The position numbers and the translations under genes were made by a program. From Neocallimastix sp. 'constans' (lineage: Eukaryota), in NCBI GenBank assembly GCA_050613775.1, contig JBODTK010000010.1:930001-994000 (forward strand): 64,000 nucleotides of DNA, written 5' to 3'. Below are positions 1 through 64,000 of the stretch, piece by piece. The notes under the pieces are model-generated. The model saw only the letters and a program-made list of their open reading frames with translations. It made no database searches and had not been told where the DNA came from. How positions within the stretch are numbered: the stretch's first letter is position 1; each line of letters begins with the position of its first letter.

Positions 1-677
1 TTATAGTAGTTCTTTTCATTTTCACCATAATTGAATTTTGGACAGAAGTTATAAAACTTATAAACATTTCTATCATAAAGATGAGATAATATATTTCTTT
101 ATACATTTGTATAAAAATTTAAAATTAAATTTTGAGTTTTCTTTGGATGATTATAATATCCAAAGAAAAAGTAATGAAAAATATTAACTTAAGTAAATAC
201 TTTTATTGTAAGTATAATGGAAGGGAATTATATGAAGAAGTTCAAAATATGCTATAAAAAATTCAAAAGAAAAATATGCTGAATTTATTGAAATAATTAA
301 TAGTATTGAGGATGTTTATTAAAGATTGGGTTACAGGTAATATATGTTTTTAAGAAAAAGAAATTATAATATTAACTTTATAATTGAAACTATTGACATT
401 TAATAATAAATTTTATATATATATTGAACTTTTTGCATTATCTTTCAAAAGTAATATATAATATTTTTTTTAATGAATAATTTTGAATATATTTTAAATA
501 ATTTAAATTTCTTAATAATTTAATTTATTATAATATTTGTTATTTAATTGTTTTATAATGGATTAATTTTAATTATGTTAAAATTATATAATTACTTTTT
601 ATAATTAACTTAATTTTAAAATAAACATAAATAATGTTAATAATATATTACATATTACAATTTAATGTATTACGTAT

Positions 678-708
<31 letters not shown>

Positions 709-1251
709 TTTTTCTACAATTTTCTACATTATTTTAATAATAATTTTATTTTCTTTATTTTTCTATAAAAATTTTCTTCTATTACTTCTTTTTTTTCTTT
801 AATTTCTTAATAATTATTAATAATATTAAAAATAATTATAAATATTTCGGTATAAATTTTAATAAATATTATTTATTAATATTTATTATTATTAAAAGGA
901 AATTCTTTATATCAAAATTTAATTTACCAAACATTAATAATTCATTATTTCTTATTTTTTTTTGTTATTATAAAAAAAAAATATAAATATGACAAAAAAA
1001 TCAGTTTAAAATTTTTTAAATTCGTTAATTTTTAAATATAAAAAATTATTTAAAATATTTATTATACAATAGTATAAAAGCGTTTATAAAAATTAAATAA
1101 AATCAAAAAGGTTATATATTTAAACATAAAAAGAAATATAAAAAAATATAATTTAAAAGAAATATAAAATAAAAATATATATATATTATTAATAAATAAT
1201 ACAAGAAAAAAAAAATAATAAAAAATAAAAAAAATATAATTTAAATTCAAA

Positions 1252-1869
1252 ATGTCTTTATTCTTTTTAAATGATCCAATTAAGGAAAGCGATCGCTCAA
1301 TCTTAAATAATTCAGTATTAGATGATAATAAAAGTGATAAAAGTGATGATAATGAATATTATAATCATCCTTTAGTTTCTGGTTATCCTTATTTCTTTGG
1401 TTATCCTCCTTATGCTTATCATCCAAATCCTCAATCCGCTAAATCTTCTCAAAAATCATCTCAAAAGTCAAATAATAATACTGCAAAAAGACAATCATCT
1501 CAGGCTTTAGATAAAGATGTCTATAAGTTAGTAGATTTCCGTCCAAAGAATAATCTTTGTGAAGATGATAAAAACTACTATATTCAATTAGATTTACCAG
1601 GTATGACTAAAGAACAAATTCATATGGAATTATCTGAAGATAGTATTTTAATAATTTCAGGTGAAAGAGAAAATAAATATAAAAAGGCACCTAATATGAA
1701 AATTAGTAAGATGGAATGTGAATATGGTAAATTCTCTAGATCTTTCAGTATTCCTGAAACAGCTGATCTTGACAAGATCGAAGCTAAAATGGAGAATGGA
1801 TCATTACAAGTTATAATACCTAAAGCTGAACCACCTAAGAATCAACGTCGTACTATTCAAGTTCAATAA
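1252..1869 (+). CDS. Small heat-shock protein (HSP20/alpha-crystallin domain), paralogue 1
   Basis: 205-aa ORF. C-terminal alpha-crystallin motifs YYIQLDLPGM, LIISGERE, ECEYGKFSRSF, IEAKMENGSLQVIIPK and a terminal I-x-V motif (RTIQVQ). Confidence 0.95.
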   Translation: MSLFFLNDPIKESDRSILNNSVLDDNKSDKSDDNEYYNHPLVSGYPYFFGYPPYAYHPNPQSAKSSQKSSQKSNNNTAKRQSSQALDKDVYKLVDFRPKNNLCEDDKNYYIQLDLPGMTKEQIHMELSEDSILIISGERENKYKKAPNMKISKMECEYGKFSRSFSIPETADLDKIEAKMENGSLQVIIPKAEPPKNQRRTIQVQ

Positions 1870-2245
1870 ATATAATTGATTATTAACAATTTATTTTATG
1901 AATTTGAATATTCAATATTAAATATTAAATTATAAAATTATTGAATTAAAAATATACCACTATCAATTTATTATTAAATATATTATTATAAAAAAAAAAT
2001 AGATTAATAATTTATTTACTTTGCATGTAAATAGAAAATCATTAAAAAATAAAAATAAAATAAAATAAAACTATATTAAAAAATAAAAAATAATTTAAAA
2101 AAAATGTTTATCTTTGTATAAAATTTGAGTATTTTTTAATAAATATTTAAATTTAAAAATAATTTTATTTATTTATTTTTTTTGTTTTTGTTTTTTGTTT
2201 TTTGTTTTGGATTTTTTACTGAATTTATTTATTAAAAATAAGTTG

Positions 2246-2940
2246 TTTTTTTTTTTAGATTAGGAATAAACTTCATTTAATAATATTTATTAAAAACATA
2301 CATAAAAATAAAATGTATGTAATTTTTTACATTAACATTTAATAACTACTTTATGAGTTTTGAGGACGAAACCGACCTCTAATTCTTCCCATTTATCAAT
2401 GATAACTCCATATGGATAAAAATTGTCATTAAATCTGTATCAAATTTCTTCTTTATATTATCGTTTCGATGTCGATGCTCTTGACAACGGTAGATCTAAT
2501 AGTATACAAATTGATCATAGTGTAAAAACCAGTAATTACAATAGGTTTTTTTTTTTTTTAACGGCAGCAAACTTGTTTCATCTTTATTAATTAAATATGT
2601 GATAAAATACATGTAATAAAAAGAAATAAGATAAAAAATAAACAAAAAAAAATCACAATAGGTATAACTTTTTTTATTTTTATTTTTATTTTTTTTTTTT
2701 TTTTTACAATAGGAATAATATTAGTAAGGAATTTCGAAAGTCCACAAAATATGAAATCTAAAAAGAATATTCACTCGAAGAGGACTGAAAGATATTATAT
2801 ATAAAACACCTTCTTTTCCCCGAGCCGACCTTTAATATTCTATATACTACATTTCCACTAGGAAGGCGACACATTAAGTACAAATTAATATCATTAAAAT
2901 CTTCCTCTTTGTCCATCATGAATGTTCAATAATTTTTCTT
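2246..2940 (-). mobile_element. 5'-truncated non-LTR retrotransposon 3' end (family C), interrupted by two short poly(A)-type insertions
   Basis: Poly(T) 2246-2256 is followed by sequence collinear with 47233-47760. It is interrupted by poly(T) plus the family A 3' end (AACGGCAGCAAACTTGTTTCATC, 2546-2654) and by a T-rich tract 2669-2705. ACAATAGG occurs at 2538, 2655 and 2706. Confidence 0.85.
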
Positions 2941-4382
2941 TTGTTTAATAAAACATATAAATTTAAATTATTAAAATATTAAAAATAAAAAAAAACACTA
3001 AATTTGGAAAGATTTCTATAACGAAAAATAATTTATATTTTATATTTTTTTTGGATTTTTTATTATTTTACAATTTTTTTTGGTTTTTTTATTATTTTAC
3101 AATTTTTTTTGGTTTTTTTATTATTTTACAATTTTTTTTGGATTTTAATATTTTATATATTTTTATGATAGATATATTATAAATAGTTATTAAAATAAAA
3201 TGAATAATCAAATTAAAAATATTTTTAATTTGATTAATTACATTATGAATAAATTATTGTTTTGGAAATATATTTCATATTTTTTCACAATTATTTATGA
3301 TGAATTTATGATATTCATAAAAAAAATTTTCTATTTAATATATGGTTTTAGTCAAAAATATTATTAAAAAATAATTAAAACTTATAGGCTATATCGAAAT
3401 TATTCTATGAAAAATAAAAAGTAATTTATGTACAAATTATGATTTTAATTAATTATGTGTAAATTTAGTAATTAATTTATTTTTTATATTAGAAAGGTTA
3501 TTTTTATTTTTTTAATCAAGCATTTCCTTAAAATATAATTTAAAACAATTTATTATACTCGACTAATGTTATAATATTAATAATATTTAAAAAATCATCA
3601 ACAGATTTTAAATATTAGCTAAATAGAAATTTTGATTATCCACCAAAACCAGAAGCTATCCATTATATATTATTATCAGTGTAGTTAATAAATTTTCCAG
3701 TTATAATATATTTAGAAGATAAAAATATTCTCCTTTTATAAATAAATTCTTTCAAATTAATATTGTATTTAATTTATCACATATGGTACTTGTATTTATA
3801 GTTTCTTTTTATACCAATGCTATTTCATTCTAAATTAGATAGCACGTAAGAAAAAAATGAATTAAAAATTCTTACTTGACTTTACAAATAGTACTCGCTA
3901 TCCTTTTACAAAATTTTATATTACTTAGAGTTTTTCCTGTTTCTATCTTTTTTATAATATTAGGGTTAAATTTTTGTTTAAATAACATTAAAATCATATT
4001 TTGAGTTAGAAGAGAAATAATTTTTTATGCCTTAGTCAGTTCTAAAATATTAATTCCATTTTAGTTTATAGCTAAATCTAAAACTATAATAAATTATAAT
4101 CTTTTTATAAATTAAAAAAATAAAAAAGAATAATTTATCATAAATATTATTTTTGCTTATATTAAATCATGGTATTATTTTTTTTATCAATTCAAATAAA
4201 TTCAATTAGAAATATTAATTATACGAAAAAAAAAATTAAAGAAATAATTCTTAATTATTGTTTTTTCTTAATTAAAATTTCTAAAATAATTATCAATGAA
4301 ACGAATAAAAAATATTATTCATAGATTAATAATCCTATTCACAATGTTAAAAAAAATTATCTTGGGAGAATAAAATACTTTC

Positions 4383-6287
4383 TTAATTCTTAGCTTGCTT
4401 TAATCTAGCTTCTAAAGCATCTAATTCAGCTGAAAGTTTAGCTGGTAAATGACTACCAAATTGTGAATGATATTCACGTATCTTTTGAACTTCATTCAAA
4501 TAGGCATCAACATCAACAGTTAAAATCTTCTTTAAATCTTCCTTTGGAATATCTAAACCACTCAAATCAAGAGATTCAATGGTTGGTAAATATCCAATTG
4601 GTGTTTCAACTGCTGAATTTTCTTTTCCTTCAATACGATCAATAATCCATTTCAATACACGAGAATTTTCACCATAACCAGGCCATAAGAAACGACCATT
4701 GTCCTTACGGAACCAGTTTACATTGAAAATTTTTGGTAATGTATTTGGATCCTTGACCTTATCTACAAATGATAACCAATATCCAAAGTAGTCTCCCATA
4801 TTATAACCACAGAATGGTAACATTGCAAATGGATCAAATCTAAGTGTACCTTGTTTTCCTTCAGCTGCTGCAGTACGTTCTGAAGCTACTGAAGAACCTA
4901 AAAGTACCCCATGATTCCAATCACGAGATTGTAAAACTAATGGAACTGTATTTTCTCTTCTTCCTCCAAATATGAAAGCAGAAACAGGAACTGCTTTACA
5001 TCCATTACTGTAATATTCCTTATCAGCAACTGGACAATTGGCTGCAACTGCCGTAAATCGAGAGTTTGGATGAGCTAATGGTAATTTATCCGCCGGTTTG
5101 ATCTTACTATCAAATTCTTGTCCTTTCCAATTAATTGTCTTTCCTTCTGGATATTCTTTACTCATTCCTTCCCACCAAACATCTCCATCTTCAGTTAAAG
5201 CCACATTCGTAAATATTGTATCTTTAGAACAAGATAACATAGCATTTGGATTAGATTTCATTGATGTTCCAGGAGCAACACCAAAGAAACCAGCTTCTGG
5301 ATTAATAGCATATAATCGTCCATCTTCCTTATTAAGTTTCAACCAGGCAATATCATCACCTACACATTCAACCTTCCAACCTTCTAATGTTGGGTTTAAC
5401 ATAGCTAAATTAGTTTTACCACAAGCACTAGGGAAGGCTGCACAAACATAATACTTCTTGTTTTCCGGGCTTGTTAAACCTAAGATTAACATGTGTTCTG
5501 CTAATGCATCGCCTTCTTCATTACACATCTTAGTTGCTATACGTAAAGCAAAGCATTTCTTACCAAGTAAAGCATTACCACCATAACCTGAACCAAATGA
5601 CCAAATTTGATGACTTTCAGGGAATTGAACAATATATTTAGTTTGATTACATGGCCATGAAATATCTTTTTGTCCCTTTTCTAATGGATAGCCAACACTA
5701 TGAACACATGGAATAAATTCTTGATCATCCTTTAAGGCTTCTAAGACATTCTTACCCATCTTAGTCATGATTCTCATATTGACAACTACATAACCAGAAT
5801 CTGTCAATTGAATACCAATACGTGAAAGATCACCACCGACAGGACCCATAGAGAATGGGATAACATAAAGAGTTCTACCTTTCATACTTCCATCAAAGCA
5901 CTTATTAAGAATAGCTCTCATTTCAGCTGGGGCCATCCAATTGTTGGTTGGTCCTGCATCTTCTTCCTTTTCAGAACAAATGTATGTACATTTTTCAACT
6001 CTAGCAACATCAGATGGATCAGATCTAGCTAAGTAACAATTTGGTCTTTTCTTTTCGTTCAACTTAGTAAAGACTCCAGATTTAACTAAGCTGTCAATAA
6101 TTTCTTGGTTTTCTTCGATAGAACCATCACAAATCCAAACATTATCCGGTTTTAAAAGTTCAACCTTTTCAGCAATCCAATTCTTAATTCTTTCATTCTT
6201 TTCAATTAATTGGTAGTTACGGTAGCTAATGTTTCCAACGGTAGTGTAGGCAGCAGAGTTAGCAGAGGCAGTAGTAGCAGAAGACAT
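4383..6287 (-). CDS. PEPCK: Phosphoenolpyruvate carboxykinase, GTP-dependent type
   Basis: 634-aa ORF with GTP-PEPCK motifs [78 protein letters not shown]. Confidence 0.97.
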
Positions 6288-7409
6288 TTTTGATTTGTAT
6301 TAAAAATTTGTTTTATAAAAAAGTATGGGTGGTTTTGAAAAATAAAAAGTTTAAAAGTAAAATATATTACAAATATAAGATTTTATTATAAAAATTTTAA
6401 AATATGAAAACTAAAGTTTCAAATATTTAAAAATATTAAAAAAATTAAAAAGTTGTTTATAAAAAAAACTAATCACTGGTAACGAAGTTTGAAATTAAAA
6501 GAATATCTTTCTTTTAATATAATATGTTGTTTGAATTTTATTATTTAAAAATAAAATGTATAATTGGTGAAGAAAAAAAAAGAAAAAAGCGAACTTTTGA
6601 AGTCTATTTATACACATTTAGATTTTTACAAAATAAAATACATAATCACCTTTTTCATTTTATTTAATTACATTTTCATTCTATTTTTACAAAATAAATT
6701 AAATTTCAATCAAATATCAAATCAAATAATTAATAATAAATAAGTAAATAAATAAAATAATTGATTTAATAAATTCTAATGAATTTTTCCATATATTGAA
6801 TATTATTTAATAAATTTAATCACTAACCTTAAATACTTAAAAAAGTAAAAAATAATTAAATCAAACATTTTCCAAATTTGTATTACTTTTAATCAAATGT
6901 ATTAACATCTTTTTTCTTTGTATTACGCCTTTTATTATTTATATTGAAATAATATATTATTTTTAAATTGATGCATATTATTTATTATACAAAACTCTAA
7001 AATGTTCTATTTTGAATTTTTACATTTTGAGTTATATAATATAAATTTATGTAAATTTATATATTAAAAAAAATATAAATAATATAAATACAATATAAGA
7101 ATACTTTATAAAGTATATTGTACTAAACATTAACTTAATACATACTATAAATAAAACTATATACATTTTTATATTTATATAAAATTTTAATATACTTCTA
7201 TTATAATTATAATAATAACTCTGCATTTAAATTGATTTATTTATTAATAATTATAAACGTATTTTATAACTATTACATACAAAAAAAAATATTTTTTATA
7301 AAATTATAGATATTATATTTATTTTTTTATATTTAATAATATACATACATTATTTGAATTATTGATATAAAAATTTACAATATTAACTTTTATTTATTTT
7401 TTGTTTACT

Positions 7410-7910
7410 ATTATATTTTATTATTTATTATTTATTATTTATTATTTATTATTTATTTTTTATTATTTATTATTTATTATTTATTATTTATTATTTATTA
7501 TTTATTATTTATTATTTATTTTTTATTATTTATTATTTATTATTTATTATTTATTATTTATTAATAAATACTCTTTTTATTTTTTTTTTATTATTTATTA
7601 TTTATTATTTACTATTTATTATTCAATTATTTATTTTTTATTATTTATTTTTTATTATTTATTATTTATTATTTATTATTTATTATTTATTATTTATTAT
7701 TTATTATTTATTATTCAATTATTTATTATTTATTATTTATTATTTATTATTTATTATTTATTATTTATTATTTATTATTTATTATTTATTATTTATTATT
7801 TATTATTTATTATTTATTATTTATTATTTATTATTTATTATTTATTATTTATTATTTATTATTTATTATTTATTATTTATTATTTATTATTTATTATTTA
7901 TTATTATTTA
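7410..7910. repeat. (TTTATTA)n heptamer tandem repeat
   Basis: Directly visible 7-nt periodicity. It generates the spurious IIYYLLF ORF. Confidence 0.9.
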
Positions 7911-9749
7911 TTAATTTATATGTATTATTTATTGTTTTGTATTTATTGTTTATATTCATTATTCATCTTTTATTATTTATTAATTTATTTTTATTATTGA
8001 TTATTGCTTATTATTGTCTTATATTTATTAATTTATTCCCTTATTCATTCATTTATTTATTTATTTATTTATTTATTAAGATACATTAAAGCTCGATCTT
8101 TATGCATGAGAAAATAAAAAAATAAAAAAATTACACGTAATAATTACATTTAAAAAAACAAACATACAAGCAAAAAGAAAAAAATCATATATTATTTTTC
8201 TTATTTAAATATATAAAGATTTAAAGTTTGATATAATTAATATATATTTCAATATAAATGCACTTTTGAAGTCTTTTAACATATAAATAATCATAATAGC
8301 ATTAAATTTGATAGCATTATTATAATAAATAGGTAATATAGTTAATTTATTAAGTAATAATAAAGAGAATATATCTATTTCTTTTAAAAAAAAAAATAAT
8401 ATGTTATAAAAAGAATTCTTAAGATTTAATAATTTTTATTATTTAATTATATATTTAAATGGTAATTTAAAAAAAATAATAATAATAATAATATCCTATA
8501 TCCTATATAATTAACAAGTAAAAAAATATCAAACGACACAATACTCAAAAGAATCAATATTTATTATGGAAGGTCATTAAACTAAAGAAAAAAAAAAAGT
8601 CATTATATGATTAATTTCTTATTAAATACTTTAAACTATAAATATATAATATCAATATTATGTTTTTCTTTTTAAATAGGTTGGTTTAAATAAAAAGTGC
8701 TTCCTTTCAATAAATATTGTAAAGATATATTGGTATTTTAATATATTATTATTAAAATAATAATAATTTTAATAATCAATAATTATTATTAAATATATAA
8801 GTTTTTTTTATAAAAATCTATACATTATATATAAAAATTATATTTTTGATCAATAAAAATAAATTAAACATTTTTATGGTTAAAAATTTTTTTTGGTTAA
8901 AAAAATTTTTTTTTATATATATAAACTAACTTTGTTTACATCCTCTTTTTTTTTTTTTTTTTTTTGTATTAATAGCTCTTATTAGGTCAAAGGATACATT
9001 AATAAATATCTTTATATATTATATTATGTTCCTTGTAATTATTTACTGATAGTAATCTTTACAATGAATTTAATAATGACATACATAAATAGAAAATATA
9101 TATATGTGTATGTGAATTTTAATTATTTAAATATTTTAATTATAATAAAAAATATGTATATAAATGTTATTTAAAAATTACATATTGAAAATAAATAAAA
9201 ATAAATATTATTTTAATCATATTATTATTAAAGTTATTTTTATTAATTATTTTTTTTGGTTTATTTGTTTTTCTCTTAGATTATTTATACAATTCATTAT
9301 CATATTTATCATTTTTAATAATTTCAAAAAATGAATATACAATTATTCATATTTAACATAATTTTTTTTTTTTATTTATATTCAAATATTTATTTTATTA
9401 AATAAAAAATATTTTATTTAAATCATTTTTATTATTTTATTGTTATTAAATTTTATTATCATTAATTTTATGGGTATTAAATTTTATTTTTATTCCATTT
9501 CATAATATTTTCTTACATTTTATATTTAATTTTTATTTTTTGGTTCTATTAAAGTTAAAATAAATAATGTAATTACCAAAACTTAATAATGTAAAAAAAT
9601 TTTTACATAATAAATAAAAACATATAGTATTATTATGTAGAAAAAAAATAATAAAAGATATATAATCTATGTATTTCTATTCCTATTATTATTATATATA
9701 TATATAAATTTTTAAACAATAAAATTCTTATTATGGAAATTTGGAAATT

Positions 9750-10330
9750 GATATCTTATGAGAATTGCTGTTGAAAACATGGAATAACTTCAGTTCCAGA
9801 AGTATTAATGTTTAGACTCCTTGATTTCTTCCTTAGTTTCTTCCATATGAACCAAATCTTTTTTATCCTTTTCTTTATATTCTAAAACTACAGAACGTAT
9901 TTTAAAATAATAATCTTCATTATTATTTTAAATTTACTCAATACAATTATTGTATATCAACTTTTTATCTGGAGATTAAACAAAACAGAAGATATTATTG
10001 AGATCTTTAACCATTTAATAGATTTCTTGATCTGACGTAGATCCCAGGTATCTATCTACAGTAGAATCAAGAGGTTTGTAACCTTCATTAACATAAAAAT
10101 CATAGTCAATGTATGAGATAAGCTATCTTTGACCTTTATTATATTATTACACTTTTGGAGAACAACATTTTGTTAAACTTTTTACTTTATTAATATTATA
10201 GTTATTGAGGAGGAAGCATATAAATTTAATTATTTATTATAAATCCATATCATTTTTTTATTATTAGCACTTTAAATTTTAGTAACACATTTAAGATAAT
10301 ATTCTGGATTAAATAATTAACCATATGTAT
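9750..10330 (-). pseudogene. Degraded coding relic of unknown origin
   Basis: Island of higher complexity. The minus strand reads GQR*LISYIDYDFYVNEGYKPLDSTVDRYLGSTSDQEIY*MVKDLNNIF... and RSVVLEYKEKDKKDLVHMEETKEEIKESKH, with stops. No family recognised. Confidence 0.45.
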
Positions 10331-10471
10331 TAGTATTATTTTCAGAAGCTTGAATTATTTTATTTTATTTTATTTTGTTTTGTTTTGTTTTGTTTATTTT
10401 ATTCAATCTGTACTTTATATTTATATTTCTACTATTTATTTTATTTTATTTTTTATTTTTTATTTTTTATC

Positions 10472-10511
<40 letters not shown>

Positions 10512-10960
10512 GTTATTATTATTGTTATTATTATTATTATTAAAAGTATTAAAATTCCACAAAATTGAAAATTTTCGAAAAAATTCCTATATTGACATTA
10601 ATTTAATTTTTTATAATATATAAATAAATATAACTTAATCTTTTAAATATTATATTATTTAAAAGATTAAGTTATATTTAGTCATTACTTTAATTAATTA
10701 ATAGCTTAATAAATAAAATTTTCCATATTAATGAAATTAAAATTAATAAAAGTATGATATCTACCATAAAAAGAAATGTTAGTACTTATCTAAGCAAGAT
10801 TTTGATATTACCAACAATGATTTAAATATACGTCAATTTATAAATAAATATTTAATGGTTTTTAAGATATATAAATTTTTACATATGAAAGTTAACTTTA
10901 TATTTAATATAAAATTAAAAAAAAAAAAAAAAAGGTACACTAATACATGCTATAATAATT

Positions 10961-10993
<33 letters not shown>

Positions 10994-11531
10994 CAAAACC
11001 AAAATCTTCCATTAAAAATACACATTGTAAAAAATAATAAAAATATTATAAATTAATATAAAAATAAATTTTTTTTTTATAATTGAATTATTTAACTTTA
11101 TATTATTCAATCTCTACAATATATACACATAGATTTATACACGAAGAAGAAGGAAGAAAAAAAAAAAAAAAAAGCATGCTCACTCATATAATATTTGATG
11201 TATAACTTTTATTTTATTTTTTTATATTTTGAATGTTATTATATTTATATAATATTTTATTATTTTATTATTTTTTATATTTATATTTATATTTTATTTT
11301 ATATTATTTTATATTATTTTTTTTATTGTTTTATATTATTTTTTTTTATTTTTTTTTAAATATTTTATAATAAGATAATTTAACTCTATTTATAATAATA
11401 AATGATTGGTATAAGATAGATATAAAAATTGGTATAGATCAAATGCTATTTTACAAAAAAAAATTTTTATTTTATTTTATTTTTTCATTATTATCAATTT
11501 CAATAAATAAATTGTTACATTTCAATTATAT

Positions 11532-12143
11532 TTATTGAACTTGAATAGTACGACGTTGATTTTTAGGTGGTTCAGCTTTAGGTATTATAACTTGTAATGA
11601 TCCATTCTCCATTTTAGCTTCAATCTTATCAAGATCAGCTGTTTCAGGAACACTGAAAGATCTAGAGAATTTACCATATTCACATTCCATCTTACTAATT
11701 TTCATATTAGGTGCCTTTTTATATTTATTTTCTCTTTCACCTGAAATAATTATAATATTATCTTCAGATAATTCCATATGAATTTGTTCTTTAGTCATAC
11801 CCGGTAAATCTAATTGAATGTAGTAGTTTTTATCATCCTCACAAAGATTATTCTTTGGACGGAAGTCTACTAATTTATAGACATCTTTGTTGAAAGCTTG
11901 AGAAGATTGTCTTTTTGTAGTATTATTTGATTTTGGAGTTGACTTTGGTTTATTGGAAGACTTAGTAGCTTGAGAATTTGGATGATAAGCATATGGAGGA
12001 TAACCAAAGAAATAAGGAAAACCAGAAACCAAAGGATGATTGTAATCGTCGTTATCATCACTTTTATTATCATCAACAACAGAGTTGTTTAAGATAGAAC
12101 GGTCACTTTCTCTAATTGGGTCGTCAAAAAAGAATAAAGACAT
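11532..12143 (-). CDS. Small heat-shock protein (HSP20), paralogue 2
   Basis: 203-aa ORF, nearly identical to 1252-1869 in the alpha-crystallin domain. Confidence 0.95.
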   Translation of the reverse strand: MSLFFFDDPIRESDRSILNNSVVDDNKSDDNDDYNHPLVSGFPYFFGYPPYAYHPNSQATKSSNKPKSTPKSNNTTKRQSSQAFNKDVYKLVDFRPKNNLCEDDKNYYIQLDLPGMTKEQIHMELSEDNIIIISGERENKYKKAPNMKISKMECEYGKFSRSFSVPETADLDKIEAKMENGSLQVIIPKAEPPKNQRRTIQVQ

Positions 12144-13680
12144 TTTAGTTTTATATGTAACTTATTATTATTTTAATTATTTAATGAAGTTTAGTTATTT
12201 ATTATTATATTATATTTTATTTTTTTATTTATTCAATTTAATATAAATTTATAATTTATTATTATTATTGTTGTTAAACGCTTTTAATATTTTATTTTTT
12301 AACTTTTTTTTTTTTTTTTTTTTTCAGTTAATTATTTATTAATTATTTTTTAAATAATATTTAAATAAATAAAAAAAAAAAAAAAAAAAAGATATTTTGG
12401 GAAGTATTTATATTTTGGTTATGAATATAATAAGATTTATTTAAAAATTATTTATATTTTATTAAAATTATTAAATTATAAATAAATATTTATTATTTTA
12501 TTTATTTATTTATTTTTTATTATTAATATTATTATTATTATTTTTTTTTTTTTTTTTTAAATCTTGAAAATTTTGTAAATTAGAAAAAAAATATTTAAAA
12601 ATTAGAAAAATTGGAAAAATTTTGGGCAATACAAAGGAAGTTTTAAGAAAATTATTACTAAAAATTTTTTGATATTTTATAATACCATTAAAATTAAAAT
12701 AGTTTAAATAAAAATTTTTTTTCTTTTTTCTTTTTTCTTTTAGAAATATCGAGAAAAAAGAAATTTCTGGATAATACATTAAATAATGTAATACGTAGTA
12801 CATAATAGTACGTATTATGTATTATTTTATTAAATATTCTTTTAATTTAAATAAAAATATAAATTATATTTATATCTTAATTATATATAAATTAAAATTA
12901 AATAATAAAAACCATAATTATTATTATTCCACTACGCAAATCACAAATTTTAAAAATTTTTTTTTTCTTCTGTATTTTCTTAGAGAATATAACCATTTTT
13001 TTTTTTTATTGAATTTGAATATCCATTATAAATATAAAACTTATTTAAAACTATTATATTGATTATTATTATTATTATTATATATATAAACTAATTAATA
13101 CTACCATTGATTATTATAAAAAAAAAACTAATTAAAACTACCATTGATTATTATAAAAAAAAAAAAAAACTAATTAAAACTACCATTTGATTATTATATA
13201 TATAAATTAATTCCTTTTTAACCATCTAGATTTAGAAAATATATAATTCCATTTTTAAATAATTTTATTTTTTTATTTTTTATTGTAAATTAAATTTTCA
13301 TTTATTTATTAATAACAAATTTTTATTATGTCTAAAAATATTAATTCCGAAAGCTGTACCACCAAAAAAAAAAATATATATATATATATATATATTTTAC
13401 AATTATTTGAATTGTTCTAATATATAAAGTTAAAAGAGTTAAAAGAAATATAATTAATTTAATTATAATATACAAAATTTGGTTTAGCTTATTAATAGAA
13501 ATCTTAAAAATAAAATATTACTTAATTCTTTTCTTAAGATTCTTTTTTTTTTTTTTTTTTTTTTTTTTAGAAGTTATATTTTAAAAATTTAATTTTACTT
13601 ATACTCAAACATTAAATTTAAATTAATTAAAAAAATAGTATTTAATACAATTTAATATGAATATATAAGTTAAGAACAAT

Positions 13681-13777
13681 TAATAATAATAATAATAATA
13701 ATAATTAATAATAATAATAATAATAATAAATAATAACAATAATAATAAATAATAAATAATAATAATAAATAATAATA

Positions 13778-13813
<36 letters not shown>

Positions 13814-13856
13814 TAAATAATAATAATAAATAATAATAAATAATAATAATAATAAT
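13681..13856. repeat. (AAT)n/(AAAT) microsatellite
   Basis: Directly visible. Confidence 0.9.
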
Positions 13857-13919
13857 CAAATAAGAATATAAAATAATATAATTAATAATTTATCTGATAA
13901 TAACAATATAAAATTTAGT

Positions 13920-14458
13920 AATGCATTCTTATTTGGAAAATAATATATTTAGTTGAATATGGAGCTAATGTTAATAAAAGAAATACAAATGGAGTAACAT
14001 TAATATTAAAAGCATGTTGAAGTGGAAATGAAAATATTGTTAAATATTTAGTTGAACATGGAGTTGATGCTAATAAAGAAAATCATTTTAGAGTAACACC
14101 AATATTTAAAGCATGTTGGAGTGGAAATGAAAATACTGTTAAATATTTAGTTGAACATGGAACTGACGGTAATAAAGAAAATAAATATAGAGAACTACCA
14201 ATATTTATTGCATGTAAATATGAAAATGAAAATATTGTGAAATATCTAGTTGAACATGGAGCTGATGTTAATAAAAGAAATAATGGAGAAACCCTAATAT
14301 TTATTGCATGTAGGAGAGGATGTGAAGATACTGTAAAATGTCTAGTTGAATATGGAGGAAAAATTAATAAAAGAAATAATAATGGAGAATCACTAATATT
14401 TTGTGAAAAACATTATGAAAATATTGTAAAATATTTAATTGAACATAGATTCTATTAA
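13920..14458 (+). pseudogene. Truncated ankyrin-repeat pseudogene (about 5 repeats), paralogous to the 3' end of 16412-21165
   Basis: Same 99-nt unit (GGAAATGAAAATATTGT..AAATATTTAGTTGAACATGGAG). In-frame TGA near 14018 and no N-terminal domain. It ends KYLIEHRFY* where the long gene ends KYLIKHRYY*. Confidence 0.85.
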
Positions 14459-14683
14459 TAAATTTATGTTTATATTATATTAATCACAATATATATATAT
14501 ATTTTCAATTACATCTTCACATCAATTGTTATAAATATTTTAATCAGAAAAAAAAGATAAATAATAATAATAATATAATAATAATAATAAATAATATAAT
14601 AATAATAATAATATAATAATAATAATAATAATAATAATATAATAATAATAATAATAATAAAAGAATATTATAAATAAATTTTC

Positions 14684-14723
<40 letters not shown>

Positions 14724-15550
14724 GTAATTCTTAATGTTATTTATTATTTATTATTATTTATTATGGTAATACCATCTGCTCGGGGGTATTTAAAGCATTG
14801 TAAATGATTTGTTAGTAGGAACATTATACATTATGTTAAAATTCTTGGGAAGAACGATTATATAATTATAAGATAGTCTTATACATAATGATAATTCTCA
14901 TTTTATAATATGAAAAAAAATACTTTTTGTAGCTCTTTAATAAATGAATATAATTATTGAACTTTATGGATATGTAGTAGTATTAATAATATATACATAT
15001 ACATATATTTTTATTTTTTTAATCCTTTTTATTAACATTTTTTAATTTCATTCTTTTAAATTATTAAAAAAGATTAAAATAAAAAAAAAATAATGTTCAA
15101 TATAATGTAATATATAAAATTTTAATTTATTGAAATCACCTTGAATACTTTATAAATAAAATATATTATTAATTTAATATAAATATATTAATAATATATA
15201 ATTGATTTTTAATTTTTAATTTTTAATTTTTTTTAAATTTATCTTTTTTTTAAAATTTTTTTTTTTTTTTTAATTTAAAATTAAAATTTTTGTATGAAAT
15301 CTTTTTATGCCCTTAAAAATTTCATTTACAAAAATTTTTAAATGAATATAAAATAAAAAATAAAAAATTAATAAAAAAATAATGTTAAATAGTGAAGGCA
15401 ATGAAAATGAAAATGAAAATGAAAATGAAAATGAAAATGAATTTTAGTTAATTTAATTATAAAATAAAATGTATGTTTAGTCTATAGTAAAATAAAAATG
15501 ATACATATAACAATATAAAATAATGATAATAATATTGAATAATAATAATT
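14400..15550 (+). repeat. Tandem segmental duplication, copy 1 (copy 2 at about 21120-22350)
   Basis: The 3' flanks are collinear. Examples: TTATGGTAATAC.ATCTGCTCGG...TTTAAAGCATTGTAAATGAT at about 14761 and 21576, GAAATCACCTTGAATAC, and (GAAAAT)n. Confidence 0.9.
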
Positions 15551-15987
15551 GATAAATTCTCTCCGAACACACTAGTTTAAAGAAAAATTTATATGAACGA
15601 GACCACTTTATTAATTATCAAAGTATTTGTAAAGTGACCTTTATTATTTATATTTACCCTTTAAATATAAATAATAGTTTTTAATATATTTAACGTAAAC
15701 TACAAATAAAAATAAAATAATTTTATAAATAACACTAATAATTAATAAACACGTATTATTAATTATACTAGTTATTTTTATATATATAATTTAGTATTTC
15801 ATTATTAAATTTCCTCTTTTCTTTTCTTTTCTTTTCTTTTTTCTAAGTTTTAATCTTATTTATTTAATTTTTTAAATTAAAATAATTTATATATCTTATT
15901 ACGTCACAAATGAAATATTTACATAATATATAATATTTGACTGTGCGATTTTTCGAAATGAAAATTTTAAACTTTACCACATTCAAA

Positions 15988-16046
<59 letters not shown>

Positions 16047-16411
16047 ATTAATAAATAGATTAATAAATTAATAAATAAATAATTAAATAGATTAATAAAT
16101 TAATAAATAAAATTTGTCATTGATAACGAAAGTTGAACATCATATTTCATTTAATAATAATAATTTCCAATTTTTTTTAATTATAATACTTTAAAAGATG
16201 TGGAAATAAAATATTTTATATAAAAATATGAACTTTCCACTTTATTTTCTTTTCTTTAAAAATATATTATTTTAAAAATTCAAAACCAAAAAAAAAAAAA
16301 AAAAAAAAAAATTCATTATTAAATTTCATAAATATTTATAGATAATATAAATTTATTAAAATATTATATAGCATTAAAACATATATATGAAAGTAATTTT
16401 AACTTTTAATT

Positions 16412-19400
16412 ATGACTATTGGAAAAGATGTAAAAGATAATAAAATTAATAAAGAAGAAGAATTTTTAATTTTTTTTCGAAAAGAAATTAATTTTATTAT
16501 CATAAAGATTCTTAATTTTTATGATAAAAAAATTCAAGTGTCTATTAATGATTTATCAAAAATTTTATCTGAAATAGATATATATTATAAATATAAAGAA
16601 AAATATTATTCATTTTCAGAATGCTTATTCCACGCATGTAAAAATAGTCATGAAGAAATTGTTTATTATTTAGTCAACCATGGGGCTGATGTTAATGAAA
16701 AATATTATCGAGAAAGTTGGAGAGGAGTAACGCCAATATTTATTGCATGTTGGAGTGGAAATGAAAATATTATAAAATATTTAGTTGAACATGGAGCTGA
16801 TGTTAATAAAAAAAATGAATATGGGGAAGTACCAATATTTAATGCATATAAAAATGGAAATGAAAATATTGTAAAATATTTAATTGAACATGGAGCTTAT
16901 GCTAATGAAGAAGATTATAGAGAAAGTTGGAGAGGATTAACACCAATATTTATTGCATGTGAAAATGGAAATGAAAATATTGTAAAATATTTAGTGGAAC
17001 ATGAAGCAGATGTTAATGACGATAATTGGAATAGAGAAACACCTATATTTAATGCATGTAGGAGTGGAAATGAAAATATTGTAAAATATTTAGTCGAACA
17101 TGGAGCTGATATTAATAAAAAAAGTAAAAATGGAGAAACACCAATGTTTAATGCATGTAGGAGTGGAAATGAAAATACTTTTAAATATTTAGTTGAACAT
17201 GGAGCTGATGTTAATAAAGTAAGTAATCATGATGAAACATTGATATTTAATGCATGTAGTGGTAGAAATGAAAATATTGTAAAATATTTAGTTGAACATG
17301 GAGCTGATGTTAATAAAGAAAATTGGAGTGAAAAAACACCAATATTTAATGCATGTTGGAGTGGAAATGAAAATATTATTAAATATTTAGTTGAACATGG
17401 AGCTGATGTTAATAAAAAAAATAAATATGGAGAAGTACCAATATTTATTGCATGTAAATATGGAAATGAAAATATTGTAAAATGTCTAGTTGAACATGGA
17501 GCTGATGTTAATAAAAGAAATACAAATGGTAAAACACCAATATATATCGCATGTAAAAATGGAAAAGAAAATATTGTAAAATATTTAGTTGAACATGGAG
17601 CTTATGTTAATAAAGAAAATAAAAATGGAGAAACGCCAATACTTATTGCATGTAAAAATGGAAATGAAAATATTGTAAAATATTTAGTTGAACATGGAGC
17701 TGATGTTAATAAAAGAAATTCAAATAGAGAAATACCTATACTTATTGCATGCGAAAATGGAAATGAAAATATTGTAAAATATTTAGTGGAACATGGGGCT
17801 GATGTTAATAAAAAATTTGGAGAAAGGAAACACTAATATTTAATGCATATAGGAGTGGAAATGAAAATATTGTAAGAAGTCTGGTTGAACATGGAGCTGA
17901 TGTTAATGAAAGAAATACAAATGGAGAAACACTGATACTTATTGCATGTAAAAATGGAAATGAAAATATTGTAAGAAGTCTGGTTGAACATGGAGCTGAT
18001 GTTAATGAAAGAAATACAAATGAAGAAACACTGATACTTATTGCATGTAAAAATGGAAATGAAAATAGTGTTAAATGTTTAGTTGAACATGGAGCTGATG
18101 TTAATAAAGAGAATAAATATGGGGAAACACCAATACTTATTGCATGTAAAAATGGAAATGAAAATATTGTAAAATATTTAGTTGAACATGGAGCTGATGT
18201 TAATAAAGAAAATGAAAATGGAGAAACGCCAATATTTAATGCATGTTGGAGTGGAAATGAAAATACTTTTAAATATTTAGTTGAACATGGAGCTGATGTT
18301 AATAAAGAAAATGAATATGGAGAAGCACCAATATTTATTGCATGTAGTGGTAGAAATGAAAATATTGTAAAATATTTAGTTGAACATGGAGCTGATGTTA
18401 ATAAAGAAAATAAATATGGAAAAACACCAATATTTAATGCATGTAGGAGAGGAAATGAAAATACTTTTAAATATTTAGTTGAACATGGAGCTGATATTAA
18501 TAAAGAAAATAAAAATGGAAAAACACCAATATTTAATGCATGTAGGAGAGGAAATGAAAATACTTTTAAATATTTAGTTGAACATGGAGCTGATATTAAT
18601 AAAGTAAATGAATATGGAGAAACACCAATATTTAATGCATGTTGGAGTGGAAATGAAAATATTGTTAAATATTTAATTGAACATGGAGCTGATATTAATA
18701 AAGAAATTTGGAATGAAGAAACACCAATATTTAATGCATGTTGGAATGGAAATAAAAATATTGTAAATTATTTAGTTGAACATGGAGCTGATGTTAATAA
18801 AGTAAATAAAAATGGAGAAACACCAATATTTAATGCATGTAGGTGGGAAGATGAAAATATTATAAAATGTTTAGTTGAACATGGAGCTGATGTTAATAAA
18901 AGAATTGATGGAGAAACACTAATATTTAATGTATGTAAAAATGGAAATGAAAATATTGTAAAATATTTAGTGGAACATGGAGCGGATGTTAATGAAGATA
19001 ATTGTGATAGAGAAACACCAATATTTTATGGATGTAAAAATGGAAATGAAAATATTGTAAAATATTTAGTTGAACATGGAGCTGATGTTAATAAAGAAAA
19101 TGAAAATGGGGAAACACCAATATTTTATGGATGTAAAAATGGAAATGAAAATATTGTAAAATATTTAGTTGAACATAGAGCTGATGTTAATAAAGAAAAT
19201 GAAAATGGAGAAACACCAATATTTAAAGCATGTTGGAGGGGAAATGAAAGTATTATAAAATATTTAGTTGAACATGGAGCTGATATTAATAAAGAAAGTT
19301 GGAATGAAGAAACACCAATATTTAATGCATGTAAGAATGGAAATGAAAATATTGTAAAATATTTAGTTGAACATGGAGCTGATATTAATAAAGAAAATTG

Positions 19401-21165
19401 GAGTGAAGAAACACCAATATTTAATGCATGTTGGAATGAAAAAGAAAGTATCATAAAATATTTAGTTGAACATGGAGCTGATGCTAATAAAAAAAATGAA
19501 AATGGAGAAACACCAATATTTAAAGCATGTTGGAGTGGAAAAGAAAATATTGTAAAATGGTTTGTTGAACATGGAACTGATATTAATAAAGAAAATAAAG
19601 ATAAAGAAACACCAATATTTATTGCATGTAAAAATGGAAAAGAAAATATTGTAAAATATTTAGTTGAACATGGAGCTGATATTAATAAAAGAATTGATGG
19701 AGAAACACCAATATTTATTGCATGTAAAAATGGAAATGAAAATATTGTAAAATGTTTAGTGGAACATGAAGCGAATGTTAATGAAAGTAATTGGCATAGT
19801 GAAACACCTATATTTATTGCATGTAAAAATGGAAAAGAAAATATTGTAAAATATTTAGTTGAACATGGAGCTGATATTAGTAAAGAAAATTGGGATAGAG
19901 AAACACTAATATTTTATGCATGTAAGAGTGAAAATGAAAATATTGTAAAATTTTTAGTGGACCATGAAGCTGATATTAATAAAGAAAATGAAAATGGAGA
20001 AACACCAATATTTAATTTATGTAAGAGTGGAAATGAAAATATTATAAAATATTTAGTTGAACATGGAGCTGATATTAATAAAGAAAATAAAGATGGAAGA
20101 ACACCAATATTTAATGCATGTTGGAGGGGAAATGAAAATATTGTAAAGTATTTAGTTGAACATGGAGCTGATGTTAATAAAGAAAGTAATAATGGAAAAA
20201 CACCAATATTTAAAGCATGTAAAAATGGAAATGAAAATATTGTAAAATATTTAATTGAACATGGAGCTGATATTAATAAAGAAAATAAAGATGGAAGAAC
20301 ACTAATATTTTATGCATGTTGGAGTGGAAATGAAAATACTTTTAAATATTTAGTTGAACATGGAGCTGATGTTAATAAAGAAAATGAAAATGGAGAAACA
20401 CCAATATTTAATGCATGTAGGAGTGGAAAAGAAAATATTATAAAATATTTAGTTGAACATGGAGCTGATGTTAATAAAGAAAGTAAAAATGGAAAAACAC
20501 CAATATTTAATGCATGTAGGAGAGGAAAAGAAAATATTGTAAAATATTTAGTTGAACATGGAGCTGATGTTAATAAAGAAAATGAATATGGAGAAGCACC
20601 AATATTTATTGCATGTAGTGGTAGAAATGAAAATATTGTAAAATATTTAGTTGAACATGGAGCTGATGTTAATAAAAAAAATAAATATGGAGAAGCACCA
20701 ATATTTATTGCATATAAAAATGGAAATGAAAATATTGTAAAATATTTAATTGAACATGGAGCTGATATTAATAAAGAAAATAAATATGGAGAAGTACCAA
20801 TATTTATTGCATGTAAATATGGAAATGAAAATATTGTAAAATGTTTAGTGGAACATGAAGCGGATGTTAATGAAAGTAATTGGCATAGTGAAACACCAAT
20901 ATTTAATGCATGTAGGATTGGAAAAGAAAGTATTGTAAAATATTTAGTTGAACATGGAGTTAATGTTAATAAAGAAAATTGGAATAGAGAAACACCAATA
21001 TTTATTGCATGTGAAAATGGAAATGAAAATATTGTAAAATATTTAGTTGAACATGGAGCTGATATTGATAAAAAAAATAGGGATAGAGAAACACCAATAT
21101 TTATAGCAAAACGTTGTGGAAATAAAAATATTGTAAAATATTTAATTAAACATAGATATTATTAA
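16412..21165 (+). CDS. Large ankyrin-repeat protein (about 45 repeats, about 1584 aa if joined), with a single 1-nt frameshift at about 17810-17817
   Basis: ORF 16412-17836 shifts frame in an A-run (AATAAAAAATTTGGAGAAAGGAAACACTA). The new frame reads RKETLIFNAYRSGNENIV... and appears open through the annotated 18970-21165 ORF. Unit consensus GETPIFxACxxGNENIVKYLVEHGADVNKExxx. Confidence 0.88.
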
Positions 21166-22852
21166 TAAATTTATGTTTATATTATATTAATGATAATATA
21201 ATATATATATATATATATTTATTTTCAATTACATCTTAACATCAATTGGTAATTACGAATGTTTAATTAAATTATTTTACATGTATTTATATCTTTCGTG
21301 GCTTTTTTCTATATTTAATACGTAATTTAATGTTTTTTAAATTTAACTATTTTATATTACATTTATATTTATTTAGTGAATGTGTGGTCCTCTCCCTTAT
21401 TTAGTTTATATTTAATTTATTATTATTAAAGTAAACTTAAATTTTAATAATCATAATAATAATAATCATAATAATAATAATGAAAATAAAAGAATATTAT
21501 ATATGAATTTTTACTTTTTTTTTTTTTTTTTTTTTTTGATAATTATTAATATTATTTATTATTTGTTATTATTTATTATGGTAATACTATCTGCTCGGTG
21601 GATATTTAAAGCATTGTAAATGATATGATAGTAGGAACATTATACACTATGTTAAAATTCTTTGGAAGAACAATTATATTATTATAAGATAGTCTTATAC
21701 ATAATGATAATTCTCATTTTATAATATGAAAAAAAAAATACTTTTTGTAGCTCTTTAATAAATGAATATAGTTATTGAACTTTATGGATATGTAGTAGTA
21801 TTAATAATATATACATATACATATATTTTTATTTTTTTAATCCTTTTTATTAACATTTTTTAATTTCATTCTTTTAAATTATTAAAAAAGATTAAAATAA
21901 AAAAAAAATAATGTTCAATATAATGTAATATATAAAATTTTAATTTATTAATTGAAATCACCTTGAATACTTTATAAATAAAATATATTATTAATTTAAT
22001 ATAAATATATTAATAATATATAATTGATTTTTAATTTTTAATTTTTAATTTTTTTTAAATTTATCTTTTTTTAAAATTTTTTTTTTTTTTTATTTTAAAA
22101 TTAAAATTTTCATATGAAATCTTTTTATGCCCTAAAAATTTCATTTACAAAAATTTTTAAATGAATATAAAATAAAAATAAAAAATTAATAAAAAATAAT
22201 GTAAACTGTAAAGGCAATGAAAATGAAAATGAAAATGAAAATGAATTTTAGTTAATTTGATTATAAAATAAAATGTATGTTTAGTCTATAGTAAAATAAA
22301 AATGATACATATGACAATATAAAATAATGATAATAATATTGAATAATAATAAATAATAAATAATAAATAATAATAATAGTAATAATAATAAATATTTTGG
22401 AATTTTTATATAATTAAATCTATTTCTTTATTAGTTATAATAGTTTATTAAAATTATTTTTTATTTTATTTAATTTTATTTTTATTCATTTCATATTTTT
22501 TTTATGTTTCAGTTTTTTTTTTTTTTTCTATTATGTTTTGCCTGAACGCAAATGAATATTTAATTAGTTAATAGGTAAAATTTAAAAAATTTTTTTTTAA
22601 AATTTTTATTATAAATTTATATTTTTCAATTTTAAATATATAATGGTATATTGAGAATAATTTAGAATAAAATTTATTTAATATATTAATTATTTAATAT
22701 TAATTTTTAATTTTTATTATTCAATAAATAAATTGTTTTTTTATTTTAATTTTTATTATTCAATAAATAAATCGTTAATTTTTTTTTTATTTTTATTATT
22801 CAATAAATAAATCGTTATTTTCTTTTTTTTTTTTTTATTTAGTTCGATTTAA

Positions 22853-23476
22853 TTATTGAACTTGAATAGTACGACGTTGAGTTTTTGGTGGTTCAGCCTT
22901 TGATATAGTGACTTCTAATACGCCATTTTCCATTTTAGCTTGAATACTGTCAAGATTAGCTGTTTCCGGAATACTGAAGGATCTAGAGAATTTACCATAT
23001 TCACATTCCATTTTACTAATTTTCATATGATTAGGCATTCCTTGTTGTTTGTATTTGTTTTCTCTTTCACCAGAAATAGTTAAAATACTATCTTCTGATA
23101 ATTCCATATGAATTTGTTCTTTAGTCATTCCTGGTAAATCTAATTGAATATAGTAGTTCTTGTCATCTTCACAAAGATTATTCTTTGGACGGAAATCTAC
23201 TAATTTATAGACATCCTTATCAAATGAATGAGAGGATTGTCTTCTGGTAGCAGCATTAGCATTTGGCTTTGAAACTGATTTAGGACCTGAAGCACTTTGT
23301 GGATTTGAATGGTAGGCATATGGTGGATAGCCATAGAAGAAAGGAAAACCAGAAACCATAGGATGATTATAATAATCATCATGATGATTATCATGATCAT
23401 GATCGTCTAAAATTGAATTGTTTAAGATAGAACGATCACTTTCTTTAATTGGGTCATCTAAAAAGAATAAAGACAT
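22853..23476 (-). CDS. Small heat-shock protein (HSP20), paralogue 3
   Basis: 207-aa ORF with the same domain. It is the most divergent of the three (QQGMPNH insertion, GVLEVTISK). Confidence 0.95.
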   Translation of the reverse strand: MSLFFLDDPIKESDRSILNNSILDDHDHDNHHDDYYNHPMVSGFPFFYGYPPYAYHSNPQSASGPKSVSKPNANAATRRQSSHSFDKDVYKLVDFRPKNNLCEDDKNYYIQLDLPGMTKEQIHMELSEDSILTISGERENKYKQQGMPNHMKISKMECEYGKFSRSFSIPETANLDSIQAKMENGVLEVTISKAEPPKTQRRTIQVQ

Positions 23477-24031
23477 TTTTTCTTATTCGAATTTTATTTA
23501 TTTAATAAGTTTTATTATATTTTATTTTAACTGGTTTTATTTTATTTTATTTTTATATAATTATTTTAACTTTTTATTTTATTTTATTTTTATATAATTA
23601 TTTTAACTTTTTATTTTATTTTATTTTATTTTATTTTAATATTTAAAACTATTATATAATTAATAATAAATTTTATCAAAAGGAAAATTCAGTACTATTT
23701 ATATAAAATTAAAAAAAAAAATATATATTTAATTAAACAGTAATTTGAAGTAAAGAAAAATTAAAAAAAAAAAAATAAAAAAAAATGAGAAGAAATTGAT
23801 TAATAACAGAGTTTTCCGATGCAAAGCTAAGCTTAATTAATATCTTCTTTTTTTTTTAAAAAAAAAAAAAGATAAAGATAAATTGATTAAAAATGAATTA
23901 GAAATATAATCCATTATATTATATTTTATAATATATTAAATTTTAATGAAAATTAAAAATGGTTAATAAATAAATTAATTTTAAATATAAAATATTTTAA
24001 AAATTTTTAATTAATAATAATTAAATATAAA

Positions 24032-24065
<34 letters not shown>

Positions 24066-24579
24066 ATGGCTTTTAATAACTGAATATTTGAATAAATAAA
24101 TAAATAAATATTTAATAACAAATAATAATGTTGAATAATAAAATAGTAATAATGAGTAGATAAAAATATATTAAATAGTAAATATTATATATAAACTAAT
24201 AAATAATTAAATAAATAATTAATTGAATTATCAAATAAATAAATAATGAATAAATAAATAAATAAATACATATAAATATTTTATATGTATTTATTTTTTT
24301 TTTTAAATTAAATTTTAAATAATTAAATTAATAAAAAATATGCATTAGAAAATAAATTTTCTAAAAAATTCTATTTTTCATCCTTAAGTATATATATATA
24401 TTTTTTTTTTCCAAAATATTCTGTTTTCTAATAAAATACTCAATATTTAATTTTATCTCGGTAAATTCTTTAATTTTTGAAATAATATCTTAATTACAAT
24501 ATATATATATATATATTGATAAGTTATAAATAATAATTTATATATATATAAATATATAGATTTTTTTTTTTTTTAATTT

Positions 24580-24850
<271 letters not shown>

Positions 24851-25574
24851 GGAATATTACATCATTTAACCATTATAAAAGAAAGTTAACTCTATTTGTT
24901 TAATATGGAAGATAATTTTTTTGCTTTCCTTAGAAATAATAAATATTAAGCCCACTTAAAATATTTATGTTTTTTGAAATATTTTATATTTATGATATTA
25001 ATACTATTATGAATAAATACTTTTTGAACAATAACATCAAAGAAGCAAGAACAAAAAAAAAAAATAAATTTAAAAAAAAATAATTATTTTCCTTTTTTTT
25101 TTTTTTTATTATTGTTTTTCATTTATGATAGTTTATTTCTATAAAATTATCTATTCACAAATTAATTAAATGAATCAAATATTAATAGATTATTTTATAT
25201 GTAATAATAATAATTACGAAACTTGCTTTAATAATAGTAATAATAATGAAAACTTGTTACTTGCTTTAATAATAATAATAATAATAATAAAAACTTTTTT
25301 TAATCATGTTGACTTTAAATAAAGTTTTTTTTTTTTTTTTTAAATATAGAAATAGATCATCATCAATGGACTTTAAAAAAAAAAAATTCTATATTCTTTT
25401 TGAGTTACTTCGTAAGTGAAAATAAGTACTAGTCTCCAAAATGGTTGAAATTAAATTATTGTACTACAAAATTTAATTTTTATCTGTAATTCTGTAATTA
25501 GTATTATATAATATGAATATAATATATTTTTTATTGTATATTTTTTAATGTTAATTTTTTAATTTTGTTTTTTT

Positions 25575-25809
25575 TTATCTTATTATTTTATTTATATTTA
25601 TATTACTATATTATTAATTATAATTAAATACTATTATGTAACTTACAAAGTATAAAAGAAAGATGTAAAAATCTATCTTTTATGTTCTTTGTAAGGTTAT
25701 TGTAAAATTATCTTAATAGTAATATATTAATATATTATAGATATTTCATTATGTTTAAAGGGATGCATTTCACAAAATGTGGCTTAAATTTTTTTTAAAA
25801 AATAAACAT

Positions 25810-25842
<33 letters not shown>

Positions 25843-26695
25843 TAATATTAAATAAAAAAAAAAAATATGTTAAAAATGTTTTATTATAACTCTTTTATAT
25901 TTCATCTTAATTTCTATCAAATTTTAATTTTATTTTATTATTATAATATTTAAAAAATAAAAAAATTATATAATACTGATATTGATATTAATAATAAAAA
26001 TAACTATATAAAATATTGATATTCTATATATATAATTATTTATTATTCAGAATAAATAATATATAATTTTTTAATATAACAGTAATATGAAGATATGAAA
26101 TATATATGAAAATATTTTTTTTTACCGCTTAATATTTGAAATATTTATATTTATTCTGAATAAAAAATTAGTGCTAATTATTCAATTTTTTTTAATTAGA
26201 AAAATAAAATATTATTTATTTATTATTTATTTATTTATTTTATTTATTAATTATTTATTATATTTATTATTTGTTATTATTTATTATTTATTATTTATTT
26301 ATTTAAAAATATTTTATAATAAAATATTTTAAGACTTATTTCAAAAATGATTTTTATTATTTATTTAATTATTTATTTAATTATTTATTCATTGATTAAA
26401 AAAATTATATAATGTGGCAATTAATAAGTATTTTTAAGCCACATTGCGAAATGATACACATTCTTTTAAAATCAAATTAATTTATCAATTTTAATTATTA
26501 AAGTTTATCATAAATAAATTTTTATTAAACTAAACCATTTAAATATATTTATTATTATTATATATCTATATAGTATATTACTATATAGACATATTTGTAA
26601 AATTTTTAATAAAACATATTATTTTATTTAGTAAAAATTTTAATAAAACATATTTTATTTAAATTTACAACATAAAATAGATCGAAATCTTAACA
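25575..26695 (+). mobile_element. Old, 5'-eroded LTR related to the chromovirus LTRs, interrupted by a MITE
   Basis: Contains TATGTAACTTACAAAGTATAAAAGAAAGATGTAAAAATCTATCTTTTATGTTCTTTGTAAGGTTATTGTA, shared with 36186-36255. Segment 26466-26695 matches the reverse complement of 26701-26906 and ends AAATCTTAACA. Left boundary is approximate. Confidence 0.75.
25759..26465. mobile_element. Non-autonomous TIR element (MITE) at a TTAA site, Kolobok/T2-like termini
   Basis: Left end TTAA|AGGGATGCATTTCACAAAATGTGGCTTAAA and right end TTTAAGCCACATTGCGAAATG..CATTCTT|TTAA. Inner inverted pair TTATTCAGAATAAATA / TATTTATTCTGAATAA. Absent from the homologous LTR at 26701-27412. Confidence 0.65.
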
Positions 26696-26700
26696 ATTTA

Positions 26701-27412
26701 TGTTAAGATTTTGATATAATTTATAATTTAAATGTAAATAAAATAATATGTTTTAATAAAAATATTCACTAAGTCGATATGTCTATATAGTAATATACTA
26801 TATAGATATATAATAATAATAATAAATATTTAAATGTTTAGTTTAATGAAAATTTATTTATAATAAACTTTGATAATTAGAATTATCAAATTAATTTGAT
26901 TTTAAATTTATTGATTTTATTTAATAATAAAATATCTATAATATATTACTATTAAGGTAATTTTACAATAACCTTACAAAGAACATAAAAGATAGATTTT
27001 TACATCTTTCTTTTATACTTTGTAAGTTACATAATAATAATATTTAATTATAGGATAGTAATAATATAGTAATATAAATAATAATAAAATATAAGGATAA
27101 ATTTAATTATATAATTAATTTGAATAATTGAATTTAATATAGATATGTTGTAAACATATATAAAAACATAATATAAATAAAATACACGTGACGTCAAATG
27201 TATCATTGAAATTAATTGTTAATATAAACCTTATTTATTAATATTCTCAGAATTATTAGGCCTAAGATAACCCTTTAAATATTAAACAAGAATTTATATT
27301 AATTATTAATTATTTAAATATATATATTATTTATAATTAAATAAATAATATTTTTAATTATTGAAATGTAAATAACTGAAATTGAGATTTCAATTCAGTT
27401 ATAATTTCAACA
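26701..27412 (-). mobile_element. Solo LTR (712 bp) of the chromovirus family, with 5-bp TSD ATTTA
   Basis: TG...CA termini and ATTTA at both 26696-26700 and 27413-27417. The reverse complement aligns to the first ~500 nt of LTR 35754-36489 and then diverges. Confidence 0.92.
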
Positions 27413-27933
27413 ATTTACCTTAATTATATGACAAATACGAATTTTTCTAGAGGTTTCATTTTTTAACTGGTAGACTCGGGGTTGACACTTAGATATTTAA
27501 AATCAAGCAGGGGGGGACGGGTATTACCCTGCTTTGATTTTAAATAAAAAAAAAAAAATAATTCTAATTTTTGTGTTTTTAAATATTTTTAATTGCTATA
27601 TTAATAAATTTTTTTTTTGTAAATAATTGTATATATTTTTTTATTTAAGTAAAGATAAACGAAAGGGGTTATTAGCTTGAAAGAATAGTGAACATTCCAA
27701 CTAGTTTATTAATTTATATTTATTCTAGTGTCCAGGAGGGGGAGTACGGGTGTATATAGCAAAATTAAATATACACTAGCCGGAAACGTCTCACTAGAGA
27801 TATAAATTACTTAAATATATAATTTTAATTGTAAATAAATAAATAAATAAATAAAAATATAGCAATTAAATAATTAATAAAACAATTTTTTTTTTATTTT
27901 ATTTTTTTTTTAAAAGTGTGTTTTTTTTTTAAA

Positions 27934-28169
27934 ATGAGTTCAATTAATTTTAAAGATTTAAAAAAAGAACTTAAGGATATTGAAAAAATATCCAAAGAAA
28001 ATTTAGATGTTAAAACTTGGAAGTCTGATTTAGAGCTTTGGATAAAGCTTGAACATGTTGAAAACTCCAAGATTATATTTTATGCCTGTGTTTTAACCTC
28101 AATTGGTGAAACCAGGAAAGTCATCCAAGAATTAATGGATGATAATGATAAAGATGATGATAGTGATAG

Positions 28170-28209
<40 letters not shown>

Positions 28210-28914
28210 AATGATGATGATGATGATGATAATTATAAGGATATTGATGATGAAGATGAGGATGATGATAATGAAGAAGATAAAGAAATTGATAAAAAGA
28301 ATAAGGCTTATCCTTCCCTTAATAGAATTGTAAAAGCTATAGAAGAATTTTATGGCATTAGGGAGGATCAAAATAATTTATTAAGAGAGCTACGTGCTCT
28401 AAGAATTAAGAGAAATGAAAGAATCAAAGATTTTAATATTAAGTATAAAACTTTATATTTAAAATTAAATAAAAAGAAAAGAAGTCAGATAAGTGTTTTA
28501 GATTACATAGACTCCATTGAAAACAATGTTGAAGCCTGGAAACGTCTAACCTTATTTGATAACATTTCTCTGTCAAAAGCCTTTAAAATTGCTGAAAAAG
28601 CAGATAGGTTAAATTATATGGGTAGTAATCAAAGAAGACATCCTTCTACCCCTTCACCTTCTGCAAATACATCTTCTTTTAGTAATAGAGTTAATTTTCA
28701 TCCTCCTATTAAAAATAAATTAGAACAAAAAGTTAATATTAAACCTAAAGAAGATAATGACATAGAGGAATTAACAAGAAAAATGAGAAGTTTAACAATA
28801 AAGGCTTGTTATTTCTGTAAAGAACCAGGTCATTATCAAAACAATTGCCCAAAGTTGAGAGCAATTGTTGAGAAAAATAGGAAGGAAATTAGAAACAATA
28901 AACGTTTAAATTGA
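27934..28914 (+). CDS. gag: Gag with poly-Asp tract and CCHC zinc knuckle
   Basis: First ATG at 27934. (GAT)n acidic tract, and CYFCKEPGHYQNNC near the C-terminus. Confidence 0.9.
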
Positions 28915-28943
28915 GTAATGGGATAAGAAGCTCTCCCATACTT
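28905..28943 (+). promoter_or_regulatory. Predicted -1 ribosomal frameshift signal
   Basis: T TTA AAT heptamer in gag phase immediately before TGA. The pol frame (-1) opens at 28902. Downstream stem ATGGGA/TCCCAT. Confidence 0.75.
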
Positions 28944-31900
28944 AATAAAGCAGCTTCACTTAAATATCAAAAAGAAATTAAAAATTCTCGTCTTTCTAAT
29001 ATTGAAGAAACTCCTGCTAATAAAAGGGTGGTTAATAAAAAGAAAGTTGATTATTTAGTAGGAGCATCTAAACGTAAAATTTATGATGTTAATAATGATG
29101 AAGGTAGTGCAGAGAAAAGGATTCATAAGTCGTTGAAGGAGAATCCTAAACCTATAATAACTCCTGCATTACGAAAACAGAAAGAACGAGAAGTAAAAGA
29201 AAATAATATAAGTAATAAAATTGTTAAACAAATTAAACCATCTATTCTAGCTCAACCACGAATTGAAAAAGAAAAAGAGATTGAAAGACAAATTCGTGAT
29301 AATGAAAGAGCTAGTAATAGTAATACTAATTATAGTAATAATCATAGTAATGATAATAGTAATGATAATATTAATAATAATTCATTAGTGAATGATGAAG
29401 TTATTATAAATAATGTAAATAATGATAAAAGAAAGAATAAAAATTTAATGAAAGAAAATAATGATAATAATAAAAGTATTGTGAAGGAGAATAATAAAGT
29501 AATTGATTTAACAAAGGTGTTAATTAGTAAAGATAAAGATACTCAAAAAGAAAATAAAAGTGCTAGAGTATCTAGGAAAATTAAGATGCAATCGGGGGAA
29601 GAAGAATATGATATTCTTAAAGATTTAAATTCTGCCCATTGCAATATTACTTTTGGACAGTTATTGGATGCTGCTCCAAAATTAAGATATAAGGTGTCAC
29701 AGGGTATTAAATTGGATAGGGACCAATCTAATATCTCTGGGGTGTTGGATAATGTGTCAGCCACGACTGTGGTCGTTAATAACATAGATCACACTTATAA
29801 AAGTAAAGGTAACGAACCATGTGAAGAGGATATTGCCATGGTTGATGTTACAGTTGAAGGTGTTTCGGGGAAGGCTTTAATTGATTCATGTAGTAATTTA
29901 AGTATAATTACTCAACAATTTTTAGATAAGCTTCCGTCCGAATATGAACCTATTGATATTAGTCGTGGCAGAATTAGGTTGGCAACTAAGAATGATGATT
30001 ACTCGGAAGGTTATATCATTCGGGTGCCAGTAAAGATTAATAATCTTGTAGTAATGGTTAATTGTAGAATAGTAGAAAAGGAGGATCCTTTTTACGATAT
30101 TCTAATTAACTTAAAAACCCAAATTGATTATAATTTGTTTATCCACCCCATTTTATATAGTTTGTGTCAAATTACTCCTGAGGGAGTAATTGACGTTATT
30201 GCACCTATTAATAATGATTATGAAGATGAAGAAAAGTTGTTGTGTATGATTAAGGCTTTGGATGAAGATTCCAAAAAGAATGATTTAAAGAAAATTGAAG
30301 GATTATCTCCAAAGCAATATATTCATCATGAAATTTTCCTAAATACTTTAAATGAAAAATATAAAGATGAAATAATTAAAATTCTGGAGGAGAACTTAGA
30401 AATAGTTGCTACTTCTTCAGAAGAATTAACACCTTCTGATCTTCCTCCACATAAGATTAATTTAATTCCTGGTGCGAAACCAGTTAAGCAAAGGTGCTAT
30501 AGATTAGTTAAATTTAAGTCGGATATACTTAAGGAGGAATTAATTAAATTAATTAATAAGAAATTAATTGAACCTTCTTGTTCCGAATGGTCATCGCCAA
30601 TAGTGTTAGTACCGAAGAAGAACGGTAAATGGCGATTATGTATTGATTATCGTAAGGTTAATGATTTAACAGTTAAAGATTCTTATTCATTACCTTACAT
30701 TGATGAGATATTTGATAGTTTAGATGGGGCACAAATTTTTACAACAATGGATCTTTATTCTGGTTATCATCAAATTTTGATGGATGAGGAAAGTGTAGAA
30801 ATTACCACCTTCACCACAAAATTTGGTAACTACCAATTCAAGGTTATGCCTTTTGGTTTAACCGGAGCCCCAGCTACATTTCAAAGGGAAATGAATAGGA
30901 TTCTTTTCCCATTTATAGGAAAGTTTGTTTTTAACTTTATAGATGATATTTTAATATACTCTAAGAGTATAGAAGAACATATAAGCCACATTAGGCAAGT
31001 GTTGGAAGTATTTCGCCAACACAAATTAAAAATTAACATTGAAAAATGTGCCTTTATGCAGACTGAAGTAGAAGTCTTAGGTCATAAGGCATCAGTGAAA
31101 GGTTTAAGTCCCCAGGATAGCAAAATTAAGGCTATCAAGGAGTGGGTAACACCTGTTGATGTTCATGAATTACGATCTTTTCTTGGAGCAGTAGGATATT
31201 ATAGAAACTTTATTGATAAATATGCCCAAATCTCTGCTCCTTTATGTAAATTATTAAGAAAGAATGTTAAATATAAATGGAATAATGAACATCAACAAAG
31301 TTTTGATCTGTTAAAAGAAAAATTAATAAATGCTCCAATTTTAAAATATCCAAGTTTTAATCAAAGGTTTATAATTAGAACGGATGCTTCCTATGAAGGT
31401 ATTGGAGGAGTATTACTCCAAGAAGATTTAGAAACCAAAAAGGAACATCCAGTTCATTATATAAGTAGAAGTTTAAGTAAAGCCGAGAAAAATTATGGCA
31501 TTACTGACTTGGAAGGAGCTGCATTAATTTATTGTATTACTAAGTTGAAATCTTATATATTAGGAAATCCTAATAAAACAGTAGTAATAACAGATCATAA
31601 ACCTTTAATCAGTTTCTTTAAAAATAAGGAACCTAATAATGCTAGGCAAGCAAGGTGGTACTTAACTGTTAGTACCCTTGGTGTTGAAATTCAATATCAA
31701 ATGGGTAAGAAAAATGTGTTAGCCGATGCATTATCTAGGATGAAGAAAAGAGATGATTCTGTGGTATTGGCAACTAAGTTAACTTCAAAGGAAGAAGAAG
31801 AGTTGCTTTCTAAAACTATTAAAGACTTTATAAATGAAAAATTTGTTACGATAGATGGTGAAGATTACTTTGTTGATGGTAATGACTATCGTAAATTAAT

Positions 31901-32960
31901 TACGGATCAAACGGAAAGAGTAAAACTTATTTTAGAAGCCCATAAGATAGGTCATGAGGGATATTATAAGACTTATCAAAGGCTTCGTAAAAGTTTTTAT
32001 TGGAATAATATGGTGATGGATATTAAAAGAGTGGTGCAAAGTTGTGACAAGTGTCAGTTGAATAGGTCACAACCATATCCAGAACCTACAGAAAATATTC
32101 CAACTAAAGTAGAAGGTCCTTTTATACATTTGGGTTTAGATATTATTGGACCTTTGATTAAAACTAAAAATAATAATCAATATATAATGGTTGTGGTGGA
32201 TTACTTCACCAAATGGGTTGAAGCAGAACCCACGGAAAATATAACATCACAGGATGTGATTAAGTTCTTAATTAATGTGTTTGCTCGTCATGGTGTTCCA
32301 CAGGTAATAACAACTGACAATGGTGTTCAGTTCACCTCGGACATGACGAAAATATTTTTAGATCTCTATGATGTATATGTGAAGTTTATTTCCACATATC
32401 ATCCTGAAAGTAATGGACTTACGGAAAACCGTAATAAAGAGATCGGCAAGTTATTGAGGTTGTTGGGTTCTAAGAATAAGGATTGGGATGAAGTTTTACC
32501 ATCCGCCTTATGGGCTCTTAGAACTACCAAAAATAAGGTAACAAAACATTCAAGTTTTGAGTTGGTTTATGGTAGGGAAGATCAGCAGCCTTTTGACATT
32601 GCTGCTAGACCTACCAAGGATATTAATAAGTCATCGGATGAAGTGTTGTTAGAAAAATTTATAAATCATTACCGATGGACTTTAGAAGCAGCCGAAAATG
32701 TTAAAAATGCAAATAAGTGTTGGGCTGCTAGAAGAGAGGAAAAGAATAGTTTGAATGAAGGAAAAAGAATTAGGGAAGGTGATTTAGTTCTAGTTAGAAA
32801 TTTTTCAAGAACTAAACTAGAACCTTATTTTGTTGGTCCTCTTAAAGTTATAAAAAAACAATTTAATACGGTTACCTTGGCTGATCCAAATTCTGGAATT
32901 CAAATGAATAGGAATGTTCATTTGAAGAATATAGTCAAGTATAACTCAGCTTCGATGTAG
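28911..32960 (+). CDS. pol: Pol polyprotein: aspartic protease, reverse transcriptase, RNase H, DDE integrase (no chromodomain)
   Basis: ALIDSCS; WRLCIDYRKVN, MPFGLTGAPATFQ, FIDDILI; TDAS...TDHKPL...ADALSR; H-x3-H...C-x2-C, LDIIGP, TDNG, SNGLTE; GPL motif. Ty3/Gypsy domain order. Confidence 0.96.
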   Translation: MSNGIRSSPILNKAASLKYQKEIKNSRLSNIEETPANKRVVNKKKVDYLVGASKRKIYDVNNDEGSAEKRIHKSLKENPKPIITPALRKQKEREVKENNISNKIVKQIKPSILAQPRIEKEKEIERQIRDNERASNSNTNYSNNHSNDNSNDNINNNSLVNDEVIINNVNNDKRKNKNLMKENNDNNKSIVKENNKVIDLTKVLISKDKDTQKENKSARVSRKIKMQSGEEEYDILKDLNSAHCNITFGQLLDAAPKLRYKVSQGIKLDRDQSNISGVLDNVSATTVVVNNIDHTYKSKGNEPCEEDIAMVDVTVEGVSGKALIDSCSNLSIITQQFLDKLPSEYEPIDISRGRIRLATKNDDYSEGYIIRVPVKINNLVVMVNCRIVEKEDPFYDILINLKTQIDYNLFIHPILYSLCQITPEGVIDVIAPINNDYEDEEKLLCMIKALDEDSKKNDLKKIEGLSPKQYIHHEIFLNTLNEKYKDEIIKILEENLEIVATSSEELTPSDLPPHKINLIPGAKPVKQRCYRLVKFKSDILKEELIKLINKKLIEPSCSEWSSPIVLVPKKNGKWRLCIDYRKVNDLTVKDSYSLPYIDEIFDSLDGAQIFTTMDLYSGYHQILMDEESVEITTFTTKFGNYQFKVMPFGLTGAPATFQREMNRILFPFIGKFVFNFIDDILIYSKSIEEHISHIRQVLEVFRQHKLKINIEKCAFMQTEVEVLGHKASVKGLSPQDSKIKAIKEWVTPVDVHELRSFLGAVGYYRNFIDKYAQISAPLCKLLRKNVKYKWNNEHQQSFDLLKEKLINAPILKYPSFNQRFIIRTDASYEGIGGVLLQEDLETKKEHPVHYISRSLSKAEKNYGITDLEGAALIYCITKLKSYILGNPNKTVVITDHKPLISFFKNKEPNNARQARWYLTVSTLGVEIQYQMGKKNVLADALSRMKKRDDSVVLATKLTSKEEEELLSKTIKDFINEKFVTIDGEDYFVDGNDYRKLITDQTERVKLILEAHKIGHEGYYKTYQRLRKSFYWNNMVMDIKRVVQSCDKCQLNRSQPYPEPTENIPTKVEGPFIHLGLDIIGPLIKTKNNNQYIMVVVDYFTKWVEAEPTENITSQDVIKFLINVFARHGVPQVITTDNGVQFTSDMTKIFLDLYDVYVKFISTYHPESNGLTENRNKEIGKLLRLLGSKNKDWDEVLPSALWALRTTKNKVTKHSSFELVYGREDQQPFDIAARPTKDINKSSDEVLLEKFINHYRWTLEAAENVKNANKCWAARREEKNSLNEGKRIREGDLVLVRNFSRTKLEPYFVGPLKVIKKQFNTVTLADPNSGIQMNRNVHLKNIVKYNSASM

Positions 32961-32970
32961 CTTGAGTTTT

Positions 32971-32978
32971 AGAGGGGG
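32971..32978 (+). promoter_or_regulatory. Polypurine tract
   Basis: AGAGGGGG, 10 nt after the pol stop and 5 nt before the TG that starts the palindrome. Same layout as GGGAGGG-CAT-TG at 42036. Confidence 0.8.
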
Positions 32979-32983
32979 CATCA

Positions 32984-34820
32984 TGGTAAAGAATGAATTA
33001 ATAACCTTTATTTTATTATTAATAATTCTTTACTAAATTGTACTTTCCTATATTCTTCATAACCTAAACCTCATTGTAAATTTAATTTATTTTGATATAA
33101 ATTAATTTTAACTTGTAAATAATGTAAATAAATTTTAATTAATTACTTTATTGTTATATTATTAAATATATGTATATATTAAAATACAATTGTAAATATT
33201 AAAATTATGCTTTTAAGATACTAAATTATTAAAACTATTAATTAAATATTATTATAAAAATTATTATAAAATTATTAAAATTATTAATTAAATATTATTC
33301 TAAAAATTATTATAAATTATTAATATTATAAAATTATTAAAATTATTAAATATTATTATAAAAATTTATTTATTATAACTATTAAATATTATTATAAAAT
33401 TATTAAGATTATTAATTAAATTTATTATTAAAAATTATTATTAAAAATTATTACTTATTATAAAAATTATTATTTAAATATTATCAAATTTATTAATTAA
33501 ATATTATAAAAATTTTATTTTATTTTGAAAATAATTACAAGTATTATTTAAAATAATTAAAGATTATTAAATTTATTATATTAATCTTTAAAAACAATTT
33601 ATTTAACTTAAAAAAATATCAAAGAAAATAGTAAAAACTATTTTCTATATATTTATTTTATAATTATTTTTAATTAAATTATATTTGAATATTATATTAT
33701 TATATTTATAAAAATTAAAACAAAAATGAATTATTGATATAAAATTAATTCAATAATTCTATAAAATTACTTAAATTATAAACAATTAATTATACTTTAA
33801 ATTTATAAAAAAATATAAATATTGTAACAATTTCTTAAAAATTAAATATGTGTACTTTAAATAATAAAATTTTATATTAATAAAAAAAAAATAATTCTTT
33901 ATTAAAAGTTATTTATTTTTTTATTAATATAAAATTTTATTATTTAAAGTACACATATTTAATTTTTAAGAAATTGTTACAATATTTATATTTTTTTATA
34001 AATTTAAAGTATAATTAATTGTTTATAATTTAAGTAATTTTATAGAATTATTGAATTAATTTTATATCAATAATTCATTTTTGTTTTAATTTTTATAAAT
34101 ATAATAATATAATATTCAAATATAATTTAATTAAAAATAATTATAAAATAAATATATAGAAAATAGTTTTTACTATTTTCTTTGATATTTTTTTAAGTTA
34201 AATAAATTGTTTTTAAAGATTAATATAATAAATTTAATAATCTTTAATTATTTTAAATAATACTTGTAATTATTTTCAAAATAAAATAAAATTTTTATAA
34301 TATTTAATTAATAAATTTGATAATATTTAAATAATAATTTTTATAATAAGTAATAATTTTTAATAATAATTTTTAATAATAAATTTAATTAATAATCTTA
34401 ATAATTTTATAATAATATTTAATAGTTATAATAAATAAATTTTTATAATAATATTTAATAATTTTAATAATTTTATAATATTAATAATTTATAATAATTT
34501 TTAGAATAATATTTAATTAATAATTTTAATAATTTTATAATAATTTTTATAATAATATTTAATTAATAGTTTTAATAATTTAGTATCTTAAAAGCATAAT
34601 TTTAATATTTACAATTGTATTTTAATATATACATATATTTAATAATATAACAATAAAGTAATTAATTAAAATTTATTTACATTATTTACAAGTTAAAATT
34701 AATTTATATCAAAATAAATTAAATTTACAATGAGGTTTAGGTTATGAAGAATATAGGAAAGTACAATTTAGTAAAGAATTATTAATAATAAAATAAAGGT
34801 TATTAATTCATTCTTTACCA
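32984..34820. repeat. Near-perfect 1837-bp palindrome (arms about 905 bp, imperfect centre about 33888-33916)
   Basis: TGGTAAAGAATGAATTAATAACC... versus ...GGTTATTAATTCATTCTTTACCA. Arms were exact reverse complements in all stretches checked by eye, with mismatches only next to the centre at about 33902. Confidence 0.96.
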
Positions 34821-35753
34821 TAACTGATTTATACCTAATATTCTTAATCTACAAAAATTAAATTTTGCAGAAGTGAATAAAAGGATAAATACTGAATAAA
34901 AATTGATTTAAGGAATTTAAAAAATAAATATGTTTTATTATTAAACACAAAAATGTTTTATTAAAAAAAAATTTATTTTTATTTTAATATTAATCTTTAT
35001 TTATTTAATAATTAATTTTGTTTAAATTAATAAAATAATTGTTAAAAACTAATAAAATAATAAAATGAAATATTTATTATTTATACTAATTTATTTTAAA
35101 TTTTAATAATAAAATTGATTATTAATAACTAATAAAATATATAATAATTTATCAAAATAATTAATAATCATAAAAATTGATTATTAAAAACTAATAAAAT
35201 ATCTATAATAATTTATTAAATAATTAATAATAAAGAATAATTTATAAGAAATATTTACATGTTTTTATATTTTTCTTTGATTTTAAACTATTTACATTAA
35301 AAATAATAAAATTAATAAAAGAGAAATAAAGAATAATTTATTATTAAATTAAACAATATTTACAATTAAAATGTTGATAAAGATGAGTTTTAAAATGTTA
35401 TTTTAATTACAATTTGTTTATAAAAGTTGAGTTATAAAATAAATAAAATAATCATTATTTTAAATAAAAGTAACTTAAAAAATTATTTAACTATTTAATT
35501 TTAATTTTGCGTTGTTTATAAGTTTGTTTATTTGTTGTTTATAATTTATTAAATATGTTTATTATTTTGTTTATTTGTTGTTTTAGAAAAATATTATTTA
35601 TTAATTTATTTTAGTTTTTAATTAAAATTATTAATGATTAATAATTTATTATTACTTTATTTTAATTATTTTTATTTAATTAATTTTTCTTAAATATGGA
35701 TTTAATTTTTTTTTTTTAGAATGGATTAATTTTTGGGTTAAGTTAGACAGAAT

Positions 35754-36489
35754 TGTTGAAATTATAACTGAATTGAAATCTCAATTTCAGTTATTTACAT
35801 TTCAATAGTTAACAAATATTATTTATTTAATTATAAATAATATATATATTTAAATAATTAATAATTAATATAAATTCTTATTTAATATTTAAGGAATTAT
35901 CTTAGGCCTAATAATTCTGAGAATATTAGTAAATAAGATTTATATTAATAATTTCAATTATCTACATATGACGTCACATGTATTTATTTATATTATGTTT
36001 ATATATATGTTTACATCATATATATTAACTACTATTTTTAATTATTCAAATTAATTATATAATTATAAATTAAATTTATTTAGTTATATTAAATATTTTA
36101 AACATATCGATATTGTTATTATCTTAATATTTTATTAATATTCATATTACTATATTATTAATATCTTATAATTAAATATTATTATTATGTAACTTACAAA
36201 GTATAAAAGAAAGATGTAAAAATCTATCTTTTATGTTCTTTGTAAGGTTATTGTACTTACAATAATTATATACTAATAATTCAATAAATAAATATTTTCA
36301 TAAATCCTTCAAAGAAATTATTATTTAAAATATTCTTAGATATTAAGTGTTTAAATAACTTAACTATTTATCTTATATTATTTTTATATTATTATTAATT
36401 AATTATTGTTGGATTATTAATATATAATTCAACATATTAACCTAGTAACGTTATTAATCATAAAACTATTTTATATCTTAATTTTAACA
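35754..36489 (+). repeat. 5' LTR
   Basis: Direct repeat of 42046-42781. TGACGTCA at 35969 and TATAAAA at 36202. Confidence 0.96.
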
Positions 36490-36499
36490 ATAACCTTAC
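36487..36499 (+). promoter_or_regulatory. Self-priming primer-binding site
   Basis: ACAATAACCTTAC is the exact reverse complement of GTAAGGTTATTGT (36242-36254), about 35 nt downstream of the LTR TATA box. There is no TGG-type tRNA PBS at the LTR end. Confidence 0.85.
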
Positions 36500-36523
36500 C
36501 CTAGTTTTGGTTACTACTTTAAT

Positions 36524-37600
36524 ATGTCTTTTTACAATAATGTATGGGCTGACATTGCTCCAATGTCAGAAGTTAATAAATTAAGGTCTGACGCCCAAGT
36601 TACTGTATCCGAATTGGCTTCTTCTGTTAATGATAGTTTTTTATTAAAAGAAGATTTTAATGAATATAACAAGGACTTACAAAAAAAACTTTATACACTT
36701 TACAAAGATAATAAAAATATTATTAATCAATTATCTAATTTAACAAAAATTTTAGATGAAAAGTTAAATATAAATATTGCTACAAATGATATTCCTTCTA
36801 CTAGTCAAACACAAGAGGATAATGTATCTACCACTACTAGACGTGATGATGACAATGATGTTATTATGAGGAATGCTTTTTCAAACCGTTTACAACAAGT
36901 TCCTGAACCTGGATTTTTCTCTGGAGATACTAAAGAAACTGATCTATTCTGTCAACTTTGTGAAGATACTTTTAAAACATATCCAAATTCAGAAGCTACA
37001 GAAGATATCAAAATTAACTTTATTAAATCCCGTTTGAGGGATGGCGCTCGTAATTGGTATCTAGCTACGTACAAGGATACTAACCCAAAAACTCTTTCTG
37101 AATTGACTACTGAATTAAGAAAAGCATTTTCCAACGTTGCAAGCAAAAAATTAGCTAAGATTCAATTAATAAAATTGAAACATAATTATGGGAAAATAAA
37201 TGATTATATTGAACAATTTAGAACTCTTTCGAATGGTCTTGGATTCAGTGAAGAAGCCTTAGTTTTAATTTTTTATAATGGGTTACATTCAAAATTCCAA
37301 GAAGTAATTGAAGAAATGGAAGAATTCCCTGTTGATCTTGGTACTATTTATACTAAATGTATTTTACTTGAAAATACATTAAAAACAAAAAATCAAATAA
37401 AAACAAATAATGGTAATTCAAAACTTTTTAGAAGCAGTAATAATAAACATTCAAAACACGTTAGTACCCATATTAATCATGATAAAAATTATAATTCTAA
37501 TAACAATTATAATAACAAAAGTAATTATAATAATAATTACAATAATAACAATTATAATAGTAATAAAACTAGTAGCAATAATAATAAAACAAAAAACTAA
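36524..37600 (+). CDS. gag: Gag (retrotransposon capsid)
   Basis: 358 aa with PEPGFFSGD, KINFIKSRLRDGARNWY, INDYIEQFR, IFYNGLH and an Asn-rich tail. Confidence 0.92.
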   Translation: MSFYNNVWADIAPMSEVNKLRSDAQVTVSELASSVNDSFLLKEDFNEYNKDLQKKLYTLYKDNKNIINQLSNLTKILDEKLNINIATNDIPSTSQTQEDNVSTTTRRDDDNDVIMRNAFSNRLQQVPEPGFFSGDTKETDLFCQLCEDTFKTYPNSEATEDIKINFIKSRLRDGARNWYLATYKDTNPKTLSELTTELRKAFSNVASKKLAKIQLIKLKHNYGKINDYIEQFRTLSNGLGFSEEALVLIFYNGLHSKFQEVIEEMEEFPVDLGTIYTKCILLENTLKTKNQIKTNNGNSKLFRSSNNKHSKHVSTHINHDKNYNSNNNYNNKSNYNNNYNNNNYNSNKTSSNNNKTKN

Positions 37601-40600
37601 ACAATGGACTTCAACAGAAGTCCAATATAATAAAAAACACAAGAATTTTTCATTATAATTTTCCTACATTTAATAATGTAGTAAATAAAAAATTACCTTC
37701 AACTTTCCTTTTATTTGATACATATATTCCAACAACATTTTCAAATAATATAAAAAATATTAAAAATGATAATAATAAATTAAAAACTGAATCGATGTTA
37801 GATTCAGGCTCCTTCTGTAATTTTATTACAGAAGAATTAGTAAAAACATTAAAATTGAAAAAATATAATTTAAAATCAAAAATTTTAGTCAAAGGAATTT
37901 CTGGTGATACAACCCAGATAAAGAATTATGTTTGGCTAAAATTTCAAATCAAAATTAATGAAAATAAAAGAGTTTATTTTAAAAATTTCAGAGAAAAATT
38001 TTTAATTTCGAATTGTATCCCAACAAAACTACTTTTTGGAAACCAATTTATGAGGAAGTTTAATATTCATTATGACTATGATAAAAACTTCCTATATTCT
38101 TATTTAAATTCTCACTTTTATAACAAAATTAATAAAAATACTAATAAAAATCCACAATATTATTCTCGGTTTAATTCAGTGATAAAAAGATTTTTAAAAA
38201 ATTATTTTTTAAAACATAAATTCATAAAAAAATTTAATTATACAAAAAATTCAAAAATTTTCAAAAATTTTAATCAAAATAAATTAAATTTTAAACTTAA
38301 TAAATATAAAAAATTTCTTCATAAAAAATTTAATTTTTTAACCAATAAAATATTTTTTAAATTAAAAAACAATCACCAAAATAAAAAATATAAAATTAAT
38401 AATAAATTTAACTATAATTATTTAATTTATTCATTTTTAACAAATAAAGAAAATTATGAAGAAGATATTGAAGATATAAAAATCGAAAATATTCCGCTTC
38501 AATATCGAGATTTGGCTGTTGTATTTAGTAAGAAAGAAGCAGATAAACTACCGCCACATCGTTTAACTGACTGTAAAATAGTTTTAGAAAAGGATGCTTC
38601 TCTTCATTACGGACCTATCTACCCATTATCTGAAGAAGAAAATAAAGTTTTAAAAGAATATATAGAAGAAAATTTAAAGAAGGGATTTATTAGACCTTCT
38701 GAATCTCCAGCTGGTTATCCTGTCTTATTTCAAAAAAAGAAAGATGGTTCTTTAAGATTGTGTGTGGATTACAAAAAGTTAAACGCTGTTACCATTAGAA
38801 ATTCATATCCTCTTCCACTTATTAATGATATTATTGAAAAGGTTAAAGGTGCAAAATATTTCACAAAATTAGATCTAAGATCTGCCTATAACCTAATTCG
38901 TATAAAAGAGGGGGATGAATATAAAACAGCTTTTCGAACTAAATATGGTCATTACGAATATCTCGTAATGCCTTTTGGGTTGAAAAATGCCCCAGCCACT
39001 TTTCAATCATTTATTAATTCTGTACTCAGACCTTATTTGGAAAAAAGTGTTATTTTATATTTGGATGATATTTTAATTTATTCTGAGGATTTGGAAGAAC
39101 ATCACAAACAAGTAAGAAATGTATTACAAACTTTAATTAATAATAATTTATACGCAAAATTAGAAAAATGTGAATTCGATAAAGAAAAAGTTGAATTCCT
39201 AGGTTACATTTTATCTGGTGATGGTGTATCTACTGACCCAAAGAAAATTAAATCTATAGATGAGTGGCCAACTCCGAAAAATATTAAAGAAGTACAACGA
39301 TTTTTAGGCTTATGTAATTACTATAGGAGATTTGTAAAAAATTTTGCAAAAATAGCTAAGCCTCTCCATAATTTAACAAGAAAAAATACAAAATTTATTT
39401 GGGATACAAATTGTGGAAATTCATTTAAATTATTAAAAAGTAAATTAACTACTTCTCCAGTACTGCATCACCCAGATGTAACTAAACCATTCATAGTAGA
39501 ATGTGATGCAAGTAACTATGCTATAGGTGCTGTTTTATCTCAGAAAGATGAAAATAATAAATTACATCCTGTTGCTTACTTTTCAAGAAGTTTACAAGGC
39601 TCCGAAATAAATTATACCATTACAGAAAAAGAGTTATTAGCTATTAGAGATTCTTTCTTAACTTGGCGACATCTTTTACTTGGTGCAAAACATAAAATTA
39701 CTGTCTATACTGATCATAGAAATTTAATCTATACTTTAGGAGGAAAAGTTGGTAATCAAAGACAGCATAGATGGCACTTATTCTTTCAGGAATATGATTT
39801 CCAACTTATATATAGACAAGGAACAAAAAATGGGAAACCAGATAGTCTTTCAAGAAGACCTGACTATATGAAGAATAACGAAGATATTAAACCAGAAAAT
39901 ATATTAGATATTAAAAATGTAAAAGAAGTTCCCTGTTTTATAGGAATTATGAGTAATTTACTAGAAAAAATTATTGATGCTATTAAAGAAGATGCTACTG
40001 CTGAAGATATTAAATTATACTTTAGTGAAAACAATGTTAAAAATAATTATGCTTATAAACCATTTAGGAAAATGGAAAGATTTAAAATAAAAGATAATAT
40101 TATATTATATAACAATTTAATTTATATTCCTGAATCACTTAGATTAGAAATTTTAGAAAAATATCATGAAAAACCCACTTCTGGACATCTTGGTATAAGA
40201 AGAACTTTAGAACTAATTACAAGAAACTTTTGGTGGCCAAAAATACATGAAGATGTTACAAGTTATGTTAATTCTTGTGAATGTTGTGCAAGAAACAAGG
40301 TTAATAGACATAGGAAATATGGTCTTTTACAACCTTTAGATACTCCCGATAGACCTTGGAAGTCTATCGAAATTGATTTCCTATGTGGTCTTCCTTATTC
40401 TAAAGGATACACCGTTATTATGGTAGTTGTTGATTGTTTCTCTAAGATGATACATTTAATTCCATTTAAACAAATACCTGATGCCAAACAAACTGCCAAA
40501 GCTTTCATTACAAATATATTTAAACTACACGGATTGCCTTGTGATATGTATACAGATAGAGGATCTCAATTTACAAGTGCTCTTTGGAAAGAAGTAATGG

Positions 40601-41427
40601 AGTATTTAAACATTAAATCAAAAATCGCTACAACTGACCATCATGAAACAGTTGGTCAAGTTGAAAGATGTAATTCTTTTATTGAACAATATTTAAGAGC
40701 TTACTCAAGATCATATTATCATGATGATTGGATTGAATGGATTCACCTTGCTGAATTTGTTTATAATAACTCCATTAATGAATCTACAAAAGAAACACCC
40801 TTCTTTATTAATTATGGGTTTCATCCATCTATGGATGAATTTTTCTTATTACCTGATATTGATACTAATAATAAAATTATTAAGGACTTAAGTATGAACT
40901 TTAATCATATTAAAGATGTTTTATTAAGGTCAAAAGAACTATATAAAATACACGCAGATAAAAAGAGAATGCCACCTCCAATATTTAAAGAAAATGATTT
41001 AGTTTGGATACAAGCTCCTCCATCACTAAATATCGAAGATAGTTCAAAGTTAGCTCCTTGTAAATATGGACCATATAAAGTAATAGATGTTCTGAATAAT
41101 CATAATTATAAAATAGATATTAAAAGGTCACCTTTTCCAAAACATCATCCTATATTCCATGTTTCGGAGTTAGAACCTTTTATTCCAACGCCTCAAAAGT
41201 TTTTAAAAAGAAGAACTCATGATGAATCTGTTAATGATATAATTGAAATCTCAGGATTTAGAACTAATTATAAAAAGAATCAATATGAATACAGAATCAG
41301 GTATAAATATAGAACTGCTTACAATTGGGTTCCTTCAGACGAAGTTGAAAATAACCCCCGAAATCAAAATATTTATTTACAATATTTACAAAATGGAAGA
41401 AAACCTATTTCAATAGCTTATAACTAA
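37588..41427 (+). CDS. pol: Pol: protease, RT, RNase H, integrase, C-terminal chromodomain
   Basis: The frame is stop-free from 37588 (the ORF track starts at the internal Met 37795). Motifs: LDSGS, LRLCVDYKKLN, YLDDILI, CDAS, HHCC, DRGSQF, GPY, and a chromodomain-like tail YEYRIRYKYRTAYNWVPSDEV. Confidence 0.95.
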   Translation, partial: NKKLNNGLQQKSNIIKNTRIFHYNFPTFNNVVNKKLPSTFLLFDTYIPTTFSNNIKNIKNDNNKLKTESMLDSGSFCNFITEELVKTLKLKKYNLKSKILVKGISGDTTQIKNYVWLKFQIKINENKRVYFKNFREKFLISNCIPTKLLFGNQFMRKFNIHYDYDKNFLYSYLNSHFYNKINKNTNKNPQYYSRFNSVIKRFLKNYFLKHKFIKKFNYTKNSKIFKNFNQNKLNFKLNKYKKFLHKKFNFLTNKIFFKLKNNHQNKKYKINNKFNYNYLIYSFLTNKENYEEDIEDIKIENIPLQYRDLAVVFSKKEADKLPPHRLTDCKIVLEKDASLHYGPIYPLSEEENKVLKEYIEENLKKGFIRPSESPAGYPVLFQKKKDGSLRLCVDYKKLNAVTIRNSYPLPLINDIIEKVKGAKYFTKLDLRSAYNLIRIKEGDEYKTAFRTKYGHYEYLVMPFGLKNAPATFQSFINSVLRPYLEKSVILYLDDILIYSEDLEEHHKQVRNVLQTLINNNLYAKLEKCEFDKEKVEFLGYILSGDGVSTDPKKIKSIDEWPTPKNIKEVQRFLGLCNYYRRFVKNFAKIAKPLHNLTRKNTKFIWDTNCGNSFKLLKSKLTTSPVLHHPDVTKPFIVECDASNYAIGAVLSQKDENNKLHPVAYFSRSLQGSEINYTITEKELLAIRDSFLTWRHLLLGAKHKITVYTDHRNLIYTLGGKVGNQRQHRWHLFFQEYDFQLIYRQGTKNGKPDSLSRRPDYMKNNEDIKPENILDIKNVKEVPCFIGIMSNLLEKIIDAIKEDATAEDIKLYFSENNVKNNYAYKPFRKMERFKIKDNIILYNNLIYIPESLRLEILEKYHEKPTSGHLGIRRTLELITRNFWWPKIHEDVTSYVNSCECCARNKVNRHRKYGLLQPLDTPDRPWKSIEIDFLCGLPYSKGYTVIMVVVDCFSKMIHLIPFKQIPDAKQTAKAFITNIFKLHGLPCDMYTDRGSQFTSALWKEVMEYLNIKSKIATTDHHETVGQVERCNSFIEQYLRAYSRSYYHDDWIEWIHLAEFVYNNSINESTKETPFFINYGFHPSMDEFFLLPDIDTNNKIIKDLSMNFNHIKDVLLRSKELYKIHADKKRMPPPIFKENDLVWIQAPPSLNIEDSSKLAPCKYGPYKVIDVLNNHNYKIDIKRSPFPKHHPIFHVSELEPFIPTPQKFLKRRTHDESVNDIIEISGFRTNYKKNQYEYRIRYKYRTAYNWVPSDEVENNPRNQNIYLQYLQNGRKPISIAYN
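37591..37623 (+). promoter_or_regulatory. Predicted -1 ribosomal frameshift signal
   Basis: A AAA AAC in gag phase just before TAA, with hairpin GGACTT-CAACAG-AAGTCC 8 nt downstream. The -1 frame is open from 37588 into pol. Confidence 0.82.
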
Positions 41428-41448
41428 AATGATAATAATAATAATATT

Positions 41449-41504
<56 letters not shown>

Positions 41505-42045
41505 GAAATTTTATTTTTATTAATTTGTTTTTAAATTTTATTTTATTATTATCAATTTTTCAGTCAAATTTCAATTTCAAAATTTCGAAATTTTCAAAAT
41601 TTTCAAAATTCAAAAACATAGCTATGTTACACTTACATCTATCAATTTATAATCTAATTTTATTCATAAATTCATTAATTATTATAATTTTCAATTTTTA
41701 AAGTTAATGCATAAAATTAAAAAGTTAATTGAAATTAAAATTTCAAAATTTCAATTTCAAAAATTTTTAATCAAAAACATTTAAAAATGGTACCATCATA
41801 TTCTTAAACATCAATTTTCATAATAAAATTTTAATTTTATTAAATTTTAGAGATTTCAAAATTTCAATGAAATGGCCACTTATAAAGGGTTTCCTTTAAA
41901 AATTTAAAAGGACTCAAGTGACCTTCCTCTTTCATAAATTAAAAATTTTTAATTTAAGAAATTCCAAAAAATTTTTTAACAAAAATTTAATCCTCCTTAT
42001 CGTTACACAAAAATCGTCTTGAATCCGATTTTTATGGGAGGGCAT

Positions 42046-42781
42046 TGTTGAAATTATAACTGAATTGAAATCTCAATTTCAGTTATTTACATTTCAATAG
42101 TTAACAAATATTATTTATTTAATTATAAATAATATATATATTTAAATAATTAATAATTAATATAAATTCTTATTTAATATTTAAGGAATTATCTTAGGCC
42201 TAATAATTCTGAGAATATTAGTAAATAAGATTTATATTAATAATTTCAATTATCTACATATGACGTCACATGTATTTATTTATATTATGTTTATATATAT
42301 GTTTACATCATATATATTAACTACTATTTTTAATTATTCAAATTAATTATATAATTATAAATTAAATTTATTTAGTTATATTAAATATTTTAAACATATC
42401 GATATTGTTATTATCTTAATATTTTATTAATATTCATATTACTATATTATTAATATCTTATAATTAAATATTATTATTATGTAACTTACAAAGTATAAAA
42501 GAAAGATGTAAAAATCTATCTTTTATGTTCTTTGTAAGGTTATTGTACTTACAATAATTATATACTAATAATTCAATAAATAAATATTTTCATAAATCCT
42601 TCAAAGAAATTATTATTTAAAATATTCTTAGATATTAAGTGTTTAAATAACTTAACTATTTATCTTATATTATTTTTATATTATTATTAATTAATTATTG
42701 TTGGATTATTAATATATAATTCAACATATTAACCTAGTAACGTTATTAATCATAAAACTATTTTATATCTTAATTTTAACA
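42046..42781 (+). repeat. 3' LTR
   Basis: Direct repeat of 35754-36489. Confidence 0.96.
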
Positions 42782-42847
42782 AGAATTTGTTTTTTTATTA
42801 TTTATTTTAATTTAATAATTTTGTTATTTATTATAACAATTGATGTT

Positions 42848-42919
42848 GGGGTTGTAACTCAGTGGTAGAGTGTTCGCTTCGCATGTGAGAAGCCGCGGGT
42901 TCGATTCCCGCCAACTCCA
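42848..42919 (+). tRNA. tRNA-Ala (anticodon CGC)
   Basis: Acceptor stem GGGGTTG/CAACTCC with G3:U70, D-arm ACTCAGTGGTAGAGT, anticodon loop TT-CGC-AT, T-arm GCGGGTTCGATTCCCGC, and a T-run terminator just downstream. Confidence 0.95.
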
Positions 42920-43206
42920 ATTAATCTTTTTCATCAATTTTACTAAAGATAAAAAAAAATTGGAGAATGTATAAAAATAAATATAAAAATAAACATATTA
43001 TTATATAAATATATACATATATATATATATACATTTTTTTTTATTTTTATTATTTTTTTTTTTTTGTTTTTAATTTTAGTTAATTGATGATATCTATTTC
43101 TATAATAATAAAAAAAAAATTATATTTATATAAAAAAATTATAAGTAAAAAAAATTTTATTTATTAATATATATATATAATATAAATAAAAAAAAAAAAA
43201 TGATAT

Positions 43207-43273
43207 TAATATAGATATATTGTAAACATATATAAAAACATAATATAAAGAAAATATACGTGACGTCAAATGT
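43207..43273 (-). repeat. LTR fragment (U3 portion with TGACGTCA)
   Basis: Matches 27135-27201 of the solo LTR. Confidence 0.75.
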
Positions 43274-43739
43274 GATATGCAGGACTTTTATGTGCAATAA
43301 TTTATAAATAATTTATAAGTAGTGGGGGTTTTTTTAATAATGGTTGTTTAGTATAATTTATTAATAAAATTATATTATTCGTACAATTGGTATTGGCCAT
43401 TACCGACCTCTTATAAGAAAATACAAATAGGTTTAAAAATTTAATTAAAATATCTAATACCATCACGTTTTTCATCATTCCATCCATTAATGTTCCAACT
43501 GACACAAAGATTAAAGAACTGAGTAGACGGTGAGTAAATATTACTATATAGAAAATCTTTTACCATTGATTTAGTTTCAAAAGAAGAAAATTTGTTGTTG
43601 AATTTCTTAACATAACTGAATGTTCGAATTTCGTTGGATTTGATCTAATTAATTTTACAGATAGGAAGGCATCGAGTAAGAATAAATAAAATATTTAGAT
43701 AATAAGTTTATCATAGCTTATCCTTAAAATAAAGTAGTT

Positions 43740-44033
43740 TTCCATATTAGGTGTGCGCTTTTTTTTTTTTGTAATTCCATAAACTATTTCATTGCAATTG
43801 GAAATATGTTTACAAAGAAATTCCCAAAGTTTACTAACAGACCATGATTGAAGATCATGAATAAAGATAAGAATGAAATCTTTATTCTGAATATCGTATC
43901 TTCAAAGGCCTCGCCGCAAAACAGGTATAGTTACTGACTTTGAAGAAGTATTATCCTTTTCAAGAAAACCTAAAAAAATAAAATAAAAGAAGTATAAAAT
44001 AAAAAAAATAATATTATTAAAAAATAGATAAAG

Positions 44034-44064
<31 letters not shown>

Positions 44065-44830
44065 TAATAAAATAAAAATAAAAATAAAAGAGAAAGCAAA
44101 TTCCACAAGGGTTAGAAATTTATTGATACAAAACTACTTGTATATACTGTTAAAATGAATATTCGTTTCTTTTTATCTTTTGTATGATTGTAATTCTTTC
44201 AATTAATAAAGCTCTTTAAGACGTTAAAAATTTTCTGTTGAATAATCATAAATTAGCTAAAAGTATATTTAAAAAAGAAAAAAATATTAGTAGAAAAAGA
44301 CTATAAAAAAAATTCCCTATCCGTTAAATAATGTTTTAAACACAAGCTTTGGAGTGAATCAATCTCCTACATTTCAATTTTACAATAGCTACATGAAAGT
44401 ATAAATAATACTATAGAAAAATACATATACAAAATAATGCTAAAGTAAAAAAATACAATAGATTCATTACAATGATAATATGTAGAAACTACATGATATT
44501 ATTAATTATACAACTCCAATGTTACTACATATCCAGTTTAAAACAATATAAAACATTAGGCTCACTTTCTACAGTTTTTTAGTCTTCCAGTATTCCAGTT
44601 TTCACTCTTCGTACTAGAAGCCGCTTTAGAAAGGATAACCATCGATTATCATCAGAATCACAGAAAGCTGTAATTAGAATACCTGATATAGGTTATTCCT
44701 TTTCCATCAACCTTCCATGGACCTGGAAGCATTTTTATTACGAAAATCATTACATGCAAATTCTATTGACTGATGAAATTGTTTTGATTTAATAGAAAAC
44801 TTAATTGACCTGACTTTAGCACATATATTT
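43740..44830 (-). pseudogene. Degraded non-LTR retrotransposon remnants
   Basis: Minus-strand peptides LYLFCGEAF and LLVNFGNFFVNIFPIAMK* resemble the C-terminal LLGG...LAEFLTNVMPIVIG segment of neighbouring elements. Further coding-like relic at 44560-44830. Confidence 0.45.
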
Positions 44831-44855
44831 TTATATTCCCGAAGCAAATTTAAAA

Positions 44856-47180
44856 TTTTTTTTTTTTTTTTTTTAACGGCAGCAAACTTGTTTCATCTTT
44901 ATTAATTAAATATTTGATAAAATACATGTAATAAAATAATAAAAAAAAAAGATAAAAAAAATAAACAAAAAATAAAACACAAAATAAAATAAAATAATGG
45001 TATAATATATTCTAGTTTCATTTAATTAATATTTGTAAGACTTCACAAGGGCATTATTATACTGAAGTATAATAATTAATTTTGACTTCGCAATGTTAAT
45101 CATAATTTTAAGATACAAAATTATGATCTTCATTGGTTGCGCTAGCCCTGCTGGCCTGTCTTACTATTTCTTCAGCATTGACGCTCTTGGTAGTAGTAGT
45201 ACGATTCGATTTGAACCTATTGAATAAAGACCATTGCTGGCCAATAGCAATAGGTATAATCGATTGGAAAAGTGCCGCGGTAACCACCAAGAACGGAATA
45301 TCAGAATAAGCACCTGATTTCATCTGGCACCTAAATAGATCCTTCCATTCCCTTGTACTGTTATTAATACTTCTTCCTCCAAGAAGGAAATTAAACACTT
45401 TTTCAAACACACTAGAATCAATATACACATTATTTTCAATACTATTATTAACATTACTAATAAAACTATTACTAATATTACTATTAACTATTATTACTAT
45501 TACTATTATTACTGTTGCTGTAATCATTATTACTATTAACAATATCATTTGTTAGGTTGCCACGGTAAAAAGTATTAATATAAAAATAAAATTTTATCAT
45601 TAACTTTACTACGAATATGATTGAAAAAAGGACAATCAATTAACCAATGACTTATCCATTGTTTATTACTTTTACAACAGGGACAAAAATTAGGACACAT
45701 TTGATCTATTATTTTTGCATCTTTAGCAATTCTAGCATTTAATCTATATCCGCTTCGTACTCTCAATAGCCAATAGAAACCATATGAAAGATCAGGATAT
45801 TCATAACAAAGTTTTATAAATTTTGATGTTTCTTCGAATTTGTTTTTGTCATAAAACTCAACTTTAATAGAATTGATTTTCAAATCTCTTTTCCAATAAA
45901 AATCCTTGATTTTATTATCGTTATTACCTCTTTTCTCTAGTTTACGTTTAAGAGTTCTACTTTCTTTTGTCCATGTATATTTTCTAGATTTTGGAATATT
46001 ATTAACTAAATAGGAAATAATACAATTTGAATCTTTCCATTTATCAAAACATTTGACTTGATTTTTTTTTTTTTTATAGCCGCAATTATTGCGAACTTTA
46101 ATCTTTATTTATTTATTCTTATATAAAATACATGAATACTTTTAAATTTAATAAAAAATAAAAAAAACACAGAATTAATAAAATAAATAAAAAAATTATT
46201 TGTCCAATTGAACATAATAATAAATGAAATAGTAACGTGAAATAAAAAGTAATAATCAAAAATAAGTGTATAAATAAATTCAGAAAAAAGTTCATAGGCA
46301 ACGAACCTCATCTCCTTATGGATTAGGGTTTGAATTGACTATCTGAAAGAAATTATGGTCTTCTCCTTCAGAGGCATTGGCCCTACTAGCCTGTCTTACT
46401 GCATTTTCAGCGTTGACGCTCCTGGTTAATTTGCGCTTATACTTTCGGAATAGTAACCCTTGCCGAGTACTAGCCCGAGGCATAATTTCTGTTAAGAGAG
46501 CCGCAGATCGCACCAAGAACGGCGTTTTTGAATAATCACCAGAAATAATTTGGTTCTTAAACAAAATATTCCATTCCTTTTTGTAATTTAAATCTATTAT
46601 ATCTGCATCCCTCCCACCAAAAAGAAAGTTATACAATCGGTACCACGTCACATATATATTTACACACTCATTATTCAGAAAATTACTTAAATTACCACGA
46701 TTTTCACCAATTGAACTATTCACTAAATTAGAAGTAACGATATTATAATTTTCACTATCACTAATATTAGTATTTCTATTTTCACTATCACTATTTCTAC
46801 TATTATTAACAATATTATTTCTATTGTTAATATTTTTTTTTTTTTTTTTTTTTTTTTTAACGGCAGCAAACTTGTTTCATCTTTATTAATTAAAAATTTG
46901 ATAAAATACATGTAATAAAATAATAAAAAAAGATAAAAAAAAAAAAAAAAAATAAAACACAAAAGAAAATTTGTCCATGCATATTTTCTAGATTTTGGAA
47001 TATTATTAACTAAATAGGAAATAATACAATTTGAATCTTTCCATTTATCAAAACATTTGACTTGAGACAAAGCACACTTAGCTGACAATGGAGGAATATG
47101 TAAGTCTTTTGAAATAGAATATACATTAATAAAAGATTTGGCTTTTTGTATACCTGCAATCCATCTTAATCCTTTATTAT
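44856..47180 (-). mobile_element. Non-LTR retrotransposon family A, 5'-truncated copy split by an insertion at 46062-46969
   Basis: Poly(T) 44856-44874 plus AACGGCAGCAAAC, collinear with 47850-49148. Segment 45966-46061 is duplicated at 46970-47065. Confidence 0.88.
46062..46969 (-). mobile_element. Chimeric insertion: family B 3' end (46062-46832) joined to a short family A 3' end (46833-46969)
   Basis: Two poly(T) tracts in the same orientation. The family B ORF 46316-46723 (NFLFGGR...TPFLVRSAALL...SVNAENAVRQASRA) is a diverged homologue of the family A C-terminus. Confidence 0.82.
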
Positions 47181-47183
47181 TTT

Positions 47184-47235
<52 letters not shown>

Positions 47236-47818
47236 CTAGGAATAAACTTTATTTAATAATATTTTTTTTTTTTTTAAAAAAAATACATGAAGTTTAAATA
47301 CATGAAATTTTTTTTTTATATAAATATTAAAAAACTACGTTATGAGATTCGAGGACGAAATGGCCTCTAACTCTTCCCATTCATCGAAGATAACTCCATG
47401 TGGATGAAAATTATCATTCGAATCTGTATCAGAATTTCTTCTTTACCTTATCGTTACGACGTCGACGCTCTTGACAACGGTAGGTCTAACACTATACAAA
47501 TCGATCATGGTGTAAAAATCACCAATCACAATAGGCATAACGTTAGTAAGGAATTCCGCAAGTCCCACAAAATATGAAATCGGGAAAGAAGACTCGTTCG
47601 AAGGTGATTGAAAAATATTATTAATAAATCGCCTTCTTTCCCCCGAGCCGATCTTTAAGATTTCAAATACTGCATTTCCGCCAAGAAGGAGACACAGCAC
47701 GTAAAAATTGATATTATCATCAAAATCTTCCTCTTTATCATCAGGAATGTTCAATGATTTCTCATGAACAATTAGAGAAAAATTAATAAAAATTTCATCA
47801 ACAAAAGGAATGAAATGT

Positions 47819-47822
<4 letters not shown>
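47180..47822 (-). mobile_element. Non-LTR retrotransposon family C, 3' end
   Basis: Long poly(T) followed by AGACTAGGAATAAAC. ORF 47443-47754 is distantly similar to families A and B. A second copy lies at 2246-2940. Confidence 0.82.
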
Positions 47823-47851
<29 letters not shown>

Positions 47852-50285
47852 CGGCAGCAAACTTGTTTCATCTTTATTAATTAAATATTTGATAAAATAC
47901 ATGTAATAAAATAATAAAAAAAAAAGATAAAAAAAATAAACAAAAAATAAAACACAAAATAAAATAAAATAATGGTATAATATATTCTAGTTTCATTTAA
48001 TTAATATTTGTAAGACTTCACAAGGGCATTATTATACTGAAGTATAATAATTAATTTTGACTTCGCAATGTTAATCATAATTTTAAGATACAAAATTATG
48101 ATCTTCATTGGTTGCGCTAGCCCTGCTGGCCTGTCTTACTGTTTCTTCAGCATTGACGCTCTTGGTAGTAGTAGTACGATTCGATTTGAACCTATTGAAT
48201 AAAGACCATTGCTGGCCAATAGCAATAGGTATAATCGATTGGAGAAGTGCCGCAGTAACCACTAAGAACGGAGTATCAGAATAAGCACCTGATTTCATCT
48301 GGCACTTAAATAGATCCTTCCATTCCCTTGTACTATTATTAATACTTCGACCTCCAAGAAGGAAATTAAACACTTTTTCACACACACTAGAATCAATATA
48401 CACATTATTTTCAATACTATTACTAACATTACTAAAAATACTATTACTAATATTATTATTACTATTATAACTATTACTATTATTACTATTACTATTATCA
48501 TTATTACTATTAACAATATCATTTGTTAGGTTGCCACGGTAAAAAGCATTATATAAAAATAAAATTTTATCATTAACTTTACTACGAGTATGATTGAAAA
48601 AGGGACAATCAATTAACCAATGACTTATCCATTGTTTATTACTTTTACAACAGGGACAAAAATTAGGACACATTTGGTCCACTATTTTTGCAGCTTTAGC
48701 AATTCTAGCATTTAATCTATATCAGCTTCGTGCTCTCAATAGCCAATAGAAACCATATGAAAGATCAGGATAGTCATAACAAAGTTTTATAAATTTTGAT
48801 GTTTCTTCGAATTTGTTTTTGTCATAAAACTCAGCTTTAATAGAATTGATTTTCATATCTCTTTTCCAATAAAAATCCTTGATTTTATTATCGTTATTAC
48901 CTCTTTTCTCTAGTTTACGTTTAAGAGTTCTACTTTCTTTTGTCCATGTATATTTTCTAGATTTTGGAATATTATTAACTAAATAGGAAATAATACAATT
49001 TGAATTTTTCCATTTATCAAAACATTTGACCTGAGACAAAGCACACTTAGCTGACAATGGAGGAATATGTAAATCTTTTGAAATAGAATATACATTAATA
49101 AATGATTTGGCTTTTTGTATACCTGCAATCCATCTTAATCCTTTATTAATTAATTTCTGAGTATTATTTGTTCTCGATTTATTCGAACCAAGTAAAGGTG
49201 CAAAGTAAGAGACTTTACTAAGTACATAAGAGTTAATTATAATCTTCTTAAATGGAATAGGAATTTTGGAATTTGAAAGAAATTTACTAACAGAAAAGAG
49301 AGCTTTAGTTACTTTAGAGTTAAGTAATTTAATAATAGGTTTCAACGATAAGCTTTTATCAAATGGTATACCTAAATAGGTATAACATTTAGTTATTGGA
49401 ATTGGTTGACCAGCAAGATAAAAAGTAGGATCTCTTTTATTTTGAAAAAGAGGTGTGTCTGGTCGAATCACCATCGTTGCACACTTATTAATTCCAAAAT
49501 TCATCATATTAAATTTAGCCCATTCATTTACCTTCTTAAGCATTTTTTTCAACTTAGTTCTTGACGGTGCGCATAGAACAATATCATCTGCAAAGAGTCC
49601 ACCACAACATCTAGATTCGCCTAAAGGAATTCCAAGTTCTGAAACATCATTAAAAATGTCATTAATAAAAAGATTGAAAAGAATTGGTGATAGTGGACAA
49701 CCTTGTCTAACTCCTTTCATAATATTAAAAGATTCCGAATATTGATCATCAATTTTAACACTAGCTTTGGATGTCAAATATAGATTTTTTATAAATTGAT
49801 AACATTTACCTCTAATACCTAAAGCATCTAATTTATATAAAATATTACCTATTGGAACAGAATCATATGCCTTTTTTAAATCTAGAAAAGCTAGGTAAGT
49901 TTCTTTATTATCATTTTTACGCCTTTGACAAATTTCTCGAATTGAAATAAATAAACTAACACATTCTTCTTTAGTACGAAATCCAAATTGCTCTGGCCTA
50001 ATAAAATTATTTTTAAGTCCATATTCTGAAATTCTTTTAGAGACTATTTTCGAAATGAGTTTAATACCATAGTTAATCAGAGAGATACCTCGATAATTGT
50101 CACAATCAGATAGATCATCTCCTTTTTTAGGAATAGATATAATACTTGCTTCATTCCATGAGCTAGGAAATTCTCCATTCCAAATTCTTGAGTATATCTT
50201 CTGTAAACAATTTAAACCAGAAGAAGAATTATTTACTGAATTTTCGTCATCCGGAGGAATTAAAGCTTTATAAAATACTATTCCA
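47823..50285 (-). mobile_element. Non-LTR retrotransposon family A, 5'-truncated, with RT and CCHC C-terminal domain and one premature stop
   Basis: NYRGISL, EQFGFR, FLDLKKAYDSV, GVRQGCPLSPILFN, LFADDIVL, YTYLG, CPCC-x8-H-x4-C. TGA at 48722-48724 is GGA in the other copy, and ORFs 48722-50356 and 48083-48682 share one frame. No endonuclease domain is retained. Confidence 0.93.
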
Positions 50286-50932
50286 AAAAAGAATAAAACA
50301 TTAAAAAAACGATTAAATATTATTATTAAATAAACCTTTATATAAATATACAACATAAAAATTAATAATACATATTATAAATTAAAAAAGAACTAATACA
50401 CAAAATTATTTTTATTAAAAAACTATTCTTTCTTTTTTTTTTTTTTTTAATAATTTTATTTTAAATTTTTTAAATTTTTTTAAAAATAAATTTTATCAAT
50501 TTTTTCCCTTTGTTATTTGTTTATATTTTTTTTAAATTAATTCACACAACTTCTTTTTTTCGTTTAATTTTTTTTTTTTTTTTTTTTTTTTCTTTTTCTT
50601 TTTTTTTTTTTAATTTTATGAAATTCGTTATTATAATAATAATAGTGATTTTGGTGTATTTTTTCTTATTCGTTTTTATAAAAAAAATGCTTAAAATTTG
50701 TTATCTTATAATAATTAATTTTTTCTATTAAAAGAAAACAAAAATTTAAATTTACTTTTTCATTATTTAAAAATTCTATAACAAAATTAATATATCAAAA
50801 AAATTTTTACAAAAAAAAAACTTTTTTTTTATTTTTTATATACAATTTCACTATATTTAAAAAAGTAATTTAACTTGTTTCTTTAAAATTCTAGATAATA
50901 TATGGTTAATATTTAAATATTGGTTAAAGTGC

Positions 50933-53473
50933 TTAGAGCTTATCGAAGAATTTATCAAGAGCTGGAACTTCTGGAGCAAGACCCTTTCTCTTACGGATGG
51001 AAGTAACAATTTCTTGTAACTTGTTAGCGTTTGGTGAATCAATTTCACCTTCCATAACTTCCCAGTGATCGAAAAGACAGTTAGGGAAGGCTTGACCACC
51101 AGTTTCAGCACGAAGGGATTCAGTGAAACCGAAGGATTCAGCAATTGGAAGGTAACCCTTAATGACGTGCATATCGGTACCTGGGCGAACTTCATCATCA
51201 GTAACACGACCACGACGTTGGTTAAGAACAGTGTAAACACCACCCATAGCAGCAGCTGGACAAGTAATTTCACAAAGGAAGATTGGTTCTTGAAGAGTTG
51301 GCTTAGCGGTAAGTTGGGAAGCGTAACAGACACGACGGAGAGTTGGGATAATTTGACCACCACCACGGTGAATAGAATCAGCGTGAAGGGTAACATCTAA
51401 AATGTTGAAACGGACACCACGCATGTTTTCATCACAGAGAACACCTTCCTTACTAGCCCATTCGAAACCGGCAATACAGGAATCCTTAATTTCATTAAGA
51501 TATTGGACGGCCTTAGTACAATCGACAAGAACGTTTGGACCGTTAGAGTTTGGAGCGAAGGCCCAGATCTTACGAGCTTCCATAACATCCCATTCGTAAG
51601 TTTCAGCAAGGTAACGAGCACGAACCTTAACATCATCACGTGGAGAACATTTACCTTCAACACCAGCTTCAATATCGTTACTGAGTTCTTCAGCTAATGG
51701 AAGAGCCTTCATGAAGATACGGTTGTGCTTGTTTGGAGACTTAGAAAGACATACACGGTCAGATTCAGTGGTAACGGTTTCACGGTAAGTAACAATTGGA
51801 TCCATCTTAATAATTGGAATTTGAGCGTGATCTTCTTCAAGATCCTTAAGACAAATTTCTAAGTGAAGTTCACCAGCACCAGCAACAATGTGTTCACCGG
51901 CATCGTTAGTAGTAACTTGGACACATGGATCAGACTTAGAAAGACGCTTAAGACCTTCAACAAGCTTTGGTAAATCAGATGGGTTCTTTGGACGGACAGA
52001 AACTTGGACGACTGGAGAGACAGAGAACTTCATAACTCTTAAGTTGTAGGCGTTTTCATCAGTAGAAAGAGTACCAGATTTGAGAAGGTATTGATCAAGA
52101 CCGACAAGACCGACAAGGTTACCACATGGAACATCTTCAATTGGTTCGACAGTACGACCCATCATAAGAACAGTACGTTGGACATTCTTAATGAAAAGAT
52201 CATCCTTCTTACCTGGAACGTAGTTTGGACCTTGAATACGAACCTTAAGACCAGCACGGATAGTACCAGAGAAGACACGACCGAAAGCGTAGAAACGACC
52301 CTTATCAGAGGTTGGAACCATCTTAGAGACGTAAACCATAAGTGGACCGTTTGGATCACAGTTACGGATAGCAGTGGCACAAGCATCATCACCTGGACCT
52401 TCGTATAAGTTGTCAACTCTGTAACGTTGGGCAACGACTGGAGATGGTAAGTGGATAACCATCATTTCCAATAAAGCTTCAGCAGCTGGAAGGAATTTTC
52501 TCATAACAGTCTTTAAGAGGTGCTTACCTTCAAGACCAACTTCATCAGACTTAAGTTGAATACCGAGCTTGTCAACAAGAGTCATAATTTGCTTCTTGTC
52601 ACCCTTCATAATGGTATCGAAAAGACGGTAGATTGGGTCAAGAGCGAACATACAGAAAGCACGTTCGAGTTGTCCACCCTTACCATCATCAGACTTGGTA
52701 GTCCATTTCTTGGTACGGTGGTTGAAGTAGTGATCACCCCAAAGTCTCTTCATCATCTTGTTAACTGGAATACCGAACTTCTTGGCGTAAAGACGGGAGA
52801 TATCAAGAAGAGTGAAAGCCCAGGCTTGAAGACCAGAACCGAAAGCAATAGTACCTTCAGTTGGAACAATTTGGACATCACCAAGAGCCTTAGATTGGTA
52901 AGTAGAAATGGTAATGTTAAGGTTTTCAATAGTTCTACATAAAGATTGGTATAAATCTTCCTTGGTTTGTTGTAATTCAAGAAGAGCACGGTCGACCTTG
53001 TTAACAATAACAACTGGCTTAATGTATTCAGTAAGAGCTTGACGTAATACAGTTTCAGTTTGGACAGAGACACCTTCAATACAATCGACAACAACAAGAG
53101 CACCATCAGTAACACGAAGAGCAGCAGTAACTTCAGAAGAGAAATCGACGTGTCCTGGGGAATCGATAAGGTTAATTAAGAATTCCTTACCATCAGTTTC
53201 TTCCTTAACGAGTGGGAGGTTTTCGTCTTCCATCTCAAAGAACATAGAAATGGCAGTAGACTTAATAGTAATACCACGCATTTGTTCATCTGGACGGGTA
53301 TCCATATAACGTTGGTCACCAGCCTTTTCAGAGGCAATAATACCGGCCTTAGAAACTAAGGAATCGGAAATAGTAGATTTACCGTGATCGACGTGAGCAA
53401 TAACACTCATGTTACGAATGTTACGCTTCTTTTTCATAAGTTCGTGAACTTCATCAATAGTAAAGTTAACCAT
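50933..53473 (-). CDS. EFT2: Translation elongation factor 2 (eEF2), divergent
   Basis: 846 aa with [54 protein letters not shown] and the diphthamide loop [17 protein letters not shown]. Strong C-ending codon bias. Confidence 0.96.
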
Positions 53474-56400
53474 TTTGTATTATTTTATAAAGTTCTATAT
53501 TAAATATTACAAATAGAATTTATTATAAAAAAAATATAAATATTAGATCACTGTTACATATAATATTAATTATATTTCAAATATATATATATATATATAT
53601 TTTTCTATTCTCTAATTTTTTCGTTCTTCAATATTAATTAAATTTTACATATTATTATATAAAATATTTAAATTATAAATAATATATATTCATAGTAATT
53701 TATACTATATATTTTTCTTTTAACTAAAATCCATTTATGTATCTTCCTTATAAACAAACAATAAAATCCTAATTATATCAATTTATATTAATTTCTTCTT
53801 ATTTCAAGTTATTTTCTCATTCATATTGTTACATAATTTTTATTTTAAACATTCTTTTTATATTTTTTATTTATTGCTTTATTCAATCATACTATTACTA
53901 CTTTATTAATTTTTATATTGTTTTCATTTGATGCTTACTTTATTAAAAATAAATTAATGAAAAAAAGAAATTATATTGTTTTACGGCTTCCTTTTTGTCA
54001 GAAGCAATTTTCAAATTATGTGTGAAGAGCTAATATGAGATGGAAATTTTTTTCTTTTATATGATTTCCAATACCTCAAAACTACATGTTTCAATATAAT
54101 AATTATTAAAAAAAAAAAAAAAAAAAAAAAAAACTTATAATTGATTGGAAGAGCACCAAAAAAAAGCCACGACTATAAATCCATTGGACTGGAATATATA
54201 TCATCCAATATTTTCAATAAAAATTTATGTATTATTTATTAGCACGTGACATAATATATGTTTATATTGTATAAATACACCTCTATAAGTATATTATTAA
54301 TCTATTTTTAATATACGAATTCATTTTTAAAAAAATGTATAAATAAAAATGTAAAAAAAATGTTACAATAATAAATATGATAGGTAATAAATTAATTTAT
54401 TTATAATAAATTAAAGATGTATAAAAATATAAAATTACTATATAATAATAATATAATTAAATCTATTATGCAATATATTTTTTTTTTCAAATAATATAGG
54501 TATTAAAAAATAAAAAATTTTATAGAATATATTATTTTTATTAAAAAAAACTAATATTAAAATATATTATATATAATATTATAATTTTTATATAATTTTA
54601 ATATTTAAAAATATAAAATTTAAATAAAAAGATGGTTAATCTAATATTAATCATTCAATACATTAATTATTAAAATTATTATTAATATTTAAAAATTCAA
54701 AAAAAAAAAATTATATTAAACTATAATATTATTAATATTTCTACTATTATTATAATATACAGTTCAATTGAATATATAATATAATATAATATATTGAATA
54801 TATTATTTAATTAAATTAAATCCTTTAGCAAATAAAATCTTGATCATAAAAAAAAAAAAAAAAAAAGAGGCCTTTTCTATGGTTTAAAATTTTTTTAATA
54901 TTAAATGAATTTTATATGTTAATAAAAAAACAGTAAAATAAAATAAAAAATATAAATAATACATACTTAATAATAGTATTAAAAGAAAAAAAAAAAAAAA
55001 AGTGGTATTTAATGCATTAGAATGTGATAAAGTATAATTTAATTAATATAGGTTTATTGATCATTCTTTTTACTAAATGATATCTTAAAAAATTATAGTT
55101 CTTAAAATAGCTCGAAAAAAAAATTTTTTTAAACAATTTTAAAATAAAATTTATAAGACAAATCAACTTTAATTTTTTTTTTAACGTCTATAAAATAAAA
55201 TAAAAAATTATTTTAAAAAATTTTAAATTTATATATAATATATAATAAAATTCTATATCATAATATGAGATTAATTTTACTATTTAAATGAACTTTTATT
55301 TTATTTTATATTATTTTATATTATTATTTTATATTTTATTATATTTTATTTTATTTTATTTTATTCAATCTGTACTTTATATTCATATTCTACTATTTAT
55401 TTTATTTTATTTTATTTGATATTAATTTATATTATATTGTTACATTTTCACATTATAACAGTTTACTATTTCATAAAATATTAGTATCTATATGAACATT
55501 TTAATTATTATATATTAAAACATTTATTTTACATTTAATAACAATATAATTGATAATTGATACTTAAAATTTTATATTTTTTAAGAATATATATTTAATT
55601 CAAAATAAAAAAAAAATTATATATATATATATATATAAATTAATAAAAATTTTTATTTTAATAGGATGTAATAAATAAATGACAATAATTGTCGATAGTA
55701 GAAACTTCATAAAAATTATGTTTGAATTGTTAGATTCAAATTGAAAGTCCTCTTTCTTTTAATTCAAGTGAATATAATATTTGAATTCTTGATTCTGAAT
55801 GTTGATTGGTCAGTTAAATTTTTATTTATCAAATTTATTAAAATTCTTTATAATAAAAGTGGGGAATATGTTATAATTAATAAAAATATATGAAAAAAAA
55901 AAGTTTTTTCTTATTATCTATCATTTAATAATAAAGTTAGTAAAAATTCTATTAACAATTTTATTTATTAAAACTGAAATTGTGAAAATAAAATTAAAAA
56001 CTAATATACTTATTTAACAATTAAAAAAAATTAAGATACTAAATTAGAAATGCAATATCTTAACAACTATCTATTATTTTTTAAATAAAAAAAAAATTGT
56101 AAAATTAAAGCTTTTCACCTTTATATTAATTTTCTTTTTTTTTTTTTTTTTTTTTTTTTTACATAAAAATTTATTTAAAAAAAATTAAAAATATTAGCCA
56201 ATTATATGAAAAGATTTTATAAATTCATTTTTAAAAAAAAAAAAAAAAATAGACCGCTAGAATTTCTTCATTTTAATATTGATTTTAAAATAATTAAAAA
56301 ACTATAAATTTATATATTATAAAAAATGTCAAAAATTTGTATATATGATTTTATATATATAAATATATATATATTTTTTTTTATCAAACAATTAAATATA

Positions 56401-56632
56401 CTATAAAGAATTTCAAATTTTGAATATTTATAATTAATGATTTATTGATTTTATTATCATAAACAGAAATTTATATGTATAATAAATAATAAAAGAAATA
56501 ATATAACTATTTTTAAAGTTTTCAGTATTTTAATTAAGAAATAAAAGATATAATATTAAATCATGAAAAATTTAATTAAAAAATAAACTTTAAAAACAAT
56601 AATACATATAATAAACTTGTTCCATAGAAATG

Positions 56633-56663
<31 letters not shown>

Positions 56664-57189
56664 ATGGGAAAAAGTTTGCATACATACTCCCAGATATTAT
56701 ATACTTCTGTTATGATATATTAGATACTATAAAAAAAATATTAGTATATTAAATTAGTATATTAAATAATTATAATATTACATTTATACAATATAAAATA
56801 ATTTTAATTTAGATTTTTATTTATATCCATTAAAATATATATATATATTCAAAAAAAATATTATCAATGAATTATAAGTAATGTTTTTTTTTTTTTTTCC
56901 TTTTTTTTACTGAATTTATTTTATTAATATATTTCTAAAACAATTTTTTTTTTTTTATTTTTAGTTATATATTTTATTTTACTTCTTGATATAACTCAAA
57001 AGTTATATATTTATAAAAAAATTTTACATTCAATGAATCATGTACAATTTATTTTGGTATTATTAAATTAAAATTTTAAATTTTTAAACTTTCAGGAGGG
57101 TTTATTTTAATTTATGAAATACCAAGAAAATTAATATTATTAAATAAGAAATTACATTCGTGTTTTAATTATAAATATTTATTTATTTA

Positions 57190-57475
57190 TTTAGTTAGTT
57201 AGTTAGTTAGTTAGTTAATTAGATAGTTAGATAGTTAGTTAGTTAGATAGTTAGTTAGTTAATTAGATAGTTAGATAGTTAGATAGTTAGATAGTTAGTT
57301 AGATAGTTAGTTATTTAGTTAGTTATTTAATTAGTTAGTTAATTAGATAGTTAGTTAGATAGTTAGTTATTTAGTTAGTTATTAAATTAGTTAGTTAATT
57401 AGATAGTTATTTAATTAGTTAGTTAATTAGACAATTAGTTATTTAGTTAATTATTTAATTAGTTATTTAGTTATT
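57190..57475. repeat. (TTAG)n/(ATAG)n tetranucleotide satellite
   Basis: Directly visible. Confidence 0.9.
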
Positions 57476-57782
57476 TATTATGAAATTGGTTAAAAATTTA
57501 ATAGATTTATAATAGCTATTTAATAATTAATATATATATAATATGACTCATTGACAATTACAAGGTATAATTTATAATGTAGCTAATACTTAGCATTCCT
57601 CCTACATTACGTATTAGATAATAATTTAAAAAAAAATAATTTTTATAATAAAATCTTATTAAAGAAAAAAAATTCTTTTTTTTATAACGGAAAAAATCCT
57701 CTTTTCTAGGTTGTTATTTAAAACATTTTTAATAGGATTTGCAAATAGTACATTTTACATTTATTTTTTATATTTATTATTA

Positions 57783-57950
57783 TAAGGAGCAGCTGTACTA
57801 TTATTTGTTTCATATATAAGTGGAAATGAAAAATAACTTAGTGAACTATTTAATTGTGATCTATATATAAATAAAAGAAATAATGATAATAAAATCCCTT
57901 AATTTCACGCATGTAATAGTGAAAATGAAAATTTGATAAAATATTTTTTT
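57783..57950 (+). pseudogene. Ankyrin-repeat relic of the same family as 16412-21165
   Basis: AGTGGAAATGAAAA, AATAAAAGAAATAATG and CACGCATGTAATAGTGAAAATGAAAAT..ATAAAATATTT at about 99-nt spacing, disrupted. Confidence 0.6.
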
Positions 57951-60589
57951 AATTGAATTCGAATCAAAAATAATGATACACTTATCATCTATATAAAAGC
58001 TAATTAAATACATAAAAATAGGATATAAATAATTATTTATTTCATTATTTATTTATTTAATATTACATTAATTTATTATTTATTTATTTGTTTATTTGTT
58101 TAATATTTTATTATTAATACTTATTTTTTTTAATTTCTTTATTTTCTCCAAAAAGTAAAATATCATCAACATAAAGGCATAATATCTAATAATTAATATA
58201 ATTAATATATCCATAATTTAGCTTTTGGGACGTATTAATATTACATTGAATAATGTGTAATGTAGCTTATAATTTCCAAATTTATTTATTATTTACTACT
58301 TATTATTTATTTTTTATTTATTATTTATTTATTATTTATTATTTATTATTTATTTATTATTTATTATTTATTTATTACTTAATATGAATTATTAATTATT
58401 CCATTATTTATTATTTATTTATTTATTACTTAATATTAATTATTAATTATTCCATTATTCATTATTTATATAATTGATTCTTTATTTGTTCATTTATTTT
58501 TTATAAAAAGTAATGATAATAAAATAAAAAAAATAAAATAATAATAATAGTAATAGTAATAGTATTAAACCTATTCCATAGTATTTTTTTACCAATGTTT
58601 TAAAAATTGGAAACAAACACATGGATTATGAGCATATTTCTTTAAAAATTATCTATTAATTATTTAAAAAAAAAAAAAAAAAAATACACTATATAGTTAT
58701 TATTAATTAATTTTTTTTTTTTTTCTATTTCAATACTAATAAAATACATTTACATTAACAATTCTTAATTCTTTGTTGTTATTCTTTATTTTATTTAATG
58801 CTGTGCAAACTTTAAAATGATTTTCTATATTTTATCATATATTAACATTACAATCTATTATATACAATATATATAAAAAGGTTTAATTAATATGCTTGAT
58901 TCGCTTTATAAATTAATAAAATAATTTTTAAATAATAAAAAAAAATAATACAAAAATATATAACAATAACAATTTATAATAAAAATTATAAAAATAATTT
59001 TAAAATAAAAAAAAAAAACTTAATAATTAACTTATAATTACTTTTGTCTTGTTCTGTATTTTTAATAAAAAATATAATAATAATAAGAAATTATAGATAT
59101 TCTTTATATAAAATAAATAGTGTTATTCATATAATAAATACCATTCTATAGTGATAAAATAAAGTATTATTAAAATATATATTATTCATAATATATAATG
59201 AATAATAAAATTATAAAATTATAATATTTTTTTTTAAATTTTATTCAATTGCTATATATACTTTTCATATGTATATTTATATAGCTATATAGTTTTTCAA
59301 TTTCTTTTATTAATTTTAATATTTGTTGATAAATTTTGAAAAGGAAAAAAATTATTATAATAAATTTAAATAAAACTTTTTATATATATTTTTTTTTGAA
59401 GTGCATTAGTAGAATTAAGAATACTACTACAATTTCTTAAAAATAAAATTTTAATATACAAAATATTCAAATATAACTAAAATTTTGTAGTATGAACGAA
59501 TATATTTTAAATTATATTTTTAAAAAATTGCACTACTTTTACGTAATCAAGAATAAAAAAAAAAAAAAATAATAATAATAAAAGAAATAAAAAATTAAAT
59601 AAAATAATAATTTTTTCTATTTAAAAAAAGAAACGCTTATGGGTATTATCCATAAATTGTTGAATAATATTATATTAAGGATTTATATAAAATATCCTTA
59701 TTATCTATAAACTAAAATTGTTAAATTTAATAAAAAAATATTAATATTAATATATTATTTGTTTATGTTTATATATTTATTATATACAATATTAATACAT
59801 TTTTAATACATTAAATACATTAATATTGTTTTTAAATTTATAAATTATTAAAAGTGTATTATCTTTATAATTGAAACATAGACAATAATTGTATTAATTA
59901 AAAATTTTTATCACCTGCCTTATTTATATTATTTATAAATAATTTATAAATATTAACTATTTCTTAATGATAATATAAATTGAAATTTTAGTAATATTTA
60001 AAAAAGAACTTGATATTCAATTGTAACTTCATTTTTATGGATGTTAGTCATGATTAAATAATTGTTTATTGAACTGTTTTATTTAAAATTAATTTATTAA
60101 TTTAATAATAAATAAATATAATTTTTTATTTTTATTTACTTTTTCTCTTAAATATATTATGATTACTTTGAAATAGAATATTATAGCAAGATTTCAAATA
60201 GTTTGGAAAAAAAAAAAAAAAAAAAACTATTATAAATATTATAAAATTATTAAATGTAAAAATTTTCTTGTATATAAAAGTAAAAACAAAATATCATATA
60301 TAATTATTTGTAGACGCTTTTATTTTTATTTAAATAAAAAAAATATTAATAAAATAATAATAATAATAACTTTTTTTTTTTAAATAAGTTTTTATAATAT
60401 CAATCTATTATAAAGTAAAAAATTTTATTTCTAAAATCTCTTAAATAAAATTTTAAATTATTTTTTTTTAATACAAATTATTCTGTATTTATTCAATAAA
60501 TATAATTAGAATTTTTTAAAGAAAAATATTTTTATTATTGAAAAAAATAAAAAAAAAAAATATATATATATATATATATAGTATAAATA

Positions 60590-62989
60590 ATGGAAGAAGG
60601 TTGTTTATCAGAAAAACAATTAAAACTATCCGTTTTAATTGAGAATTGTATAAATTTTAATGTTCTTTTGTTTAATGAAGTTAAAGTAAAACATATTAAT
60701 TTGGAAAAAGAAAATATTAAAAAAATAAAAAATGATATTGTAAAAAATAATAGAAATTGTTTAAATAATTTAATTCATTATGAATCCTCTTTAATGTCGA
60801 GTAATGTCATTGACCTTGTTTTAGAGTGCTATCGAGAAATTCAAATTGTGTTCATAAAAGTATTAAATAGTCATAATTTATTATTCATTCAATCTGCAAT
60901 CGAAAATACTAAAATATTTTATCAACTTCCAAATACTATTCAACGAGACTACATACTAAATTTAATATATTATCGTTATAAGAAAGGAGTAACAACAATA
61001 TCCAAGGAAGATGAAAAAAAAATTAAAAAATATAATTCTGAAATTAATTATTTATTTGAGTATTATCATTTTTGTAAATTGATGCTCATTTATGCCTATC
61101 AATGGTCAGTGGAAAATAAAGAATTAGATATGGCTAAAAAAATTTGTAAATATAAAGAAATTGTTAAGAGTGTTGCTTTCTTAAATGCTTGTGAAAAAAA
61201 TGATAAAACTTTAATTCGGAAATATTTAAATGATGAACGAGTCAACATTAATATTATAAATAAAGTGGGTAAAACACCATTGGATATGGCTATTTTAAAA
61301 TTTAATCAAGAATTAATTGATTTATTTTTAGCTCAAAATAAACTTGATATTAATTATAGAGGTCTTGGAGGTAATACATCATTAATGACTGCTGTAGAAT
61401 GTGGAAATTATGAGGCTATGGAAAGTCTTTTGAATCACAAAAATATTGATATTAATATAACCAATGATTATGGCGGTACAGCTTTAATGTATGCTACGAG
61501 TAATGCTGTAGATAATAAAAGAAATGTGCATATGTTGGTTAGTAAACCAGATATTAATTTAAATCTTAAGGATGAAAATGAAGAAACTGCCCTTCTTCTC
61601 TCCATAAAATATAAAAATATAAAGATAGCGGATTATTTAGTGAAACAGAAACTGATTGACGTTAATACTAAAAATATTTTTGGTGATTGTCCCCTTCTTT
61701 TAGCTATTGAATATCCTAATATGCACCCCTTAGTCAATACGTTACTTCAACGAGAAGACATAGAAGTGAATATTCAAAATAAAAATCTTTCCACCCCATT
61801 AATGCTTGCTATTCAAAATAATTATGAGGATATCGTGAAAAAACTATTAGCTCATCCAAAAATTGATATTAATTTAAAAGATAGTGATGGTGAATCTGCT
61901 CTTACCATCTCCTTAAAACGTGGATACTTTTACCTCTCCCGACTTTTAATTCAACATCCAAAAATTTCTAAAACTGAAAGAGATCATTTCTTTAGTTGTT
62001 TATCATCATTGTCATCACCTTCAACAATATCAAATAGCATAAACCCATCCACTTTACCTTTATTATCAAATATCTTAGGAACCTCCAAAACCTCCACTTT
62101 AATTAAATATTGGTTTGATTGTCGATCCTTAAAAGATTTCAATTTGGAAGCTTGGTTAGACAATTACAGTGAAGAGAAAACAAAAAAAGTATTTCAATCT
62201 ATCTTTAAGCAAGAACAAACGGTTTACGAGATTGCATCTTCAACAAAACAAAGCACTAATTCCATGAACCCTTTGAAAAAGAATATTAAAGTAAATATTA
62301 ATGAAAATCCAAGTACAACGTCAAATCAGAACCATTCTACAAAGAAGGATCATAAAAATATAATTAAAAATGAAAAAAATGATGACATTATAATTTCTAA
62401 AATTGAACAAATGACATCGAATCTTTCGGTAAGAACGTGTACATTAGATCAATTAAGAAATTTGAAATTAAAAATTAAAAACTTTATTAAAGAAGAAACT
62501 CTCAATACTCAAAATTCATATGGATTTTCGATGCTTATGATTCTGGTCAGTATTAATGACAAAGAAAATCTTGAAAAAATACTGAGCTACCCTTACCTTA
62601 ATATGAATTTACAAGATCGGTATGGTGAAACTGCACTTATTAAAGCCGTGAGTAGCGATAATGTTGAATTAGTTCAAATACTCTTAACAAAACATCAACC
62701 CTTCCAATCAAAATCATCAGAAGCATCAACTTCAATAAAAGAAACCGACAACTCAAAACAATTATTACACCTTGATTCCCAAATATTTGATACCTTAGAA
62801 ACCATTTCAAAAGAAATAAATATCTATCGTAATAGAAAAGAACATCAAATTAAAAGTTTTGTTGATACCTCATTAAAAGATAGTAGTGGCTATAATGCTA
62901 AAAAAATTGCCTATATCTATGATAATAAAGAAATTGAAAATTTAATTGATACCTATGATCAGATCATCATTAATAATAAAAATTTATAA
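60590..62989 (+). CDS. Ankyrin-repeat protein, function unknown
   Basis: 799 aa. Central cluster GKTPLDMA, GNTSLMTA, GGTALMYA, ETALLLS, GDCPLLLA, STPLMLA, GESALTIS, plus a second C-terminal cluster (GETALIKA). Confidence 0.9.
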   Translation: MEEGCLSEKQLKLSVLIENCINFNVLLFNEVKVKHINLEKENIKKIKNDIVKNNRNCLNNLIHYESSLMSSNVIDLVLECYREIQIVFIKVLNSHNLLFIQSAIENTKIFYQLPNTIQRDYILNLIYYRYKKGVTTISKEDEKKIKKYNSEINYLFEYYHFCKLMLIYAYQWSVENKELDMAKKICKYKEIVKSVAFLNACEKNDKTLIRKYLNDERVNINIINKVGKTPLDMAILKFNQELIDLFLAQNKLDINYRGLGGNTSLMTAVECGNYEAMESLLNHKNIDINITNDYGGTALMYATSNAVDNKRNVHMLVSKPDINLNLKDENEETALLLSIKYKNIKIADYLVKQKLIDVNTKNIFGDCPLLLAIEYPNMHPLVNTLLQREDIEVNIQNKNLSTPLMLAIQNNYEDIVKKLLAHPKIDINLKDSDGESALTISLKRGYFYLSRLLIQHPKISKTERDHFFSCLSSLSSPSTISNSINPSTLPLLSNILGTSKTSTLIKYWFDCRSLKDFNLEAWLDNYSEEKTKKVFQSIFKQEQTVYEIASSTKQSTNSMNPLKKNIKVNINENPSTTSNQNHSTKKDHKNIIKNEKNDDIIISKIEQMTSNLSVRTCTLDQLRNLKLKIKNFIKEETLNTQNSYGFSMLMILVSINDKENLEKILSYPYLNMNLQDRYGETALIKAVSSDNVELVQILLTKHQPFQSKSSEASTSIKETDNSKQLLHLDSQIFDTLETISKEINIYRNRKEHQIKSFVDTSLKDSSGYNAKKIAYIYDNKEIENLIDTYDQIIINNKNL

Positions 62990-63202
62990 ATTAAATATAA
63001 TGAAAAAAAAAAAAAAAAAAAAAAAAGTTTTTTTTTTTCTCTATATATAAAATTAGTTATTATCCTTTTCAATAAAAAAATAATAATAATAACCTCTTAA
63101 TGTATAATAATAAAAATTAAAATTACATATTAAAATCATGTATAAAAACTTTAATAAAATATTGATTATATATATTTCTATATAATAAATTAAATGTTTA
63201 AA

Positions 63203-63239
<37 letters not shown>

Positions 63240-63422
63240 TAATATAAAATAAAAGATATTTGGACATAAATATATAACTAAAAATTTTTTCCTTTCTTAA
63301 TTTTTTAATATGACTATTTTAACTACGTATTAACATACATATCAAAATTAATATACACTAATTTTGTTATTATAAAGCTAAATATTAAAAACATTACCAC
63401 TATATATTAATATTATTAATAG

Positions 63423-63473
<51 letters not shown>

Positions 63474-64000
63474 TATTATTAATGATATTAAAATAAAATA
63501 AAATAAAATAATTAACTATAGCTTATTTATTCTATAAGTATTTATTAACTGAACTATATTTCTTAACCACAAAATAGCCAACATTTTAAAAGTTTTTTTT
63601 TTTTTTTTTTAATAAAAGAATTAAATATGTACATAAAATAGTTAATTTAATTTAATATATGATGAATTAAATAATGAATATATATAAGAATACACAAATA
63701 TTTAATAACTTTTTTTATTTAAATAATTAAAATGATTTAAAATATATATAGGTAAATTATTTATTAATTTTAATTTTAATTAAAAAGCTTTATTTACTCT
63801 TAACAATAATACATTAAAAAAAATATATATATTTATTTATTTATTTTTTTTTTATTTTATTTTTTTTTCATTCTTAAAAAGATATTTGAAAAAACGGTTA
63901 AATTTGAAAAAATAACAAATTTTCTTTATCTTATACTTTTATAATTTTTAAAGTACATATATAATATTCTACAATTTTTTTTTTTTTTTTTTTTAAATAT

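What the first reader, a model, noticed from the sequence alone, without database searches (positions are those of the whole stretch)
32971..34820. The palindrome sits exactly where a 3' LTR should be: possible fold-back priming with flip/flop of the centre
Seen: the inverted repeat begins at the TG five nt after the PPT and ends in CA. The arms (~905 bp) are exact complements where checked, while the central ~30 nt are asymmetric (AAAAAATAATTCTTT-ATT-AAAAGTTATTTATTT). Each arm also begins with a small hairpin (GTAAAGAAT...ATTCTTTAC). Inference (speculative): a transcript ending at 34820 would fold back so that its ACCA-3' end pairs at 32984, positioned to prime minus-strand synthesis across pol and gag without tRNA. 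PPT-primed copying around the hairpin would regenerate the palindrome with the centre inverted and keep the arms identical. It would also produce long dsRNA, a potential siRNA source.
Basis: partly seen in the sequence, partly recalled or inferred. Interest (0 to 1): 0.85.

Follow-up and report, generated by a model that had tools for sequence, protein, structure and literature searches.

The report
Palindromic end-repeat of fungal retrotransposon
A near-perfect 1.8-kb palindrome at the tail of a gut-fungus jumping gene is that element's own end-repeat joined to its mirror image, most likely a one-off accident of reverse transcription that then got integrated, not a new way of replicating.

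Summary
Window 32983-34821 is a palindrome with 906-nt perfect arms and a 27-nt asymmetric centre. It starts at the TG five bases after the polypurine tract of an intact Ty3/gypsy gag-pol and ends in CA.

The arms are not foreign DNA. Their first 30 nt match the post-PPT sequence of a ~70%-identical relative. Near their inner end sits a promoter-like motif that two relatives carry 187-188 nt upstream of their tRNA-type primer-binding site. So each arm is U3 plus the first ~90-100 nt after the TATA motif, cut off about 90 nt short of a full LTR.

This copy has no 5' LTR. It begins at the PBS-like TGGTAGACTCGGGG (27468), and TAAC flanks both ends, a candidate 4-bp target duplication.

My best reading, which is inferred, is that PPT-primed plus-strand DNA snapped back at an A10/T7 run. 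It copied itself to its own 5' end and never reached the PBS, so no second jump occurred. The PBS...U3' molecule was then integrated as a dead copy.

Three more distant relatives (50-68% identical pol) look canonical, and this copy lacks an upstream promoter. No other genomic copy or bridging long read could be examined, so an assembly artefact is not excluded.

The parts
27464..27467 (+). TAAC, candidate left copy of a 4-bp target-site duplication
   Evidence: The same 4-mer follows the right end at 34821-34824. TAAC occurs once in 27413-27933, at this position. Its background frequency is 0.0047.
27468..27481 (+). PBS-like TGGTAGACTCGGGG; proposed left end of the integrated DNA
   Evidence: It lies in the same position as the PBS TGGTGGAGATATCGG of L002, L005 and L007. 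No complement of it exists elsewhere in the element.
27495..27545 (+). GC-rich stem-loop in the 466-nt leader
   Evidence: The folded stretch 27468-27545 has an MFE of -14.7 kcal/mol, z -5.9, with 0 of 200 shuffles as good; this stem-loop is its paired part.
27934..28914 (+). gag ORF (326 aa from the ATG) with a zinc knuckle
   Evidence: Pfam zf-CCHC, E 6.5e-5. ORF listed.
28911..32960 (+). pol ORF (1349 aa), in the -1 frame relative to gag: RT, RNase H, integrase
   Evidence: Pfam RVT_1 1.1e-38, RT_RNaseH_2 2.2e-31, Integrase_H2C2 3.4e-17, rve 2.7e-11. Frames. The ORF is intact and about 70% identical to 13 aligned relatives.
32971..32978 (+). polypurine tract AGAGGGGG, followed by CATCA
   Evidence: Read from the sequence. 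A G-rich tract plus CATC(A/T)TG is present in 4 of 6 relatives printed.
32984..33888 (+). left arm: U3 plus the start of R of the element's 3' LTR
   Evidence: Perfect complement of 33916-34820. Its first 30 nt are homologous to L002 after its PPT, z 7.5, 0 of 500 shuffles.
32986..33031 (+). hairpin at the start of U3 (mirrored in the right arm)
   Evidence: -9.6 kcal/mol, z -5.6. L003 and L002 also fold at this place, z -4.3 and -3.7.
33814..33827 (+). TATAAATATTGTAA promoter-type motif (mirror copy at 33977-33990 on the - strand)
   Evidence: The regex TATAAATA.?TTGTAA hits only these two places in 64 kb. It hits once each in L002 and L005, 187 and 188 nt upstream of their PBS.
33879..33891 (+). 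AATAAA followed by an A10 run (likely polyadenylation signal; left half of the snap-back stem)
   Evidence: AATAAA lies 65 nt after the TATA motif here, and 69-81 nt after it in L002 and L005.
33889..33915 (.). asymmetric centre of the palindrome (axis at 33902)
   Evidence: All six mismatched pairs lie here. DNA 33872-33922 folds with its 3' T-run paired to the A-run, -7.1 kcal/mol, z -1.5.
33916..34820 (-). right arm: inverted copy of U3 plus the start of R, ending at the U3 terminus ...CTTTACCA
   Evidence: Pairing stops one base beyond the CA.
34821..34824 (+). TAAC, candidate right copy of the target-site duplication

Best explanation
The palindrome is the 3' LTR (U3 plus the start of R) of an intact Ty3/gypsy element joined to its own inverted copy. 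It was likely made when PPT-primed plus-strand DNA snapped back on itself during reverse transcription.

Shown:
- The arms start with the family's U3 terminus.
- They carry the family's TATA-type motif 88 nt before the axis.
- They stop about 90-100 nt short of where relatives reach their PBS.
- The right arm ends exactly at the U3 terminus.
- This copy has no 5' LTR.
- TAAC flanks both the PBS-like left end and the right arm.

Inferred sequence of events:
1. Minus-strand DNA was made as usual and ended at the PBS.
2. Plus-strand DNA started at the PPT and copied U3 and about 100 nt past the TATA motif.
3. Its T-rich 3' end (33916-33922) then paired with the A10 run 25 nt upstream.
4. RT copied the nascent strand back to its own 5' end, which is U3 base 1. 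This explains why the second arm stops there.
5. Because U5-PBS was never copied, no plus-strand transfer could occur and no 5' LTR was built.
6. The resulting DNA, PBS...pol-PPT-U3-R'-loop-R'-U3', has 3' ends ...GTCTACCA and ...CTTTACCA. Integrase would have joined these to the target, giving the 4-bp TAAC duplication.

The copy would be dead on arrival, since it has no promoter upstream of gag. Its two convergent LTR promoters could produce hairpin or antisense RNA.
For: Structure.

Arm is the family's LTR:
- Its first 30 nt match L002 after the PPT (z 7.5, 0 of 500 shuffles).
- PPT plus TG.TAA(A)GAAT is seen in 4 of 6 relatives printed.
- The TATA-type motif occurs only in the two arms of the window, and once each in L002 and L005, 187 and 188 nt before their PBS.
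- AATAAA lies 65-81 nt after that motif in all three sequences.
- The axis is only 88 nt after the motif, so the LTR is truncated inside or at the end of R.

No third copy of the arm exists in 64 kb.

Canonical relatives:
- L007 has PPT, a 476-nt TG...CA LTR, TT, then the PBS, in a circularly permuted contig.
- The PBS is conserved in L002, L005 and L007.

Left end and duplication:
- TAAC occurs once in 521 nt, directly before the PBS-like site, and again directly after the right arm. Background frequency is 0.0047, and two random 4-mers match with P 0.024.
- I had placed the PBS from homology before I saw the duplication (note).

Snap-back stem: it folds with a paired 3' end.

Fold-back self-priming by RT is an established dead-end reaction for HIV-1 minus-strand strong-stop DNA (PMC6088434, passages read).

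The ORFs are intact and the arms match at 906 of 906 positions, which fits a recent single event.
Against: - No other genomic copy, empty site or long read could be examined, because no genome is held.
- A 4-bp match can be chance (P about 0.005-0.02), and the neighbouring element 2 makes a 5-bp duplication.
- The 52-55 nt upstream of the PBS could instead be a U5 remnant. The alignment test was uninformative even between the relatives themselves.
- Beyond its first ~30 nt and the TATA motif, the arm is not significantly similar to the relatives' 3' regions (z 2.2, -0.6, 1.0, -0.1).
- The route from a snap-back hairpin to a fully double-stranded integrated copy needs further steps that are not documented for any element I could find in print.
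- The axis lies near the expected polyadenylation site, which would fit a variant based on the RNA 3' end equally well.
Confidence: 0.52

Rival explanations
1. This was a canonical two-LTR copy that suffered two separate accidents. Its 5' LTR was destroyed by the reversed element-2-type LTR that ends at 27412, plus a deletion, leaving about 50 nt of U5. Independently, its 3' LTR became palindromic, either by snap-back of a re-primed plus strand or by later DNA repair.
For: A complete terminus of a reversed LTR2-like sequence lies 55 nt upstream of the PBS. Nested insertions are common. A CA followed by a T-rich spacer precedes the PBS here and also in L002, L005 and L007.
Against: The rest of the 5' LTR is nowhere in the window, so an extra deletion is needed. 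The TAAC match at the PBS and at the right arm would then be coincidence, with P about 0.005-0.02. The U5 homology test gave nothing.
Confidence: 0.15
2. Assembly artefact: a fold-back chimeric long read joined an LTR in + orientation to an LTR of another, reversed copy. Polishing then left an imperfect centre.
For: The two DNA runs labelled with an organism (X1, X3) gave only short, error-bearing contigs, as noisy long reads would. No listed contig bridges the axis with 31 nt or more on both sides. A junction supported only by chimeric reads would stay unpolished over roughly the width of the observed centre.
Against: The palindrome is internal, with host genes on both sides of the window. 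The right arm stops at the LTR terminus, and its flank repeats the TAAC found at the left end, which two unrelated loci would not do. The left copy independently lacks a 5' LTR. Contigs from three DNA runs lie over the centre bin and over 33915 (tables 2 and 4). That last point is weak, because depths from contigs cannot be compared.
Confidence: 0.08
3. Post-integration DNA event: a break or a stalled fork in the 3' LTR folded back at the A-run/T-run, and cellular polymerases made the inverted duplication.
For: Short inverted repeats are known to seed palindromes after breaks and at forks (titles and abstracts of PMC4689423, PMC10766183 and PMC7999016 in the listing). A second, imperfect inverted pair of LTR2-like fragments lies close by.
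Against: Cellular fold-back synthesis has no reason to stop at U3 base 1. It would run on into the PPT and pol. The model also explains neither the missing 5' LTR nor the TAAC pair.
Confidence: 0.07
4. One reading: the palindrome is a regular part of this lineage. Transcripts end at 34820, fold back, and prime minus-strand synthesis without tRNA, and the centre flips between generations.
For: The geometry is correct...TTTACCA-3' pairs with 32984-32991, so extension would copy the PPT and pol. The arms are identical. Pol proteins 99% identical exist in other samples (P0001, 39 member sequences). RNA libraries of 5 studies hold 0.45-0.69 of the element's sampled words.
Against: A PBS-like site is retained. 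The arms carry a promoter motif and AATAAA in LTR order. The three more distant relatives that could be read at their ends look canonical. There is no promoter motif upstream of gag in this copy. The 3' regions of 5 relatives hold only short AT-rich inverted pairs, although most of those contigs end before the point where a centre would lie.
Confidence: 0.04
5. An independent foldback transposon inserted just after the PPT and replaced the LTR.
For: The arms contain AT-rich internal sub-repeats, like foldback elements (families D2-D4).
Against: The arm starts with the family's own U3 terminus and holds the family's TATA motif. No free-standing copy exists in the window.
Confidence: 0.02

Closest known systems
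Self-priming of HIV-1 minus-strand strong-stop DNA (cTAR hairpin; Guo et al. 1997, as reviewed in PMC6088434)
   Same: A nascent retroviral DNA 3' end folds on itself and RT extends it. This gives a fold-back product that can no longer make the next strand transfer (passages read).
   Different: That case involves the minus strand and R-U5, and was seen in vitro. Here the strand would be the PPT-primed plus strand carrying U3-R, and the product appears to have been integrated into a chromosome.
Tf1/Tf2 self-priming chromoviruses of fission yeast
   Same: A Ty3/gypsy-type element in which a fold-back in its own nucleic acid replaces a step of canonical priming. The review PMC5371799 notes that Tf1 is tRNA-independent.
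   Different: In Tf1 the RNA 5' end pairs with the PBS, and all copies have normal LTRs. Here no complement of the PBS exists in the element, the PBS looks tRNA-type, and the fold-back is at the 3' LTR of one copy.
LTR hairpin loci from inverted or nested insertions (Mu killer in maize; antisense nested EVD in Arabidopsis, PMC11624286)
   Same: Two copies of a transposon's terminal sequence in inverted orientation could be transcribed into hairpin or double-stranded RNA and silence active copies in trans (passages read).
   Different: Those arise by rearrangement or nested insertion, with kilobases between the arms. Here the arms are 21-27 nt apart, share one breakpoint, and end at the LTR terminus. 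No small-RNA data were examined.
DIRS-like retrotransposons and foldback (FB) transposons
   Same: Both are mobile elements with long inverted repeats.
   Different: As I recall, DIRS elements use a tyrosine recombinase and have inverted repeats at opposite ends; this element encodes a DDE integrase and has adjacent arms. FB elements lack gag-pol, and their arms are not an LTR.

Membership tests
Ty3/gypsy (Metaviridae) LTR retrotransposon | pol domain order RT - RNase H - integrase | tested here: met
   RVT_1 at 567-726, RT_RNaseH at 790-920, Integrase_H2C2 at 999-1053, rve at 1077-1165.
Ty3/gypsy (Metaviridae) LTR retrotransposon | gag with a CCHC zinc knuckle | tested here: met
   zf-CCHC, E 6.5e-5, residues 297-313.
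Ty3/gypsy (Metaviridae) LTR retrotransposon | PPT just before the 3' repeat, and a PBS after the 5' repeat | tested here: met
   AGAGGGGG lies 5 nt before the TG. TGGTAGACTCGGGG corresponds to the relatives' TGGTGGAGATATCGG. The primer tRNA itself was not identified.
Ty3/gypsy (Metaviridae) LTR retrotransposon | two direct long terminal repeats | tested here: not met
   This copy has no 5' copy of the arm. Its 3' repeat is duplicated in inverted orientation. Relative L007 does show PPT-LTR-PBS. This is therefore a defective structural variant, not a different family.
Foldback transposon | inverted arms unrelated to any retroelement, occurring without gag-pol and with their own target duplication | tested here: not met
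   The arm begins with the family's U3 terminus and carries its TATA motif. No separate copy exists in the window. The rest of the genome was not available.
DIRS-like retrotransposon | tyrosine recombinase in place of a DDE integrase | tested here: not met
   The integrase zinc-binding and rve core domains are present, and there was no recombinase hit.
Tf1-type self-priming element | a stretch at the RNA 5' end complementary to the PBS | tested here: not met
   No match to the reverse complement of the PBS-like site, with up to 2 mismatches, anywhere in the element. The transcription start is not known.
Hairpin-RNA silencer locus (Mu killer type) | transcription through both arms, and small RNAs mapping to them | not testable with these tools
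   RNA contigs cannot show ends or strands. No small-RNA data were available. Anaerobic gut fungi encode Dicer and Argonaute but no clear RdRP (PMC5796279, passages read).

The most novel reading that the evidence does not exclude
This gypsy lineage may carry the hairpin as a working part. In that case a copy needs no 5' LTR, because a fold-back at its palindromic 3' end primes cDNA synthesis and is regenerated each cycle with the centre flipped, much as hairpin telomeres are. That would be a new replication mode for an integrase-bearing retrotransposon.
Probability: 0.04. Interest if true: 0.85.

Novelty: new variant of a known kind. Interest (0 to 1): 0.38.

Why it matters
If the reading holds, this locus is a natural, integrated record of a failed plus-strand transfer. 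The left end would be frozen at the PBS, the right end would be a snap-back copy of U3-R, and both would have been joined by integrase. Fold-back self-priming is known mainly from test-tube work on retroviral strong-stop DNA. An integrated example would show that such dead-end products can reach the chromosome, and that a PBS end resembling the U3 end (TGGTA...) can serve integrase.

A second consequence also needs testing. The copy places two LTR promoters face to face over 0.9-kb inverted arms, in a fungal group reported to have Dicer and Argonaute but no clear RdRP (PMC5796279). In such a host, hairpin loci would be one of the few sources of double-stranded RNA against the active family.

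For annotation, the locus warns that LTR finders relying on direct repeats will miss or mis-bound copies like this one.

Tried and rejected
- Whole genome: none is held, so counting copies and scoring the centre orientation was impossible.
The second, on 33600-34204, returned thousands of short contigs from four runs, and none listed bridges the axis. Depths cannot be compared and the loose ends were A/T-run noise. One loose end (TATTACCCTGCTTTGATTTTA at 33879) is simply the element's own leader, which shares AATA(A)nTAATTCT with the centre. This gives no verdict for or against the palindrome.
- Metagenome relatives: 10 loci were found, but the contigs of the closest ones end before a centre could be seen. 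L002 ends in an (AAT)n run and L005 in low-complexity sequence.
- Other collections: the viral contig scan found no relative. The genome-contig scan found only 3 distant pol fragments in MAGs, and searching those two MAGs with the centre gave AT-rich noise.
- Alignment of the 52 nt upstream of the PBS with the relatives' U5 ends was not above shuffles, even between the relatives themselves. It is therefore uninformative.
- Whole-arm similarity to the relatives' 3' regions was not significant, and a control LTR scored higher. I therefore rely only on the first 30 nt and on the TATA motif.
- Rfam found no family in 25000-33240.
- Earlier notes of this scan: nothing on this genome, and the sequence look-up found nothing related.
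- Literature searches found no description of an integrated LTR element with a snap-back 3' LTR. This covers only the held open-access library. The older papers I recall on hairpin DNAs of cauliflower mosaic virus and on defective retroviral DNA with inverted repeats were not seen.
- Nested antisense insertion followed by solo-LTR formation is rejected. It would leave about 100 nt of U5'-R' between the arms and R-U5 after the right arm, and neither is present.

Full report
**What is there**

The window is extremely AT-rich, with 10-34% G+C in 2-kb steps. It carries ordinary eukaryotic genes: PEPCK, EF-2, three Hsp20 paralogues and ankyrin arrays. For PEPCK, the nearest named relatives are early-diverging fungi at 61-64% identity, and the closer unnamed ones (72-99%) come from metagenomes. 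The only named pol hit above 50% identity is an Orpinomyces protein, 59% identical over 27% of the query. All runs that hold the element are labelled feces metagenome or carry one of two coded organism names. I therefore take the host to be an early-diverging fungus of the herbivore gut, probably an anaerobic gut fungus. This is an inference.

Positions 27934-32960 encode an intact Ty3/gypsy gag (zinc knuckle) and pol (RT, RNase H, integrase), with pol in the -1 frame relative to gag. A second, unrelated gypsy element lies at 35754-42781. It has identical 736-bp LTRs and a 5-bp duplication, AGAAT.

**Checking the observation**

The inverted repeat is real and essentially as described. The symmetry axis is at 33902, and the arms 32983-33888 and 33916-34821 are perfect over 906 nt. 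One mismatched pair lies at 33889/33915 and five more lie inside 33892-33912. Pairing ends abruptly at 32982/34822. The TG at 32984 comes five bases after the polypurine tract AGAGGGGG, and the CA ends at 34820. The small hairpin at the start of each arm is well above shuffles, z -5.6. Nothing comparable exists elsewhere in the 64 kb.

**What the arms are**

A search with pol found 39 proteins. One is 99% identical (P0001, 39 member sequences), and the next 21 listed (P0002-P0022) are mostly 67-77% identical and come from gut metagenomes. A scan of the metagenome contigs with an alignment of 14 of these proteins gave 10 loci.

- In 4 of the 6 loci whose pol ends I printed (L001, L002, L003, L005), a G-rich tract, CATC(A/T) and TG.TAA(A)GAAT follow the stop codon, as in the window.
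- The first 30 nt of the arm match L002 at z 7.5, with 0 of 500 shuffles as good.
- Beyond that, the arms are not significantly similar to the relatives' 3' regions, as expected for fast-evolving AT-rich U3.
- One motif stands out. TATAAATA.?TTGTAA occurs in the whole window only in the two arms (33814 on + and 33990 on -). It occurs once each in L002 and L005, 187 and 188 nt upstream of a conserved tRNA-type PBS, TGGTGGAGATATCGG.
- An AATAAA follows that motif by 65 nt in the window and by 69-81 nt in the two relatives.

Each arm is therefore the family's U3 plus the first part of the transcribed repeat. The palindrome's axis is only 88 nt after the TATA motif, about 90-100 nt short of where a full LTR would end. 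The arms are neither a foreign foldback element nor two whole LTRs.

**Are the relatives palindromic?**

None of the 8 loci tested has an inverted repeat of 60 nt or more. The 3' regions of 5 loci hold only short AT-rich pairs.

L007 (50% identical pol) is a circularly permuted contig in which pol, a PPT, a 476-nt TG...CA LTR with TGATAT/ATATCA ends, TT and the PBS follow one another. That is the signature of ordinary direct LTRs.

L002 and L005 begin at or just before the TATA motif and end inside U3, which fits collapsed direct LTRs. Their contigs stop in simple repeats, so this is not proof. The 99% relative could not be fetched.

**The 5' side of this copy**

No third copy of the arm exists in the window, so there is no 5' LTR. 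The PBS-like TGGTAGACTCGGGG sits at 27468. Only 55 nt separate it from the complete terminus of a reversed LTR of the element-2 family, at 27412.

The four bases before the PBS-like site, TAAC, are the same as the four bases after the right arm (34821-34824). TAAC occurs once in the 521 nt between 27413 and 27933, at exactly this place. Its background frequency is 0.0047, and two random 4-mers match with P 0.024. I had fixed the PBS from homology before noticing this (note). The two outer 3' ends would read ...GTCTACCA and ...CTTTACCA, so the PBS end mimics the U3 end that integrase normally uses.

I read 27468-34820 as one integrated molecule with a 4-bp target duplication. This remains an inference from a short match.

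**Mechanism (inferred)**

In the canonical cycle the minus strand ends at the PBS, and the plus strand starts at the PPT. The plus strand must copy U3-R-U5-PBS before it can jump (Ty3 cycle in PMC5371799).

Here the nascent plus strand would have paused about 100 nt after the TATA motif. Its T-rich end (33916-33922; L002 has a T8 run at a similar offset, about 95 nt after its TATA motif) would have paired with the A10 run at 33882-33891. DNA 33872-33922 folds that way, at -7.1 kcal/mol, which is not unusual for its composition (z -1.5). RT would then have copied the strand back to its own 5' end.

That 5' end is U3 base 1, the PPT cleavage site, which is why the second arm stops precisely there. 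The single mismatch at 33915 sits in the primer-stem part, as expected if everything from 33916 outward is a fresh copy.

Without a PBS copy the second jump fails, so no 5' LTR is made and the left end stays at the PBS. Fold-back self-priming of nascent retroviral DNA is established for HIV-1 minus-strand strong-stop DNA, where it gives dead-end products that nucleocapsid normally suppresses (PMC6088434).

How the hairpin became the end of a full duplex is not resolved. It may, for example, have primed a second minus strand on the co-packaged RNA. My searches found no printed description of such an integrated product.

**Rivals**

- *Canonical copy with two separate accidents.* This needs an extra deletion and treats TAAC as chance (0.15).
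- *Assembly artefact from a fold-back chimeric read.* This cannot be excluded without long reads. The one successful read-laying run gave no bridging contig. However, an artefact would not give matching flanks or a missing 5' LTR (0.08).
- *Cellular fold-back repair.* It has no reason to stop at U3 base 1 (0.07).
It remains possible at a few percent.
- *Foreign foldback transposon.* Rejected, because the arms are the family's own U3.

**Likely consequences**

This copy has intact ORFs but no upstream LTR promoter, so it would be dead on arrival. Its two arms place two LTR promoters face to face. Read-through from either would give hairpin RNA, or RNA antisense to U3 and pol.

Inverted LTR arrangements are discussed as triggers of transposon silencing in plants (PMC11624286). 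Anaerobic gut fungi are reported to have Dicer and Argonaute but no clear RdRP (PMC5796279). Whether this locus makes small RNAs is untested.

**Verdict**

The fold-back origin is likely, and the proposed replication strategy is unlikely. The most probable reading is a one-off, recently integrated snap-back product of reverse transcription. That makes it a structural variant of a known kind of element, of moderate interest mainly as a natural record of a failed strand transfer.

Noticed in passing
window 35754-42781; tRNA at 42847-42920: A second, unrelated Ty3/gypsy element is intact, with gag and a 1210-aa pol. Its 736-bp LTRs are 100% identical and its 5-bp duplication is AGAAT. It sits 65 bp upstream of a tRNA-Ala(CGC) gene in the same orientation, which may indicate Pol III-directed targeting as in Ty3.
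   Followed up: partly
window 25574-25752 and 26924-27101; 26964-27412: Fragments of an LTR 90-96% identical to element 2's LTR form an imperfect inverted pair (~91%), about 1.17 kb apart. Both arms reach their inner end near LTR position ~525, which is about 75 nt after a TATAAA at 449 and next to an AATAAA at 530. This resembles the place where element 1's palindrome turns. The spacer holds its own 130-nt inverted repeat (26465-26594 / 26777-26906).
   Followed up: partly
window 32986-33031; L003 4826-4853; L002 6438-6500: A hairpin at the very start of U3, just after the PPT, is present in the window (z -5.6) and in relatives (z -4.3 and -3.7). The stem sequences and registers differ, which suggests a conserved structural element beside the plus-strand start site.
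   Followed up: partly
window 27468-27933; L002 1160-1290; L005 1275-1490: The leaders carry GC-rich hairpins in otherwise AT-rich DNA. The window has a stem of about 17 bp at 27495-27545 and a second G-rich motif near 27727-27790. The relatives have 3-5 tandem copies of a GTCGAAAAGGATTTTCGA-type hairpin. The window's leader (466 nt) is far shorter than those of L002 and L005 (about 1225 and 1386 nt).
   Followed up: no
window 27468-27481 versus L002 191, L005 285, L007 1400: The window's PBS-like site implies a primer ending ...GAGTCTACCA, with an A1:U72-type acceptor as in eukaryotic initiator tRNA (recalled). The three relatives share a different PBS implying ...TATCTCCACCA. A primer switch within one family may have occurred.
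   Followed up: no
window 1252-1869 (+), 11532-12143 (-), 22853-23476 (-); 13890-21000: Three Hsp20 paralogues form long inverted repeats (434 nt at 94%; 211 nt at 90%) around an array of at least 48 copies of a 99-nt unit that encodes ankyrin repeats.
   Followed up: no
window 48722-50356 (-): An ORF of 544 aa has a reverse-transcriptase domain but no integrase, so it is probably a non-LTR retrotransposon. It lies next to the EF-2 gene.
   Followed up: no
L011, L012 (MAG labelled Methanosphaera stadtmanae) and L013 (MAG labelled Erysipelotrichaceae): Prokaryotic metagenome-assembled genomes contain short contigs encoding gypsy pol proteins 38-46% identical to this one. This is most likely AT-rich fungal DNA binned by mistake.
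   Followed up: no
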